From Actinomycetes bacterium (lineage in GTDB: Bacteria; Actinomycetota; Acidimicrobiia; Acidimicrobiales; Ilumatobacteraceae): 64,000 nt of DNA. The position numbers were made by a program, and so were the translations under genes. Below the pieces are notes generated by a model that worked only from the letters and a program-made list of their open reading frames with translations, was not told the DNA's origin and did not search any database. Every line of letters begins with the position of its first letter. Positions within the stretch are counted from its first letter, which is position 1. This document shows positions 1-64,000 of this stretch, piece after piece. The stretch is taken from positions 54,815 through 118,814 of the forward strand of contig JANYKS010000008.1 in NCBI GenBank assembly GCA_025358125.1. Direction: 5' to 3'.

Positions 1-32
1 GTACATATGGCGACCGTGAGCGAGGTGAACCG

Positions 33-1727
33 ATGGCGAGGCTGAGTCAGGGACGCGTCGCACCCGACAGTACCCTTTTGCATGAGCAGTCGAACTGGAA
101 CTATGCAACGGTGCTGCGAGCGGTGGCAGCGGTGGTTCCTGATCGCGACGCGATCAGCTGTTCTGGGCGGCGCATCTCGTTTGCGGAGTTCGACGGTCGC
201 ACGGATCAGCTTGCACTGGCGCTACAACGCCGCGGCATCGGCGCCGGCGCCAAGGTCGCGATCGATCTGCTGAATGCTCCCGAGTACCTCGAGGTCTTCT
301 ATGCCGCGCTGAAGCTCGGCGCAGTGCCGGTGAACGTGAACTACCGCTACAAGGGCGCCGAGTTGGCGTATCTGCTCGACTATGTCGATGCTGCGGCGAT
401 TTTCGTTCACGGCGAGTTTCTCGGATCGCTTCGACAGGCGTTGCCAAGTCTGAAGAGCAACGTCTTGACGGTCGTGGTTCCCCACGGTGAGACCGACCCG
501 GCCATCGACTTGTTGCGCTATGACGAACTTCTCGACGAGGGCAGGCGTTCGAGCGGCGCCTTGGGTCATGTGCCCAGCGGCGACGATCTGATCTTCGTCT
601 GCACCGGTGGCACCACCGGCATGCCGAAAGCCGTGATGTGGCGTAACGACGACCTCTACGTCTCGCAGTGGATGCTGTCTCGACCGGGTACCGAACCACC
701 CGACCCTGGGCAGGCGATGAGGGACGCAAAGCGTGCCGGGACCACGTTGCCCGGGCCACCGCTGATGCATGGGACCGGCTTGTACGCAGCACTGGCCACG
801 CTGTCGGGGGGCGGCTGCGTCGTATTGATCGACGAACCCGGGTTGGATCCGAACCGGATCTGGAACGAGATCGCTGGCGAGCGGGTGCAGGTGCTGACCA
901 TTGTCGGTGATGTGTTCGCCCGACCCCTGCTCGAAGCCCTCGACGCGCTCGATCACGATGTCGACGTTGATATCGATGTCTCATGCTTGAAGGTCATCAG
1001 CTCATCGGGCACGATCTTCAGTGCCGAGCTCAAGGCGGCGCTGCTCGAACGCCTGCCGAACTTGCGGATCGTCGATTCGCTCGGGGCAACCGAAGGGATG
1101 ATCAGCCGGTCGACGGCAACCAGGGGCGACGTTGGCACAGCCAAGTTCATGGTCTCGGAGCGCGTCGGCGTGTTCTCCCCTGAAGGGCAACCGATCGCGC
1201 CGGGTAGTGGCAAGCCGGGATTCCTCGGTGTCACAGGCCGGCTTCCGGTCGGTTACTTCAAGGATCCCGAGAAGACGGCCGCGACGTTCCCGACGATCCA
1301 TGGTCGTCGCTATTCGATCGCAGGCGACATGGCGACGGTGGAACCCGACGGAACGATCGTCTTCCTGGGTCGCGGTTCGGCGACGATCAACACCGGCGGG
1401 GAGAAGGTCTTCCCCGAAGAGGTGGAGCGCGAGATCCGAGACATCGTGGAGGTCGTCGACTGTTGTGTCGTCGGTGTGCCCGACGAGCGTTGGGGCCAGC
1501 GCGTCGTGGCCGTCGCCCAACTCGGTCGTGGCGCAGCGATGACGGGTGAGCAGATCATCGATCGTCTGCGGATGCGCCTTGCCGGCTACAAGGTGCCGAA
1601 GGCTGTCGTTCTGGTGCCATCGCTCGAACGGGGACCGAACGGGAAGATCGATTACCGACGCGTGACCGAGATGGCCTCATCGCCCGCTCGCCCCGATGCT
1701 TCGAACGCGGAAGGTTTGCCATCATGA
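33..1727 (+). CDS. AMP-dependent acyl-CoA synthetase/ligase
   Basis: 564-aa ORF with ATG at 33. Adenylate-forming motif FVCTGGTTGMPKAV and C-terminal GYKVPK...NGKIDY. Stop overlaps the next start (ATGA at 1724-1727). Confidence 0.85.
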   Translation: MARLSQGRVAPDSTLLHEQSNWNYATVLRAVAAVVPDRDAISCSGRRISFAEFDGRTDQLALALQRRGIGAGAKVAIDLLNAPEYLEVFYAALKLGAVPVNVNYRYKGAELAYLLDYVDAAAIFVHGEFLGSLRQALPSLKSNVLTVVVPHGETDPAIDLLRYDELLDEGRRSSGALGHVPSGDDLIFVCTGGTTGMPKAVMWRNDDLYVSQWMLSRPGTEPPDPGQAMRDAKRAGTTLPGPPLMHGTGLYAALATLSGGGCVVLIDEPGLDPNRIWNEIAGERVQVLTIVGDVFARPLLEALDALDHDVDVDIDVSCLKVISSSGTIFSAELKAALLERLPNLRIVDSLGATEGMISRSTATRGDVGTAKFMVSERVGVFSPEGQPIAPGSGKPGFLGVTGRLPVGYFKDPEKTAATFPTIHGRRYSIAGDMATVEPDGTIVFLGRGSATINTGGEKVFPEEVEREIRDIVEVVDCCVVGVPDERWGQRVVAVAQLGRGAAMTGEQIIDRLRMRLAGYKVPKAVVLVPSLERGPNGKIDYRRVTEMASSPARPDASNAEGLPS

Positions 1728-3322
1728 ACGATCTGGCGCTGACCGACGACAGCATGCTCGACCTGCTCGCTCGCACTGTGCAGAATTCAAAGAACGCAGC
1801 AGCGATTCATTTCTTCGGCCACACGTTGAGTTGGAGCGAGGTCGACGACATCACCGACTCTCTCGCCACTGGCCTGATCAACCATGGCGTCGCCTCGGGC
1901 GACCGCATCGGTCTGCTCATGCAGAACGTCCCTCAGTACATGTTGTCGCTCGTCGCCATCTGGAAAGCAGGCGCCGTCGCCGTCCCGATCAATCCGATGT
2001 TGACGCCCAAAGACGTCCGCTTCATCGTGAACGACTCCGACGCCTCGGCGTTGATCGGCCTCGACTCGCTCGTCGAGCGTGTGGTCTCCGATGACAGCGC
2101 CGAAGCGTTCCCTGCGTTACTGGTAGTTACCACCACTGCAGGCGAGTACGCCACCGCGTGGCCGGAGGTGTTGACCCTTCCCCGACCCTCGACGGTTCCT
2201 CATTCGATCGAGTGGGGGCGGCTGTTGGGGGACGCGGGCGGACCCCGGCCGTTCCCGCCGGTGACCGCAGATCAACCCGCGGTGTTGACCTATACGTCGG
2301 GAACCACTGGTCCCCCGAAGGGTGCCGTCAACACCCACGCCAACATCGTGTTCGCGTCGAGGTTCTATGAGCAGTGGGCGAAGCTCGACCAGGCCGATGT
2401 GGTGCTCGGCATCGCCCCGCTGTTCCACATCACCGGGCTGGTGGCACACATCGGCCCATCGATCGTCACCGGCGCCGCGTTGGTCCTGGGCTACCGGTTC
2501 GAGGTGAACCTGATCGCAGACCTCATCGAGCAGTATCGTCCGACCTTCACCATCGGGGCGATCACCGCGTTCATCGCGCTGATGACCGATCCAGTCGTCA
2601 AGGGTCGCGATCTTTCGTCGCTGACGACGGTCTACAGCGGGGGAGCGCCCATCGCGCCGACCACCGTCGAAGACTTCGAGCGAACCTTCGGGCCGTACAT
2701 CCACAACATCTACGGGCTGACCGAGGCGACCGGGCCGTGCCTCGCCGTACCTCTGGGCGCTCGCGCTCCCGTCGATCCGACCACCGGCGCGCTTGCCGCG
2801 GGGATTCCGGTCTGCAACACCGAAGTGAAGATCGTCCGCGAAGACGGAACGGCGGCGCCACGGGGAGAACCGGGTGAGCTCGCCATGCGAGGACCTCAGG
2901 TCGTGCCGGGATACTGGCGCCGCGATGCGGAGACGGCGAATGCAATTCGTGACGGGTGGCTGTACACCGGCGACGTGGCGGTACAAGACGACGCCGGCTG
3001 GTTCTACATCGTCGATCGTCTCAAGGACCAGATCAACGCTTCTGGCTTCAAGGTCTGGCCACGCGAGGTCGAAGACGCGCTCGTCAGCCATCCCGACGTC
3101 GTCGAGGCAGCCGTCGTCGGCGTTCCCGACGAGTACCGCGGCGAAACTGTCAAAGCCTTTGTCGTTCTCACAACCGGCTCGGCCGTGTCACCCGAAGAAC
3201 TCATTCGGTTCAGCCGCGAGCGGCTCGCTGCCTACAAGTACCCGAGGTTCGTCGAGATCGTCGATGAGCTGCCCCACACCGCATCCGGAAAGATCTTACG
3301 TCGAGCGCTGCGCTCGACGTAA
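1724..3322 (+). CDS. long-chain-fatty-acid--CoA ligase-like AMP-binding enzyme
   Basis: 532-aa ORF with motifs LTYTSGTTGPPKGA, GWLYTGD and SGKILRR. Translationally coupled to the upstream paralogue. Confidence 0.85.
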   Translation: MNDLALTDDSMLDLLARTVQNSKNAAAIHFFGHTLSWSEVDDITDSLATGLINHGVASGDRIGLLMQNVPQYMLSLVAIWKAGAVAVPINPMLTPKDVRFIVNDSDASALIGLDSLVERVVSDDSAEAFPALLVVTTTAGEYATAWPEVLTLPRPSTVPHSIEWGRLLGDAGGPRPFPPVTADQPAVLTYTSGTTGPPKGAVNTHANIVFASRFYEQWAKLDQADVVLGIAPLFHITGLVAHIGPSIVTGAALVLGYRFEVNLIADLIEQYRPTFTIGAITAFIALMTDPVVKGRDLSSLTTVYSGGAPIAPTTVEDFERTFGPYIHNIYGLTEATGPCLAVPLGARAPVDPTTGALAAGIPVCNTEVKIVREDGTAAPRGEPGELAMRGPQVVPGYWRRDAETANAIRDGWLYTGDVAVQDDAGWFYIVDRLKDQINASGFKVWPREVEDALVSHPDVVEAAVVGVPDEYRGETVKAFVVLTTGSAVSPEELIRFSRERLAAYKYPRFVEIVDELPHTASGKILRRALRST

Positions 3323-3341
3323 GAGAGACCGACGGCGGCAG

Positions 3342-4232
3342 GTGGTGGATCTGTGGCCGACTGATCGCGTCGTGTCACGACCCGTAGGGGCGGCGGTGGT
3401 GCTCGGTGAGTTCGACGGGGTGCACAGAGGCAATGTTGAACTGATCGCCGTGGCGCGACGACATGCCGAGGCCCTGAATGCTGCGGTCGTCGCGGTGGTA
3501 GCCGATGTCGGGCAACAGGCGCCTCACATCATGAGCGTCACCCGGCGGTGTGAACTCCTGCTGAGCCAGGGGGTCTCATCGGCGTTCGTCGCACCCATTC
3601 GTCACCCGGACCAGGTCGAGGGCACGCTCGGATCGACGCTGGAGCAGCTGAGGCCGCTCTCAATGTTCGTCGACAACGAATCCTGGCCCTCGCTGCCCCG
3701 TGACAGGCTGTACTCGTACCTTCGGGGAATCGGCGCTGACGTACATGAAGTCAGGGCGCATCGCGACCCGGTGCTCGGACGGATCAAGGCCCAAGCGATC
3801 ATGGACCGAATCCGGGCGGGGGATGTCCAAGCGACCAGCGCGATGCTTGGCCGCCCGTACGAACTCTCGGGCATCGTCGTTCGACGTAGTCAGGGGCGCC
3901 TGTCCACGAGCTTCGCGTCCGAATATTTGCGCCCTGAACCTGGCATCGTGTTCCCTCGGACCGGGGTCTACGCCGCTCGGGTGCAAGTCGGCCGGCGTTG
4001 GATCGGTGCGGCAGTGGACATCGGTATGCGACCAACATTCGACTCATCGGGTTCTGTCGTGGTCGAGGCCCATCTCATTGGACTAGATGGTGACCTGCTC
4101 GACACGGAGCTGTCACTTCGCTTCGTGGAGCGACTGCGCGATGAGCGGCAATTCTCCGGACCGACCGAACTGGCCGAACAGATCGGACGCGACATCACCG
4201 GTGTGTCGACGTTGCTCTCTGCGTTCGGCTAG
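3342..4232 (+). CDS. RibF-like protein (FMN adenylyltransferase / riboflavin kinase fold) with degenerate catalytic motifs
   Basis: ORF 2874..4232 trimmed to GTG 3342, just after the ligase stop. N-terminus LGEFDGVHRGN resembles GxFDGxHxGH. C-terminus is riboflavin-kinase-like (GVYAARV, EAHLIGLDGDL, LRDERQFSGPTELAEQIGRD). No PTAN motif seen. Confidence 0.6.
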   Translation: MVDLWPTDRVVSRPVGAAVVLGEFDGVHRGNVELIAVARRHAEALNAAVVAVVADVGQQAPHIMSVTRRCELLLSQGVSSAFVAPIRHPDQVEGTLGSTLEQLRPLSMFVDNESWPSLPRDRLYSYLRGIGADVHEVRAHRDPVLGRIKAQAIMDRIRAGDVQATSAMLGRPYELSGIVVRRSQGRLSTSFASEYLRPEPGIVFPRTGVYAARVQVGRRWIGAAVDIGMRPTFDSSGSVVVEAHLIGLDGDLLDTELSLRFVERLRDERQFSGPTELAEQIGRDITGVSTLLSAFG

Positions 4233-6022
4233 AAGAACGCGGAATCTCGGTCGAGGCCGTAGGCGCGTATCTTCCGATAGATCGTCGAGCGCGACAGCCC
4301 GATCATCCGTGCTGCAACGACCTTGTTGCCGTCAGCCTGGTGCAGTGCCTTCACGATGGCATCGCACTCCAATTGGTCGATGGTCGACAGCGATCGGCGC
4401 GTCGACCGAGATCGGACGTCGACGGGGAGATCCGCCACCGTGATCTCGCCAACCCGCGATGCAATCATGGACCGGACGACGTCTGCCAGTTGTCGAATGT
4501 TCCCGGGCCAGCTCGCTCTGCTGAGCTCACTGATCGCATCTGCCGACATGTGCACCGCCCGGCCTCGCGGATGACGCGCCAACAAATCGCGAACGATGGC
4601 GGGGATGTCATCGGGACGATCGTCGAGATCCGGAATGGGGAGCACGATGCCCCCGAGTCGTTCCATCAGTCGCCGCTGCTCGGGCGCGACCTCATCGTGC
4701 TCGGTACACAACGTTGCAACGATCCAAGGCGACTCCGTCGAGCGAACCTTGTCGATGAACGAGGTGAGCTCTCGAAGCCCTTGCCCTGAGATCGCCTCGA
4801 GATGGCGAATCAGGATCAGCCTGAATGTCGTCCCGGTGGACCGGATCTGCTCGTCGAATGGTTTCAGTTCGTCGATGTCGGCACAGTCGATCGAGAGTGT
4901 CGTGTCGGCATCGAACTCGGCTCCGGTCATCGCTTTCACGACGCTCCACTTGCCCACGCCCGGTTTGCCGACGATCACGACGGGGATGCGGTCGTCGGCG
5001 TAGCGAGCGGCAGCGTCAAGCGCGCCGATCCACTTGGAGTTCTCGCCTGGCAGCTGGAAGCAACGAGGCGGTGCCTGCGGACGTCGGCGGGCGTGGACAG
5101 CCGGTCTATCTGCTGATTCGTCGAGCTCGACGAGAGCGCCGATCAGACGGCCAGTGTCGTGAATCGGCGTGCACGACACGCAGACCTCGTCGCCGGCGCG
5201 CGTTGCCAGGACACGCCGTGTCGAGCCGGATGCCGTAACGACCTGCGAGACCACGTCCCAGAGAACGTCGCGGTCGACGAACTGATCGAGCAGCCGAGTG
5301 ACCTTGGCACCGGCAATCAACAGATCCTTGCCGATCGCGGCGACGAGTCGATGCTGTTGCTTGGCTGCAAGGTAGGCGTCCAACACCCGTCGTTCGTCAA
5401 GGGTCGCCGACTGGAGCAACCTGTTCTCGATGTCGGCCGCCGTGCCGACCATGAGCGGGGTCAACAACGCGTTCGCTGCATCTGCCTTGCATGACAGCGT
5501 GATGATCCCTTCGAGACGCCGAGTCGTCGGATTGTGGATCGGCGCACCCACACACGCAAATGAGACCAGCGCATCGGCAAAGTGCTCTGGCCCGACGATC
5601 AACTGCGCTCTGCCGAGTTCGGCGACCGTTCCGATGCCATTTGTACCAACTCGATCTTCTGGGGCGCCGAATCCAGCATTGGAGCAGATTCGATCGAGGG
5701 AACGCACGATCGACGGATCCGCGACCCATCGCTGGACGATGTTGGCGTCCCGGTCGGCGAGCAGCACCCCGGCGTGCAAACCAGCGAGGCTTTCAGCGAG
5801 TGCTTTCAGTACCGGTTCGGCTGCCTCGAACAGCCTTCCTGTGGCCGCAAGGTCCTCCTGATAGGGCAGCGATTGGACGTTCGGTTTTGCTCCGAACGCC
5901 GCTGAGCGTCGCCACGAAGCCAGGATCTCGGGTCGTACGACCCTGCTCAGCGGCTCGCTGACAGAGCCGGTCTCGAACAACTCGGTGCGGGCACGATGTA
6001 CCTGTTTCACATTCACGATCAT
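4229..6022 (-). CDS. AcoR/MimR-like transcriptional activator (GAF-like sensor, degenerate AAA+ module, Fis-type HTH)
   Basis: C-terminal HTH MIGLSRSTIYRKIRAYGL; central VVIVGKPGVGKWS. Start set to ATG 6022 (MIVNVKQVHRARTELFETG). The ORF is open up to 6211, so the start is uncertain. Confidence 0.75.
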   Translation of the reverse strand: MIVNVKQVHRARTELFETGSVSEPLSRVVRPEILASWRRSAAFGAKPNVQSLPYQEDLAATGRLFEAAEPVLKALAESLAGLHAGVLLADRDANIVQRWVADPSIVRSLDRICSNAGFGAPEDRVGTNGIGTVAELGRAQLIVGPEHFADALVSFACVGAPIHNPTTRRLEGIITLSCKADAANALLTPLMVGTAADIENRLLQSATLDERRVLDAYLAAKQQHRLVAAIGKDLLIAGAKVTRLLDQFVDRDVLWDVVSQVVTASGSTRRVLATRAGDEVCVSCTPIHDTGRLIGALVELDESADRPAVHARRRPQAPPRCFQLPGENSKWIGALDAAARYADDRIPVVIVGKPGVGKWSVVKAMTGAEFDADTTLSIDCADIDELKPFDEQIRSTGTTFRLILIRHLEAISGQGLRELTSFIDKVRSTESPWIVATLCTEHDEVAPEQRRLMERLGGIVLPIPDLDDRPDDIPAIVRDLLARHPRGRAVHMSADAISELSRASWPGNIRQLADVVRSMIASRVGEITVADLPVDVRSRSTRRSLSTIDQLECDAIVKALHQADGNKVVAARMIGLSRSTIYRKIRAYGLDRDSAFF

Positions 6023-6195
6023 GGAAACGTCAGTTCCCTTCCCCTCGTTGACAACCATCCGGTCTCGGCCAGGCGACGGCCGGCAACACGTATGGTTCTC
6101 GCAGACCCACGGTACCAGGTGTGTCAAATTGGGACAATCCTCAGAGGCCCGCGCCCACGTCGCCACGGGAGTCTCACATTGAAACATCCTGACGG

Positions 6196-6268
6196 GATCA
6201 GTGCGCCTCACTCTTGCGATCAGTGGCGCAATCTGTGCGCATCACTGAGTTACCTGCGCACGCACTGG
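6196..6268. promoter_or_regulatory. cluster of four CAGTG(N0-3)GCGC half-sites with dyad arrangement upstream of the MBL gene
   Basis: cagtgcgc at 6199-6206 and cagtggcgc at 6221-6229 on the + strand. gcgcatcactg at 6236-6246 and gcgcacgcactg at 6256-6267 are the same motif inverted. The cluster lies in the divergent region between the regulator and the MBL/BVMO genes. Confidence 0.3.
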
Positions 6269-6289
6269 TGTGAGTTGGAGGGGTCAAGC

Positions 6290-7102
6290 ATGGAAACCAC
6301 ACTTCGGGGTCTCAACCTCGGGAACTTCGGTCTCGACATGTCCGCTTTGTTGGATTCACCCGAGTACTACGGCATGCCATATCAATGCCCCGCAATTGCG
6401 TACATCATCGAGCACCCTGACGGACTGGTTCTGTTCGAGACCGGGTTGTCCGAGCATGCCCTCGACGAATGGCCAGCCGCCTGGCAGAAAGGCGTCGACT
6501 TGACGACTGTCTTGCCCGAACATCGCTTGGAGGCGAGACTGAAGCAGATCGGGCTCGGGCCGGAAGACTTCAGATATGTCGTGCTCGGCCACCTGCACAC
6601 CGACCATGCCGGCGGGGCGCGTATTTTCAGAGATGCCGGCGTCGAGGTGGTAGTCCATGAAGCCGAGTACCAGCATGTGCGGAACATGACCGAGGATGCC
6701 GCCAACTTCTTCAACAAGGTCGACACGGAAGTGCACGAGCACGTCTCGCTCACGACGATTTCGGACGCCGAGTATGAACTGTTGCCCGGTGTGCGCCTCG
6801 TGCATCTCCCCGGCCACACGCCTGGACAGATGGGAATGGTGATCGACCTCGCGCACTCGGGCACTGCCGTCCTGACGTCGGACGCCCTGTATCGACACGA
6901 GACCTACGGACCGCCGTTGATCGGTTCGCAGACGGTGTGGGATCCGCAGCAGTGGCGTGATTCTGTCGAGAAGGTCCGCGGCTTGGCGAAGGAGCACGAA
7001 GCATTGATCTTCCCCGGCCATGACGGCGAAGCGATCCAGCAGTACGCGACACGTACCGAGCTGAGGAACTTCGAGTTCACGCCGGACTTCTCGTACAGCT
7101 GA
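6290..7102 (+). CDS. MBL-fold hydrolase, AiiA-type lactonase-like
   Basis: HxHxDH motif in GHLHTDHAGG. 270 aa from ATG 6290, preceded by GGAGGGG. The upstream part of track ORF 5996..7102 overlaps the regulator promoter region and was discarded. Confidence 0.8.
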   Translation: METTLRGLNLGNFGLDMSALLDSPEYYGMPYQCPAIAYIIEHPDGLVLFETGLSEHALDEWPAAWQKGVDLTTVLPEHRLEARLKQIGLGPEDFRYVVLGHLHTDHAGGARIFRDAGVEVVVHEAEYQHVRNMTEDAANFFNKVDTEVHEHVSLTTISDAEYELLPGVRLVHLPGHTPGQMGMVIDLAHSGTAVLTSDALYRHETYGPPLIGSQTVWDPQQWRDSVEKVRGLAKEHEALIFPGHDGEAIQQYATRTELRNFEFTPDFSYS

Positions 7103-7295
7103 TGTCTGTCGCGACCGTCGAATAAGTCCGACCGAGATCGTCTCGAATTGAGACATCCGATGGCCGTGCGGACAGCGGATCATGGTCGCCAATTGGGATG
7201 TCGTGGTCTTGTCGGCACGAGTGCGAAGACCGGGTGGCTTCCTGGGCGGCAGGTTTCAAGACAGCTCATCGTGCAAGAGGAGAGGACCAACACCG

Positions 7296-8930
7296 ATGGA
7301 TCAACTGGCAAACTCGAACGGAAGCGCAAACGACACGGAGGTCGATGTCGTCGTCATCGGCTCTGGGTTCGCAGGGCTGTACGCCCTTCACAAGCTGCGC
7401 AACGGACTCGGCCTGAAGGTTCGTTCTTTCGACGACGCAAGTGGCGTCGGGGGCACCTGGTACTGGAACCGCTACCCCGGGGCGCGTTCCGACACAGAAG
7501 TGACCGCCTACTGCTACTCGTTCGACCGTGAGCTTTTCGACGAGTGGAAGTGGACGGAGCGGTACCCCCGCCAGCATGAGATCCTCGGCTACCTCAACCA
7601 CGTCGCCGACCGGTTCGACCTACGTCGCAGCATCACGTTCGGGACCACGATCGAGAGCGCTTGGTTCGATGAGACCACCAACCGATGGGACATCAAGACC
7701 AGCAAAGGCGAACGGATCTCAGCGCAGTTCGTCGTCGCCGGCGTCGGATTGTTGTCTTCGACGAACTATCCCGACATCAAGGGTCGAGACATCTTCGCCG
7801 GCGACGTCTACCACACCGCCCGGTGGCCGCAAGAGGGTCTCGATCTGACGGGGAAGCGAGTCGGTGTCATCGGCACGGGTTCGAGTGGCACCCAGGTGAT
7901 CGCGGAGATCGCGCCCCAGGTTGGTCAGCTCGTCGTGTTCCAGCGGAGGCCGCAGTACAGCGTCCCCGCCCAGCACGGTCCAATCCCACAACAGGTACTG
8001 GCGGAGATCAAAGCCGACTATGACGGCTACTGGGAGAGCGTTCGCAGATCCATCACCGCGTTCGGGTTCGCCGAGAGCGATGTTCCGGCGATGAGCGTCT
8101 CGGAGGAGGAGCGCGAGGCTGTGTTCGAAAAGGCGTGGAACATCGGCGGAGGGTTCCGCTACATGTTTGCGACGTTCGGTGACATCGGTGTCGATCCCGC
8201 TGCCAATGAGGCCGCAGCATCGTTCATCCGAAATAAGATCAAAGAGATCGTCAAGGATCCCAAGACTGCCGAGGCACTGACACCGCACGACCTCTATGCC
8301 AGGCGTCCTCTCTGTGACGACGGCTACTTCGCGACATTCAACTGCGACAACGTTTCGCTGGTCGATCTGCAGGTCGAACCGATCCAGGAGATCACACCCA
8401 AAGGGATTCTGACGTCGGCACGCGAGTACGAACTCGATGTGCTCGTGTTCGCAACCGGGTTCGACGCCGTGACCGGCAACTACGTGAAGATCGACATCCG
8501 TGGCAGGAATGGGCAGAAACTACGCGACGAGTGGTCGGAAGGTCCACGAGCGCATTTGGGGCTGGCAATCTCAGGCTTCCCGAACCTGTTCATGATCTTC
8601 GGCCCAATGGGTCCGTTCACCAACCAGCCGCCGGCACATGAGGTCCAAGTCGACTGGATTGCCGACGCCATCGAGCACGTGCGCCGCAACAGCCTCGGCT
8701 CGATCGAAGTCAACCGGGCTGCCGAGGATGACTGGGTCTCGGAATGCAACCAGATCGCGCATTCCACGCTGTTCCCGAAGGTCGATTCGTGGATCAACGG
8801 CGCCAACGTGCCGGGCAAGCCTGTGTCGGTGATGTTCTACATGGCCGGCATGGGGGCCTACGTTGACCGGCTGGAGCAGGTGGTCGCTAACGATTACGAG
8901 GGCTTCGCCGTCGGGGCGCCGACCGTTTGA
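7296..8930 (+). CDS. Baeyer-Villiger monooxygenase (type I flavin/NADPH-dependent)
   Basis: GSGFAG and GTGSSG dinucleotide motifs plus the BVMO fingerprint FxGxxxHxxxWP (FAGDVYHTARWP). ATG 7296 is preceded by AGAGGAGAGGA. Confidence 0.9.
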   Translation: MDQLANSNGSANDTEVDVVVIGSGFAGLYALHKLRNGLGLKVRSFDDASGVGGTWYWNRYPGARSDTEVTAYCYSFDRELFDEWKWTERYPRQHEILGYLNHVADRFDLRRSITFGTTIESAWFDETTNRWDIKTSKGERISAQFVVAGVGLLSSTNYPDIKGRDIFAGDVYHTARWPQEGLDLTGKRVGVIGTGSSGTQVIAEIAPQVGQLVVFQRRPQYSVPAQHGPIPQQVLAEIKADYDGYWESVRRSITAFGFAESDVPAMSVSEEEREAVFEKAWNIGGGFRYMFATFGDIGVDPAANEAAASFIRNKIKEIVKDPKTAEALTPHDLYARRPLCDDGYFATFNCDNVSLVDLQVEPIQEITPKGILTSAREYELDVLVFATGFDAVTGNYVKIDIRGRNGQKLRDEWSEGPRAHLGLAISGFPNLFMIFGPMGPFTNQPPAHEVQVDWIADAIEHVRRNSLGSIEVNRAAEDDWVSECNQIAHSTLFPKVDSWINGANVPGKPVSVMFYMAGMGAYVDRLEQVVANDYEGFAVGAPTV

Positions 8931-9028
8931 ACCCATGCGATGACCGAGCCGCGGCGAGAGCGGTCGCTGCAGAGTTGTCCCTGTCACGGGAAGTCGCAGA
9001 GCCAAACCCCCGCTCGTAACAGTCGGCG

Positions 9029-9859
9029 CTATGCGCCGTCTGGGGCTTTGCGCAACAAGCGGATGAGACGGTCGAAGTTCGGCTGACCTGTCGCGGCAGT
9101 GACACCGCCGTCGACGACGAGGTTGTGGCCGGTGATGTACGATGCGTCGTCGGATGCGAGGAACGCGATCGCAGCAGCGATCTCCTCGGGTTGCGCCGGC
9201 CGGCCCATCGGTACCAGCCGCTCGTACTCCTCGCCGAAACGCCTGAGGACGCTGGCAAGCATGGGAGTGGCGACCCCACCGGGGCAGACCGAGTTGACGC
9301 GGACGCCATCACGCGCGTGGTCCAGGGCGAGGCTTCGCGTGAGGTTGGCCACGGCGCCTTTCGCGGTGTTGTACGCAACCAGACCGGAGTCGCCGAACAG
9401 CCCCGAGATTGAGCAGGTGTTGACGATGCATCCCTTGCTGGCTACCAGGTGGGGTAGCGCCGCTCTGGCTCCGTAAAACACAGAATCCACGTCGACGGCC
9501 ATGACGCGATGCCATTGCTCGGACGTGATCTCGGTGACGTGGCCGAACAAGCTGATGCCGGCGTTGTTGACCAGGACGTCGAGCCGCCCATTCCGATCGA
9601 CCGCGAAGTCGACCAGGCCACACACCTGTGCCTCGTCGGCGACATCGACGCGTTGTCCGACGGCTTTGATGCCCAATGCGAGAAGCTGATCGACCACGCC
9701 GTCGAGACGTTGGCCATCGATGTCGGCGAGCGTCAGAATTGCCCCCTCGGCCCCCAATCGTCGCGCTGTTGCTTCGCCGATTCCGGACGCTGCGCCGGTT
9801 ACGATCGCCGCCCGGCCCTCGAAGCGTCGGGTGGCTTGATGTTCGTCGGTCTGCTTCAC
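9029..9859 (-). CDS. short-chain dehydrogenase/reductase (SDR)
   Basis: TGAASGIG, NNAG and the YNTAKGAV catalytic motif. GTG start overlaps the stop of the upstream transketolase subunit (GTGA). Confidence 0.85.
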   Translation of the reverse strand: MKQTDEHQATRRFEGRAAIVTGAASGIGEATARRLGAEGAILTLADIDGQRLDGVVDQLLALGIKAVGQRVDVADEAQVCGLVDFAVDRNGRLDVLVNNAGISLFGHVTEITSEQWHRVMAVDVDSVFYGARAALPHLVASKGCIVNTCSISGLFGDSGLVAYNTAKGAVANLTRSLALDHARDGVRVNSVCPGGVATPMLASVLRRFGEEYERLVPMGRPAQPEEIAAAIAFLASDDASYITGHNLVVDGGVTAATGQPNFDRLIRLLRKAPDGA

Positions 9860-10827
9860 GCCGAGAGCAGCCCGCGAAGTCGGTCGACGACGCCGTCAGC
9901 TGTGAGGCCATAGTGCCGATAGAGATGGGATGGCGGCGCGACGAGGGCGTACTGATCCTCGATGCCGAGCTTGGCTATACGGGCCGGCACCCCGAGCATC
10001 GCAACAGCCTCGGCCACCGCTGTCCCGAGCCCACCGATGACGTTGTGCTCTTCGACCACGAGGATGCGCCCCGTTTCGCGTGCCGCGATCTCGATCGCAT
10101 CGACATCAAGCGGCTTCAGATAGACGGCGTCGAGCACGCGAACGGTGACTCCGTCTCCGGCCATTCGTTCAGCGGCGCCGACCGCTGCCTGTACGCCAAT
10201 GCCGGTGGCGATGACGGTGACGTCATTTCCTTCGCGGACGCGGAGGAAGCGGCCCCGCTGCACCTCGACGTTCGACTCGTGAACGTCTGGATCATTGCCG
10301 CGGCCGAGGCGCAGGTATACAGGTCCTGGCTCGTCGAGTGTTGCCCGAACGCATGCTCTCAGGGTTGCCGCATCGCAGGGTGCCATGACGGTCATTCCGG
10401 CGATGGCCCGCGTCACGGCGATATCTTCCACGGCATGGTGCGAGGTGCCGTAGAAGCCCATCGAGATCCCAGCGTGATGGGCCAGGATTCGGACGGGCAG
10501 GTTGGGGTAGGCCATGTCGGTACGGAGGTGCTCAGCGCAGAGTAAGCTTGCGAACGCGGCAAAGGTCGACACCCATGCCTGGTGGCCGCATGCCGCCATG
10601 CCGGCGCCGATGGACATCATGTTCTGCTCGGCGATGCCGACGTTGAAGAACCGTGCGGAGTGACGCGCCTGGAAGTCGGTGAGGCGGTTCGATGTCGAAA
10701 GGTCGGCGGTGAGCACGACGATGTCGTGGCCGTCATCGACGAGGTTCGCCAGCTCCTCGCCGGCGACGAAGGCACTGAGACCGGGCAGCGAGGTGGTCAC
10801 ATTCCACGATGGTCGGGGGGCGTTCAT
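9856..10827 (-). CDS. transketolase family protein, C-terminal (pyrimidine-binding) subunit of a split transketolase
   Basis: 323 aa with FFNVGIAEQNMMSIGAGMA-type motif. ATGA overlap with the N-terminal subunit gene. Confidence 0.85.
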   Translation of the reverse strand: MNAPRPSWNVTTSLPGLSAFVAGEELANLVDDGHDIVVLTADLSTSNRLTDFQARHSARFFNVGIAEQNMMSIGAGMAACGHQAWVSTFAAFASLLCAEHLRTDMAYPNLPVRILAHHAGISMGFYGTSHHAVEDIAVTRAIAGMTVMAPCDAATLRACVRATLDEPGPVYLRLGRGNDPDVHESNVEVQRGRFLRVREGNDVTVIATGIGVQAAVGAAERMAGDGVTVRVLDAVYLKPLDVDAIEIAARETGRILVVEEHNVIGGLGTAVAEAVAMLGVPARIAKLGIEDQYALVAPPSHLYRHYGLTADGVVDRLRGLLSA

Positions 10828-11690
10828 GCGAGCCTCCCCTCGATCTCGGCGACCGCCCGTTCACGGTCCTTCGGACCGAGGTAGCCGAGATGCCAACCGG
10901 GGTCGGCTTCCATGAACGACACACCTTTGCCCTTCGTTGTCCGCGCAATCAGCACCGACGGCGTGGAGGAATCGATCGGCGGCAGACGATCCGCCCAACG
11001 GCAGAGCGCGGAAATGTCATGACCGTCGAACTCGTCCACCTTCCACCCGAAGGCTCGCCATTTGTCGACAATCGGTTCGACGCCCATTACCTCGCTCACC
11101 GGTCCATCGAGCGACGTGCCGTTGGCGTCGACGATCGCTACGAGGTTGCCGAGCCGGTAGTGAGCAGCCGCCATCGCCGCCTCCCACACCTGACCCTCGT
11201 TCAACTCGCCATCGCCGAGCAGCGCGAACACCCGATAGTCCAGGCCGCGCAGGCGTGCTGACAACGCCATGCCCGCGCCAACCGACAGGTTGTGGCCGAT
11301 CGAACCGGAGCTGAAATCGATGCCCGGCACTTTGGTCATGTCGGGATGGTCTCCGAGCGGACTTCCGAGACGGGTATACCGACGGAGCCATTCCTGGGGA
11401 AGCATCCCGAGATCGGCGAGGCATGGGTAGACCCCGATTGCCACGTGACCCTTTCCCAGAACGAACCGATCTCGATCCTGCCACGACGGGTCGGACGGTT
11501 TGAGTCGGAGAGCGTGGTAATACAGCATTGCGAGGATTTCGGCACATGAGAAGGTGCTGGCGTAGTGACCGCTTCCGGCGATCTCGGTGAGTTCGATGGT
11601 CTGCAGCCGGATCCAATCGGCGCGGCGCTTCAACTCGGCGATCGACCTCGATCGGCCACGTGGCAGATCAACCAGAGTGGGGTTTGACAT
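10824..11690 (-). CDS. transketolase N-terminal (TPP-binding) subunit
   Basis: GSGHYASTFS and GDGELNEGQVWEA TPP-binding motifs. Start placed at ATG 11690 (MSNPTLVDLP). Confidence 0.85.
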   Translation of the reverse strand: MSNPTLVDLPRGRSRSIAELKRRADWIRLQTIELTEIAGSGHYASTFSCAEILAMLYYHALRLKPSDPSWQDRDRFVLGKGHVAIGVYPCLADLGMLPQEWLRRYTRLGSPLGDHPDMTKVPGIDFSSGSIGHNLSVGAGMALSARLRGLDYRVFALLGDGELNEGQVWEAAMAAAHYRLGNLVAIVDANGTSLDGPVSEVMGVEPIVDKWRAFGWKVDEFDGHDISALCRWADRLPPIDSSTPSVLIARTTKGKGVSFMEADPGWHLGYLGPKDRERAVAEIEGRLA

Positions 11691-11775
11691 GTCCACATCG
11701 TCGCGTCTGTTCGGGGCGTTGGTACGTCTCACTTTGGGTCAGCGCGGGACACGTCCGCGCCGTTAGGGTCGAACC

Positions 11776-12834
11776 GTGCGAGCCCTTCGATACCACGGTC
11801 GAGGTGATGTTCGGCTCGAGGAGCTGGCCGAACCCAGTCCAGGCCCGGGTGAGGTGCTCATCAAGGTCGCGTACAACGGGCTGTGTGGGAGCGACGTCCA
11901 CGAGTTCTACGAGGGACCGGTCGCGGCGACGATCGATCCACATCCGCTGACCGGATGCTCGGTGCCGTGCGTTCTCGGCCATGAGTTCTCGGGAACAGTG
12001 GTCGAGGTTGGTGCTGGCCTCGACGATCTCGCGATCGGTTCGGTGGTCGCCGTTGAACCGATCGAAACATGCGGAGTGTGTCCGCGTTGTGCCGCCGGTC
12101 GACGGCATCTCTGTCGGCGGATCGCCTTCCATGGCTACAACCGCGAAGGCGGCGGCCTGTCGGAACTGACGGTCGTTCGCCGTGACATGGTTCATGTTCT
12201 GCCCGCTGAGCTATCGGCCGTTCATGGGGCGCTCGTCGAGCCAATGGCCGTTGCCCGGCGAGCCGTCCGCCGCACCCGGGTCGAACGTGGCGACCTCGTC
12301 GTCGTCCACGGTGCTGGGCCGATCGGGCTCGGGGCGATTCTTGCCTTACGGGCGGATGGCGTCGAGGTAGTCGCCGTTGACCCGTCCTCCGAGCGAAGAT
12401 CAGCCGCCAGAGCGCTTGGCGCACGTGAGGCCGTAGATCCGTCCGATACGGACATCGTGTCGATGGTGCGCGACCTGACCGATGGTATCGGAGCAGCTGG
12501 CGCGATCGACGCCGCTGGCGCCTCCGCTGCTTTTGCAGCAGCCGTGCGAAGCACCCGGCCTGACGGCACCGTCGTCGTTGTGGCACATCACCACGAGCCC
12601 TTGCCATTGCGGTCTGGCTCGCTGATCTTTGGCGAGGTAACCGTCACTGGAAGTTCGATTTACGACACAAACGACTTCGCGTGGGTCATCAAAGCCATGC
12701 AGAGCGGCGCGTATCCGCTCGATGGTTGGATCACCACCATCGAACTCGACCGTGTCGTCGAGGACGGGTTCGAGCCGCTGCGTGCTCATAGCGTGAACAA
12801 AGTGCTCGTGCGCCTCGATCAACGCACGGCATGA
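11776..12834 (+). CDS. zinc-dependent alcohol dehydrogenase (MDR family, butanediol/sorbitol dehydrogenase-like)
   Basis: NGLCGSDVHEFYEGP, GHEFSG and the GAGPIGLG Rossmann motif. GTG start at 11776, divergent from the transketolase operon. Confidence 0.85.
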   Translation: MRALRYHGRGDVRLEELAEPSPGPGEVLIKVAYNGLCGSDVHEFYEGPVAATIDPHPLTGCSVPCVLGHEFSGTVVEVGAGLDDLAIGSVVAVEPIETCGVCPRCAAGRRHLCRRIAFHGYNREGGGLSELTVVRRDMVHVLPAELSAVHGALVEPMAVARRAVRRTRVERGDLVVVHGAGPIGLGAILALRADGVEVVAVDPSSERRSAARALGAREAVDPSDTDIVSMVRDLTDGIGAAGAIDAAGASAAFAAAVRSTRPDGTVVVVAHHHEPLPLRSGSLIFGEVTVTGSSIYDTNDFAWVIKAMQSGAYPLDGWITTIELDRVVEDGFEPLRAHSVNKVLVRLDQRTA

Positions 12835-13032
12835 ATCGGCATGAATCCCAAGAACAACGAAGCGGACCGGCGTGCCTTCATCGCGGCATGACGGCGTCAG
12901 CGTGCCATTTCCCCCGCCGAGAGCGCCAGAGTGCTGCCGCCGGTCCTCCGGCACCGTGAATGCTTGTGTGGTGCCTGCCGGCCGTATGGTCACGTCGACC
13001 TGACCAGGGTGCCGCTGTACCATCGGCAATGA

Positions 13033-13737
13033 ATGGACAACTACGAGCTCTTCGATATTGCTCGGACTGCGACGGCCGATGAGGTGCGAGACGCGTACGT
13101 GCGACTCGTCAAGCGTGTTCATCCCGACAGCGGCGGTAGCGCGGCGCTGTTCCGGCAGGTGGAGGAGGCGTACAGGGTTCTGTCCGATCCAGCGGCGAGG
13201 CAGCGTTACGACCGCGAGCGCGCTGTTCGGGGCCAGACCCGCGCGCCGCACAACCCGATGCCGACAGCGCAGGATATCGCTGAAGCAGTGTTGAAGGGAG
13301 GCACGAAGTGGGTCGAGGATGTGGCCGGCAAACGCGCCGGGCGCCGCAACGAGGAGCTACGACGACTGCAGGCGATTTGGCCGAAGACACTCGGCCTCGA
13401 CTTCCTGCGCGTGGATTTGAAGAGCTGGCTGCCGACCCTGATGTCGGCCGTTCCCGGCGAGACGCGATGCACGGCATCGTGGGCGCGCAAGGAAGTCGTC
13501 GAAGCACCGATGTCGTTGGTGGCGTTACGCGTGGATCCCGGCTCGCCGCCTCGGCGGCTGATATGGCGAATCGAACGAACCGAACAGGAATGGGTTTCGT
13601 GGCGGGCCGCCTCGGCCGACGGCAGCGAGGTCCAGTTGAGGATGCACCTGGAAGCATCCCCGGGATGCCGGCCAAGGTGGGGGCGCAGGCGGTTGCCGCC
13701 AGGGACGCACCTCATCGTCGACAACTGGATCGCCTAG
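13033..13737 (+). CDS. J-domain (DnaJ-like) protein with uncharacterised C-terminal region
   Basis: N-terminal ~65 aa J domain with an HPD tripeptide (VKRVHPDSGG ... AYRVLSDPAARQRYD). The remaining ~170 aa have no motif I recognise. Confidence 0.7.
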   Translation: MDNYELFDIARTATADEVRDAYVRLVKRVHPDSGGSAALFRQVEEAYRVLSDPAARQRYDRERAVRGQTRAPHNPMPTAQDIAEAVLKGGTKWVEDVAGKRAGRRNEELRRLQAIWPKTLGLDFLRVDLKSWLPTLMSAVPGETRCTASWARKEVVEAPMSLVALRVDPGSPPRRLIWRIERTEQEWVSWRAASADGSEVQLRMHLEASPGCRPRWGRRRLPPGTHLIVDNWIA

Positions 13738-13889
13738 CGCGCCCTCGTCCGCCGGTCACGCATTCGCCTCGGCCTGTTCAAGCCGACTCGCTCTTCGGCC
13801 TACGGCCGTCGTTCATAAACGTCCGCCGTCGCCTCAGACGGTGGTCAGCACAGCAGCGCCCTTCGGCGTCGGGCTCGTACAGTGGGCGG

Positions 13890-14858
13890 ATGAAGTACAC
13901 CAAGCTCGGTTCTACTGGTCTCGACGTGTCCACGGTCTGCCTCGGCTGCATGAGCTATGGCGTCCCCGGCCGTGGCAGCCACGAATGGACCCTCGACGAA
14001 GAGGCCAGCCGGGCGTTCATCCAGCGCGCCGTCGAGCAGGGCATCAACTTCTTCGACACCGCCAACGTGTACTCCGATGGAACGAGCGAGGAGATCGTCG
14101 GGCGGGCGTTGACCGATTTCGCCAAGCGTGACGAGATCGTTTTGGCCACCAAAGTGCATGGCTCGATGCGCAAGGGTCCCAACGGTTCCGGGCTGTCGCG
14201 TAAGGCGATCATGGCCGAGATCGACAACAGCCTGCGCCGGCTCGGCACCGACTACGTCGACCTTTATCAGATTCACCGGTGGGATAAGCGGGTGCCGATC
14301 GAAGAGACGATGGAGGCGTTGCACGATGTCGTCAAGGCCGGCAAGGCGCTGTACGTCGGTGCATCGTCGATGTATGCGTGGCAGTTCTCCAAGGCCCAGC
14401 ACCTGGCGGAGCGCAATGGCTGGACCAAGTTCGTCACGATGCAGAACCACTACAACCTGTTGTACCGCGAGGAAGAGCGGGAGATGCTGCCGCTGTGTGC
14501 GGATCAGGGTGTTGGCGTCATCCCGTGGAGTCCGTTGGCCCGTGGTCGACTGACCCGCGTCGACGGCTCGACGATGCGCAGTGAGACCGACGAGTTCGGC
14601 AAGACCCTGTACGGATCGGCCGACGAGGCGATCATCGGTCGGGTCGCCGAGATCGCGGAGCGTCGTGGAGTGCCAATGGCGCAGGTCGCGCTCGCCTGGG
14701 TCGCCGGCCATCCGACCGTGTCGGCGCCGATCGTCGGAGCGACCAAGCCCCACCATCTCGACGACGCGATCGCGTCGATCGACCTCATGCTGACGGCCGA
14801 CGAAAAGCACGCCTTGGAGGAGCCGTATACACCGCAGCCGATCTCCGGTTTTGCCTGA
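13890..14858 (+). CDS. aldo/keto reductase
   Basis: MKYTKLGSTGLDVSTVCLGCMSYG, DTANVYSDGTSEEIVG and LYQIHRWD are typical AKR motifs. ATG 13890 chosen inside the longer track ORF 13308..14858. Confidence 0.85.
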   Translation: MKYTKLGSTGLDVSTVCLGCMSYGVPGRGSHEWTLDEEASRAFIQRAVEQGINFFDTANVYSDGTSEEIVGRALTDFAKRDEIVLATKVHGSMRKGPNGSGLSRKAIMAEIDNSLRRLGTDYVDLYQIHRWDKRVPIEETMEALHDVVKAGKALYVGASSMYAWQFSKAQHLAERNGWTKFVTMQNHYNLLYREEEREMLPLCADQGVGVIPWSPLARGRLTRVDGSTMRSETDEFGKTLYGSADEAIIGRVAEIAERRGVPMAQVALAWVAGHPTVSAPIVGATKPHHLDDAIASIDLMLTADEKHALEEPYTPQPISGFA

Positions 14859-15167
14859 TCCACATGACGCCGCCTCGTCGGCTCGATTCCGGTCCGCGTC
14901 ATCGCCACGTGCTGTCTTTGGCGCAACGAACCGCGACCCCGAGGGTCGCGCTGCTCGCAAGTGGTGAGCAATCACTCGCACCGCGAAATCCGGCGCGCGA
15001 GACTCTGTGGCCGATTGTCGAGCACGTCGGGTCGGCCGCTCATGGGGACAACGAACGATGGTACGTTGGTTTGCTGGCAGTCGGTCGTTCCGCGGAGCGT
15101 GCCGCTGCATCAAGAATGTTGTCCAACCATCCCGTCGGCCGCCGCCGCATCGTCAACAGGAGCCATC

Positions 15168-16094
15168 ATGGCACTGCCTCAACACCTTCAACAGCTTGCC
15201 TCAAAGGTGTCCAACTGGGGCCGCTGGGGGGACGATGACCGTCGTGGCACGCTCAATCTGATCGATGTCGCGGCAGTGCAGCGCGGTGTCGCTGCGGCAC
15301 GTCAGGGCCGGGTCTTTTCGCTGGCGATCCCGTTCGACGAAGATGGGCCACAGACCGGGGTGATTCCCGGGCGAGAGAACCCATCCCGTTCGATGATCAT
15401 GGTGAACGTGTCGTTCACCGGCGACCCGTCAGATTTCTGCACCAGTGACGACGCTCTGACCATGGGCGTCCAGGCGGCAACCCATTGGGATGCTCTCGCC
15501 CACGCCTGCTACGACGGCAAACTCTTCAACGGTGTCTCGGCCGACACCACCGACGAAGCGGGTGCTCATCAATTCGGGATCGAGCGCTTCGGGCCGGTCG
15601 TCAGCCGTGGTGTCCTGCTCGATGTCGCGAGGGCGCTCGGCGTCGACTACTTCGAAGACGGCCATCCGATCACCGGAGCCGACCTCGACGCCGCAGCCGC
15701 GCTCGCGGGGATCACAGTTCTGCCCGGTGACATCGTCTGTGTGCGTACCGGGCAAATGCACTGGTTGCGTCAGGGTGACAAGGGCCGTTTCAATCAGCCG
15801 AGCCCGGGAATGTCGACCCAATCCATCGAATGGGTACGCGATCACGACGTCGCGGCAGTGGCCACCGACACCCTGGTTTTCGAGTGTTGGCCGTGCGAGG
15901 ACCCGGCGGTTTTGCTACCCGTGCACATGATCCACCTCCGCGACATCGGACTCGTGCAGGGTCAGAACTGGGCGCTCGACGAACTTGCCGCGGACTGCGC
16001 CGCGGACGGCCAGTACGACTTCTTGCTCAGCGCCTCGCCATTGCCACTCACACGAGCCGTCGGCGGGCCCGTCGCGCCAACGGCCGTGAAATAG
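15168..16094 (+). CDS. putative cyclase family protein (kynurenine formamidase-like fold)
   Basis: N-terminus NWGRWGDDDRRGTLN and a length of ~308 aa are typical of the cyclase family. AGGAG lies 6 nt before ATG 15168. Confidence 0.7.
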   Translation: MALPQHLQQLASKVSNWGRWGDDDRRGTLNLIDVAAVQRGVAAARQGRVFSLAIPFDEDGPQTGVIPGRENPSRSMIMVNVSFTGDPSDFCTSDDALTMGVQAATHWDALAHACYDGKLFNGVSADTTDEAGAHQFGIERFGPVVSRGVLLDVARALGVDYFEDGHPITGADLDAAAALAGITVLPGDIVCVRTGQMHWLRQGDKGRFNQPSPGMSTQSIEWVRDHDVAAVATDTLVFECWPCEDPAVLLPVHMIHLRDIGLVQGQNWALDELAADCAADGQYDFLLSASPLPLTRAVGGPVAPTAVK

Positions 16095-16112
16095 AGCTGA
16101 AGATGAGGACTT

Positions 16113-16544
16113 TCACCACGGCGTGATCGTCCCCCGGTGCGCGGACCGCGCCGTCGCGTTGATCAGCCGGTCCGAGAGCGGACCCGGTCGCCCGAACCGG
16201 TGCTCGTCGATCAAGACCCGTTCGAACCAGTCCGGATCGAACGAGCCCCGTTCGAACGAGTCAGGGTCGAACGAGTCAGGGTCGAACGGGGCATCGTCAG
16301 ACGCAGCTCGACGAATGCCGTTGGCATCAATGGGGGTCCGCACCTGGACGTCGCTGCCGGACACGACGCGCCAACACTGCTGGGTGAGCCGAAAGAGCGT
16401 CTGGAGGCATTCGGTCTGTGTCGATCCGAGATCGCGCAGCGACGGGATCGCAAGGATTCCCGGCTTGAACTCGTTGACGGCCGCAACGATGTCGTCGGCG
16501 TTGTGCTGAGTGTCGGTCAGCACAACGATGGACCTTCGTCCCAT
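16113..16544 (-). CDS. hypothetical protein with pentapeptide F-[DE]-[PR]-[DG]-x repeats; weak resolvase-N-terminal-like pattern
   Basis: ATG 16544 is preceded by GAGGCGG. IVVLTDTQHN...SLRDLGSTQTECLQTLFRL...VRTPIDANG loosely recalls a serine-recombinase catalytic domain without the Ser. Contains a 15-bp x5 repeat. Confidence 0.4.
   Translation of the reverse strand: MGRRSIVVLTDTQHNADDIVAAVNEFKPGILAIPSLRDLGSTQTECLQTLFRLTQQCWRVVSGSDVQVRTPIDANGIRRAASDDAPFDPDSFDPDSFERGSFDPDWFERVLIDEHRFGRPGPLSDRLINATARSAHRGTITPW
16222..16296. repeat. 15-bp tandem repeat, about 5 units (tcgaac every 15 bp)
   Basis: tcgaac recurs at 16222, 16237, 16252, 16267 and 16282; two units are identical (gaacgagtcagggtc). 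On the minus strand it encodes FDPDSFDPDSFERGSFDPDWFERV. Confidence 0.8.
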
Positions 16545-16921
16545 CCGCTGCCGCCTCGGGCGAGCGCGTCGAGGCACGCCTCGATCGAGTACCCGATGTC
16601 ATGCTCGGACTGGCGGACCACGATCAGCGAGCCGACCGGACGGAGGTCGCGCCAATCGATCGACCGGTGGTGGCGGTGGGTGCCAGCACGTCGGCTACAG
16701 CCGCACGCGTAGCAACGCACGCGTTGTTCGCTGCGCTGTGATCGACTCGTGAAAGCGAGTTCGTTCCGGCACAGATAGCAGCGCACGTCTGCTGGCAATG
16801 GTGACGCGTGCCGGTTCAATCCTGTGGCCGGCAGCCCGACCAGTTCGGCGATGTCGCCGACCGTGAGGTCGGTGTTCCAGTACAGACGGTCGAGTTCGGC
16901 GTCAACGGAAGATTCGGACAT
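16517..16921 (-). CDS. hypothetical HTH plus CxxC-x17-CxxC zinc-ribbon protein
   Basis: ATG 16921 (MSESSVDAELDRLYW). LTVGDIAELVGLPATGL is an HTH-like stretch. CYLC...CYAC forms the zinc ribbon. The 3' end overlaps the next ORF by 28 nt. Confidence 0.45.
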   Translation of the reverse strand: MSESSVDAELDRLYWNTDLTVGDIAELVGLPATGLNRHASPLPADVRCYLCRNELAFTSRSQRSEQRVRCYACGCSRRAGTHRHHRSIDWRDLRPVGSLIVVRQSEHDIGYSIEACLDALARGGSGWDEGPSLC

Positions 16922-17082
16922 GGCACGCTCCGCGGATCGGTGGGATTCCGGGGAGCCACATGGCCGACTCCGATGCCTGCTCGCTACGGTACCCGAGGGG
17001 TGTCGCAAACGCGCCGCCATAGGGCGCGCCGAATGAAATGAGAATATCGCGCACGAGCGGCGCTGACGTGGTGGACTAGTGA

Positions 17083-18330
<1,248 letters not shown>

Positions 18331-18333
18331 GCG

Positions 18334-19347
18334 ATGCCATCGATGCCGATGAACGTGGCGCTGCGCTCGGCGATGGACGTCATGCTGGGCCGCGACGAGA
18401 ACGTGGTCGCGTTCGGCGAGGACGTCGGCTATTTCGGTGGAGTGTTCCGTGCAACCGAAGGGTTGCAGGCCAAGTACGGCAGCCACCGCGTGTTCGACAC
18501 GCCGATCGCCGAGGGGGGCATCATCGGCGCAGCGGTAGGCATGTGTGCGTACGGCTTGCGTCCCGTCGTTGAGATCCAGTTCGCCGATTACGTCTATCCA
18601 GGTCTCGATCAATTGATTTCCGAGGCAGCGCGGCTGCGCTACCGCTCGAGTGCGGAATTCACGGCTCCGCTGACGGTGCGGATGCCGTGTGGCGGTGGGA
18701 TCCACGGCGGTCAGACCCACAGCCAGAGCCCTGAGAGCCTGTTCACCCACGTATGCGGTTTGAAGACTGTGATGCCGTCGAATCCCTACGACGCCAAGGG
18801 TCTGCTGATCGCGGCGATCGAGGACAACGACCCCGTGATCTTCCTCGAACCGAAGCGGATCTACAACGGACCGTTCGACGGTCATTACGACCGACCGATC
18901 GTGCCGTGGTCCAGCCATCCGCTCGGCGAGGTGCCCGACGGCTACTACCGCGTCCCATTGGGCAGCGCCGCGGTTCGACGGGCCGGCGAGGACCTCACCG
19001 TGCTCACGTACGGGACCATGGTGCATGTAACCGAGGCTGCAGTCGCCGAGACCGGCGTCGATGCCGAGATCATCGACCTGCGCACGCTGTTGCCATTGGA
19101 CACCGACACCATCGAGGCGTCGGTGAAGAAGACGGGCCGGTGCGTGATCGTGCACGAGGCCACCCGCACGAGCGGATTCGGCGCCGAGCTGGCGGCATCG
19201 GTGCAGGAGAGCTGTTTCTACCAGCTCGAGGCGCCGATCGAACGGGTCACCGGCTGGGACACGCCATACCCGCACGCCCAGGAATGGGACTACTTTCCTG
19301 GCCCGGCCCGCGTCGGCGCGGCCTTCACACGGGTGATGGAGGCCTGA
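18334..19347 (+). CDS. 2-oxoacid dehydrogenase E1 component, beta subunit
   Basis: 337 aa with typical FGEDVGYFGGVFRATEGL and FDTPIAEGGIIGAAVG. GGAGGG lies before ATG 18334. Confidence 0.9.
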   Translation: MPSMPMNVALRSAMDVMLGRDENVVAFGEDVGYFGGVFRATEGLQAKYGSHRVFDTPIAEGGIIGAAVGMCAYGLRPVVEIQFADYVYPGLDQLISEAARLRYRSSAEFTAPLTVRMPCGGGIHGGQTHSQSPESLFTHVCGLKTVMPSNPYDAKGLLIAAIEDNDPVIFLEPKRIYNGPFDGHYDRPIVPWSSHPLGEVPDGYYRVPLGSAAVRRAGEDLTVLTYGTMVHVTEAAVAETGVDAEIIDLRTLLPLDTDTIEASVKKTGRCVIVHEATRTSGFGAELAASVQESCFYQLEAPIERVTGWDTPYPHAQEWDYFPGPARVGAAFTRVMEA

Positions 19348-19348
19348 G

Positions 19349-20761
<1,413 letters not shown>

Positions 20762-21014
20762 CAGTGAGACCCGCGTGAGGCCCTCGCCGGAACGCACCGC
20801 ATCGACGTGGTCCAGCGAGGCCATCTGTCGGCAAAGGTCGCTTCACCCGCCGGAGCTATTGGCCGCCCGCGAAGAGCGACCTCTCTGCCGGCCCATCGTT
20901 ACCCCGTGCGGTAGGCGGCATCGGTTCGCTGGCGTTGTTCTGCTGACTTCGGCTGGGAACGGATTCAGGGCCGAGAGCGATGACCGGCGGGCCTGCCAGA
21001 GTCACAATGTCGAC

Positions 21015-21131
21015 TGCCCGTCTGATCCCGCGTCCTGGCGACGATCACGCAGGCAGACTGACCAGGGCAAGAATCGGCTGACTCACTGCCCGTCTGATCC
21101 CGCGTCCTGACCGTGATCACACGGGCAGACG
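21015..21131 (+). repeat. two direct copies (72-bp offset) of a 45-nt hairpin-forming element; candidate structured RNA
   Basis: ctgcccgtctgatcccgcgtcctg occurs identically at 21015-21038 and 21087-21110. Each copy is followed by gatcacNNNggcagac, which pairs back: 12/14 bp for copy 1 (including one GU wobble) and 13/14 bp for copy 2. Confidence 0.6.
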
Positions 21132-21148
21132 CGAAGCCGGGCCGGACG

Positions 21149-21170
21149 AGCGGCACCTCTGTGCCGCTCA
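21149..21170 (+). terminator. perfect 9-bp stem / 4-nt loop hairpin without U-tract (possible I-shaped terminator of a small RNA)
   Basis: gagcggcac ctct gtgccgctc, 18 nt after the second hairpin copy. Its function is not established. Confidence 0.3.
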
Positions 21171-21277
21171 GAGTGGTCCTAAAATCTCTCACTGTGGCCG
21201 TTGTGTTCGGTCGACCACTGCGATACTGTCCGCTCGGGGAGCCCGGAAATTGGGCTCGGCGAGCGGAAGCGGGCGGA

Positions 21278-23116
21278 ATGAAACACTCATCGAATGGCAC
21301 GAATTTGCCGCAGGCTGGATCCGGTCCGGCGCGCGGCCGAGGTTCGGCAACGGCGCGAATGCACCGTTGCATGGTGCTGATATTGGTGTCGTTGGGTTGT
21401 CTGGCCCTGATGCCCGGCACGGCTCTCGCAGGTGTCGGTGCGCAATCGACGCCCACCTTCCCCGCGCTGGTGAGCGTGGGGACAGCGGGCGTGACTGCGT
21501 CGATCCAGGTGGCTAACTTCAATTCAGCGGCCGAAGCCGGTGCGACCAACACGGTGTGTAACTTCGGGGACGCCTCACCGTGCCCGGCTGGCGACCCCGG
21601 CATCACGTTGATCCCCTCATGTGGTCTTTTGGGCAGCTTCTCATCATGCGCTATGGCCGGCCAGGATCCCGGCGTGTTCCAAATCTCGACGACGGCTGCG
21701 GGCGCTCCTGGAACCTCGTGTGCCGGCATGGTCTTCAACATCACAGTGATCGACCCCGCGTTCGGGAAAGTGCGGTTCACGCCAACCGGCGGCGTACACG
21801 TCATATTGCCGGGTGTCGGCTCGGTGTGCAGAATCAACTTCACATTCGACGTGCTGAAGGTTCCGACCATCGATCAGGATCCAGCAACGCCGGGCATTCA
21901 AACCGTTCAGATCGTCGACGCAACCCAAATATCTGGCGGCATTAGCGCGTCGGCACGCGGGACTTCCAGCGGTACGACAGTTCAGGCGGCACCGACGATC
22001 GCGACCCGGGCGTCCGGCAACATCACTCTCGGCGGTGGCCAGGTCACGGATACGGCCACGGTCTCGGGGCGGGTGAACCCGGTTGCTGGTGCGACGGTCG
22101 CATTCAACCTGTTCGGGCCCGGCGATGCGACGTGCTCCGGTACGCCGATCTTCACCTCGACGGTAGCGATCGACCTCGGCGGTACGGCGACCTCTGGTGG
22201 GTTCACGCCGCCGGCAGCCGGGACGTACAGATGGCGGGCGAGCTATGGCGGCGACGCCAACAACGCCCCGGTCGCAGGAGCTTGCAACGATGCCAACGAG
22301 TCGGTGGTCGTGAACCCGACCAATCCGACGATTGCGACAGTGGCTTCGGCGAACATCGGCACCGGTGGTCAGATCAGCGACGTTGCGACGGTGTCGGGCC
22401 GGGTGAATCCTGTTGCCGGCGCGACGGTGGCCTTCAACCTGTACGCCCCCGGCGACCCTGCGTGCGCTGGTCCCGCAGTCTTCACGTCTACGGTGGCCAT
22501 CAATCCCGATGGCACGGCGACATCGGCTGCATTCACCCCGACCGCCGCCGGGACCTACAGGTGGATCGCGAGCTACAGCGGTGACGTCAACAACAACAAG
22601 GTCAGCGGCGCGTGCAACGACGCCAACGAGACCGTGACCGTCAACCCCGCCAATCCGACGATCTCGACGTCGGCTTCCGGGTCGGCGGAGCTGGGCGGCC
22701 CGGTCACCGATACCGCCATCGTCACAGGACGAGTCAACCCGATTGCCGGAGCGACGGTCACCTTCTTGCTGTTCGGACCCAACGACGTGGCATGTTCGGG
22801 AGGGGCAGTCTTCACGTCGACAGTGACGATCACCGATGGCGGAACCGCGACCTCTGCGCCGTTCATTCCCGCCACCGCTGGCACCTATCGATGGACGGCG
22901 AGCTACAGCGGCGATGCGAACAATGCTTCTGTCAGCGCGGCGTGCAACGATGCCGACGAGGCGGTGTTCGTGAGTCTTCCCGAGCCGACCGTGACGTTGC
23001 CGGCGACCGGCTCTGCGAGCGGGGCCCCGACTCTCATGGCCCCATTGCTGATCGTGGTGGGCACCTCGATGCTGCTGCTCGTCCGGCGCCGCCAGCGAGA
23101 CACCTCCACCAACTGA
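21278..23116 (+). CDS. LPXTG-anchored cell-surface protein with three tandem ~110-aa Ig-like repeats
   Basis: Signal peptide MHRCMVLILVSLGCLALMPGTALAG. C-terminal sorting signal is LPATG, then a hydrophobic stretch, then RRRQRD. An alternative start at ATG 21359 is possible. Confidence 0.8.
   Translation: MKHSSNGTNLPQAGSGPARGRGSATARMHRCMVLILVSLGCLALMPGTALAGVGAQSTPTFPALVSVGTAGVTASIQVANFNSAAEAGATNTVCNFGDASPCPAGDPGITLIPSCGLLGSFSSCAMAGQDPGVFQISTTAAGAPGTSCAGMVFNITVIDPAFGKVRFTPTGGVHVILPGVGSVCRINFTFDVLKVPTIDQDPATPGIQTVQIVDATQISGGISASARGTSSGTTVQAAPTIATRASGNITLGGGQVTDTATVSGRVNPVAGATVAFNLFGPGDATCSGTPIFTSTVAIDLGGTATSGGFTPPAAGTYRWRASYGGDANNAPVAGACNDANESVVVNPTNPTIATVASANIGTGGQISDVATVSGRVNPVAGATVAFNLYAPGDPACAGPAVFTSTVAINPDGTATSAAFTPTAAGTYRWIASYSGDVNNNKVSGACNDANETVTVNPANPTISTSASGSAELGGPVTDTAIVTGRVNPIAGATVTFLLFGPNDVACSGGAVFTSTVTITDGGTATSAPFIPATAGTYRWTASYSGDANNASVSAACNDADEAVFVSLPEPTVTLPATGSASGAPTLMAPLLIVVGTSMLLLVRRRQRDTSTN
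21992..22981 (+). repeat. 3 x 330-bp tandem coding repeats
   Basis: Unit boundaries are marked by (a/c)ccgacgat(c/t) at about 21992, 22325 and 22655, and by gagccgacc at 22981. The protein units share TVSGRVNPVAGATVAFNLxxPGDxxCxGxxxFTSTVAIxxxGTATSxxFTPxAAGTYRWxASYxGDxNN...ACNDA. Confidence 0.85.
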
Positions 23117-23245
23117 CGGGCTGCGATTCGGTCGGCGGCCGACATTGCCCTGTATCAAGTTTGACGGATCCTTGCTGGTCGCAGACCTGGCAGGGTGCAA
23201 TACTGAGCCGCATCCCAACCTCGGGTTGACAAGGAGAAATCACAA

Positions 23246-23452
23246 ATGGCAGACATCGGCAAGTTTGTTGACAAGGCCTACGAAGGTCAGGATTTCGCTG
23301 CCCTCGTGAAAGCACCTGTTGCGTCGTTGCAGGGCGTATCCGACAAGATGGCAGAGGCGCTCAAAGAGGCGCTCGGGGTCCAGACGGTCGGCGACCTCGC
23401 TCGCAACAAATACGTCCTGTGGGCGCAGGCGATCGAGGCGCTCTCGCACTGA
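23246..23452 (+). CDS. small (68 aa) helix-hairpin-helix-like protein
   Basis: Strong SD AAGGAG 9 nt before ATG 23246 and clean codon usage. LQGVSDKMAEALKEALGVQTVGDLA is HhH-like. A strong hairpin follows the gene. Confidence 0.65.
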   Translation: MADIGKFVDKAYEGQDFAALVKAPVASLQGVSDKMAEALKEALGVQTVGDLARNKYVLWAQAIEALSH

Positions 23453-23460
23453 TCGACGTG

Positions 23461-23492
23461 ATCAGCATGCGCGGGCGACCGCGCATGCTGAT
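23461..23492. terminator. bidirectional intrinsic terminator between convergent genes
   Basis: Perfect 13-bp stem atcagcatgcgcg / cgcgcatgctgat with loop ggcgac, followed by tt on the + strand. It lies between the stops at 23452 (+) and 23503 (-). Confidence 0.6.
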
Positions 23493-23502
23493 TTCGCAGT
23501 GC

Positions 23503-24624
23503 TCAGCTCGCTGGAAGAGCAAGTGTGTTGCCTGGCCTCGGCAGCTCGATGAACGTCCGCCCGGGATGGAGCTTCACGACGCTGCCGTCGTCGGCAGTGA
23601 GGGCGAACGGGTCGTGGAGACCGTTGCGGGTCCATTTGGCGTGGATGTAGTTGCCGCCTGTGAAGACGAATGCCTCTCCGGTTCCGATCGTCTGTGCGTC
23701 GGGGCTGTCGGAGATGCCGGGCAGGTACTCCATGTTCAAGACGACGACGTTGTTCGTGGTGACTTGGCCGCTGGAGGCGTCGTTGTGGACCCTGCCCTCC
23801 ATCATCCGCCGGTACAGACCCGCTTGAGCATCCCAGTCCCACCGCACGTTGATGCTGTCGAGAGTGACGGCGACCCCGGGGCTCGCCACGCCGGCGGCAG
23901 GCGCGTCGGGGGAGCGATAGCTAAACTGCTGCGGCGGCGGTCCTGCGTAGACCGGCGTGTTGGTCCACAGCGTGTCGGTGCTCGAGTAGAGGTTGTGCGG
24001 AACGCCGCGATCGCGGGCGCGGAAGTAGACGTTGGAACGGCTCGGCCCGATGTCGATCAGTTCGCTCGCGCGGATGGCTGCCGTAACCGTTGCGTTGCCG
24101 CCACTCCATGCGAACAGGGGACGGTTGAGTGCCGAGAACAGGTTGATGTCCTGGATCCGCCCGGAACGGATCGGACCGACCGGGTTCGAGCCTTGGCTCT
24201 GGAAGACCATCGCGAACCGGGTGAGGTTGGCGTTGACGATCTCCTCGAACACGAGGTCTGCTTCGTTGAAACCGTTCTGGGGCCGGGCGCCGGGAGCATT
24301 GTCGATCTTCACGACCAACGCCACCTGACCGGCCAGCGCGGGATCGGCGATCTCCACGCCGGTCAGCGGGTAGACGGGAGGGCCCGGTACCGTCGTGGTG
24401 GTCGCCGGCACGGTCGTGGTGGTCACGGGGACCGTGGTCGGGGCAACAGTCGTCGGGGCAACAGTCGTCGGGGACGCTTGCGTCGTCACGGTCGCCTTGA
24501 CGGATGCTGACGTCTCGGTGGCCTTCTTCGCGTCGCTGCTACACGCGACCAGACCGGTGGCGAATGCAACGGCGACGGTGATCGACAGCAACGAACGACT
24601 TGACTTGGAACGATGTGGGTACAT
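23503..24624 (-). CDS. DUF3048-family lipoprotein
   Basis: Lipobox in ATGLVACSS, then a Thr/Pro-rich linker. PLTG...VVKIDNAPGARPQNGFNEADLVFEE...TRFAMVF is typical of DUF3048 (YerB-like) proteins. Confidence 0.75.
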   Translation of the reverse strand: MYPHRSKSSRSLLSITVAVAFATGLVACSSDAKKATETSASVKATVTTQASPTTVAPTTVAPTTVPVTTTTVPATTTTVPGPPVYPLTGVEIADPALAGQVALVVKIDNAPGARPQNGFNEADLVFEEIVNANLTRFAMVFQSQGSNPVGPIRSGRIQDINLFSALNRPLFAWSGGNATVTAAIRASELIDIGPSRSNVYFRARDRGVPHNLYSSTDTLWTNTPVYAGPPPQQFSYRSPDAPAAGVASPGVAVTLDSINVRWDWDAQAGLYRRMMEGRVHNDASSGQVTTNNVVVLNMEYLPGISDSPDAQTIGTGEAFVFTGGNYIHAKWTRNGLHDPFALTADDGSVVKLHPGRTFIELPRPGNTLALPAS

Positions 24625-24779
24625 GGTGGAAAACGCGTCCTCTAACGGAAAGTTGACAAAGCCCGCTCCCCCATTCTGCCGAGCGCGGCGCCTCTGCGTA
24701 CGTCACCTCCAAAACATGTCGGTCGCTCCCGCGCTCGCAGACCGAGCCGCGCCGCCGTCGCTGCTGCGCTCGATCAGCG

Positions 24780-25334
24780 CTAGGTCTCGTCGAGCCGGAG
24801 GTGATCGGGGAAGTCGTAGATCGCTGCCGGGATGTTGTTGCGGGCGAGGGAGTGGTACGTGCGATGGCCGAACCACCACCGCCCATCGACTCGCGAATAC
24901 CGATCGTGATACACACCGTAGATCTGCGACCAGTGCCCGGTCGGCGTCTGGCGCAGTTCGGTCATGTACATCCGACCAGCAGCCGCATCGACATCACCAC
25001 GACTGCGCAGCTGCACCCGCGTGCCGAGTATCACGAACTGGAAGAACTCGAACTGCGACACCGATCTGGCAATGAACTCGCCGATTTCGTCCGGCCCGGT
25101 GAGCCGGATGGTCTGCTCGCGCAGGTCCAGCTCGAGCACCATGTCGGCGAGGAAAAGGTCGGCGAGCTCGGGCCACTGGCGCCGCGAGACGGCATCGGCG
25201 TAGGCGTCGTGGAGCCGTCTGATCTCGCTGTGATCGACTGTGTCGGCCAGCCGCTGGTCGTCGATGGCCACGGTGGGAATCAGCCGTTGCGCTCGGGCGC
25301 GATCGCGATCACCGGGCTGATGCGCCTCGCGCAA
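24780..25334 (-). CDS. SnoaL-like / NTF2-fold protein
   Basis: EIRRLHDAYADAVSRRQWPELADLF...GVYHDRYSRVDGRWWF pattern. Start uncertain: TTG 25334 or GTG 25271. Confidence 0.6.
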   Translation of the reverse strand: MREAHQPGDRDRARAQRLIPTVAIDDQRLADTVDHSEIRRLHDAYADAVSRRQWPELADLFLADMVLELDLREQTIRLTGPDEIGEFIARSVSQFEFFQFVILGTRVQLRSRGDVDAAAGRMYMTELRQTPTGHWSQIYGVYHDRYSRVDGRWWFGHRTYHSLARNNIPAAIYDFPDHLRLDET

Positions 25335-25406
25335 TCGGCATCGATCTTGGCGTTGCAGTCGTTCATGTCGGGCATCGCGCCCCCTTTCACTCGTCGAGGG
25401 CTGAGG

Positions 25407-26264
25407 TTACGTCGTGTACGCGGTGTTGCCGGGGCTGGACTTCGCGACGCGCCCGCGCGCCGGTGTCGGCGCGGCGAGCACATCGTCCCAATCGACCATC
25501 GACTCCTCGTGCAGCGTCTTGAAGCCTCCGCGTAGACCGAACAGGTGCTTGCTGTAGACGAGCCACACGATCAGCGCGACGTTGACGATCAGCGCCGCGA
25601 TCCGAACAGCGGTGACCCGTTTGATCAGTTCGTGGACCTCCAGCGGGAGGAAGCCGGCGGTGGCAACCACGGTCAGGTATTCGGCCCAGCGCTTCTCTTT
25701 CCAGAGCCCGATGGCCTCGGTCCATTCGACCACGGCGTACACGAGTGCAAGCGCCAGCAACACCTTGACCGTGTCGGTGCGGAGATCGAAGATGTGCTGG
25801 GTCTGGCGGGCGAGCCAGCCCCGACTGGCCTGCTGGCCGGTATCGGCCAATTGGCTGGACAGTTTCTGGTTGAGGCTCTGGGCCCATGAGTGGATCTGGG
25901 TGAAGTTCGATTCGAGCAGGACCAGCACGACAGCAAGGGTGGTGAAGACAAGTGCATGCGCACCCTTGTTGACGGCAATCAGCTTCATCACCACGGCCTC
26001 GCGTAACGGCTTGCCTCTTCGTGGCTTGGGCAGTTCGCTCGTCGGGGGCAGCGTGGACCATCGCGCGGTGGCCGAGTCCGGGATCGGATGTTCGATCCAG
26101 GTGTCGCACCGCAGGCAGCGGGCCAGCCGGCGCCCGTCGGCCAGCGAAGCGCCGAGCGCAGCGTCGTCAGGGCCGATGGTGGCGGCGTCGGCAGCGGGCG
26201 TCGCGTGGCCGCGCATCGAGCAGATCCAGGTTTCGAGGTGCCAGTGCTTGGGCCACAGACGCAT
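25407..26264 (-). CDS. DUF2127-like integral membrane protein
   Basis: ATG 26264 is preceded by GAGGGGG. Several hydrophobic helices and a C-terminal AGFLPLEVHELIKR...IVNVALIVWLVY pattern recall DUF2127. Confidence 0.6.
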   Translation of the reverse strand: MRLWPKHWHLETWICSMRGHATPAADAATIGPDDAALGASLADGRRLARCLRCDTWIEHPIPDSATARWSTLPPTSELPKPRRGKPLREAVVMKLIAVNKGAHALVFTTLAVVLVLLESNFTQIHSWAQSLNQKLSSQLADTGQQASRGWLARQTQHIFDLRTDTVKVLLALALVYAVVEWTEAIGLWKEKRWAEYLTVVATAGFLPLEVHELIKRVTAVRIAALIVNVALIVWLVYSKHLFGLRGGFKTLHEESMVDWDDVLAAPTPARGRVAKSSPGNTAYTT

Positions 26265-26275
26265 TGTTCACCCCC

Positions 26276-26680
26276 TCATTGCACGATGCTCGCGAACCCG
26301 ACCCCGACGGCGAGTATTGCTACGAGCACTCCGACGAGACTGAGGACCCATGCCCACATCGGCCACGGCGGCCGGACGTGGGTGCCGCTCGGTGGCCGGC
26401 CGACGAGGGGAGCAAGCGCGGCGACCCATGCGTCGGCTCGCTCGTTGCCCTTACCGAACGCGAACCGCAGCCGTCTGTCGTTGTGCCAGACGTGAATGCC
26501 CGTCACTGCCCTGGCCACGGAGTGCAGTTCGGCGACAGGTGAGTCGAGCAACACCTCGTCCGGTGACACGGTGAAACGGAGGCGGTCATCCGCCAAGCGC
26601 AGTTCGCCCGATTTGATGAATATCGCGACCGGAACCCTGGCCACCAGATCGGCGGGCGAGGCAACGATGCTGGGGTCCAT
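26276..26680 (-). CDS. small PH-like domain protein with C-terminal transmembrane helix
   Basis: ATG 26680 (MDPSIVASPADL...). C-terminal WAWVLSLVGVLVAILAVGVGF. The stop lies 11 nt before the DUF2127 start, so the two genes probably form an operon. Confidence 0.45.
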   Translation of the reverse strand: MDPSIVASPADLVARVPVAIFIKSGELRLADDRLRFTVSPDEVLLDSPVAELHSVARAVTGIHVWHNDRRLRFAFGKGNERADAWVAALAPLVGRPPSGTHVRPPWPMWAWVLSLVGVLVAILAVGVGFASIVQ

Positions 26681-26876
26681 CGCCCGCACACTACCGCCGC
26701 CCGGGACAGAGCCTCCGCGGGTGCTCGGCGGCGAGCCACCCCGTGCGCCGCGTGGCGTTTCTGGACGAGGATCAACGACCGTTGTACCGCTTGAATCTTG
26801 CCAGACCGTGCTTTGGACGTCTGCCGATCGCGCCGTGCAATGGCGCTGCGCAGCCGATCGGCGTAGCGTGCTGCCC

Positions 26877-27344
26877 ATGTCAAACTCGAAAGACGTGGAA
26901 AAAGTCGAACGATTCATCCCAGCGCCTGCCTCGGCGATCTTCGACCTCCTTGCCGATCCGGCCAGGCACCAAGACATCGACGGTTCCGGGACGGTGCGCG
27001 CCGCCAAGACCGGATCCGAGCGGCTCAAGCTCGGATCGAAATTCGGAATGAAGATGAAGATGGGTTTCGGTTATTCGATGGAGAGCACTGTGATCGAGTT
27101 CGTCGAGGACCGACGGATCGCGTGGCAAACGCGTCCACCGAACAAGATCGCGGCGATCCTCGCCGGCGGCCGCATCTGGCGCTACGAACTCGAGCCGGTC
27201 GAGGGCGGCACCACGCTCAGCGAGAGCTGGGACATCTCCCAGGAGCAGATGAAGTGGCTGGTACGCCCGGCGCGCAAGAAGACCCATGAAGCGATGGCGA
27301 AAACACTTGCCCGCATCCAGGAACTGACGACCAGCCCGGCGTAG
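26877..27344 (+). CDS. SRPBCC (START/polyketide cyclase-dehydrase-like) family protein
   Basis: 155 aa from ATG 26877. VERFIPAPASAIFDLLADPARH...WRYELEPVEGGTTLSESWD is typical of the SRPBCC family. Confidence 0.75.
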   Translation: MSNSKDVEKVERFIPAPASAIFDLLADPARHQDIDGSGTVRAAKTGSERLKLGSKFGMKMKMGFGYSMESTVIEFVEDRRIAWQTRPPNKIAAILAGGRIWRYELEPVEGGTTLSESWDISQEQMKWLVRPARKKTHEAMAKTLARIQELTTSPA

Positions 27345-27396
27345 CCGTTGCCTGACAGCTGTCGCGGGTCCGGGGTGATGACGGACCGCAGAGCCG

Positions 27397-28899
27397 GTGT
27401 GGGATCTGCCCTCGGTGTTCTCGGTCCACAGTTCTGATTCAGGAATCGCCCAGTCCTGTCGATACTGGTGTGTGACACCTGTCCCGGCACGAGAACTCGA
27501 CCGGGAAATCGACGCGCGTGCCATGCTCGACGGTCTCCCCGACCTGGTCATGGTTCTCGGCGCTGATGGACGGCTGCTCTCGACGAACGCGACGGCGACA
27601 CGGTTGCTCGGCTGGCCGCGCGATGAATGGATCGGGCGTTCGGTTTTCGACATCGTGCATCCGGACGACGTTGCAGTGGCGATGTCGTCGATCGTCTCGA
27701 TGCAGGACAAAGAAATCGGCACGCCGGTCGAAGTACGGGTCTGCGACGTGGATGGCGGTTGGCACTGGATGGAGGTCATCGGTACCAATCACCTCCTCGA
27801 CGACGGGGCCTGCGGGCTGCTGTGCACGGCACGCGACATCACCCGACGACGAATGTGGGAAGTCGCTCAGGGAGACGTAGCCCGGGTCCAGCAGGTGTTG
27901 CACTATGCGCCGTCGATCACGATGCTGCTCGATGCCGACGGCGTCGTCACGAGCGTCAACGCTGCGTTCACTCGCCTACTCGGCCACGATCCGTCCGTCG
28001 TGGTCGGTTCGCCCCTCGCGGCTTTCGTCGACGAACAGTCATTGCCCCAGCTGCGCGACGCACTGCAGAGCGTGCGCACCCCTGATCGAACGTCATCTGC
28101 GGAGTTGTCGATGCGCACTGCTCACGGCCCGACGCGCCCGATCCGGTTCGACCTCGTCGATCAGCTCGCCGATCCGGTCGTCGACGGCATCATCTGCTCC
28201 GGGTACGACATCGCCGAGCTCCAACACATGCGCCACGAGCTGGAGTTCATCGCCGGGCACGACGCTTTGACCGGCCTCGCCAACCGCAGCCTCCTGCTGC
28301 AGGGCCTGGCGGGCCTGCTCGCCAACCACTCGTCCGTGGCAGTGCTGTTCATCGATCTCGATCGGTTCAAGACGATCAACGACCTCTATGGCCACGAAAC
28401 GGGTGACGCGGTCCTTCGTCAGGTCGCCGAGCGGTTGCGCGGACTGGTCCGGGCCGGTGATGTCGTTGCACGCGTGGGCGGTGACGAGTTCGTGGCGCTG
28501 GCCGCGAACGTGGGTGAATGGCAGACGGCGCGCGATCTTGCCGATCGGATCGAGTCCGTTCTCGGCAAGCCCTATCTGCTCGATGTCGGACCGGTGAAGA
28601 TCGGTGCCAGTGTGGGTGTCGCACTGTCGGATGCGACAGCTACGGTGGCCGGGTTGCTGTCGGCAGCCGACGCGCAGATGTACGACGCGAAGAGCGAGCG
28701 CGAGGGGTGGTGCGCCAGACAACGGTCTTGCAACCAGGAACATCCGGTGACCGGCGCCGGATGGCGATCGAACTCGCCGCCGGTCTCGGGCGGGGCGAGG
28801 TCGTTGCCTACCTGCAGCCGGTGGTCGACCTGTGCACGGGGAGCGTTGTCGGGATGGAAGCCCTCGCCCGTTGGAACCATCCTCGGCGAGGGTTGTTGA
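27397..28899 (+). CDS. PAS-PAS-GGDEF diguanylate cyclase (3' tail out of frame with the following EAL domain)
   Basis: Two PAS-like segments. GGDEF domain has an intact RVGGDEF active site and an RAGD I-site 5 residues upstream. The last ~65 codons have no domain character and overlap the EAL reading frame. Confidence 0.7.
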   Translation: MWDLPSVFSVHSSDSGIAQSCRYWCVTPVPARELDREIDARAMLDGLPDLVMVLGADGRLLSTNATATRLLGWPRDEWIGRSVFDIVHPDDVAVAMSSIVSMQDKEIGTPVEVRVCDVDGGWHWMEVIGTNHLLDDGACGLLCTARDITRRRMWEVAQGDVARVQQVLHYAPSITMLLDADGVVTSVNAAFTRLLGHDPSVVVGSPLAAFVDEQSLPQLRDALQSVRTPDRTSSAELSMRTAHGPTRPIRFDLVDQLADPVVDGIICSGYDIAELQHMRHELEFIAGHDALTGLANRSLLLQGLAGLLANHSSVAVLFIDLDRFKTINDLYGHETGDAVLRQVAERLRGLVRAGDVVARVGGDEFVALAANVGEWQTARDLADRIESVLGKPYLLDVGPVKIGASVGVALSDATATVAGLLSAADAQMYDAKSEREGWCARQRSCNQEHPVTGAGWRSNSPPVSGGARSLPTCSRWSTCARGALSGWKPSPVGTILGEGC

Positions 28900-29558
28900 C
28901 ACCGTCGTCGTTCATCGACCTCGTCGACGACGCCGGTCTCGACATGGCCCTCGGCGACGCCATGTTGAATTCCGCGTGCAGTGCTCTCAGCGGCGTCCGC
29001 TCCCGCGGGTTCGACCTCGAACTCGGCGTCAATCTCTCACTCGGACAGCTCACGACGGCCGGGTTGTGCGGTCACATCGCGGACATCGTCGGCCTGTACG
29101 CGATGGACATGTCGAAGGTGGTCGTCGAGATCACCGAACGGGCCACGCTGGCGTGTCACGTCCCTCGTGGTTGCCCGACACCGGAGGAGACGCTGGACGA
29201 GCTGCACCGGGCCGGGGCTTGCCTGAGCCTCAACGGTTTCGGCGCGGGGCATTCGTCACTGACTCACGTCCGCCGCTTTCCTCTGTCGTCGCTCAACATC
29301 GACCGATCATTCGTCGTGGCGATGGAGCGCGGGGCCGAGGATCGTGCTGTGGTCGAAGTCGTGATCGGGCTCGCCAGGGCGCTCGGGCTGGGCGTCGTGG
29401 CCGAGGGCGTCGAAACTCCGGCGCAGTTGGAGATGCTGCGCCGACTCGGCTGTGGGCGGGCCCAAGGCCCCTACCTCGGTCGGCCGGTTGAGCCGTCGGC
29501 GGTGGCCGACTGGCTGCTGGATCGCCGGGGACTCGGCCGTCGCAACCCGGTTCATTGA
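28761..29558 (+). CDS. EAL domain protein (degenerate), probably the detached C-terminus of the upstream GGDEF gene
   Basis: YLQPVVDLCTGSVVGMEALARW, VVVEITE and AEGVETPAQ are present. DDFG is replaced by NGFG, and the Lys of K(L/I)DRSF by Asn (NIDRSF). The frame is open from 28518. Confidence 0.6.
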   Translation: MAIELAAGLGRGEVVAYLQPVVDLCTGSVVGMEALARWNHPRRGLLTPSSFIDLVDDAGLDMALGDAMLNSACSALSGVRSRGFDLELGVNLSLGQLTTAGLCGHIADIVGLYAMDMSKVVVEITERATLACHVPRGCPTPEETLDELHRAGACLSLNGFGAGHSSLTHVRRFPLSSLNIDRSFVVAMERGAEDRAVVEVVIGLARALGLGVVAEGVETPAQLEMLRRLGCGRAQGPYLGRPVEPSAVADWLLDRRGLGRRNPVH

Positions 29559-29612
29559 AGCGCGGCGGTGCGCCCGGTGACGCCGTCCCGGTGCGCCGAC
29601 GACTCTGCAGCT

Positions 29613-30239
29613 TTAACGCACCGCTGGCGCGCACCCTGCCAACTGGCGTTGCAGGCCGACGCGGAATGCCTCGGCCCGGTCGGATTCGTTGGCGCGTAGG
29701 TCCATGCCCGCCAACTCCAGCGAGATGTAACCATGGATCCCCGCCCACAGATGATGGGCGAGTTCGAACGGCTCTCCCCTCAGCGCGTTGTCGGCGACGG
29801 CGGCTTGGGTCGCGACGACGAGCTGATCGAACGTGGCCCGCGCCTCAGCGAGGGCGTCGTCGCTCGGGTCGTAGTCGGGAACAGCCTTGGCGAACATCAC
29901 CATGTAGTGCGTCGGATTGGAGAGCGCCCACGTTCGGTAGGCCTCACCGAGAGCGGCGAGATGCTTCCGGGCGCTGTTGCCACGCTTGGCCGCGTCGAGC
30001 GCTTCTCCGAACCGCTTGAAACCGTCGACGAAGATGGCTTCGACCAAACCGTTCTTGCCCCCGAACCAGGTGTAGACGCCGGTGGTCGAACAACCGGCGG
30101 CCGCCGCGACCGAACGGACGGTGAGCGCGCCGGCACCTTCGCTCCGCAGGATCGAGATGGCGGCGGCAAGTATCGCCGACCGCGGATCTGTGGCGTTGGC
30201 CACATCGTCGGTCTGAACACTTGACAAATGCGGAGCCAT
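29613..30239 (-). CDS. TetR/AcrR family transcriptional regulator
   Basis: N-terminal HTH ILAAAISILRSEGAGALTVRSVAAAAGCSTTGVYTWFGGKNGL. Divergent from the oxygenase gene. Confidence 0.85.
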   Translation of the reverse strand: MAPHLSSVQTDDVANATDPRSAILAAAISILRSEGAGALTVRSVAAAAGCSTTGVYTWFGGKNGLVEAIFVDGFKRFGEALDAAKRGNSARKHLAALGEAYRTWALSNPTHYMVMFAKAVPDYDPSDDALAEARATFDQLVVATQAAVADNALRGEPFELAHHLWAGIHGYISLELAGMDLRANESDRAEAFRVGLQRQLAGCAPAVR

Positions 30240-30274
30240 GTAACAATGTTACACCACCGACGTAACAGTGTTAC
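30239..30274. promoter_or_regulatory. two palindromic TetR-type operators (TGTAACA-N-TGTTACA)
   Basis: tgtaacaatgttaca at 30239-30253 is a perfect 15-bp palindrome that overlaps the tetR start codon by 1 nt. gtaacagtgttac at 30262-30274 is a perfect 13-bp palindrome 4 nt before the AGGAGG SD of the oxygenase gene. Confidence 0.6.
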
Positions 30275-30289
30275 ATCTAGGAGGCTGCG

Positions 30290-31645
30290 ATGGCTGGGAA
30301 CATGTACCTCGAGGGCAACTATGCGCCAGTCAGCGAGGAGGTGACCGCGTTCGATCTACCGCTGATCGGCGATCTGCCAGAAGAGCTCAACGGTCGCTAT
30401 CTGCGCAACGGCCCGAACCCGTGGAAGGTCGACGATCCCCACACCCATCACTGGTTCACGGGCGCCGGCATGGTGCACGGCGTGTGCCTCCGAGACGGCA
30501 AGGCCGAGTGGTACCGCAATCGCTACGTCGGCAGCACCGACCTCAGCCAGTCGCGGGGCGAACCTGACATCACCGGCCGCAACTGGAACAATTCACCGGT
30601 CGGCCCGAACACCAGCGTCGGGGGCTTCGCCGGTACGACCTGGGCGTTGGTGGAGGCCGGAGGATGCCCGGTCGAGCTCACTTATGAGCTGGAGACCGTT
30701 GGCCGCAACGACTTCTTCGCAACACTCCCCGGCGCGTTCACTGCGCACCCCAAGGTCGACGCGGACACCGGTGAGATGCACGCGATGGTCTACGCCCTGC
30801 CGGAGTGGCTCGATCATGTGCAGTACGTGGTGGTGGCAGCTGACGGCAAGGTTCGGCGAACGGTCGACGTTCCGCTCGGGCAGCCAACGATGCTCCATGA
30901 CATGTCGCTCACACAGCGCTACGCGGTGGTGTACGACTTTCCCTGCCGGCTCGACTTCGACCTCGCGTTCGCGGGGCGCTTCCCGTTCGTCTGGCAGCCC
31001 GGAACAGGTAGCCGGGTGGGCTTGCTGCCACGCGAGGGTGAGGCGACCGACATCGTGTGGGTCGATGTAGCGGAATGCTATGCGTTCCACCCACTCAACG
31101 CCCACGACGCCGACGACGGCAGTGTGGTGATCGACATCTGCGTCTACGACAAGATGTTCGACGTTGATCGTGCCGGTCCGTTCCAGGACAACCTGGCCAG
31201 GCTCGAGCGATGGGTGATCAACCCCGAGTCGCGCACATCGTCTGCCACGGTCATCGATGCGACCCCGCAGGAGTTCCCACGTCATGCCGGCCGTTTGACC
31301 GCCAAGCCGAACCGCTACGGATATTGCGCGGGCATCACCGCCGGCGCGCCGGAGTGGCCGACGTTGAAGCACGATCTGATCACCGGCGAGCGTTGGTCGT
31401 TCGACCACGGCGCAGGGCGCAGCGGGGGCGAGGCCGTCTTCATCGAGCGGTCGGGTGCGACCGCCGAGGACGACGGCTGGTTGATGATGCTCGTCCACGA
31501 TGTCCCGAACTGCAAGGCCGAACTCGTCGTGCTCGATGCGCAGGATTTCAGCCGCGGCCCGGTCGCCCGGGTGTTGCTCCCACAGCGCATCCCGTACGGC
31601 TTCCACGGCAACTGGGTCAGCGATCACGCCGTGCCGCCGAACTGA
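30290..31645 (+). CDS. carotenoid oxygenase family protein (carotenoid/stilbene cleavage dioxygenase)
   Basis: GNYAPV...LNGRYLRNGPNP N-terminus. The four iron-ligand His contexts are present (THHWFTG, FTAHPKVD, AFHPLNAH, GFHGNWV). AGGAGG lies before ATG 30290. Confidence 0.9.
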   Translation: MAGNMYLEGNYAPVSEEVTAFDLPLIGDLPEELNGRYLRNGPNPWKVDDPHTHHWFTGAGMVHGVCLRDGKAEWYRNRYVGSTDLSQSRGEPDITGRNWNNSPVGPNTSVGGFAGTTWALVEAGGCPVELTYELETVGRNDFFATLPGAFTAHPKVDADTGEMHAMVYALPEWLDHVQYVVVAADGKVRRTVDVPLGQPTMLHDMSLTQRYAVVYDFPCRLDFDLAFAGRFPFVWQPGTGSRVGLLPREGEATDIVWVDVAECYAFHPLNAHDADDGSVVIDICVYDKMFDVDRAGPFQDNLARLERWVINPESRTSSATVIDATPQEFPRHAGRLTAKPNRYGYCAGITAGAPEWPTLKHDLITGERWSFDHGAGRSGGEAVFIERSGATAEDDGWLMMLVHDVPNCKAELVVLDAQDFSRGPVARVLLPQRIPYGFHGNWVSDHAVPPN

Positions 31646-31738
31646 ACAGCTGCTCGCTGACGTCGTGGATGCCCCACGGATGTCGGTGGTTCATTGCGGC
31701 CCGGCCGCCGGATGAAGCGAGCGACGTAGATTGGCATC

Positions 31739-32620
31739 ATGTCCTCCGTCATAGTTTCTGCTGTCCAGATGGCAATGTCAGAACGCGTCGCCGACAACAT
31801 CGCGACCGCCGACCGTCTCGTTCGCGAGGCCGCTGGCATCGGTGCTCAGATCGTGCTGATCCCCGAGTTGTTCGAGGGTCCGTACTTCTGCATCGACATG
31901 CTGGCGGAGCATTTCGCTCGCGCATTTCCCGTCGAAGGTCATCCGACGGTGGCCCATTTCCAGAAGCTGGCGGCGGAGCTGAACGTCGTCCTGCCGATCA
32001 GCATCTACGAACGCGCGAACAACGCCACGTTCAACACGGTGGTCATCGTCGACGCGGACGGCGCTCAGCTCGGCATCTACCGCAAGAGCCACATCCCCGA
32101 CGGCGTTGGGTACACCGAGAAGTTCTACTTCAATCCGGGTGACACCGGCTTTCGGGTGTGGCGGACCAGGCACGCGACGATCGGCGTCGGCATCTGCTGG
32201 GATCAATGGTTTCCCGAGGCGGCACGGGCGATGGCGCTCCAGGGCGCAGAGCTGTTGTTCTATCCGACGGCCATCGGTAGCGAGCCGCCGGATCCGGCGT
32301 GGGACTCGAGTGGTCATTGGCAACGGGTGATGCAGGGCCACGCAGGAGCGAACCTGACGCCTCTCGTCGCCGCAAACCGGATCGGTCGCGAAGTCGGTCG
32401 CGCCGGCGAGCGCGAGATCACGTTCTACGGGAGTTCGTTCATCGCCGATCCGACCGGGGCCAAGGTGGCCGAAGCCGGCCGCGACGAGGAAGCGGTTCTC
32501 ACGGCGCTGTTCGATCTCGGTGCCGTTCGCGAGATGCGCCACTCGTGGGGGCTGTTCCGAGACCGTCGCCCCGACCTCTACGGTGCGCTGCTGACCCACG
32601 ATGGAAGCGGCAGCCGATGA
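31739..32620 (+). CDS. aguB: N-carbamoylputrescine amidase (carbon-nitrogen hydrolase)
   Basis: Glu-Lys-Cys triad contexts IPELF, YRKSHIP and GICWDQWFPE; 293 aa. The stop overlaps the aguA start (ATGA 32617-32620). Confidence 0.85.
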   Translation: MSSVIVSAVQMAMSERVADNIATADRLVREAAGIGAQIVLIPELFEGPYFCIDMLAEHFARAFPVEGHPTVAHFQKLAAELNVVLPISIYERANNATFNTVVIVDADGAQLGIYRKSHIPDGVGYTEKFYFNPGDTGFRVWRTRHATIGVGICWDQWFPEAARAMALQGAELLFYPTAIGSEPPDPAWDSSGHWQRVMQGHAGANLTPLVAANRIGREVGRAGEREITFYGSSFIADPTGAKVAEAGRDEEAVLTALFDLGAVREMRHSWGLFRDRRPDLYGALLTHDGSGSR

Positions 32621-33627
32621 CGTTTCGGATGCCAGCCGAATTCGGGCGGCACGAACGAACGGTGCTGTGTTGGCCAGTTCGCGAATCCCTGTACGGGAAC
32701 CTGATGCCCCAGGCGCAGGACGCGCATGCGCGGGTGGCGCGTGCTATCGCCGAGTACGAGCCGGTCTCGATGATCGTGCATCCTGGTCCGTCCGCCGAGC
32801 TCGCAGCCGAGATGTGCGGTGGCCGGGTCGAGATCGTCGAGCTCCCGATCGATGATTCGTGGTTCCGCGACAGCGGCCCGATCTACGTCGTCGACGTCGA
32901 CGCCGAAGGCGAACGGGTGGCAACGGATTGGACGTTCAACGGCTGGGGTACGAAGTGTTCGCCCTGGGATCAGGATGACCTCGTCGCACGACGATGGGCG
33001 GAACGCTCCGGCGATCCCACTCGGCGGATACACATGGTGCTCGAAGGTGGTTCACTCACCGTCGATGGCGAGGGCACGCTGATCACGACGATCCAATGCC
33101 TGATGCACCCCAATCGCAACCCGGACCTCACCAAGCTCGACATCGAGGAAATTCTCGGCGACGAACTCGGCGTGAGCACGGTCATCTGGCTGCCGTACGG
33201 CCTTGCGGACGACGACGACACCGACGGCCACGTCGACAACGTCGCCGTGTACGCGCGACCGGGCGTCGTGGTTCTCCAGGGTTGCGATGAGCCCGAGGAG
33301 CGCGACTGGTTGCGATTGAACGTGAACGCGCGCTGGGCTCGCGGCTCGACCGACGCTGCCGGACGTTTGCTCGAGGTCATCCAGATTCCGGTGTTGCCGT
33401 TCGTCGAGATCGGCGGCGAACGGCGGCCGGTTCCATACGCCAACTTCTACGTCGGGAACGGCTTCGTGCTCGTGCCGACGGCCAACCATCCCGCTGACGC
33501 GGACATGCTCGCCATCATCAGCGAACAGTACCCGGGGCGTGAAGTCGTCGGTCTCGATGTCGGCCCGATCCTTGCGTTCGGGGGCGGCGGTATCCACTGC
33601 ATCACCCAACAGATCCCGGCGGAGTGA
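32617..33627 (+). CDS. aguA: agmatine deiminase
   Basis: MPAEFGRHERTVLCWP N-terminus, DGHVDN, and C-terminal catalytic GGGIHCITQQ. Start ATG 32617 lies inside the longer track ORF. Confidence 0.85.
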   Translation: MTFRMPAEFGRHERTVLCWPVRESLYGNLMPQAQDAHARVARAIAEYEPVSMIVHPGPSAELAAEMCGGRVEIVELPIDDSWFRDSGPIYVVDVDAEGERVATDWTFNGWGTKCSPWDQDDLVARRWAERSGDPTRRIHMVLEGGSLTVDGEGTLITTIQCLMHPNRNPDLTKLDIEEILGDELGVSTVIWLPYGLADDDDTDGHVDNVAVYARPGVVVLQGCDEPEERDWLRLNVNARWARGSTDAAGRLLEVIQIPVLPFVEIGGERRPVPYANFYVGNGFVLVPTANHPADADMLAIISEQYPGREVVGLDVGPILAFGGGGIHCITQQIPAE

Positions 33628-33691
33628 CCCCGGGGGACGCCGGCGGAGACGCCAGCCCGGCCGAGGTCCTGATTGCGCCTACAATCTCCGA

Positions 33692-35260
33692 ATGAGCGAC
33701 ACAGTGATGCCACAAGAGTGGGACGGCCTCGACATCATCGTGCGTGGCCCAGTGCTGATCCAGATCGAAGAGCACATGGCCGCCAACCCGCTGACGCCAT
33801 GCGGGGGTGTCGTGATCGGGAACGCCTCACCGAAGGCGAACCTCGTTCTCGTCACCGCTGCGTTGCCGGTCGATCTCGCCAACGATGCCGCCCACTTCGG
33901 GTTCACCGACTCTGTCTGGCAAGCGCTCGTCGATCGAGTGTCTGCCACATATCGGAATCAGCGCATCGTCGGCTGGTATCACAGCCGTCCCGGCCAGGGG
34001 GTGTACATGTCGCACGCAGATCGCGCGACGCACTCGACGTTGTTCTCCCACGTGTGGCAGGTGGCCTACGTCTACGACCACGAAGCACAGGCTCGTGGGT
34101 TCTTCGGTTGGTCCGGACCGGACATCGTCCGCGTCCCCTCCTGGGAGGTGACGAACGGGCAGTACGGAATCGACGCGTCCGTCCCTGTCGATGATCCGGC
34201 CGCCATCGCCGAACCCGAACCCGCCGTCATCGCGTGGCCGGAGCGTGGGGCCGACATCGATCTCGACGGACCCGGCGTTCCCGTCCCCGGATCCGACAGC
34301 GCCGGCGGCAACGAGATTGGTGGCCAACCGGTGGCGGGTGAAGCATGGTCCGCTACCTCCACCACTGGGCCGGTGGCGCCGTTCGAAACCGCGACGAGGT
34401 CGAGCAAGAAGATGAAGCAGTCGACGCTCGGATGGTTGATCGCGGCCGGCGTCGCCGCGGTCGTCGTTGCGGGCGTCGTGATCAACTCGGGCAACGACGT
34501 GAAAGCCCCAGCGGCGTCGCTCTCGACCGGCAACTCCTCCGCCACCGGTGGATCGGTTGCCGTCGATGTGTCCAACCCTTCCGGCACCGACTCGACCTCT
34601 TCGACGGGAGCACAGACGACCACCCCTGTATCTGCGACGAGCCTGCCTGCCACTGCGCGCGGCGTCGTCGCTCCGGCCGCGCGGCCCGGCGGTTCGGCGA
34701 GCCCGTGCGCGGCAACCGGCAAGAAGTACTCACCGACCGGGGACTGTTTCGTGCCGTTGCCGAGCGGCAACCTCGTCGTCTACAAGTCCGCGGCATTGGG
34801 GTGCGCCGATCCCGACGGAACGGTGCTCGCCCCTGCAGCAAAGTCGTTCACGGTCGGCACGGCCGGTGACCCGTTGGCCATCACCGCCGATGGTGCGCTT
34901 GTGAACAAGTGCTCGGATCTCTCCTATGCCAAGAAGGTGATGGCAGCCGGCGCCAACGCGATGGCGGGGTTGTGCGGCAGTACCACCACCACGATCAACG
35001 AAGCGGCCACGCGTTGTTTCGCGATGAATCCGGAAACGGGAGCGATTGTGGCCATCGTCAGGAGCGCGACGACGACGGACCTCGTCGCCGCCTGCTCCGG
35101 CGCGACATCGTCCGACCTCGTTCCACTGACGTGGTCGATCTCCGGCGTGCAGTCGATCTGGCGGGTCGAATCGGTGGCCTACGACCCCAGCACCAAGCAG
35201 TTCACAGCAACGGCGACACGCCAGGGCGCAACAGCGACGGCCCCGATCACCTGCACCTGA
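33692..35260 (+). CDS. membrane-anchored MPN/JAB-like protein with degenerate JAMM motif and Cys-rich extracytoplasmic domain
   Basis: GWYHSRPGQGVYMSHAD matches H-x-H-x7-S-x2-D except that the second His is Arg. One TM helix (LGWLIAAGVAAVVVAGVVI), a Ser/Thr-rich linker, and a C-terminal domain with 8 Cys. Confidence 0.6.
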   Translation: MSDTVMPQEWDGLDIIVRGPVLIQIEEHMAANPLTPCGGVVIGNASPKANLVLVTAALPVDLANDAAHFGFTDSVWQALVDRVSATYRNQRIVGWYHSRPGQGVYMSHADRATHSTLFSHVWQVAYVYDHEAQARGFFGWSGPDIVRVPSWEVTNGQYGIDASVPVDDPAAIAEPEPAVIAWPERGADIDLDGPGVPVPGSDSAGGNEIGGQPVAGEAWSATSTTGPVAPFETATRSSKKMKQSTLGWLIAAGVAAVVVAGVVINSGNDVKAPAASLSTGNSSATGGSVAVDVSNPSGTDSTSSTGAQTTTPVSATSLPATARGVVAPAARPGGSASPCAATGKKYSPTGDCFVPLPSGNLVVYKSAALGCADPDGTVLAPAAKSFTVGTAGDPLAITADGALVNKCSDLSYAKKVMAAGANAMAGLCGSTTTTINEAATRCFAMNPETGAIVAIVRSATTTDLVAACSGATSSDLVPLTWSISGVQSIWRVESVAYDPSTKQFTATATRQGATATAPITCT

Positions 35261-36589
35261 TCAGGACGAGATGTGGCGCATCAGGTGGAGCACGGCAACG
35301 TCGGCGTGCTGGGGGCCGACGATCTGCAGCCCGATCGGCAGCCCGGCCGCGCTGGTGCCGACCGGTATGGTGCCCGCCGGCGAGCGCGTCAGGTTGAAGG
35401 GGTACGTCGCGCGCACGAAGCGCACGTCGTTCTCGCCGAGGGGTGCCGGGTCGTATGCGAGAGTGGGCGTCAGCAGCAGATCGCAGCCGCTGAACAGCCT
35501 GACCAGGCGTAGGTTCAGTAGATGGCAGGCGTCCTCAGCCTCGATCAACTGCTGTGCGGACACGAGACCGGCAAGTTCGACGTAGCCGCGTACATCGGGA
35601 TCCATCAGGTTCAGGTCGAGATTGGCGACTGTTCGCTTGAGATAGCTGGCGACCAGCGTGATCCACGGGCCAACCGGGTCCTGTTCGAAGACCGACTCCG
35701 TCTCGACGATCTCGACGCCGTCGGCTGAAAGTCGCTGTATCGTCGCCTCGCACGCGGCGATGATCTGTGGATCGACCTCTGCATAGCCAAGGCTCCGGCT
35801 CCAGCCAACTCGGGTCGGCATCGGCTGGGTGCTGACCTGCGTCGACCACGGCGTGGGTGGAATCGGCAGCGAGCGCAGATCGGTCGGGTCGGGGCCGACG
35901 ATCACGTCGAGCACGGCAAGCAGTTCGTCGACGGTGCGGGTGAGGACCCCCCGAGTCGTCAAGTCATGCCAATCGACCGGCTGCGGCCCACCATCGGGGA
36001 TCCGCCCGAGCGACGGTTTGAAGCCTGGCAACCCGCACGCCGAGGCGGGTATCCGGATCGAACCCCCTCCGTCGGACGCGGTGGCGAGCGGCACCATGCC
36101 CGTTGCGACGGCAACGGCCGCGCCGCCCGAGGAGCCGCCCGCTGAATGCTCGAGATTGTGCGGATTTCGTGTCGCGCCGAACAGCGGGTTGTCGGTCACG
36201 CCCTTCGCGGCCAGTTCCGGCGTGTTCGTCTTGCCGACGACGACGCAGCCGGCGGCTTTCAGCCGCTCGACGAGTACTGAGTCACGGGTCGCGATCGTGG
36301 CATCGGCCCAGAGGCGAGAGCCGAACGTCGTGCGGTAGCCGAGCGTGTCCTCGGTGTCCTTCACGCCGAGCGCCACCCCCGCCAGCGGCCCGCCGTCTGC
36401 TCCGCTGCTGATGCGTTCGTCGAGCGCCTCGGCGTCGGCGATCGCCTGCTCGGCATTCACGGCGATGAATGCGTTCAGCGCAGCGTTGCGGGCGTCGATG
36501 GCGGCGAGCGATTCTGCGATCACATCGGCTGCCCGCCGTTCGCCGGACCGGACCTGGTTGGCGACGGTGATCAGAGATGGGTCGGTCAC
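35261..36589 (-). CDS. amidase (amidase-signature family)
   Basis: GGSSGGAAVAVATG signature and LGVKDT. Start uncertain: GTG 36589 preferred, but the ORF is open to TTG 36652. Confidence 0.8.
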   Translation of the reverse strand: MTDPSLITVANQVRSGERRAADVIAESLAAIDARNAALNAFIAVNAEQAIADAEALDERISSGADGGPLAGVALGVKDTEDTLGYRTTFGSRLWADATIATRDSVLVERLKAAGCVVVGKTNTPELAAKGVTDNPLFGATRNPHNLEHSAGGSSGGAAVAVATGMVPLATASDGGGSIRIPASACGLPGFKPSLGRIPDGGPQPVDWHDLTTRGVLTRTVDELLAVLDVIVGPDPTDLRSLPIPPTPWSTQVSTQPMPTRVGWSRSLGYAEVDPQIIAACEATIQRLSADGVEIVETESVFEQDPVGPWITLVASYLKRTVANLDLNLMDPDVRGYVELAGLVSAQQLIEAEDACHLLNLRLVRLFSGCDLLLTPTLAYDPAPLGENDVRFVRATYPFNLTRSPAGTIPVGTSAAGLPIGLQIVGPQHADVAVLHLMRHISS

Positions 36590-36676
36590 CCGATCATCAT
36601 CGCATGGTGATGATCGTTTCGTGCCCCAAGGCCAGACTGCACTGGTCGCCAAACAGGCGCCCTTCGGAGAAAGGAT

Positions 36677-37576
36677 CTAACGAACGGACTTCATCGGCGG
36701 GCGCTCGTCGAGGTTGAGCGGTTCGGCGACGCCGTTCGGACGGAGCAGGGCCAGGTGGTCGCTGGCGAATGCCTTGTCGGCGCCGACGCGCGAGAGCAGG
36801 GTCGCGAGCACCTCGGCGGCCTGCACGCCGAGGCGGTCCAGCGGCTGATGCCGATGGTGGCGCTCGCCGACGTCGACTTGGGCGATCGCGGACGCGCCGA
36901 AGCGTTCGGCCACGTCGGCCAGCATCGCGATTTCTACACCCCAACCCTGCACGAACGGAATCTGCTCCATCGTTGTGCGGCGGCCGGCGAACTCGCCGCT
37001 CAACGGCTGATGCAATCCGGTGAGTTCGGGGAGGAACAGGCTGAGCATGGGTCTCGCGACGAGTTCGGTGGTGCGTCCCCCTCCGCCGTGCTCGGTCGGG
37101 CGGTGATAGCTGGCCTTGACGAGCAAGACGTCCGCTGTCGTGAGCAGCGGCATCAGCAATCCGATCACCCAGCGCGGCTCGGCGGAGGTGACGTCACCGT
37201 CGCACCAAACGATGAAGTCTCCCGTGCTGGCCGCCAGAGTCGCCCACAGCGCGTTGCCCTTGCCGCGGCCCTCGCCGTACACGTCGTTGACGGTGTTGAC
37301 CGACACCACGGTGGCCCCGTGGGCGGCGGCGATCGCAGCCGTTGCGTCCGTCGAGTTGTCGTCGAGAACGATCAACTCGTCGACGAGTCCGCTGCCGTCG
37401 ACGAGTTCGGTGCGCATCATGCTCACCAACCCGGCGATCGTTGCGGCTTCGTTCCTGCACGGGATGCACACGCTGACGGAACGCCCGGCCTTGGCTTCAA
37501 CGGCATCGGCCATCGAGAACGACGATGCGTCGAACGTGCGAATTGCACTCACATCGTTGAGGGTAGATGGCGTCAC
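36677..37576 (-). CDS. gpgS: glucosyl-3-phosphoglycerate synthase-like GT2/GT81 glycosyltransferase
   Basis: AVEAKAGRSVSVCIPCRNEAATI and LIVLDDNSTDAT match my recollection of the mycobacterial GpgS N-terminus. It neighbours a FolP2-like gene, as in mycobacteria. Confidence 0.7.
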   Translation of the reverse strand: MTPSTLNDVSAIRTFDASSFSMADAVEAKAGRSVSVCIPCRNEAATIAGLVSMMRTELVDGSGLVDELIVLDDNSTDATAAIAAAHGATVVSVNTVNDVYGEGRGKGNALWATLAASTGDFIVWCDGDVTSAEPRWVIGLLMPLLTTADVLLVKASYHRPTEHGGGGRTTELVARPMLSLFLPELTGLHQPLSGEFAGRRTTMEQIPFVQGWGVEIAMLADVAERFGASAIAQVDVGERHHRHQPLDRLGVQAAEVLATLLSRVGADKAFASDHLALLRPNGVAEPLNLDERPPMKSVR

Positions 37577-38346
37577 GACGAATAACCTCGCTGAGCGTGG
37601 AACTGTTTGCCGTACTCAATGCCTCGCCCGACTCGCTCAACACGGACTCGATCGTGACCGGCGTGGAGTCGGCAGTGGCACGGGCTCGCAAAGTGCTGGC
37701 CGAGGGCGCCGATGGGCTCGACCTCGGCGGTCAGGGGAGCACCGACGCGGCGACGGTTGTCGGTTGGGAAACGGAGTGGCAGCGGTTGGCGGAGATCGTG
37801 CCGGCACTCGCGCAGCTCGGCGTGCCACTGAGCGTGGACACGTGGCGCCCGCAGGTGGCGCGCCGCTCGATCGAGGCCGGAGCCACGATGCTCAACGCTG
37901 CCGACGGAATGCAGACCGATCAGATGTGGAAGGTGGCAGCCGAGTTCGATGTGCCGATCGTGTTGCCATTTCTGTCCGGGCCGAACCCGCGCGAGATGCA
38001 GCACGTCCTCGCCGACCCGATCGACACCTTGATCGATTTCTTCGACGCCCGCCTGAAAGACGCCGACCGGTTCGCGATGCGCCATCGTTGCATCATCGAT
38101 CCGGGCACCGGCTTCGCACCGAGCAACTGGGCGTGGGCGGACCGGTACCGGTACCAAAAGATCGTCTACGGCAATCTCGACCAGCTGCGTCGATGGGACC
38201 TTCCGTTGTACATCGCGCTGCCGTGGAAGGACACGCCCCAGCACTGGGAGTTGACGGAGATCGTGCTCAGGCAGCAGCCGGAGTTCGGGCGCGTTCACTA
38301 CCCGGATCAGGTTCGTGCACTCGAGCACAGGCTCGGCTTGATGTAG
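37567..38346 (+). CDS. folP: dihydropteroate synthase family protein (FolP/FolP2-like pterin-binding domain)
   Basis: AVLNASPDSLNTDS, GADGLDLGGQGS and LSVDTWRP are DHPS-type motifs. The 5' end overlaps the gpgS 5' end by 10 nt if both long starts are used. Confidence 0.8.
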   Translation: MASRRITSLSVELFAVLNASPDSLNTDSIVTGVESAVARARKVLAEGADGLDLGGQGSTDAATVVGWETEWQRLAEIVPALAQLGVPLSVDTWRPQVARRSIEAGATMLNAADGMQTDQMWKVAAEFDVPIVLPFLSGPNPREMQHVLADPIDTLIDFFDARLKDADRFAMRHRCIIDPGTGFAPSNWAWADRYRYQKIVYGNLDQLRRWDLPLYIALPWKDTPQHWELTEIVLRQQPEFGRVHYPDQVRALEHRLGLM

Positions 38347-38375
38347 CCGGAGATGATTGGGCACCCGAGTGTCGA

Positions 38376-39227
38376 TCAGTAGAGGCCGGCGAGCGGCCCG
38401 AGCGGCGTGATGTCGTCTGGCGCCAGGTTGGTGCGCCAGTCGGTCGGACACAGCTCTGGCGCAACTTCCGACAATGGTGTGAGTACGAAGTGGCGCTCGG
38501 TGTAGCGGGGGTGCGGGATCGTCAGTTCCGGGCTGTCGACGGTGATGTCGTCGAAGAACAGCAGGTCGACATCGAGCGTGCGTGGGCCCCAGTGAACGAC
38601 GCGCTGGCGCAGCGCGAGCGATTCGATCCGCTGGCATCGACGCAGCATCGCGAACGGGTCCAGCGACGTCTCGACGACAACCACCATGTTGAGGTATGCA
38701 CCCTGATCGTGCGGACCGCCCACTGGTGCCGTCTCGAACACCTGCGACTGGTCGATGATGCTGCTGTCGAGCTCGGCGACGGCAAGCTTGAGATACGCCA
38801 CCCGATCACCGAGGTTCGTCCCGAGCGCGACGATGACGCGGTGGGAGGTGCGTGGTGGGATCTGCAGATCGGCGCGCGTGCGTCGGATGCGCACGGCCGT
38901 CGTCTGGACATCTTCCGGGATCGATGGGCGCAGCTTGCGGACGACGACCTCGACCGCCTCGACGCGATCGAACTCGAGCGCATCTTCGGCGATGCGGTGC
39001 ACGAGCCGCTCGAGCAGTTCGTCCTTGGATTCACGCGCAATCGCAGCCGCCCGCTCGGCCACCAGTCCGTAGTGAGCGGTGTCGGCGAGATCGTCGCTCG
39101 AACCGGCATCTCGCAGATCTCCCTCGAGAACGATGTCGATCTCGAGTGGTTGCGGGGACTCGCGTTCGTGACGCAGCACACCGACGATTGTCATGACTCG
39201 AAGACCAGAAATCTCGATTCTGTCCAT
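38376..39227 (-). CDS. folB/folK: fused dihydroneopterin aldolase / 6-hydroxymethyl-dihydropterin pyrophosphokinase
   Basis: N-terminal MDRIEISGLRVMTIVGVLRHERESPQPLEIDIVL is FolB-like. The C-terminal part, VIVALGTNLGDR...GPRTLDVDLLFFDD...IPHPRYTERHFVLTPL, is FolK-like. Both lie in one uninterrupted frame. Confidence 0.8.
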   Translation of the reverse strand: MDRIEISGLRVMTIVGVLRHERESPQPLEIDIVLEGDLRDAGSSDDLADTAHYGLVAERAAAIARESKDELLERLVHRIAEDALEFDRVEAVEVVVRKLRPSIPEDVQTTAVRIRRTRADLQIPPRTSHRVIVALGTNLGDRVAYLKLAVAELDSSIIDQSQVFETAPVGGPHDQGAYLNMVVVVETSLDPFAMLRRCQRIESLALRQRVVHWGPRTLDVDLLFFDDITVDSPELTIPHPRYTERHFVLTPLSEVAPELCPTDWRTNLAPDDITPLGPLAGLY

Positions 39228-39413
39228 GCCGAGCAGTTTCCCTTCTGTGGGCCTGGAGGGTGACCGCCAGTACATGACTGCAACCACGCCGCCGTCCGAG
39301 GCATTCCGCGACACTTCGAACCTACCGCCGACACACGAGCCGGCACACATGCCGAGCCGCGGTTGACTGCACAGCCCGGGCATCCGCCATTGGCCGGCCG
39401 CGGGGCTCGGTGA

Positions 39414-40562
39414 TCAGACGAAGTGCTCCTGCAATGGAGCGAAGCCGTTGAATCCGACGGAGCTGTAGGTCGTTGTGTAGGCGCCGGCCGAGAGGATATC
39501 GACCATGTCGCCCTCGACGAGCGCGAGCGGTAACTCGTACGCACTCTTTTCGTACATCACGTCGGCGGAGTCGCATGTCGGACCGGCGATCGCGACGGGT
39601 CCGGTGAGGCCGCCGTCGTGGGGCGTGCGCAGGCGATATCTGATCGCCTCGTCCATCGTCTCGGCGAGGCCATGGAACTTGCCGCAGTCGAGGTACACCC
39701 AGCGCTCGCTGTCGAGCGGGGATCGTCGAGACACGAGAACGACCTCTGACCGCAAAACGCCGGCGTCGGCGACCATGTACCGACCCGGTTCGACCATCAC
39801 TTCGGCCAGCCCGCTCGGGAACCACTTTGCCAACGCGTCGCGCACAGCGCGGCCGTATGAGTCAATCGGCGGTGTGTGCTCGCGGTAGGTGCCGGGGAAG
39901 CCGCCCCCGAGGTTGACGAAAGTGGGGGTGGCGCCGCGGTTGCGGGCACGTTCCATCGAGTGGGCGACGACTTGCAGCGAATCGTCCCACGCGTCGACGT
40001 CGCGTTGTTGCGAGCCGACGTGGAACGAGACGCCGGACCCCATCCCGGCCTGGGTCGCGAGCACGAGCAGATTCTCGACCTCGGATGCATCGCAGCCGAA
40101 CTTGCGCGAGAGCGGCCAATCGGCGCCGCCACACTCGTGGCGGAGTCGCACGCACACCGAGGCGCCCGGGGCTACGTCGGCGACCTTGGCGAGTTCGGGC
40201 TCGCTGTCGACGGTGTAGCGGGTCACGCCGCAGGACGCCGCATAGGCGATGTCGCGCCGCTTCTTGATCGTGTTGCCGTACGAGATCTTGGCGGGAACGG
40301 CGCCAGCCTCGAGGCACCGGTCGATCTCGGCCGGACTGGCGACGTCGAAGGCCGAACCGAGACGAACGAGGCGTTCGATGATCGGCAGCGCCGGGTTGGC
40401 TTTAACGGCGTAGTAGACATCGGCCGCCGGGATGGCCTTGACGAGTTCGTGGTAGCGCTGCTCGACGAGGTCGACATCAACGACAACGAACGGCGTTGGA
40501 GCATTGGTCCCGCGCAGGAACGCATCGATCTTCGACAAGGCGTTGGAGGAGTGGTTGGTCAC
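39414..40562 (-). CDS. type III PLP-dependent decarboxylase (ornithine/lysine/DAP decarboxylase fold)
   Basis: PLP-lysine context YAVKANP, plus GGGFPGTY and GPTCDSAD; 382 aa. Confidence 0.85.
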   Translation of the reverse strand: MTNHSSNALSKIDAFLRGTNAPTPFVVVDVDLVEQRYHELVKAIPAADVYYAVKANPALPIIERLVRLGSAFDVASPAEIDRCLEAGAVPAKISYGNTIKKRRDIAYAASCGVTRYTVDSEPELAKVADVAPGASVCVRLRHECGGADWPLSRKFGCDASEVENLLVLATQAGMGSGVSFHVGSQQRDVDAWDDSLQVVAHSMERARNRGATPTFVNLGGGFPGTYREHTPPIDSYGRAVRDALAKWFPSGLAEVMVEPGRYMVADAGVLRSEVVLVSRRSPLDSERWVYLDCGKFHGLAETMDEAIRYRLRTPHDGGLTGPVAIAGPTCDSADVMYEKSAYELPLALVEGDMVDILSAGAYTTTYSSVGFNGFAPLQEHFV

Positions 40563-40724
40563 AGGTGCGACACCATACGGACATCTGCCGGTGAATGCGA
40601 CTGGTCGATCGGACAGTCAGTGACGGCTGTTTGGTCAATCAACCCGGCTGACTTCTCAGTTGAAAATTCGATCGATCGCCAGTAGCCGTGACGGGCGGTG
40701 CGATGGCGATCTGATCTGAACTGA

Positions 40725-41387
40725 TCAGTCGGGGAGCCGCCAGTCGATCGTCTGGCGGCTTCTCGTTGTCAGGGCGTCGTTGGCGCGGCTGAACGGCTTG
40801 CTCCCGGAGAAGCCATTGTGGGCAGACAACGGTGACGGGTGCGAGGATTCGATCACGACATGGCGCTCGGTGTCGATGAATGCCCGCTTCTTGCGGGCGT
40901 AGCCGCCCCACAGGATGAACACGACCGGTTCCGGTTTGTCGTTGACGACGCGGATGACCTGATCGGTGAAGGTTTCCCAGCCCTTTCCCTGATGGCTGCC
41001 CGCCTGCCCGGCGCGCACCGTGAGCGTCGCGTTGAGCAACAGCACACCCTGCGTAGCCCAGTGCTCGAGATTGCCGTGTCGCGGTGCTGGGATACCAAGG
41101 TCGCTCGTCAACTCCTTGTGGATGTTGGCGAGCGAGGGAGGGATCTGCACGCCTCTTCGCACCGAGAAACAGAGGCCGTGGGCTTGGTTCGCACCGTGAT
41201 ACGGATCCTGTCCGAGGATCATGACGCGGGTATTCGTGTACGAGGTGAGGTGGATCGCCGCGAAGACGTCGGGATCCGGCGGGTAGACCGTGTATCGGCT
41301 TCGTTCGACGCGAACGAAATCCTGCAGCGCGGCCCAGTAGGGCTTGTCGAATTCGCCCCGTAGCAGGGGGTTCCAATCGGTCGTCAT
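40725..41387 (-). CDS. ung: uracil-DNA glycosylase (family 1)
   Basis: ILGQDPYHG water-activating loop, GVLLLNATLTV, and HPSPLSA. Start ATG 41387 (MTTDWNPLL). Confidence 0.9.
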   Translation of the reverse strand: MTTDWNPLLRGEFDKPYWAALQDFVRVERSRYTVYPPDPDVFAAIHLTSYTNTRVMILGQDPYHGANQAHGLCFSVRRGVQIPPSLANIHKELTSDLGIPAPRHGNLEHWATQGVLLLNATLTVRAGQAGSHQGKGWETFTDQVIRVVNDKPEPVVFILWGGYARKKRAFIDTERHVVIESSHPSPLSAHNGFSGSKPFSRANDALTTRSRQTIDWRLPD

Positions 41388-41457
41388 CGGTGCCAGTGAT
41401 AGCACGCGAAAGGACCCGGCGGTGACGCCGGGTCCTTTCGGCTCGGGCTGTCGACGA

Positions 41458-42054
41458 TCAGTCGTCGTTGCCCTCGTTGCCGCCGTGATTGTCGCCGTCG
41501 TGATTGTCGCCACCGTGCTTGTCGTTGCCACGTGAGCCGCTGGTGCTCGAACCGTTGCCCGAACCGTGGTGATCGCCGCTGTCGGGTGTGTCGCCGGGAC
41601 CGACGTTGTCGGTGTTGTCGTCGTTCACATCGCCTTGGTCGGTGCCGTCAACTTCGCTGTTGTCGATCGTGTCGTCATCGACACCGTTGTGCTCGTCGAT
41701 GCTGCTCGAGCTGGAGGCAGTCGTCGGCGAAGCGCTGCTCGATGTCGAGTTGTCGACCGCGCCGTTGTCGTTCTCGCCGACTCTGTCCGGCGTCTCCGTA
41801 CCGGCGGTCGCGGCCCCAGCGGCGACGTTCGTCGTGCCCCCGGTGGCGACTGTCGTGCTCGATGGGATGGCGACTGTCGTGCTCGATGGGATGGTGACGG
41901 TCGTGCTTGATGGGATGGTGACGGCTGGAAGTCGGGCAGGCGAGCGATGATCGGAGCTGGCTGCGGACACGAGGCCGGCGGCGCCGAGCACAGCGGCCGC
42001 CGTGACGGCGATACCAATCGTCAGCCGCCGGTGTGTCTTTGCTGAGTATTTCAT
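41458..42054 (-). CDS. secreted acidic low-complexity protein with His/Asp/Gly-rich C-terminus
   Basis: ATG 42054 is preceded by GAGGAGAGG. Signal peptide ...AAVLGAAGLVSA. TIPSSTTV repeats x3. C-terminus GDHHGSGNG...NDKHGGDNHDGDNHGGNEGNDD. Confidence 0.6.
   Translation of the reverse strand: MKYSAKTHRRLTIGIAVTAAAVLGAAGLVSAASSDHRSPARLPAVTIPSSTTVTIPSSTTVAIPSSTTVATGGTTNVAAGAATAGTETPDRVGENDNGAVDNSTSSSASPTTASSSSSIDEHNGVDDDTIDNSEVDGTDQGDVNDDNTDNVGPGDTPDSGDHHGSGNGSSTSGSRGNDKHGGDNHDGDNHGGNEGNDD
41848..41919. repeat. 24-bp tandem repeat x3
   Basis: Three units: gactgtcgtgctcgatgggatggc, gactgtcgtgctcgatgggatggt, gacggtcgtgcttgatgggatggt. On the minus strand they encode TIPSSTTV x3. Confidence 0.85.
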
Positions 42055-42166
42055 GGGCCCTCTCCTCGGGGTTCGATGGACATCGATGACACGTTGCGGC
42101 GTCGTGAGAGGTTTGGCCGTCTTCAGAAAGCGATGTTCAGACCTCTTGCGCGATGTGAGCGGTGGT

Positions 42167-43060
42167 TCAGCCGCTGTGACCGCTACCGTCTCCGGGGCTT
42201 TGATCCGAACGGCCCGAACCGGTGTACGAAGTGGTGGGATCGGGGCGGTCGCCGGCAACGGTGGAGCCGGTGTCGCTGGACGCTCCGCCGTTCTCGTTGA
42301 CGGCATGGCTGAGGTGACCATCGCTGATGGTGACGTCGATGCTTGATTCGTGGGAATCGATGACGAACTTCACTCGAATGCGTGATGGCTCGTTCTTGTC
42401 CAACTCCAGTTGGTACCCGGCGTTGGCCTTGGTGCCGAGCAAGCTGAGCTGGTTGTCCTGCAGCCGAACGGTGATACTGCCGCCCTGGGACACGAAGGTC
42501 CGTACCTCGGTCGTTGAAACGGGTGTTGAGCTGCTCGGTGTGAAATCTGGTGCCGACGATGAGGGCGGTGAGGAGGAGGCGGTGCCCGTGCCCTTGGAGC
42601 CGGTGCCCTTCGAGCCGGTGCCCTTCGAGCCGGTGCCCTGGTTGCTCGACGACGTATTGCTCGACGGCGTGTCGCTCGGTGTCGGACTGATTGGCTCCAC
42701 TGCGCTGGTCGGCGGCGTCGTGGTTGCGGTCGTCTCGATCGTTTCCGTCGGCGCGGGCTCGGAGGACTCGGTGGTGGTGGGTTCCGGGCGTTGAACTCCG
42801 GTCGTCTCGGAGATCGCCTGATTTTGCTCGACACCGCTGTCGGCCGGGCTCAGCCTGTGCGAGTCGTTGCTGGTCACGGCGAACGCGCCGACGGCGAACA
42901 GGCAGGCGGCGCCGAGGCCGCCGAACACCGCCGCGGCGCGACGGCGCTTGGCAACGCGGACTTTTTGCAGAACGGTTGCGTACGCGATCTCGTCGTCGGC
43001 GTAATGCCCGCCGAGACGTTGCAGTTGATCGCGGAAACCGGGATCGTCGAATTCACTCAT
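42167..43060 (-). CDS. putative anti-sigma factor (single-pass membrane protein)
   Basis: The start overlaps the ECF sigma stop by 8 nt. Short cytoplasmic N-terminus, TM helix AAVFGGLGAACLFAVGAFAV, and an extracytoplasmic Ser/Thr/Pro-rich region with GTGSK x3. No ZAS motif. Confidence 0.55.
   Translation of the reverse strand: MSEFDDPGFRDQLQRLGGHYADDEIAYATVLQKVRVAKRRRAAAVFGGLGAACLFAVGAFAVTSNDSHRLSPADSGVEQNQAISETTGVQRPEPTTTESSEPAPTETIETTATTTPPTSAVEPISPTPSDTPSSNTSSSNQGTGSKGTGSKGTGSKGTGTASSSPPSSSAPDFTPSSSTPVSTTEVRTFVSQGGSITVRLQDNQLSLLGTKANAGYQLELDKNEPSRIRVKFVIDSHESSIDVTISDGHLSHAVNENGGASSDTGSTVAGDRPDPTTSYTGSGRSDQSPGDGSGHSG
42591..42640. repeat. 15-bp tandem repeat x3.3
   Basis: Units cccttggagccggtg, cccttcgagccggtg, cccttcgagccggtg, then ccctg. 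On the minus strand they encode GTGSKGTGSKGTGSK. Confidence 0.85.
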
Positions 43061-43547
43061 GGTCTGTCTCCTCAGCCTGAGCCCGCAATGATTTGCGTCC
43101 CTGGTGCAGATGGAATTTCACGGTGCCCTCAGAGATATGAAGGGTGGTGGCGATGTCGGCGATGGGTAGACCATCGACGTAGTAGAGGGCAAGCGACAGG
43201 CGTTGTTGGCGTGGAAGGTTGGCGAGCAGGTCGGCCGCACCATCGGTTTGTGGGGCAGGGGACTCAGCTGGCGGCTGACTCACCAATCGCTCCAGTGCTC
43301 GTCGTTTGCGGACATCGCTGCGATGGTCGTCGCGCAACTGGTTGATCGCGACGCGCCTGATCCAACCGACCGGATCGTCGTAGTGCATGATGCTCCGCCA
43401 GCGCATGTGGGCCTTAATGAACGCCTGCTGGACAGCGTCGGCAGCCCGCTGCTCGTCGCCGCATGCAACCGTGAGCGCGCGAACGAGACGCCCGTGGTGG
43501 GCGCGAAACAGCGATTCGAGATCCTCGACCACGCGAACATCATCCAT
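43053..43547 (-). CDS. ECF-type RNA polymerase sigma-70 family factor
   Basis: 164 aa from ATG 43547. Region 2 (AVQQAFIKAHMRW...WIRRVAINQLRD) and region 4 (RLSLALYYVDGLPIADIATTLHISEGTVKFHLHQGR). Confidence 0.85.
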   Translation of the reverse strand: MDDVRVVEDLESLFRAHHGRLVRALTVACGDEQRAADAVQQAFIKAHMRWRSIMHYDDPVGWIRRVAINQLRDDHRSDVRKRRALERLVSQPPAESPAPQTDGAADLLANLPRQQRLSLALYYVDGLPIADIATTLHISEGTVKFHLHQGRKSLRAQAEETDHE

Positions 43548-43625
43548 AAGGGCAATCAGCACCAAAGATGACACGCCACGGGGGCGCGATCGGTTTGGTT
43601 GACAGCCAACGTACAGTTCAACCCA

Positions 43626-44630
43626 ATGCCATTGCGTCGTTTGGCGTCCCTTCCCCGGTCCGTGCTGGCCACGCTTCCCACGCCGTTGGAGCGCGGGCCC
43701 GAACTCGGACACGGTCCTCGGCTGTGGATGAAGCGCGATGACCTGACCGGGCTTGGCGTTGGCGGCAACAAGGCGCGAAAGCTCGAGTTCCTGTGCGGCG
43801 AAGCGCTTGCACTCGGAGCCGACTGCCTGATCACGGTCGGTGCCGGCCAGTCGAATCACTGCCGGATGACGGCTGCCGCCGGTGCCCGACTCGGCCTCGA
43901 GACCCATCTCGTGCTGTCCGGCGACAAGCCGGATGTCCTCGTCGGCAATCAACTCCTGGCCAACCTCTTCGGAGCTCACCTGCACTTCACCGGCGTTTCA
44001 CCCTCGCACTGGGGCGCGCTCGAGATCGCCCGCGAAACGCTGACCGAGGAACTGGCTGCCGACGGCTTGCGGCCCCACTCGATTCCGATCGGTGGCAGCA
44101 CCCCGGTCGGCGCACTCGGATACGTCACGGCAATGATCGAGCTCTCCCAACAGTGCGAGGCTGCCGAGATCTCGCCCTCCGCGATCGTGTTCACCTCGTC
44201 GAGCGGTGGAACCCATGCCGGTCTCGTCGCCGGCAAGGCTCTGCTCCGCTCGATCGGGCGCACGGTGCCTGACATCTTGGCCATCGGCGTTGCCAAGGGT
44301 GTCGTGATGGGCATGCCCGACATCGCCGGCCTTGCGGCCGAGACACTCGCGCTGCTCGACAGCACCGGTGTCGTCGATGACGACATCGAGATCGACGCGC
44401 GCTGGCTCGGTGACGACTACGCCGAGCCCACCCGGGCCGGTGACGAGGCCATCGCATGGGCAGCACGGCGCGGTGGTTGGGTGCTCGACCGCACGTACTC
44501 CGGCAAGGGTTTTGCCGGTTTTCTCGGCAACGCCGCGCAAGGCCGGTGGGGCGCTGACGAAGATGTGATCTTCATTCACACGGGTGGCCTCCCGGCGGTC
44601 TTCGCGCCGGGAGGTCTCCCGGCCCCGTAG
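43626..44630 (+). CDS. D-cysteine desulfhydrase / ACC deaminase family PLP enzyme
   Basis: LPTPLE...WMKRDDLTGLGVGGNKARKLEFL with the PLP-lysine context. ATG 43626 preferred over the upstream TTG 43599. Confidence 0.85.
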   Translation: MPLRRLASLPRSVLATLPTPLERGPELGHGPRLWMKRDDLTGLGVGGNKARKLEFLCGEALALGADCLITVGAGQSNHCRMTAAAGARLGLETHLVLSGDKPDVLVGNQLLANLFGAHLHFTGVSPSHWGALEIARETLTEELAADGLRPHSIPIGGSTPVGALGYVTAMIELSQQCEAAEISPSAIVFTSSSGGTHAGLVAGKALLRSIGRTVPDILAIGVAKGVVMGMPDIAGLAAETLALLDSTGVVDDDIEIDARWLGDDYAEPTRAGDEAIAWAARRGGWVLDRTYSGKGFAGFLGNAAQGRWGADEDVIFIHTGGLPAVFAPGGLPAP

Positions 44631-44661
44631 CAGCCCGCGACCGGGATACCCTTCGCGCCTG

Positions 44662-45561
44662 ATGGACGTTGTACTTGCCATAGATATCGGCGGCACCAAG
44701 ATGGCTGTCGGACTGATGAAGATGACCGGCGAACTCATCGACCTCGAGCGCGAGCCGGTCAATCACGACCTCGACGGCGAAGGTGTCTTCGGCCAGCTCG
44801 AGACGATGGTGGTCTCCCAACTCGAACGAGCCGTCGAGCACCACGAGGTGCGCCCCGTGGTGGTTGGCGTCGGCTGTGCCGGGCCGCTGACCGAGAACTG
44901 CGAGACGGTGTCACCGCTGAACATCCGTGCCTGGCGCAACTTCCCACTCCGCGAGCGCCTGCAGCAGGTCACCAAGCTCGGCGTCTATGGCGATCTCGAT
45001 GCCAAGGCGCTTGCATTGGCAGAGGGATGGATCGGCGCAGCGCAAGGTCGGAGCAACTTCATGGCGATGGTCGTGTCCACGGGTGTCGGTGGCGGCATCG
45101 TGCTCGACGGGCAGTTGCTCGATGGCGCAACCGGCAACGCCGGTCATATCGGCCATGTGATCGTTGAGCCGAACGGCCGCCGCTGCGCGTGCGGGTCACG
45201 CGGCTGTCTCGAGGCCGAGGCGTCCGGCACCGCGATCGAGGCGATCACGGGTCGCCCCCCGACCGAACCGACCTACGACATCATGGTCCGTACCGGCCGT
45301 CTCGTCGGCCGCGGCGCCGCTTCGGTGTGCAACGCGCTCGACCTCGACTTCGTCGTCGTCGGCGGTTCGGTAGCGCTGGGATTCGGTGCGACGTTCTTCA
45401 ATGCGGCGCAGGACAGCCTGTCCGAGCACTGCCGGCTGAGCTTTGTGCGCGGGGTGCGGATCACGCCGGCCCGTCTCGGCGACAGAGGCCCGCTGATTGG
45501 CGCCGGAGCGATCGGACTGCGCGGGCGGCACCGCCGAAGCCGAGTTCGCGCGGGCTCCTGA
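44662..45561 (+). CDS. ROK family sugar kinase/regulator-type protein
   Basis: LAIDIGGTKMAVGL ATP-binding start, and the ROK zinc motif GHIGHVIVEPNGRRCACGSRGCLE. Confidence 0.85.
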   Translation: MDVVLAIDIGGTKMAVGLMKMTGELIDLEREPVNHDLDGEGVFGQLETMVVSQLERAVEHHEVRPVVVGVGCAGPLTENCETVSPLNIRAWRNFPLRERLQQVTKLGVYGDLDAKALALAEGWIGAAQGRSNFMAMVVSTGVGGGIVLDGQLLDGATGNAGHIGHVIVEPNGRRCACGSRGCLEAEASGTAIEAITGRPPTEPTYDIMVRTGRLVGRGAASVCNALDLDFVVVGGSVALGFGATFFNAAQDSLSEHCRLSFVRGVRITPARLGDRGPLIGAGAIGLRGRHRRSRVRAGS

Positions 45562-45607
45562 CCTGACCATAGGCTGACCGCATCACCCATCTGCGACAGG
45601 ATCACCT

Positions 45608-46504
45608 GTGACAAAGATTCGCGAAACAGCAGATTCCTCGATGATCCAAGATCGTCGCGGTGCGAGCGGCGGTGGTCTCGGCGGGATGCTGGGTCGTGGA
45701 GGCGGGGGTGGCATTCCGTTGCCCGGCAAGCTCGGCGGAGGTCTCGTCGGCATCATCATCACCCTGGCCGTGGTCCTGCTCCCGAGGTTGCTGGGCGGCA
45801 CGAGCACGAATTCGGCGCTCAGCACGGGAACCGGCGTTTCGCCGGCCAGCCCGACAACGGGCTCGTGCCGAGGGGAACTCGAGAGCATCATCTGCGGAGC
45901 GACTCAGGACGTGCAGAACTTCTGGAAGCGCGAGTTCGCGGTGAAAGGCTTGCAGTTCGAGGTCACCCAGACCGTGTTCTTCACCCGCTCGACCGAAACC
46001 GGTTGCGGCACCGCATCCTCCCAGACCGGCCCGTTCTACTGCCCCAACGATCACCTCGTCTACTTCGACCTCGACTTCCTCGCCCAACTGCAACAGCGGT
46101 TCAGTGCCCAGGGCGATCTCGCCGCTGCGTACATCGTCGCCCACGAATACGGTCATCATGTCCAGAATCTGCTCGGGATCAACGCCAAGGTCCAACAGGC
46201 ACAACAGCAAGATCCCAGCAGCGCCAACAAGGTGTCGGTGGCGCTCGAACTGCAGGCCGACTGCTTTGCCGGTGTGTGGGCGAATGACGCGAGGAGCCGC
46301 AATCAGTTCGAGAACGACGCCGAGATCAATGAAGCGTTGAATGCCGCAGCGGCAGTCGGAGACGATCGGATCGAACGAAAGACTCAAGGGCGAGTGGACC
46401 CCGAGACCTTCACCCACGGCACGTCGGCGCAGCGGACGTCGTGGTTCCGGAAGGGTTTCACCACCGGCGACCGGGATCAGTGCAATACGTTTGCGGAGCT
46501 GTAG
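45608..46504 (+). CDS. neutral zinc metallopeptidase (YpfJ family)
   Basis: N-terminus ...QDRRGASGGG, a TM helix, TGCGTASSQTGPFYCPND, and the HExxH site in AHEYGHHVQN. GTG start at 45608. Confidence 0.8.
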   Translation: MTKIRETADSSMIQDRRGASGGGLGGMLGRGGGGGIPLPGKLGGGLVGIIITLAVVLLPRLLGGTSTNSALSTGTGVSPASPTTGSCRGELESIICGATQDVQNFWKREFAVKGLQFEVTQTVFFTRSTETGCGTASSQTGPFYCPNDHLVYFDLDFLAQLQQRFSAQGDLAAAYIVAHEYGHHVQNLLGINAKVQQAQQQDPSSANKVSVALELQADCFAGVWANDARSRNQFENDAEINEALNAAAAVGDDRIERKTQGRVDPETFTHGTSAQRTSWFRKGFTTGDRDQCNTFAEL

Positions 46505-46514
46505 ATCACTGCGG

Positions 46515-47675
46515 CTATCCCCCGAAGTTGCGGTACAGGCGCTCCAATGGGCCGACGCCCGCGACGCGGTGCCACAAGCCGCCGAGCATGATGGCGAACA
46601 CCCAGAACGCGGCGCTCAAGACCAGGGCCGTGTCCAACCCGGTCGGGCGTACGAGATGCCACCAGTGCACGACCGCGTTGAACACGAGAATGTGGCAGAC
46701 GTACAGAGTCAGGGTCATCTGCCCGGCGTGGCGAAGCAGCTGCGTCGCGCCCGCGTGCGCAAACCGATCGGCGAGCCAGGCGAGCGCGCAGAACGACACG
46801 AGAGACGACCCGAGCGTGCCGATCGTGTAGAGCAGCCCCCGGTCGAATGGTCCGGTCGAGAGCAGTATCCGCCACCGTCGCGCCGAGTGATCGTTACTGA
46901 CGAAGTTGTCGGTTGCCCAACGCAGTCCGATGTAGTTGACGAGATACGTGACCGCGAACATCGACAGGCCGCAGAAGATGATGCGCGCGCGTCGTTGCTT
47001 CGAAAGCGGCAGGAACCGGCCGATCGCGATGCCAGCGCACAAGAACGCGAGCCACGGCAGCAGCGGGTGGGTGTAGCCGACGAACGTGCGCAGGACAAGA
47101 TTGCGGGGCGATGTCACGGCCGGTTCCAGCCACGATGTGTCGTGGCCCTTCAGTTCCTGGGCGATGCGGAACCACGCGATGCCGGCGCCTGCGAGCGCCG
47201 CACACGTGCCGAGCAGCGCGATCCAGCGCAGTCGGAGCGTGAACAGCAACGCGGCGACCATGAAGAACGCGCCGTAGTACACCAAGATGGTTCCGTTCCA
47301 GATCCATTCGATCAGCAGTCCAGATGAGTAGAGCAGCAGGCCGCGCCGGGCGAGTCGCCAGCGGTCCGAGCGGATGGCCGCGATGTCGCCCGACAACCTC
47401 GAGCGGTTCGTCATCAGGGTCACGCCCATGCCGGCGACGAGCACGAAGACGCTCGCGAAGCGGGTGCTCAGCGGGCCGTCGAGCGGATCGAAGACCCGTT
47501 CCGCGTACGAGCGTTTCGGGCTGTGACGTCTACCGTTCAGGTAGCCGTGGTAGTTCAGGGTGACGACGCCGATCAGCGCGACGGCACGGGCCACGTCCAG
47601 CCCCGGCAGGCGCGGCGCGCCGGTTCGGTTCGTCTCGCCCGAGGGGGCCGAGGCGGCACAGGTCACGTCATTCAT
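46515..47675 (-). CDS. DUF418/DUF1624-type (acyltransferase-3-like) polytopic membrane protein
   Basis: RLPGLDVARAVALIGVV N-terminus and about 10 hydrophobic segments. The start overlaps the stop of the upstream gene by 8 nt. Confidence 0.6.
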   Translation of the reverse strand: MNDVTCAASAPSGETNRTGAPRLPGLDVARAVALIGVVTLNYHGYLNGRRHSPKRSYAERVFDPLDGPLSTRFASVFVLVAGMGVTLMTNRSRLSGDIAAIRSDRWRLARRGLLLYSSGLLIEWIWNGTILVYYGAFFMVAALLFTLRLRWIALLGTCAALAGAGIAWFRIAQELKGHDTSWLEPAVTSPRNLVLRTFVGYTHPLLPWLAFLCAGIAIGRFLPLSKQRRARIIFCGLSMFAVTYLVNYIGLRWATDNFVSNDHSARRWRILLSTGPFDRGLLYTIGTLGSSLVSFCALAWLADRFAHAGATQLLRHAGQMTLTLYVCHILVFNAVVHWWHLVRPTGLDTALVLSAAFWVFAIMLGGLWHRVAGVGPLERLYRNFGG

Positions 47676-48624
47676 CGACCCATTCCAGCTCGTCGATCGA
47701 CGTCGAGATCAGCGGACGCTGTACGTCGACCCGATCCGTGATCCCCGGACATCGCCCACCGTTCGGCACGAACAACATCGACGTGTGCATGTGCGCTGGC
47801 TCGACCAGCAGCATTCGTTCGCGTCCGAAGTGAAACGGGCTCAAACCGTTTTCTAGTGGGCGCACGCCGTGCGCCGAGCCGGCCGCGACGAGCACGAGTT
47901 GTCCGTCAGCCGGCACGATCGTTGCCCTGTAGCCGACGGCACTGCCGGCGCTGACGGATTGGACGTCGAGCACGTCGGCGCTGAGGTGGAGCAGCGATTT
48001 GTCGCCGTGCCAGAGCGCGGTGCCGCTGCGAATCCGAAAGCTCCGCTCGGGGTGTTCGTTGCCCAAGCGGGCGTACGTCCCCTGGTCGAGATGGCTGACC
48101 GCGATCGCGAGCCCCGGATCCAGGTGCGCCAGCCATGCGGTGACCTCTGCCTCGTGGTCGGCCTGCGATCCAGCGAGGGGTAGATGCAGCGCGTAGGAGA
48201 TCGCCGTACACCCAGCGGCCGTCACGGCCGCCGCGAGCGACTCCAGGTTGCTCGGCGCGACCCCGTAGCGGCGCATGCTCGACCTCAGCTTGAGGATCAC
48301 GTCACCCGTCCAAAGCTGGGCGCGCAGTGCTTCGACGTGGGCGATGCTGCCAACAGTCAGTACGGCGCCGACCGGTAGGTCGGCCGCGGTGCCGATGTGC
48401 GGGGTGAGCACGATCGCAGTCCGGTCAGCAGGAACGTCGCAGGCTTCGTACACGGTGCCGACGGCGATATGAGTGCCGAGGCGGGCTGCGATCGGCATCA
48501 GCACTGTGCGGCCGAAGCCATAGCCGTTTCCCTTCACAACCGGAATCAGACCGGGCAGTGAGTCAGCGACCGCCTCCACCCTGTGATGCCACGCCTGGCG
48601 GCGAACGCTGAGACGCAGACCCAT
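47668..48624 (-). CDS. alanine racemase N-terminal-domain (fold-type III PLP) protein
   Basis: PVVKGNGYGFG lysine context, as in the alanine racemase family; 318 aa. Confidence 0.6.
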   Translation of the reverse strand: MGLRLSVRRQAWHHRVEAVADSLPGLIPVVKGNGYGFGRTVLMPIAARLGTHIAVGTVYEACDVPADRTAIVLTPHIGTAADLPVGAVLTVGSIAHVEALRAQLWTGDVILKLRSSMRRYGVAPSNLESLAAAVTAAGCTAISYALHLPLAGSQADHEAEVTAWLAHLDPGLAIAVSHLDQGTYARLGNEHPERSFRIRSGTALWHGDKSLLHLSADVLDVQSVSAGSAVGYRATIVPADGQLVLVAAGSAHGVRPLENGLSPFHFGRERMLLVEPAHMHTSMLFVPNGGRCPGITDRVDVQRPLISTSIDELEWVDE

Positions 48625-48714
48625 AGGCCAACGACGGTAGTTGCCAGCGAGGCGACCACCCTCGCACCTTATTCCCGAGTTGTTTGGTCGGGATTATCGT
48701 CGTACGCTCTGGGT

Positions 48715-49224
48715 ATGCGTTCTTTGTTCCGATTCCCCAATCCGGTGAACGAGACATCGGCCCGTCTCGTCGCGGCCGGTGTCGTGCTGCTGTGTGTCGC
48801 GTTCGTCGTCATTCGGCAGTGGTGGTTGCTGATCCCTCTGGCATACGGGTTCGTCGCGAGGGTGCTCGCCGGCCCGACGCTGAGCCCGCTCGGGCAGGTC
48901 GCCACTCGCTTGCTGACCCCCCGGCTGAGCGTTGAGCATCGCCTCGTGCCCGGGCCGCCGAAGCGATTCGCGCAGGGTATCGGCGCGACGCTGTCGGTCG
49001 GCGCGCTCGTCTCGTGGTCACTTGGCGGTCATGGCGTTGCGGTCGTGCTGGTCGTGGCAATCGCAGTCGCGGCGACACTCGAGTCGGTGTTCGCGGTGTG
49101 TCTCGGCTGCCTGATCTTCGCCCGACTGATGCGCTGGGGTGTGATCCCTGCAGATGTCTGCGAGTCGTGCAACGACATCTCCCGGCGTCTTGGGGCATCC
49201 GCCGCTCGCTCATCGGTCGCGTGA
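48715..49224 (+). CDS. DUF4395-like membrane protein
   Basis: FPNPVNETSAR...GPPKRFAQGIG...CLGCLIFARL pattern. ATG 48715 lies inside the longer track ORF. Confidence 0.65.
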   Translation: MRSLFRFPNPVNETSARLVAAGVVLLCVAFVVIRQWWLLIPLAYGFVARVLAGPTLSPLGQVATRLLTPRLSVEHRLVPGPPKRFAQGIGATLSVGALVSWSLGGHGVAVVLVVAIAVAATLESVFAVCLGCLIFARLMRWGVIPADVCESCNDISRRLGASAARSSVA

Positions 49225-50598
49225 GGCCGGTGAACGTGGCTTCGGCCACGACGTCAGATCGGGCGTGAGCGCGTCGAGTGACCGCTCGCGGAGCGCGCCG
49301 CTCGCGAGGCCGGTGCCGTAGGCGAGGTCGTCGAGCAATCGCAACGCGACATAGCTCGCCGGATTCAGTTGCGGCCGCTTGGTGAACCAATCGAACGTCG
49401 CTGGAGCGACCGCTGCCAGCAGCACAACGCGGCGGCAGCGCTTCGAGACGACCGCCGCGACGGCAGCGAGCGGCCACCAGGCGCGGGTGACGGCCGACGC
49501 GAGCGAGCGGCCGGCAAAGGCGTGCCCGAGTCCTGCGAGGCGAATGGCCTCGCGCTTGCCGTCGGGAATGTCGCGCAGCTTGCGGGCCAGCAGCGCGGTC
49601 GTCGCCACCGCGATCCCTCCACCGATGACCGGCCATCCCAGCACCGCGATGAGCCACGATGCCGCGCTCCAGCCGCTGACGCGCACCGGGGCGAGGTTGC
49701 CGGGATGGGCGCTCGCCAAGGGCGCTGCCGACGTGCCGTACCTATATCGTTGCCCGAGCCAGGTGCGAACAGTGGGTCGGGGTTCGTGGTGCACAGTGAC
49801 GCCCGGTTCGTAGCGGACGCGATGTCCGGCCTCGTCGAGTCGCCAGACGAGATCTACGTCCTCGCCGACCCGCAGTGATTCGTCGAAGCCGCCGATCGAG
49901 CGGACGGCGTCCACCCGCGCGACGACGGCAGCCGATGGCACGTAGCCGACACGCGTGCCGGCACGGACTCGGGCGGGCCGGCGTCCGAGGTCGAGCGGCG
50001 AGTGGAGAAATTCGTAGCGTGCGAGCACCGATCGGCCCGTCGCGCTCTCGACGCGGGGAGCAACGAGCGCAACGCGCGGATCGGCGAAGTGGGCGAGCAG
50101 CGCGGTGAGCCAACCCGATGACACCTCCACGTCCGTGTCGACGAATGCGACGAGCGGCGTGAAGACCTGGGCGAGGCCCGTCGACCTCGCCGCTGCCGGC
50201 CCGCCGTTGACCCCGCGCCGAACGACCGTCGCCCCGGCGATGTCGGCGATCGGTACCGGCGACGCATCGTCGACGATCACGACGGCCGCTGCGTCCGGGC
50301 ACTCGTCGACGATCTGGCGCAGCCGTGCTTGCGACGTGCGATAGGCGGGGATCACGACCGTCACGGCTGCGATCGGTTGGCCGGCCGTGTAGCTGGGGTG
50401 GATCACCCCGGCATCGAGCAGTCGGTCGACGAGTGCCTGGGTCGCGGTGGTTTCCGGAAGCGACTTGCCATGCTCGATGCAGTCGATCACGGCGGCGCCG
50501 GCCTCGGTGAGGCGGATCAGTTTGAGCGGTGAACCACCGATCAGGACGCGTCCGCCACCGACCCGGCGGACCGACGCGTCCAACGCCAGGCTCCTCAC
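49210..50598 (-). CDS. mftF: mycofactocin-system glycosyltransferase MftF-like (GT2 with N-terminal peptide-binding-like domain and C-terminal membrane region)
   Basis: N-terminus ...RVLIGGSPLKLIRLTEAGAAV. GT2 core VVIPAYR...VIVDDAS...FVDTDV. Hydrophobic C-terminal third. The GTG 50598 start overlaps the mftE stop (GTGA). The 190-aa N-terminal extension in the track ORF overlaps mftE and was rejected. Confidence 0.65.
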   Translation of the reverse strand: MRSLALDASVRRVGGGRVLIGGSPLKLIRLTEAGAAVIDCIEHGKSLPETTATQALVDRLLDAGVIHPSYTAGQPIAAVTVVIPAYRTSQARLRQIVDECPDAAAVVIVDDASPVPIADIAGATVVRRGVNGGPAAARSTGLAQVFTPLVAFVDTDVEVSSGWLTALLAHFADPRVALVAPRVESATGRSVLARYEFLHSPLDLGRRPARVRAGTRVGYVPSAAVVARVDAVRSIGGFDESLRVGEDVDLVWRLDEAGHRVRYEPGVTVHHEPRPTVRTWLGQRYRYGTSAAPLASAHPGNLAPVRVSGWSAASWLIAVLGWPVIGGGIAVATTALLARKLRDIPDGKREAIRLAGLGHAFAGRSLASAVTRAWWPLAAVAAVVSKRCRRVVLLAAVAPATFDWFTKRPQLNPASYVALRLLDDLAYGTGLASGALRERSLDALTPDLTSWPKPRSPASRDR

Positions 50599-51311
50599 GT
50601 GGACCACGCAGTCACCTGCCGGACGAGATCGTCGATCAACACCGCCAGCATCCGGGAGCCCTCGGCGGCTGACGCACCGGCGGGATCGCCGAGCACCCCG
50701 TTCGGACTCACCGCGAGAACCCCACCGGAGCGCAGATCGTCGAGCAGTTGTTGCACGGGCTCGGTCCGCCCGGCCACCGCGGCCTCGAGCCGAACGAGTG
50801 ACGGATCGATCGCGAGCATCAGCGACGTCTCGCTGCGTCCGGCATGGGCATCGCCGGCGGCGAGGTTGGGCCACCAACTCATCACCCGTCGTCCCTCGTC
50901 GCGCAGGGTTACGAGAGCACCGTTCACTGGCGCGAGGTTGCCGCCGTGGCCGTTGACGAACACGACACCGTCGCTCCAATCCGCAGATCGGACCAACTCG
51001 ACGAGCACTCGTTCGAACACTGCCGTGCCGATCGACAGAGTGCCGGGGAAGCCCCGATGTTCGCCACTGGCCGTGATCCCGAGTGGCGGTGACACAAGCG
51101 TGCGGGCGTTGCTCGCCGCCAACCCGGCGGCGACCGCCTCGGCGATGCGGGTGTCGGTGTCCAGCGGGAGATGGGGCCCGTGCTGCTCGCACGATCCGAT
51201 CGGCACGACCAGCAGCGTCCTGCCTCCGCCCCCCGAGCCGTCGCCGCCCGACGAGTCGAGGTCCGTCCAGGTGGCTTCACCCAGTAGACGGTGTCGGCCT
51301 CGACGCTTCAT
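50595..51311 (-). CDS. mftE: creatininase-family peptidase, MftE-like
   Basis: LLVVPIGSCEQHGPHLPLDTDTRIAEAVA, VNGHGGN and HAGRSETS are creatininase-fold metal-binding contexts. It lies immediately upstream of the MftF-like gene. The start shares 1 nt with the etfB stop (TGATG). Confidence 0.65.
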   Translation of the reverse strand: MKRRGRHRLLGEATWTDLDSSGGDGSGGGGRTLLVVPIGSCEQHGPHLPLDTDTRIAEAVAAGLAASNARTLVSPPLGITASGEHRGFPGTLSIGTAVFERVLVELVRSADWSDGVVFVNGHGGNLAPVNGALVTLRDEGRRVMSWWPNLAAGDAHAGRSETSLMLAIDPSLVRLEAAVAGRTEPVQQLLDDLRSGGVLAVSPNGVLGDPAGASAAEGSRMLAVLIDDLVRQVTAWST

Positions 51312-52141
51312 CAGGGCAGGTAACCCCAGTCGCGAAGCGCGGAGAGGATCCGCTCGGCAGCTTCCGCCGGCGGGAGTACTACCAGCTCACCGCGTGCCCC
51401 GGACGCGACCGGCGCGAGCAATTCCTTGACGCGATCGAGCGCTGTCTCGCCACTCGGTGGCGCGAGCGCCCGCGGTCGCGGTCGATACGGGCGGGAAACT
51501 CCGGCGCCACTCGTCTCACCGATCGCGACCGCTGTTGCGCACGCGACCTCGATCTCGTGTCGGCCCAGCAGCGCCCGCAGCGGCGCACGGCGCAGCATCG
51601 CGGTCGAGCCCTCGACGGAGAGCACCGTCGGACCGGAGATGGCGAGGCGCTCGCGGCGCCCGCCGTCGAGCCGGCGCAGTACGTCGAAGCGCACACCATC
51701 GGCGGCCGAGCCCGACGCCAGATCGACGGCGACGAGACCGAGTGCCTGGGGGTACCCGAGTTCATCGGCCAGAAAGGCCGGGACGGAGCCGGTGCCACGG
51801 TCGAACGAGGCGTCGCCGCACCACACGAGCGAGGCACCGCCCAGCTGAGCTGCGAGGCAGGCCGCGACGACCCGGCTCGGGGCGCCGAACGGTACGTCGA
51901 TCCTGACGGCGCGGGTCGCCCCAGCCGCGAGCGCATCGCGCAGCACGCCGTCGGCTTGCGATGGTCCGACGGTGATCGCAAGCACGTCGTCGCCTCCGGG
52001 GCCGCTGCACCGCAACGCCCATTCGAGAGCGGCCTGATCGGCCGCTGACACGCCACCGAAGCGCGCGTCAGGCTCCGCGGGCAGGCCGAGCGCGTCCGCC
52101 TCCGGACGCTGATCGACCCATTTCAGGCAGGCCGCGATCAT
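51311..52141 (-). CDS. etfB: electron transfer flavoprotein beta subunit (FixA/EtfB)
   Basis: 276 aa from ATG 52141 (MIAACLKWV...). AITVGP, LVWCGDASFDRGTGSVPAFLADELG are typical EtfB features. Confidence 0.8.
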   Translation of the reverse strand: MIAACLKWVDQRPEADALGLPAEPDARFGGVSAADQAALEWALRCSGPGGDDVLAITVGPSQADGVLRDALAAGATRAVRIDVPFGAPSRVVAACLAAQLGGASLVWCGDASFDRGTGSVPAFLADELGYPQALGLVAVDLASGSAADGVRFDVLRRLDGGRRERLAISGPTVLSVEGSTAMLRRAPLRALLGRHEIEVACATAVAIGETSGAGVSRPYRPRPRALAPPSGETALDRVKELLAPVASGARGELVVLPPAEAAERILSALRDWGYLP

Positions 52142-52464
52142 GTGCGCCGGAAGACCACTCCGTGGCCGCCCTCCGGGTAGTTCCAGGTGATGGCGCCCTC
52201 GCGGTTGCAGACCATGTAGCACGTACCGCACTCGAAGCACTGCTCGTAGTTGAACAGGATGCCGCCGTCGCTCGTCGGAACGAACAGGTTGGCCGGGCAG
52301 GCAACGATGCATTCCCGCGTGCTGCAGTCGGCACACACCTTGGCGTCGACGACGATGTGCGGCTGCGGGTGGACCTTGAACGTGGCGGTGCCGATGCGGT
52401 CCTCGAAGGAGATCTCCGGCCACATCGGATCGCGCTCGATGGGCGGCGGCGGGCCGAACATCAT
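52138..52464 (-). CDS. fixX: ferredoxin-like protein FixX
   Basis: 108 aa. KVCADCSTRECIVACPANLF...EQCFECGTCYMVC is the typical FixX pattern. ATGA overlaps on both sides. Confidence 0.85.
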   Translation of the reverse strand: MMFGPPPPIERDPMWPEISFEDRIGTATFKVHPQPHIVVDAKVCADCSTRECIVACPANLFVPTSDGGILFNYEQCFECGTCYMVCNREGAITWNYPEGGHGVVFRRT

Positions 52465-53762
52465 CCGAAACTCCGCAACCCCGTGATGCCGTCACGGATC
52501 AGGTCGCGGCGGCGAATGCCGATCCGCTTGCGTTCCTGCTTGACGATGCGGCGGACGCCGGGCTTCGGCTCGGGGTTGTCCACCCGGAACATCCGCTCGG
52601 CAACGGATGTCGCCAGCTCGGGGTACAGGTGCTGCACGCGGTCCGACAGTACGAGTTCCGGCGCCCGGCGCAGCTTGCGATGGTCCTTGAGCACGAACGT
52701 CGCCTCGAGTCGGCGCTGATAGCCGGCGAGTCCCTTGGCCGACGTGTCACCGCTGCGCAGTGCCTCGACGACGGCCTGGGCCGCGTACATGCCGCTTGCC
52801 ATCGCGAAGTTCACGCCCTCCAACCAGATCCCGGCTGCCAGGCACAGCGCAGCGGCGTCACCGGCGATCAGCAGGCCGTCACCGATGAGCTTCGGGATCA
52901 TCGCCAGGCCGGCCTCCGGGATCAGATGCGCGGAATATTCCTTCAGCTCGCCACCCTCGACGAGCGGCGCGATCGCGGGGTGTTGCTTCATGCTCGCGAT
53001 GAGTTCTTCCGGCCGCTTCTTCTGCGCAGCCAGCTTGGGCAGCTTCAGCACGAGACCGACGGCGAGCGTGTCGAGGTTGGTGTAGATGAACCCGCCGCCG
53101 TTGATTCCGTTCGTGCAGCCGATGATCTCGATGTCGACGCCGTCGGTGCCGCGTACCCCGAAACGTTCGTCGATCACGTGCTTTGGCAACGCAAGTGTCT
53201 CTTTGACACCGAGCGTGTAGTTCGCAGCATCGACCTCTCCGTACAGGCCCTCCTGTTTGGCGAGGAAGCTGTTGACGCCGTCACACGCGATGACGACGGA
53301 GGCCGTCAACTCGCCATCGGGGCGATCTGCGGTGACGCCGACGACACACCCGGTCGAATCGTGGAGCAGGCCCGTGACCGTGGTGCTGCAGATCAACTCG
53401 GCGCCCGCGGCGACGGCCTTGTCGGCGAGCCAGTTGTCGAAGTCCGGGCGGAACGCCGTGGCCCCGTTGTACGGCGGCGCGCCCCACGTCTGGCTGCGGA
53501 AATCGATCGTGAGCGCCTTGGTGTCGGTCATGATCATCGTCGAGCGGCGGGTGACCCAGCGCTGGATCGGCGCCTCGAGCCACCAATTGGGGATCAGCTG
53601 ATCGAGGATGCGCGGGTAGACCACGCCGCCGTACATGTTCTTGCTGCCAGGGAACGGGCCGCGTTCGAGCAGGATCACCGACTTGCCGGCGCGGGCGAGC
53701 TCTATCGCCGCGCACGAACCGGCCGGGCCGGCACCGACGACGATCGCGTCGACGTCAGGCAT
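52461..53762 (-). CDS. fixC: FAD-dependent ETF-quinone oxidoreductase-like protein FixC
   Basis: DAIVVGAGPAGSCAAIELARAGKSVILLERG FAD motif. About 433 aa from ATG 53762. Confidence 0.85.
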   Translation of the reverse strand: MPDVDAIVVGAGPAGSCAAIELARAGKSVILLERGPFPGSKNMYGGVVYPRILDQLIPNWWLEAPIQRWVTRRSTMIMTDTKALTIDFRSQTWGAPPYNGATAFRPDFDNWLADKAVAAGAELICSTTVTGLLHDSTGCVVGVTADRPDGELTASVVIACDGVNSFLAKQEGLYGEVDAANYTLGVKETLALPKHVIDERFGVRGTDGVDIEIIGCTNGINGGGFIYTNLDTLAVGLVLKLPKLAAQKKRPEELIASMKQHPAIAPLVEGGELKEYSAHLIPEAGLAMIPKLIGDGLLIAGDAAALCLAAGIWLEGVNFAMASGMYAAQAVVEALRSGDTSAKGLAGYQRRLEATFVLKDHRKLRRAPELVLSDRVQHLYPELATSVAERMFRVDNPEPKPGVRRIVKQERKRIGIRRRDLIRDGITGLRSFG

Positions 53763-54681
53763 CGGATGCCATTGCAGGACGGGTCGCGACGCGCTCGAGG
53801 AGTTCGGCGATGACTGCATTGGCGTCGCTGACGATGGCGAGGTCGGACAGTTGCATCATCGGGCAGCGCGGGTCGATGTTGACGCTGATGATGTGCTCGG
53901 GTTGGCCGAGGCCGCTCGTGTGCTGCACCGCACCGCTGATCCCGAACGCGAGGTACAGCTTCGGGTCGACGACGACGCCGGTGGTGCCGATCTGGCGGTC
54001 GTGGTTGACCCAACCGCGATCGGTGATGACCCGAGTAGCGCCCATCGATGCATCGAGCGCGCGGGACAGCGTGGCGAGTTCCGCGAAGATCTCCGCCGTT
54101 TGCAAGCCGGCGCCGCCGCCGAGTATCCGTTGCGACTCGGCCAGATCCATCGTCGCGGCGTCGGGGTTGAGTACCTCGACAACCTGTGCATCGGCTGCCT
54201 CCGCATCGAACTCGGCGCTCAGCATGGTGACCAACGGCTCCGCGCTCGACGAAGCCGGGTCGGCGCCCCGGACGCCCGGCTGCAACGTTGCAACGAAGGC
54301 CGTGACGGGCCGGACCTCGTTGATGACGAGCCCACCGTTGCGGGCAAGTTCGACACGATGCGGCGCGACCGAGATCGCTCCGGCGAACAGCTCGCGCTGC
54401 AGCAAAACGGCGAGCCGCGGCGCCAGGTCGCGGCCGTCTGGCGAAGCCGGCAAGACGATCTGATCCTCACCGCCGAGGTGCCGGAGGAGCGCGCCGGCCC
54501 ACGCGGCAGGCGCGTAACCTGACGCCTCGATTGCAGTGACCTCGACTGCGTGGCCCGCCAGTTCGGTTGCGGCGGCCGCGCTGCCCGAGCCGATGAGGAG
54601 CACCCGCCCGCCGCACTCGTCGACGGTCTCGATTCCCCCGGCCGGCAGGACACCTTCTCGAACTGGCACGACAGCAAGCAT
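53755..54681 (-). CDS. etfA: electron transfer flavoprotein alpha subunit (FixB/EtfA)
   Basis: C-terminal FAD-binding region RILGGGAG...DRQIGTTGVVVDPKLYLAFGISGAVQH. Start ATG 54681. Confidence 0.85.
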   Translation of the reverse strand: MLAVVPVREGVLPAGGIETVDECGGRVLLIGSGSAAAATELAGHAVEVTAIEASGYAPAAWAGALLRHLGGEDQIVLPASPDGRDLAPRLAVLLQRELFAGAISVAPHRVELARNGGLVINEVRPVTAFVATLQPGVRGADPASSSAEPLVTMLSAEFDAEAADAQVVEVLNPDAATMDLAESQRILGGGAGLQTAEIFAELATLSRALDASMGATRVITDRGWVNHDRQIGTTGVVVDPKLYLAFGISGAVQHTSGLGQPEHIISVNIDPRCPMMQLSDLAIVSDANAVIAELLERVATRPAMASDA

Positions 54682-54834
54682 CGGATGCAGGTTACGAGAC
54701 CACAGGGCGAGTAGGGAAGTGGAATCGGAACGAGGCCCGACGTCCGACGTGGGGGACTGCCCCGGCAATGTCGTGGCCGACGCGATATCGCAAGGGCAGT
54801 CGTCGCCGGACGGCGCGGATGGCACACTGACGAG

Positions 54835-56019
54835 ATGTCTGCCGCAGAGCCCACGCCCGTCTCGTCCCGCCCAACCGGTCCGCTCGACGGACTGCTCGTC
54901 GCCGATTTCTCACGGGTGTTGGCCGGACCGTACGCGGCGATGACGCTCGGCGACCTCGGCGCCGACGTGATCAAGGTCGAGCGACCGGGCGCCGGCGACG
55001 ATACCCGGGGGTGGGGTCCGCCGTGGGCTGACGGGATCGCCACCTACTACCAGGGCCTGAATCGCAACAAGCGCAGCGTCACGCTCGATCTGTCCGACGA
55101 AACCGACCGCGGGCTCGCGATCGAACTCGCATCTCGGGCCGACGTCCTGATCGAGAACTTCCGTCCGGGGACGCTCGACCGGTTCGGTCTCGGCTTCGAG
55201 CAGTTGCGCGGGGCCAATCCGGGGCTCGTCTACTGCTCGATCACCGGTTTCGGCGCCGCAACCGAGGAGGCAGCTGCGCTCTCCGGCTACGACCTGCTGG
55301 TTCAGGCGATGGGTGGACTGATGAGCATCACCGGTCAGCCGGACGGGGAACCAACCAAGGTCGGCGTCGCCGTCATCGATCACATCTGCGCGCTCCAGGC
55401 AACCGTCGGCGTGCTCGCCGCCTTGTCGGTCCGCCGCGAGACCGGCAACGGTCAGCGAGTCGAGGTGTCGCTGATGGGCGCGGCGCTCGCCGCGCTGGCC
55501 AACCAGGCCTCTGCCCACGTCGGGGCCGGTGTCGTGCCGCGCCGGCTCGGCAACCGCCATCCGTCGATCGCCCCGTATCAGACCTTCTTGGCCGACGATG
55601 GTTGGTTCGTGGTCGCCTGTGGCAACGACTCACAATTCGCCAACGTCGCGAAGGTGGTGGGCCGCCCGGAGTTGGCGGCGGACGAGCGGTTCGCGACGAA
55701 CACGAGCCGCGTCGCCAACATCGATACGCTCGACGAGATCCTGACGGAGTCGTTCGCGGCGGCTTCTGTCGGGCACTGGGTCAGCCACCTCGGCGCCGGT
55801 GGGGTCCCGGCCGGTCCGATCAATGACATCGGTCAGGCGTTCGTCGACGCCGAGACGCTCGGCATCGAACCCGTCGTCACCACCGAGGTCGACGGCCACA
55901 TCCAACGCAGCGTGCGCTCGCCGATCCGGCTGGCGGACACGCCTGTGTCCGTGCGTCGCAACGCACCCGCCCTGGGTGAGCACGATCTCGAAATTCGGCG
56001 GTGGTTGGAGCAGCGCTAG
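54835..56019 (+). CDS. family III CoA-transferase (CaiB/BaiF type)
   Basis: LDGLLVADFSRVLAGPYAAMTLGDLGADVIKVERPGAGDDTRGWGPP is the canonical N-terminus. Confidence 0.85.
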   Translation: MSAAEPTPVSSRPTGPLDGLLVADFSRVLAGPYAAMTLGDLGADVIKVERPGAGDDTRGWGPPWADGIATYYQGLNRNKRSVTLDLSDETDRGLAIELASRADVLIENFRPGTLDRFGLGFEQLRGANPGLVYCSITGFGAATEEAAALSGYDLLVQAMGGLMSITGQPDGEPTKVGVAVIDHICALQATVGVLAALSVRRETGNGQRVEVSLMGAALAALANQASAHVGAGVVPRRLGNRHPSIAPYQTFLADDGWFVVACGNDSQFANVAKVVGRPELAADERFATNTSRVANIDTLDEILTESFAAASVGHWVSHLGAGGVPAGPINDIGQAFVDAETLGIEPVVTTEVDGHIQRSVRSPIRLADTPVSVRRNAPALGEHDLEIRRWLEQR

Positions 56020-56030
56020 GGTCGACCCGC

Positions 56031-56888
56031 ATGAGGACGATCGAACGGGTTGGGATAGTTGGTTGTGGTCTGATGGGGTCCGGTATCGCCGAGGTCTGCG
56101 CACGGGCAGGTCTCGACGTGACCATCGTCGAGACGAGCCAGTCCGCCGCCGACGCCGGGGTGATGCGGATCACGAAGTCGCTCGACCGGGCTGTCCGTTC
56201 GGGAAAGTTGGAAGCCGGCGACAAGGAACGCTTGCTCGACGGCATCCGGATCGGCACAGATCTCGATCGTCTTTCACCCTGCGACATCGTGGTCGAGGCC
56301 GTCGCAGAGGACCAGAAGCTGAAGGTCGAGTTGTTCCATCGGCTCGATCAAGTGATGCACGGCGCCGATGCGATCCTTGCGTCCAACACGAGCTCGATCC
56401 CGATCATGAAGCTCGGCATCGCGACGCGCCGACCCGACCTCGTTGTCGGCGTGCACTTCTTCAATCCGGTGCCGGTGCTCAACCTCGTCGAGATCGTGCC
56501 GTCGCTGCTCACCTCCGAGGACACGGTCAGCGACGTCGTGTCGTTCGTGACCACCGCGCTGGGGAAGCGCACGATTCGCTGTCAGGACCGGGCGGGCTTC
56601 GTGGTGAACGCGCTGCTGATCCCGTACCTCCTGTCGGCAATCCGGATGTTCGAGTCGGGGTTCGCTTCGGCCGACGACATCGACACCGGCATGATCGAGG
56701 GATGCAATCACCCGATGGGTCCGCTCCACCTCGCCGACCTGATCGGCCTCGACACCACCTTGGCCGTCGCCGAGAGCCTGTACGCCGAGTTCAAGGAGCC
56801 GCTCTACGCGCCGCCCCCGCTGCTCAGCCGGATGGTGGAGGCAGGCCTGCTCGGGCGCAAGACCGAGCGCGGCTTCTTCGCCTACTAA
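56031..56888 (+). CDS. 3-hydroxybutyryl-CoA / 3-hydroxyacyl-CoA dehydrogenase
   Basis: VGIVGCGLMGSGIAEV NAD motif, NTSSI, GFVVNALL, HPMGPLHLADLIGLD. Confidence 0.9.
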   Translation: MRTIERVGIVGCGLMGSGIAEVCARAGLDVTIVETSQSAADAGVMRITKSLDRAVRSGKLEAGDKERLLDGIRIGTDLDRLSPCDIVVEAVAEDQKLKVELFHRLDQVMHGADAILASNTSSIPIMKLGIATRRPDLVVGVHFFNPVPVLNLVEIVPSLLTSEDTVSDVVSFVTTALGKRTIRCQDRAGFVVNALLIPYLLSAIRMFESGFASADDIDTGMIEGCNHPMGPLHLADLIGLDTTLAVAESLYAEFKEPLYAPPPLLSRMVEAGLLGRKTERGFFAY

Positions 56889-57355
56889 CGGTGGGCGCCG
56901 GGTTTGGCCTTGCGCAGGCGGGCCGGTGTGGCGGCTGCTTTCTTCTTCTTCGGGCGCCGATCCAAGCGCAGTACGAACCGCAGCCCGCTCCAGGTCTCAT
57001 CGATCGCGCAGACCTTGTTATCGACCCAGCCGGTCGGCAGGAACTCCTCGCGGAGCACACCTTCGTTGATATCGGTCGGGACGGCGCTCGCCTTCTTCGG
57101 CCATGCGAGCCAAATAGATCCTTCCGGTGTGGTCGCTGCAACCAACGCCGGCCAGTTGGCGACGAGCGCCGAGCGGCTGGTGTGGAACGCGATGACGACA
57201 TCGAGCGGGGGACGCACCCGGTTCGCCCACTCGACGCCAAGCGGCAGCTCACCGAGGTTGTCGCGGAAGTCGGCCGGGGCGTTGACAGCAGCAAGGCGCG
57301 TTCCCTCCTTGATGCCCAGTTTCTGGATGAGTTCTGTCTTGGAGTAACCGGCCAC
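56885..57355 (-). CDS. DUF3052 family protein
   Basis: (M)AGYSKTELIQKLGIKEGTRLAAVNAP N-terminus, characteristic of DUF3052. GTG start. Confidence 0.65.
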   Translation of the reverse strand: MAGYSKTELIQKLGIKEGTRLAAVNAPADFRDNLGELPLGVEWANRVRPPLDVVIAFHTSRSALVANWPALVAATTPEGSIWLAWPKKASAVPTDINEGVLREEFLPTGWVDNKVCAIDETWSGLRFVLRLDRRPKKKKAAATPARLRKAKPGAHR

Positions 57356-57373
57356 GATGGATCCCTTTGGTGC

Positions 57374-57763
57374 TCAGGCCCGGCCCATGATGCGGTCGAC
57401 CTGGATCTCGATCGCCACCCGGTCGGGGCGCTCTCCCGGCTGGCGATAGCGGGCAGCGTATCCCTCGGCCGCTGCCGTCACGCTCTCCGGGTCGGTCGCG
57501 AGGCGGACGGTTCCCTCCAGCGTCAGCCAGCGGCGACGGTCGATCTGGCACACGGCTGCGCGCCCGCCACGAGCCGCATTGCGAGCCTTGACCGCCGACG
57601 CGAACGTGATGACGCGTACGAGATGCTCGGCCGCCGAATAGCTGAAGCCGACGGCCACCACATGGGGAGTGCCGTCGGCGCGCATTGTGGTGAGGGTTGC
57701 GAGATGGCGCTCGGCCAAGAACGCGAGCACCTCGTCGCCAGGGTCAGCGAGATCGATTGTCAT
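57374..57763 (-). CDS. PPOX-class (pyridoxamine 5'-phosphate oxidase-like), probably F420-dependent, small oxidoreductase
   Basis: 129 aa. FLAERHLATLTTMRADGTPHVVAVGF is typical of the PPOX class found in actinobacteria. Confidence 0.65.
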   Translation of the reverse strand: MTIDLADPGDEVLAFLAERHLATLTTMRADGTPHVVAVGFSYSAAEHLVRVITFASAVKARNAARGGRAAVCQIDRRRWLTLEGTVRLATDPESVTAAAEGYAARYRQPGERPDRVAIEIQVDRIMGRA

Positions 57764-57772
57764 GGTCTCCGT

Positions 57773-60322
57773 TCAGGTGCCGGTCGAGATGGCCTGGAGG
57801 ACATCGAGTTTGGTCGCCCGCCAGGCCGGAATCACTGCTGCCACCACGCCGACCACGAACGCCGTGATCACGATCACTGCGATGGCCGTCGTCGGAATGC
57901 TGTAGTGCGACAGGCCCTGGTCCTTCAGCGCGACGATGACGATGTAACCGAGCACCAGCCCGAGTAGGACTCCGACGATCGCACCGTACAGCGACGTGAG
58001 CACGCTCTCCCAGCGCACCGTCGTGCGGACCTGCGATCGGGTCATGCCGACCGCGCGGAGCAGGCCGATCTCTCTTCGGCGTTCGTACACCGCGAGCAGC
58101 ATGGTGAGCACGATGCCGAACACGGCAATGACCACCGACAGCGCGAGCAGGCCGTAGATGAACGACAGGCTGCGGTCGATGATGTCGCTGCGGCCGTCGA
58201 TGAACTGCTGCCGGTTTTGCAAGGTGCCGACGCCGTAGGTCTTGATCGCGGCGTTGACCACCGCCCGCAAGGCGGTGTCTGACACGCCCGGCGCCTTCGT
58301 CATGAACACGAACCCGGCGGTGTTGCTGACCGATGTGCCGTTGAGCAGATCGCGGTGGATCACGCGGGCCTGGGCGAGGTCACTCGATGCATAGATGCCG
58401 TCCACCGTCAGCGTCACGAACTTGGCACCGACCCGCATCGGAACCGTCGATCCGACGCTGAGGTGCTTGCGTGTGGCCTCGCCGGTGCTGATCAAAAGGC
58501 CGTCAGGGGTGAGCGCCGCGAAGGACCCCTCGACGAATTTGTAGTCGAGCAGGCCCTGAGCGGTCGCTGGGTTGATGGTCGTCGCAAAGACACCCTTGTT
58601 GGTCGTCGCGTCCTGGAGGCCGGCGAAGCCGAGGCCGGTTGCACCGCCAACCTCTGGCAGGGTGTTGAGTGTGTCGATGAAGCCCTGGCTGAAGCTCAGC
58701 GAACCCGCATTGGACGAATTGATCACATAGTCGCCGAGGAATTGCTTGCCGATCGTGTCGCGGAGTTGCTCCTTGATCGAGGCGGCGAAGACGCTCGCAC
58801 CGGTGACGAGCGCGACCCCGATGAGAACAGGTGCTGCCGTCCTCGCCGTGCGGCGCGGGTTGCGCTGTACGTTGCTGCGCGACATCGAGCCCGCAATGCC
58901 GCGGACGCGCTGCACGGGCGCACCGAGAACGCGCGCGATCGGGTTGGCCATCACCGGTCCGAGCAGCAACACACCGACGAAGATCGCGACCACCGCGAGG
59001 CCGAGCAGGATCGAATCGGCGCCGGCCAACACGCTTGCGATCGCCGCGATCCCGAGCGCGATGAACACCGCCGCCGCGATCACGCGCCCACGGTTGCTGC
59101 GCGCCTGTTCGAAGGCCGACTCGCTCATCGCGGCGACAGGCGCCACCCTGCCGGCGGAAACTGCCGGCACGATGGCCGCGAGCAACGTGGTCACTACGCC
59201 TGCAACCGTGGTGATGGCGACGGTGCTCACCGTGATCGACAGCGCACGCGCCGGCACCCCGAAACCGAACGCGTTGAGCAGGTTCCCGATCCCGAGCGCG
59301 AGCCCGGCGCCGGCGACGAGTCCCATCGCCGAACCGAGCAGCCCGATCACCACTGCTTCGACGAGCATCATGCGTGTGACCTGGCGCCGGCTCGCGCCGA
59401 TCGCGCGCAAGAGCGCGTTCTCGCGCCTGCGTTGCGCAGCCGTGATCGAGAACACGTTGTAGATCACGAAACATCCGACGCCGAGCGCGATGAGCGAAAA
59501 GATCGAGAGGAAGATCGTGAACAGACCGAGGCCCTTCTCGATCTCGGTTTGGCTCCGAGCGATGATCTCGGCACCCGTCAGCACCTGGCTGACCTCGCGG
59601 CCCTGGCCCTGATCCAGCGCCGCCTGCACGCGGTGCGCGAGCTCGTCGTCGGAGACGGTGCCGTCGCCCTTCACCAGCACGGCGTCGACGTAACCGGGCT
59701 TGGACACGAAGTTCATCGCGGTCTCGGCGTCGAAGAGCGCCCACGTCGCATCACCGAGCGTGGACACGGCGTTGTACCGGGCGACACCGACCAGCGTGAA
59801 CGACTTCGAGCCACCCTCGGCATTGACCTTCACGGTGTCGCCGATCGAGTAGTGGCCATCGGCGGTCGTCTGGTCATCGAGCACCACCTCGCCACCGTTG
59901 TCCGGCGCCCGACCGTCGACGATTTTCCACACCGTCAGGTCGCCACTGTTCAGCGTGCCGCCCGAAGTGGATCGGCTCGTGCGCTCGATCGGCCTGCCGT
60001 CCTTGGCGATGACTGATGCATCGCCTTGCACCAGCGCCTGGGCATCGACGACGCCGGGCACCTTCGCGACGAGCGCGACCGCCGAGAAAGCCACTTTGTC
60101 CCTGTGCTCGAAGCCGAACGCCGTCTCCACCGAGTTGGCCGACTGCACGTAGGCGTCCACCTTCTCGTACGACTTCGCGAACAGGGCGTCGAAGCTGCGT
60201 TGGAGGGTGTCGCGGAAGATGAATGTGCCGGACAGGAACGCCGTGCTGACGATGATTGCCAACGCCGTCAGAACGATACGCCCGAAACGGGCGGTCACGT
60301 TTCTGACGGCGAGGCGGAACAT
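57773..60322 (-). CDS. ABC transporter permease with two FtsX domains (MacB-like, 849 aa)
   Basis: N-terminus MFRLAVRNVTARFGRIVLTALAIIVS. Two FtsX-type 4-TM blocks are separated by large extracytoplasmic domains. Confidence 0.85.
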   Translation of the reverse strand: MFRLAVRNVTARFGRIVLTALAIIVSTAFLSGTFIFRDTLQRSFDALFAKSYEKVDAYVQSANSVETAFGFEHRDKVAFSAVALVAKVPGVVDAQALVQGDASVIAKDGRPIERTSRSTSGGTLNSGDLTVWKIVDGRAPDNGGEVVLDDQTTADGHYSIGDTVKVNAEGGSKSFTLVGVARYNAVSTLGDATWALFDAETAMNFVSKPGYVDAVLVKGDGTVSDDELAHRVQAALDQGQGREVSQVLTGAEIIARSQTEIEKGLGLFTIFLSIFSLIALGVGCFVIYNVFSITAAQRRRENALLRAIGASRRQVTRMMLVEAVVIGLLGSAMGLVAGAGLALGIGNLLNAFGFGVPARALSITVSTVAITTVAGVVTTLLAAIVPAVSAGRVAPVAAMSESAFEQARSNRGRVIAAAVFIALGIAAIASVLAGADSILLGLAVVAIFVGVLLLGPVMANPIARVLGAPVQRVRGIAGSMSRSNVQRNPRRTARTAAPVLIGVALVTGASVFAASIKEQLRDTIGKQFLGDYVINSSNAGSLSFSQGFIDTLNTLPEVGGATGLGFAGLQDATTNKGVFATTINPATAQGLLDYKFVEGSFAALTPDGLLISTGEATRKHLSVGSTVPMRVGAKFVTLTVDGIYASSDLAQARVIHRDLLNGTSVSNTAGFVFMTKAPGVSDTALRAVVNAAIKTYGVGTLQNRQQFIDGRSDIIDRSLSFIYGLLALSVVIAVFGIVLTMLLAVYERRREIGLLRAVGMTRSQVRTTVRWESVLTSLYGAIVGVLLGLVLGYIVIVALKDQGLSHYSIPTTAIAVIVITAFVVGVVAAVIPAWRATKLDVLQAISTGT

Positions 60323-60351
60323 GCGTCGAGGTTACGAGCGACAGCGTGCGC

Positions 60352-62889
60352 TCAGGTCGTGGCGATTGCCTGGAGGATGTCGGACTTGGCGGCGTTGCGG
60401 GCCGGGATCCATGCCGCGATCACCGCGAACACGATCGCGAGAACGGCAAACGCGGCGATGGACACCGGCGCGACGCTGAAGGTGTTGAGACCCTTGTCGC
60501 GCAGCGCGCTCACCACGATCCATCCGAGAGTGAGGCCCAGACCCGTGCCCATGATCGCGCCGAGCAGGGCGGTGAGGATGGCTTCCCACCGGATGCTGCC
60601 CCTCACCTGAGGGCGGGTCATGCCGATGGCACGAACCAGACCGAGTTCTCGGCGCCGTTCGTAGACGGCGAGTAGCAGGGTCAACACGATGCCGAGCACC
60701 GCGATGAACACCGACATCAGCAGCAGCGCGTAGATGAAGTTGAGAAAGCCGTCCACGGCGGCAACCTGGTCGTCGATGAACTCGCTCCTTGTCTGCAGCT
60801 TGCTGCTGGCGTACTTGTCGGTGACCACCCTGATCGCCGCTTTGGCTTCGGTCGGTGAGACACCCGGCTTCGACTGCACGATGATCTGGCGGTCGTATAC
60901 GTCGCCGTGGCCCTTGAACACGGTGCGGTCGACGATGAGGTTGCCGAAGTCTTCACGGCTGAAGATGCCGGCCACGGTGAGTGTCGTGGTCGACTTGTCG
61001 ACGAAGACGATGTCGAGCAAGCTGCCGATGGTGAGGTGATCGCGGTCGGCCTTGGCCTTGGACACGACGATGCTGGAGGCGTCGAGGTTGGACCATCCGC
61101 CGGCGATGAAGCCGACGTCGAATAGACCCTCGGCATGAGCGGGATCCACTGCGAGGACGACCTTCGCGGATGGCTTGCCCTTCTCGACGATCTGGAGCAG
61201 GCCTGCTCCTACGCCGACTGCGTCCTTGACCTGCGGGACGGTGTTGAGGTCGTCGGCGAGCTTCGTCGGTAGCCCACCGAAGTTGCCCGCATCGGGGCTC
61301 GAGATGGTGAAGTCGCCGGTGAACTGATTGCCAACGGTTGTCCGGATCGAGCTCTGGATCGAGGAGCCCAGCGTCGCAACGCCGACGAGCAGGGCCAGGC
61401 CGATGCCGAGCGCGGCGGCGGTGAGCGCCGTGCGCTCCGGGCTCCGTGACGCGTTACGGCCGGCGATCTCGCCGGTCACGCCACGGAGCTTGCCGAGCGG
61501 TTTCGTCAACAGCTTGGCGAGCGGCCCGACGACGAGCGGTCCGAGCGCGATCAGCGAGGTGAACAGTCCGACCACCCCGACGCCTAGCCACTTCGCATCG
61601 GACTTGAATCCGAGGATGATGCCGACCACAGCGATGACGCTGAACACGCCGCCGACCGCAAGCCTCTTTCTGGACAGGCCGGAGCGGTCGATGCTGACGT
61701 CGCGCATCGCTGCCAGCGGAGGCACCCGGCCGGCGCGGATGGCCGGCAGTGTTGCACAGAGGAGTGTGACCACGACACCGACGACGAACGTGATGACGAA
61801 CGACGCAGGCTGGATCGCGAGCGACGTGTCGCTCGGCGCCTGGCCGACTGCACCGAGGATCTTCAAGATGAGAGTCGCGAGGCCGACGCCGCCGGCAAAT
61901 CCAAGTATGGCGCCGATGATGCCGACGATGCCCGCCTCGATGAACTGCGCCTTGACGACCTGACTTCGGTAGGCGCCGATGGCTCGCATCAACGCGTTGT
62001 CCTGTTGTCGCTGGGCCGAGGTGATCCGGAACACGTTGTAGATGACGAAGCTTCCGACAAGGAGGGCAATGGCCGCGAAGATCGTGAGGAACGTCGTGAA
62101 GAAGCCGATGCCCTTCGCGATCTCGGACTGGGTCTTGGCCGTGATCTCCGCGCCGGTCAGGACCTCGATGTCCTTGGTGTCGAACAGCTTCTGGATCTCG
62201 CCTTTGAGTTGAGCGTCGCTGACCGAACCGTCGCTCTTGACGGACACCGCGTCGAGCAGGCCTGGCTCACCGATGACGAACTCCTGGGCCGTCTTCAGGT
62301 CGAACAGGGCCCAGGTCGCACCGCCGGACGTGTCTGATCCGGCGAACGTGACAATGCCGACGACGTTGAACGGCTTCGCCGCCTTGGCCGTGACGGTGAC
62401 CATGTCGCCGACCTTGATGTTGCCGTCCTTGGCCGATCTCTTGTCGATCACCACCTCGTCGGGGCCGCTGGCGATCCGGCCCTCATCGAGCTTCCATGGC
62501 GACGTCTTCTCAGCGGAGAACGCACCGCCGAACTTCGGCGGACCGTCGATCCCGATTTGCTTGCCGCTGCTCGTCGAGACGCGGGCGAAGCCCTGCACCT
62601 CGCCGCTCGCCTCGGCAACGCCCGGCACCGCGCGGATCTTGTCGAGGACGGTGTCGGGCAGCCGTCCCCTCGTGTTCGCGCCGAAGTCGCCCTCGATGAT
62701 GTTCGCCGAGCGGATGAACGCATCGGTCTGGGCATAGGCGTTCGCGAAGAGGCGATCGAAACTGGCGCGGATGGTGTCGCTGAACACGAACACGCCGCTG
62801 AGGAAGGTGCAGCTGGCGATGACGGCCATGGCCGTGAGGAGAAGCCGACCCTTGCGGGCCAGCACGTTTTTCATCGCGATCCGGAACAT
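60352..62889 (-). CDS. ABC transporter permease with two FtsX domains (paralogue, 845 aa)
   Basis: N-terminus MFRIAMKNVLARKGRLLLTAMAVIAS. Collinear with the downstream paralogue. Confidence 0.85.
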   Translation of the reverse strand: MFRIAMKNVLARKGRLLLTAMAVIASCTFLSGVFVFSDTIRASFDRLFANAYAQTDAFIRSANIIEGDFGANTRGRLPDTVLDKIRAVPGVAEASGEVQGFARVSTSSGKQIGIDGPPKFGGAFSAEKTSPWKLDEGRIASGPDEVVIDKRSAKDGNIKVGDMVTVTAKAAKPFNVVGIVTFAGSDTSGGATWALFDLKTAQEFVIGEPGLLDAVSVKSDGSVSDAQLKGEIQKLFDTKDIEVLTGAEITAKTQSEIAKGIGFFTTFLTIFAAIALLVGSFVIYNVFRITSAQRQQDNALMRAIGAYRSQVVKAQFIEAGIVGIIGAILGFAGGVGLATLILKILGAVGQAPSDTSLAIQPASFVITFVVGVVVTLLCATLPAIRAGRVPPLAAMRDVSIDRSGLSRKRLAVGGVFSVIAVVGIILGFKSDAKWLGVGVVGLFTSLIALGPLVVGPLAKLLTKPLGKLRGVTGEIAGRNASRSPERTALTAAALGIGLALLVGVATLGSSIQSSIRTTVGNQFTGDFTISSPDAGNFGGLPTKLADDLNTVPQVKDAVGVGAGLLQIVEKGKPSAKVVLAVDPAHAEGLFDVGFIAGGWSNLDASSIVVSKAKADRDHLTIGSLLDIVFVDKSTTTLTVAGIFSREDFGNLIVDRTVFKGHGDVYDRQIIVQSKPGVSPTEAKAAIRVVTDKYASSKLQTRSEFIDDQVAAVDGFLNFIYALLLMSVFIAVLGIVLTLLLAVYERRRELGLVRAIGMTRPQVRGSIRWEAILTALLGAIMGTGLGLTLGWIVVSALRDKGLNTFSVAPVSIAAFAVLAIVFAVIAAWIPARNAAKSDILQAIATT

Positions 62890-62890
62890 G

Positions 62891-63652
62891 TCATTCTCCG
62901 AAGCGCTTCAGGCGGTCGAGCACGGTCTGCGATGTCGGGTTCTGCATCTCGTCGACGACGCGGCCATCGGCGAGGAAGATCACCCGATCGGCGTAGCTCG
63001 CGGCGACGGGGTCATGGGTGACCATCACGATGGTCTGGCCCAGTTCGTTGACGGCGCGGCGCATGAAGTCGAGGATCTCGGCGCCGGTGCGGCTGTCGAG
63101 GTTGCCGGTTGGCTCGTCGGCGAAGATGATCGTCGGCTTGCTGGCGAGCGCGCGGGCAACGGCGACGCGCTGCTGCTGACCGCCGGACAGCTCGCTCGGG
63201 CGGTGCCGTAAACGATCGCGGAGGCCGACGGTGTCGATGACGCGGTTGATCCAGGCTTCATCGCCCTTGGAGTTGCCGAGCAACAGCGGGAGTCGGATGT
63301 TTTCCTCGGCGGACAGCGTCGGGATCAGGTTGTAAGCTTGGAAGATGAACCCGACTTCGCGGCGGCGGAGCTCGGTCAGCTGCTTGTCCTTGAGCGAGGC
63401 GAGGTACGTGCCTCCGATGTAGACGGCCCCTGAGGTCAGGCTGTCGAGACCGGCCAGGACGTGCATCAGCGTTGATTTCCCTGATCCGGAAGGGCCCATG
63501 ATCGCAGTGAACTTGCCGACCTCGAACGCGACGGTGACGCCGTCGAGGGCGCGGACTTCGCTGTCGCCGGATCCGTAAATCTTCAATGCGTCGACAGCAC
63601 CGGCAGCGGCCGTCGCCGTGGCCGTGGCAACAGGGGTTTGAGCGTGAGTCAT
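62891..63652 (-). CDS. ABC transporter ATP-binding protein (MacB/LolD-type)
   Basis: Walker A GPSGSGKST, signature LSGGQQQR, Walker B IIFADEPTG. Start ATG 63652. The stop lies 1 nt before the permease start. Confidence 0.9.
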   Translation of the reverse strand: MTHAQTPVATATATAAAGAVDALKIYGSGDSEVRALDGVTVAFEVGKFTAIMGPSGSGKSTLMHVLAGLDSLTSGAVYIGGTYLASLKDKQLTELRRREVGFIFQAYNLIPTLSAEENIRLPLLLGNSKGDEAWINRVIDTVGLRDRLRHRPSELSGGQQQRVAVARALASKPTIIFADEPTGNLDSRTGAEILDFMRRAVNELGQTIVMVTHDPVAASYADRVIFLADGRVVDEMQNPTSQTVLDRLKRFGE

Positions 63653-63935
63653 AGGTGCATGTCTACAGTGAGCGCAGCCCGGTTCACTCCCCACCCGGGG
63701 GTGATCTCGGTCCACCGTTGGCGGACGTCGGTCAGGAGCTTGATCTGCATCCAACCGACATGGGTCTCGATCGTGGGCTCACCCGTCACGCAATCCAACC
63801 GGTTTCGACTCGGCGTCAAAGCTGAGGATGAGTGGCTCACGCCGCAGGTCTGAGGCCGGAAACGGTGAATGGTGTGACGAAACCGGGGCGCATCATCCTG
63901 ACGGCGATCTCGCCCGCATGCCGTACGATCCCCAT

Positions 63936-64000
63936 GTGAGTTCGTGCCCGTCCTGTGCCAATCCGGTTGCTGCCGGCTCACGCTTTTGTCCGACGTGCGG
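63936..64000 (+). CDS. 5' fragment of a zinc-ribbon protein (runs off the window)
   Basis: GTG 63936, then SSCPSCANPVAAGSRFCPTC (CxxC-x10-CxxC). A TACGAT -10-like hexamer lies 6 nt upstream, suggesting a leaderless mRNA. Only 21 codons are visible. Confidence 0.35.
   Translation, partial: MSSCPSCANPVAAGSRFCPTC

Follow-up and report, generated by a model that had tools for sequence, protein, structure and literature searches.

A mycofactocin-associated electron transfer flavoprotein operon containing mftE and mftF in an uncultured Acidimicrobiia bacterium

Introduction

Why should genes for an electron transfer flavoprotein (ETF) and an ETF:quinone oxidoreductase be joined in one run with mftE and mftF, the last two genes of mycofactocin maturation? 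In mycobacteria it has been demonstrated that electrons from reduced mycofactocin are delivered to the respiratory chain by MftG, a GMC-family mycofactocin dehydrogenase, and 25% of genomes with mftC are without mftG (PMC11778925). A literature search found no paper on a mycofactocin-associated ETF and no published experiment on its function. The association itself is already named in databases, and the locus considered here, which lies in a window of 64 kb (the whole stretch of DNA that was analysed), is a further example of a catalogued cluster type.

Organisation of the locus

Six genes lie on the minus strand between 49210 and 54681 in the order etfA-fixC-fixX-etfB-mftE-mftF, each overlapping the next, and form a single co-oriented unit, a true operon (Table 1). 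When the coordinates were re-checked all five stop/start overlaps proposed in the initial annotation were found as described: etfA and fixC overlap by 8 nt (the etfA stop codon ends at 53755 and the fixC ATG is at 53762), fixC/fixX and fixX/etfB overlap as ATGA (52461-52464 and 52138-52141), etfB and mftE have base 51311 in common within TGATG, and mftE/mftF overlap as GTGA (50595-50598). Independent calls on near-identical metagenome contigs start mftF at GTG 50607, giving a 13-nt overlap with mftE, and return the tabulated lengths for the other five genes, etfA being called at 308 aa on contigs L001-L006; the FixX protein is 100% identical over all six of these. Within the operon one terminator-like site was found against 2.1 expected by chance, that is, none above chance.

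Upstream of the operon there is a single non-coding gap; beyond it lie two genes divergent from etfA, one for a family III CoA-transferase and the other for a 3-hydroxybutyryl-CoA dehydrogenase. From its position the gap is presumed to be the promoter region, and within it there was no match to the sigma-70 consensus or to Rfam. At the other end the 3' end of mftF overlaps a convergent DUF4395 gene. In this genome of 65% G+C, genes that adjoin on one strand often have short overlaps, and for that reason the overlaps taken by themselves only indicate an operon; conserved gene order is the stronger evidence that the association is not due to chance.

Table 1. Coordinates of the operon genes and the upstream region in the 64-kb window
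Feature	Coordinates	Strand	Length	Predicted product or description	Basis
mftF	49210..50607	-	462 aa (GTG 50598) or 465 aa (GTG 50607)	GT2 mycofactocin glycosyltransferase	
mftE	50595..51311	-	238 aa	creatininase-fold peptidyl-dipeptidase	TIGR03964
etfB (FixA-like)	51311..52141	-	276 aa	mycofactocin-associated ETF beta subunit	TIGR04503
fixX	52138..52464	-	108 aa	ferredoxin-like 2x[4Fe-4S] subunit	PDB 7KOE_D match
fixC	52461..53762	-	433 aa	FAD-dependent ETF:quinone oxidoreductase subunit	PDB 7KOE_C match
etfA (FixB-like)	53755..54681	-	308 aa	mycofactocin-associated ETF alpha subunit	NF038209
Divergent intergenic region	54682..54834	.	153 bp	between etfA and the family III CoA-transferase gene	

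Identity of the encoded proteins

By their profile scores EtfA and EtfB are equivalog-level members of the two mycofactocin-associated ETF families: EtfA covers the full NF038209 (mft_etfA) profile with 370.7 bits (cut-off 240) and EtfB reaches 218.3 bits against TIGR04503 (mft_etfB; cut-off 200). The RefSeq name 'mycofactocin-associated electron transfer flavoprotein', mentioned in the initial annotation, does exist and applies to both subunits. Scores against generic ETF models stay well short of the respective cut-offs (121 bits against 600, and 45 against 350), with EtfB scoring at most 45 bits against the generic beta models. EtfA has the Pfam ETF_alpha FAD domain (95 bits), and its best PDB matches are bifurcating and canonical alpha subunits, near-equal at about 100 bits. 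For EtfB the PDB matches are remote, the best being 4KPU_B, the bifurcating EtfB of A. fermentans (47.6 bits), followed by 1O94_C (44 bits), and its identity to any entry in the databases searched is at most 67%. The nucleotide-loop motif of the EtfB family, C-G-D-x-S-x-D-R-G-T/S-G-S-V-P, matches neither the canonical nor the bifurcating ETF signature.

FixC and FixX are homologous to the arm of EtfABCX that reduces quinone. The top PDB match of FixC, over its full length, is the FixC of Thermotoga maritima EtfABCX (7KOE_C, E=1.7e-74, 254 bits), followed by porcine ETF-QO (2GMH), and the Pfam domain ETF-QO_FixC_C is recorded for the identical contig genes. FixX best matches 7KOE_D (E=5.5e-17) with 8/8 cysteines aligned in the motifs CxxCxxxxCxxxCP and CxxCxxCxxxC. 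Both lie under the NCBIfam subfamily cut-offs (FixC 356 bits against 610, FixX 57 against 166), and in RefSeq the FixC and FixX of such clusters carry generic names only.

The identification of the last two genes was borne out by the curated models: MftE and MftF score as equivalog-level family members, MftE with 278.3 bits against TIGR03964 (cut-off 172) and 190.7 bits against Pfam Creatininase, and MftF with 421.5 bits over the whole TIGR03965 profile (cut-off 280) together with GT2 Pfam domains. Among seven strain copies both reading frames remain intact, and pN/pS is 0.33-0.35 (mftE 0.33), similar to the ETF genes; purifying selection acts on mftE and mftF as on the genes beside them.

Recurrence of the gene order and the full cluster

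Of the 54 Acidimicrobiia genomes with enough flank, 52 have the same-strand order etfA-fixC-fixX-etfB-(insert)-mftE-mftF, which is also found on Streptomyces plasmids, and the B-C-X-A order of the fix genes to which the initial annotation had drawn attention is real and a hallmark of the family in both settings. Not every locus has etfB closely coupled to mftE: the two are at most 150 nt apart in 40/72 loci but over 1 kb apart in 21/72. On gene content, the six genes can be taken as the conserved core of an 'ETF-type' cluster with the full form mftA-mftB-mftC-OYE1-OYE2-etfA-fixC-fixX-etfB-mftE-mftF, which is complete on Streptomyces plasmids annotated in RefSeq and in a single Acidimicrobiia MAG. 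PGAP gives the mycofactocin-associated ETF names to subunits on, for example, the Streptomyces plasmids NZ_CP102515, NZ_CP107797, NZ_CP107787 (where etfB and mftE overlap by 4 nt) and NZ_CP016083. OYE1 and OYE2 are FadH/OYE-type proteins of the three-domain FMN/FeS family to which trimethylamine and histamine dehydrogenases also belong, and are nearer to 2,4-dienoyl-CoA and naphthoyl-CoA reductases than to the amine dehydrogenases (OYE2 scores 164-175 bits against the trimethylamine dehydrogenase family). OYE2 overlaps etfA in three of the four plasmid clusters inspected, the fourth listing no OYE2 gene; in the relatives it lies upstream of etfA in 29/42 loci, its stop being 3-24 nt from the etfA start in seven. 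ETF-type clusters are locally without mftD and mftG, MftD-type plasmid clusters are without ETF and OYE genes, and ETF/OYE genes and mftD were mutually exclusive in every cluster inspected, the search for mftD in ETF-type genomes having covered about 10 kb of flank.

That the window holds no mftA, mftB, mftC or mftD was upheld, and extended to mftG, as far as it could be tested; for mftABCD this is no oddity of the locus but normal in Acidimicrobiia. The 64 kb contain no short ORF ending in GVY as a candidate mftA, no CX3CX2C motif within a credible ORF and no FMN_dh signature; tblastn of the window with Acidimicrobiia MftA, MftB, MftC, OYE1 and OYE2 and two MftD queries gave no match; NCBIfam scans of 20 further ORFs gave no mycofactocin family; and the sole match to a loose FAD-binding (GMC N-terminal) pattern was FixC. 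Separation of mftABC from ETF-mftEF is the rule in relatives, including on contigs of 0.5-4.7 Mb, mftC lying within about 7-10 kb upstream of etfA in just 5/42 loci, and stand-alone mftABC loci are present in related organisms. In split clusters OYE1 stays with mftABC and OYE2 with the ETF. The mftC-bearing contigs from the same samples come from organisms of different composition and none could be assigned to the organism of the window.

A proposed outlet for reduced mycofactocin

It is plausible that the ETF/FixCX module is an outlet or inlet of the mycofactocin pool, given the absence of MftG from the reference genomes named below, the EtfABCX-like FixC and FixX, and the OYE2 gene that abuts etfA in relatives. 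We give about an even chance to a dedicated chain from an OYE2-type flavoenzyme through ETF and FixX/FixC to menaquinone, which would replace MftG, would probably be non-bifurcating and might perhaps support a substitute for MftD. The ETF would serve as a dedicated one-electron carrier, accepting electrons from a mycofactocin-specific FMN/[4Fe-4S] flavoenzyme (FadH/OYE family oxidoreductase 2, or OYE2), the gene for which adjoins etfA in relatives and would have to sit elsewhere in this genome. From the FAD of the ETF the electrons would move on by way of both [4Fe-4S] clusters in FixX to the FixC FAD and menaquinone, so that mycofactocinol (E0' about -255 mV) would be re-oxidised into the respiratory chain, which is the task of MftG in mycobacteria. 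The ETF may also collect electrons from an oxidative deamination catalysed by OYE1 in place of MftD, and co-transcription with mftE and mftF would mean that the outlet is produced together with the cofactor.

The energetics of such a chain are favourable (-255 mV to -74 mV), and a donor of the OYE2 kind finds a parallel in trimethylamine dehydrogenase, which was crystallised with its own ETF (PDB 1O94), the second-best match of EtfB. The high-potential path of T. maritima EtfABCX, from ET-FAD through FeS and QR-FAD to menaquinone, includes the EtfX clusters (PMC10734219). Four Acidimicrobiia reference genomes and Streptomyces yangpuensis, which carries an ETF-type cluster, are tabulated with MftC and no MftG, and membranes of a delta-mftG mutant retain residual mycofactocinol oxidation (PMC11778925). 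Thermomicrobium roseum is also MftG-less, yet has no ETF gene within about 12 kb of its mft cluster, so the ETF is not the sole answer for MftG-less systems. Several points weigh against the proposed chain: the window holds no OYE2, OYE1 or mftABC, the characterised FixCX-associated ETFs are all bifurcating and NADH-dependent, the EtfB loop fits neither signature, and OYE1 and OYE2 are closer to CoA reductases than to amine dehydrogenases.

Alternative explanations

One alternative, which we consider unlikely, is a bifurcating or confurcating EtfABCX in which a second FAD in EtfB oxidises NADH (or mycofactocinol), one electron passing via FixX/FixC to menaquinone and the other to a low-potential acceptor, either a ferredoxin or flavodoxin able to activate the radical-SAM MftC or mycofactocin itself, the module then running in reverse as an inlet. 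Every characterised ETF with FixC and FixX belongs to the bifurcating group 2, the top PDB match of EtfB is a bifurcating protein, and the EtfB loop retains Thr/Ser at a position occupied by Thr in 100% of bifurcating ETFs, carries Gly in place of the Asn of canonical ETFs (98% of sequences) and in 24/28 sequences shows Ser where the ribose ligand Thr94 would lie. By our own arithmetic it is thermodynamically possible to split two electrons from -255 mV so that one goes to -74 mV and the other to about -436 mV, and the module comes after mftC in full clusters. However, the bifurcating signature DGDTAQ is replaced by D-R-G-T/S-G-S, with the acidic third residue lost in 27/28 sequences and the Gln in 28/28, and the equivalent of Thr97 is Val, Leu or Ile; in a bifurcating ETF the double substitution T94A/T97A led to binding of AMP in place of FAD. 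EtfB also scores almost equally against a non-bifurcating ETF, the partner of trimethylamine dehydrogenase, and the linkage to mftC is weak whereas that to mftE/F is near-universal.

A purely biosynthetic module is improbable. An OYE-family FMN/FeS dehydrogenase would oxidatively deaminate AHDP (the amine intermediate that MftE releases) to premycofactocin, its electrons passing through the ETF to quinone as an O2-independent substitute for MftD, and the cofactor would be recycled by something else. The mutual exclusion of ETF/OYE genes and mftD speaks for this, as does the direct adjacency of the ETF genes to mftE and mftF. In the pathway MftE comes immediately before the MftD step and MftF immediately after it. 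Within the same superfamily as the OYE proteins, the histamine and trimethylamine dehydrogenases are amine-oxidising enzymes that use ETF, and MftD is not universal in mycofactocin systems (Haft 2011, PMC3023750). Against it, a four-subunit respiratory link is a large outlay for the small flux of cofactor synthesis, MftD might sit elsewhere in these genomes, beyond the flank searched, and there is no OYE gene at all in the window. The parting of OYE1 and OYE2 in split clusters suggests two different jobs.

It is hardly credible that this is an ordinary ETF/ETF-QO of fatty-acid or amino-acid catabolism that merely adjoins mftE-mftF: the divergent CoA-transferase and dehydrogenase genes hint at acyl-CoA metabolism, but such neighbours are conserved in just about 5/80 loci against the mftE/F linkage in 52/54, the generic ETF models lie far under their cut-offs, and the same linkage is found in a distinct lineage (the Streptomyces plasmids). 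Equally slight is the likelihood that mftE and mftF are decaying orphans left after loss of mftABC, or a generic creatininase-fold hydrolase and GT2 with another substrate, as the lack of mftA/B/C in the 64 kb might suggest, when both proteins lie well above equivalog cut-offs, the ORFs are intact under constraint, and a split mftABC is the rule in relatives.

Comparison with known systems

Among the closest parallels are the ETF-type clusters of Streptomyces plasmids, which have the same etfA-fixC-fixX-etfB order, the same mftE and mftF companions and subunits above the NF038209 and TIGR04503 cut-offs; in the window, however, the ETF genes have no mftABC, OYE1 or OYE2 beside them, and the host here is an uncultured Acidimicrobiia species. 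EtfABCX/FixABCX (T. maritima 7KOE; Azotobacter vinelandii) has the same four-subunit make-up with a menaquinone-directed FeS-FAD arm, but the order is A-B-C-X rather than B-C-X-A, the window ETF subunits form a deep separate branch (EtfB 35-48 bits), the bifurcating-FAD signature is not conserved in EtfB, and the context is mycofactocin rather than nitrogen fixation or anaerobic energy conservation. In the trimethylamine dehydrogenase-ETF system of Methylophilus methylotrophus W3A1 (1O94) an FMN/[4Fe-4S] three-domain dehydrogenase gives single electrons to a dedicated ETF. OYE1 and OYE2 of full clusters are homologous to this dehydrogenase, but nearer to 2,4-dienoyl-CoA reductase, and the window encodes no such enzyme. 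The W3A1 operon is not known to contain FixCX.

MftG and the ETF/FixCX module are unrelated, the former a single GMC flavoenzyme and the latter a four-subunit ETF/ETF-QO probably dependent on a further dehydrogenase. The module would share the role demonstrated for MftG, which is to pass the electrons of reduced mycofactocin on to the respiratory chain (PMC11778925), and in the small number of genomes open to checking the two are complementary in occurrence. Compared with the canonical Mycobacterium mftABCDEF(G) cluster (Rv0691A-Rv0697; Haft 2011, PMC3023750), mftE and mftF are orthologous by the equivalog models and in the same E-F order, whereas the window is without mftD and mftG and mftABC is unlinked, the ETF/FixCX module occupying the place of mftD before mftE.

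Organisation and identity of the operon

The initial annotation described six minus-strand genes, etfA, fixC, fixX, etfB, mftE and mftF, chained by overlaps between stop and start codons, and every junction proved to be exactly as claimed (see table). Independent gene calls on six near-identical metagenome contigs agree with these boundaries except at the start of mftF, placed there at GTG 50607 to give a protein of 465 aa and a 13-nt overlap with mftE. Short gene overlaps are frequent in the host genome (the window has 65% G+C) and are unremarkable taken alone, but together with the lack of any excess of terminator-like sites inside the six-gene unit they indicate a putative single transcription unit. 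No promoter consensus was found near the operon, and neither Rfam families nor tRNAs were found in the window.

Coordinates of the operon, its junctions and other features (window positions unless a locus is named)
Feature	Position	Strand	Detail
Six-gene operon	49210-54681	minus	stop/start overlaps
etfA/fixC junction	etfA stop 53755, fixC ATG 53762	minus	8-nt overlap
fixC/fixX junction	52461-52464	minus	ATGA overlap
fixX/etfB junction	52138-52141	minus	ATGA overlap
etfB/mftE junction	51311	minus	TGATG; base common to stop and start
mftE/mftF junction	50595-50598	minus	GTGA overlap
DUF4395, PLP-barrel and HGSNAT/DUF418-like genes	46515-49224		downstream of mftF
F420-dependent PPOX-class oxidoreductase	57374-57763		near the operon
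Acetoin/2,3-butanediol-type cluster (by appearance)	4229-12834		
Skewed segment	40001-44000		AT skew -0.12 to -0.13, GC skew +0.07 to +0.10
Thr/Ser-rich ORFs	40725-41950		
Stand-alone mftA-mftB-mftC, locus L087	9624-11131		
Stand-alone mftA-mftB-mftC, locus L106	9745-11134		
Stand-alone mftA-mftB-mftC, locus L089	9618-13115		

The identities proposed for the last two proteins hold against the curated, equivalog-level NCBIfam cut-offs: MftE scored 278.3 bits with TIGR03964 (cut-off 172; residues 11-237 aligned with 2-221 of the 228 profile positions) and MftF, in which GT2 Pfam domains are present, 421.5 bits with TIGR03965 (cut-off 280; residues 5-449 aligned with 2-466 of 467). Names of the type 'mycofactocin-associated ETF', which the initial annotation had mentioned, do exist in RefSeq, and EtfA (370.7 bits with NF038209, the alpha subunit model, cut-off 240) and EtfB (218.3 bits with TIGR04503, the beta subunit model, cut-off 200) both exceed the likewise curated NCBIfam thresholds, so that the association of this flavoprotein with mycofactocin is already catalogued.

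Among solved structures, the two remaining proteins come closest to two subunits of Thermotoga maritima EtfABCX, FixC and the ferredoxin-like one. FixC matches 7KOE_C over its full length (E=1.7e-74, 254 bits; residues 4-416 aligned with 5-426), and lies outside the narrower E. coli-type NCBIfam FixC subfamily, since it scored 356 bits, under the cut-off of 610. The ferredoxin-like FixX, of about 100 aa and encoded by the gene that overlaps the fixC stop, has two [4Fe-4S] motifs, all eight cysteines of which align with 7KOE_D, and scored 57 bits with the NCBIfam FixX equivalog, under its cut-off of 166. The ETF subunits themselves represent a deep branch: EtfB gave only 48 bits with the bifurcating A. 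fermentans protein and 44 bits with the ETF serving trimethylamine dehydrogenase, and EtfA lies as far from the bifurcating proteins as from the canonical ones.

Conservation among the Acidimicrobiia

EtfB homologues fell into 1825 clusters among the candidates scored; all of the named ones belong to the Acidimicrobiia, and one already carries the label 'mycofactocin-associated ETF beta subunit'. With one genome scanned per GTDB species, at least 397 relatives came to light, the top 80 of them all being MAGs assigned to Acidimicrobiia/Ilumatobacteraceae or only to Actinomycetota/Actinomycetes, a few evident mislabels apart. Among the GTDB r232 species representatives the best FixC match is 88% identical and the best EtfB match 65%; the species of the window appears to be absent from that set because no EtfB relative exceeds the latter figure. 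Exact copies were found only on ENA and Logan metagenome contigs (BUSI22-1 samples, ERZ2731xxxx and SRR23617167). Exact-protein look-ups meant to annotate the remainder of the window led to nothing but short Logan contigs.

Whether the fixBCXA-mftEF order recurs had been raised at the outset, and it does. The order etfA-fixC-fixX-etfB is invariant wherever a locus extends far enough, and mftF, with mftE, lies on the same strand downstream of etfB in 52 of the 54 loci whose downstream flank measures 6 kb or more. The gap between etfB and mftE is no more than 150 nt in 40/72 loci and holds inserts of more than 1 kb in 21/72; the possibility that such inserts conceal mftABCD was rejected on their contents, namely an MFS exporter, a TetR regulator, a lipoprotein, a PQQ-like beta-propeller protein or a two-component system. 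The gene mftC was found upstream of etfA in only five of the 42 loci whose upstream flank measures 6.5 kb or more, and its separation from etfA is equally seen on contigs of 0.5 to 4.7 Mb. As stand-alone Zn-ADH-mftA-mftB-mftC or mftABC-OYE1 loci (OYE1 and OYE2 being FadH/OYE family oxidoreductases 1 and 2) also exist in related organisms, the split from mftABC is the normal condition of this lineage. The finding is real and was correctly read, and it represents a recognised cluster type in the usual Acidimicrobiia arrangement; the window adds only one more example of a type already named in RefSeq.

Downstream of mftF lie a convergent DUF4395 gene, a gene for an Ala_racemase_N-like PLP-barrel protein and one for a membrane protein resembling HGSNAT/DUF418 acyltransferases; an 8-nt overlap joins the second and third of these genes. 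All three are kept beside mftF in 47-55 of 80 Acidimicrobiia loci, and their products matched no NCBIfam model. They may be members of the system, for example in modification of the sugar chain, or mere core synteny.

The missing mycofactocin genes

The reported absence of mftA, mftB, mftC and mftD from the 64 kb was borne out by every search made. The window contains no ORF ending in GVY and no FMN_dh signature, the radical-SAM CX3CX2C motif occurs in no credible ORF, and the only match to a loose FAD-binding (GMC N-terminal) pattern is FixC. Searches of the window by tblastn with MftA, MftB, MftC, OYE1, the F420-dependent oxidoreductase and OYE2 of a related genome, and with two MftD proteins, gave no matches. 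An NCBIfam scan of 20 further window ORFs, including acyl-CoA synthetases, a Baeyer-Villiger-type monooxygenase, BudC and an amidase, detected no mycofactocin family.

The BudC-like dehydrogenase (331 bits, cut-off 270) belongs to what is by appearance an acetoin/2,3-butanediol-type catabolic cluster, together with a Zn-dependent alcohol dehydrogenase and a transketolase-like E1 pair in split form; nearby is the gene of a 660-aa regulator whose C-terminus is like those of sigma-54-dependent activators such as DhaR, and such a regulator (or its cluster) is to our knowledge unusual for an actinobacterium. Elsewhere, the segment having the most negative AT skew and the most positive GC skew of the window also contains Thr/Ser-rich ORFs.

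Several candidates for the mftC of the window genome were rejected. MftC homologues P0234, P0238 and P0239 stem from the projects that also yielded the window contigs, and the sample of the P0239 contig (ERZ28573535) is the source of one of those as well; however, the G+C content of the contigs with these homologues is 59.6-62.5%, and their tetranucleotide usage correlates with that of the window at 0.94, as against 0.977-0.991 for chunks of the window compared with its remainder, a measure by which several other species reach up to 0.98. A further homologue, P0132, comes from an unrelated project. Stand-alone mftA-mftB-mftC loci with Zn-ADH upstream or OYE1 downstream, and without mftD, mftE or mftF, occur in the same metagenome projects (L087, L106 and L089), one of them in a sample shared with a window contig; their G+C contents (59.6-62.5% for L106 and L087, 74% for L089) assign them to organisms different from that of the window.

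The undivided cluster and the apparent exclusion of MftD

One of the Acidimicrobiia loci, L026, carries the cluster undivided on one strand: mftA, mftB, mftC, OYE1 (TIGR03996), an F420-dependent LLM oxidoreductase and OYE2 (TIGR03997) are followed by etfA, fixC, fixX, etfB, mftE and mftF. In 29 of the 42 informative loci etfA has OYE2 upstream of it, and in seven loci the OYE2 stop is only 3-24 nt from the etfA start. The window has an F420-dependent PPOX-class oxidoreductase gene near the operon (TIGR03618, 91 bits, cut-off 79) and, given the LLM oxidoreductase of L026, F420 and mycofactocin therefore coexist in the lineage.

Streptomyces plasmids carry, in their PGAP annotation, a cluster of the same type, and the order etfA-fixC-fixX-etfB was found in all four inspected; OYE2 overlaps etfA in three (the OYE2 gene is unlisted in the fourth), etfB overlaps mftE in one, and the S. 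yangpuensis orthologues share 40-68% identity with the window proteins. On three of the four plasmids, L100 (NZ_CP107797), L101 (NZ_CP016083) and L102 (NZ_CP102515), type I polyketide synthase genes flank the cluster on both sides, with methylaspartate mutase, AMP-binding, PLP-dependent and FAD-monooxygenase genes as neighbours, which suggests that the cofactor system there serves a secondary-metabolite pathway.

As noted by Haft (2011; PMC3023750), MftD, MftE and MftR are not universal in mycofactocin systems. Neither mftD nor mftG is present in L026 or in the four inspected plasmid clusters, and no MftD homologue was detected, by tblastn or by the SNHG[GA]RQ signature, within about 10 kb of any ETF-type cluster among the 80 Acidimicrobiia loci (L007-L086) and the loci L100-L104. 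The two inspected plasmid clusters that do contain MftD, from Mycolicibacterium chubuense and Thermomicrobium roseum, are without ETF or OYE genes. Judged from cluster flanks only, this looks like mutual exclusion of mftD and the ETF/OYE genes.

A proposed route for the electrons

OYE1 and OYE2 belong to an FMN/[4Fe-4S] three-domain superfamily, with 2,4-dienoyl-CoA reductase as best match, that also holds histamine and trimethylamine dehydrogenases. Trimethylamine dehydrogenase is a classical ETF-reducing enzyme. In T. maritima EtfABCX both EtfX clusters lie on the high-potential path, which runs from the electron-transferring FAD through the FixC FAD to menaquinone (PMC10734219). FixC and FixX would therefore make up a split ETF:quinone oxidoreductase, useful without bifurcation. 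Because of this path, the OYE superfamily and the example of trimethylamine dehydrogenase, the best-supported model is one in which OYE2, and possibly OYE1 too, would pass electrons to the ETF, and the ETF would pass them through the FixX clusters and the FixC FAD to menaquinone. A drop from about -255 mV to -74 mV would make the transfer favourable (PMC11778925, PMC10734219).

A truly bifurcating EtfABCX is somewhat less likely than this chain, because the EtfB motif appears to fit neither established group. Bifurcating (group 2) EtfB proteins have a DGDTAQ motif, with ribose ligands Thr94 and Thr97 holding the second FAD, and canonical (group 1) proteins bind AMP and have D-D-D-S-N-Q, in which the Asn occurs in 98% of sequences and one Asp is additional (PMC8958531). 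Across 28 members of the mycofactocin-associated family the corresponding residues read D-R-G-T/S-G-S; at the Thr94 position, around which the alignment is uncertain, 24/28 have Ser, and at the Thr97 position the residue is Val, Leu or Ile. The canonical Asn is replaced by Gly in all 28 and the extra Asp by Arg in 26, and generic ETF models score far under their cut-offs.

The module may instead be purely biosynthetic and take up the electrons of an MftD substitute, a reading of about the same, rather low probability as bifurcation. That the flavoprotein is an unrelated catabolic ETF is unlikely, as acyl-CoA neighbours are kept in only about five loci and the generic ETF models fail. It is also unlikely that mftE and mftF are orphaned or decaying, as both proteins reach equivalog scores and their genes show pN/pS of 0.33-0.35 among seven strain copies. 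The MftC contigs from the same samples differ in composition from the window.

The chain from OYE2 to menaquinone could be extended, at a rather low probability, to a second pathway architecture needing neither MftD nor MftG. OYE1, travelling with mftABC, would form the redox-active keto-amide through an oxidative deamination that does without O2, and OYE2, travelling with the ETF genes, would return mycofactocinol to its oxidised state. A single dedicated chain of ETF, FixCX and menaquinone would take up the electrons of both, and in the lineage of the window it would survive as a free-standing operon together with mftE and mftF.

Comparison with MftG-dependent systems

Mycofactocin was defined as a redox cofactor only recently, and it took until 2025 for its connection with respiration to be demonstrated, for MftG, the GMC-family mycofactocin dehydrogenase of mycobacteria. 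Literature searches found no paper joining mycofactocin with an electron transfer flavoprotein or citing the model accessions. The 2025 study found mftC in 311 genomes and mftG in 235, leaving a quarter of mycofactocin genomes without MftG, and delta-mftG membranes still oxidised mycofactocinol residually; its authors inferred alternative dehydrogenases (PMC11778925). Its co-occurrence table lists MftC without MftG for two Aquihabitans strains, Iamia and Ilumatobacter coccineus, and also for S. yangpuensis (WP_257858222; PMC11778925), this last protein being the mftC product of the ETF-type cluster. Thermomicrobium is likewise without MftG (PMC11778925) and has no ETF gene within about 12 kb of its mft cluster, so that absence of MftG and presence of the ETF do not correspond one-to-one.

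The comparative pattern is a predictive one, in which the ETF is almost always found with mftE/F, OYE2 often with the ETF and OYE1 with mftABC, and mftD is never nearby. Gene identities and synteny are established here; the electron path, its substrate and the replacement of MftG or MftD we infer. The ETF/FixCX module, found in the window, across the Acidimicrobiia (an abundant freshwater and soil lineage) and inside Streptomyces polyketide clusters, is a concrete, clonable candidate for both the MftG and the MftD gaps, and the comparative pattern points to a way of cycling and maturing mycofactocin that would depend on neither MftG nor MftD.
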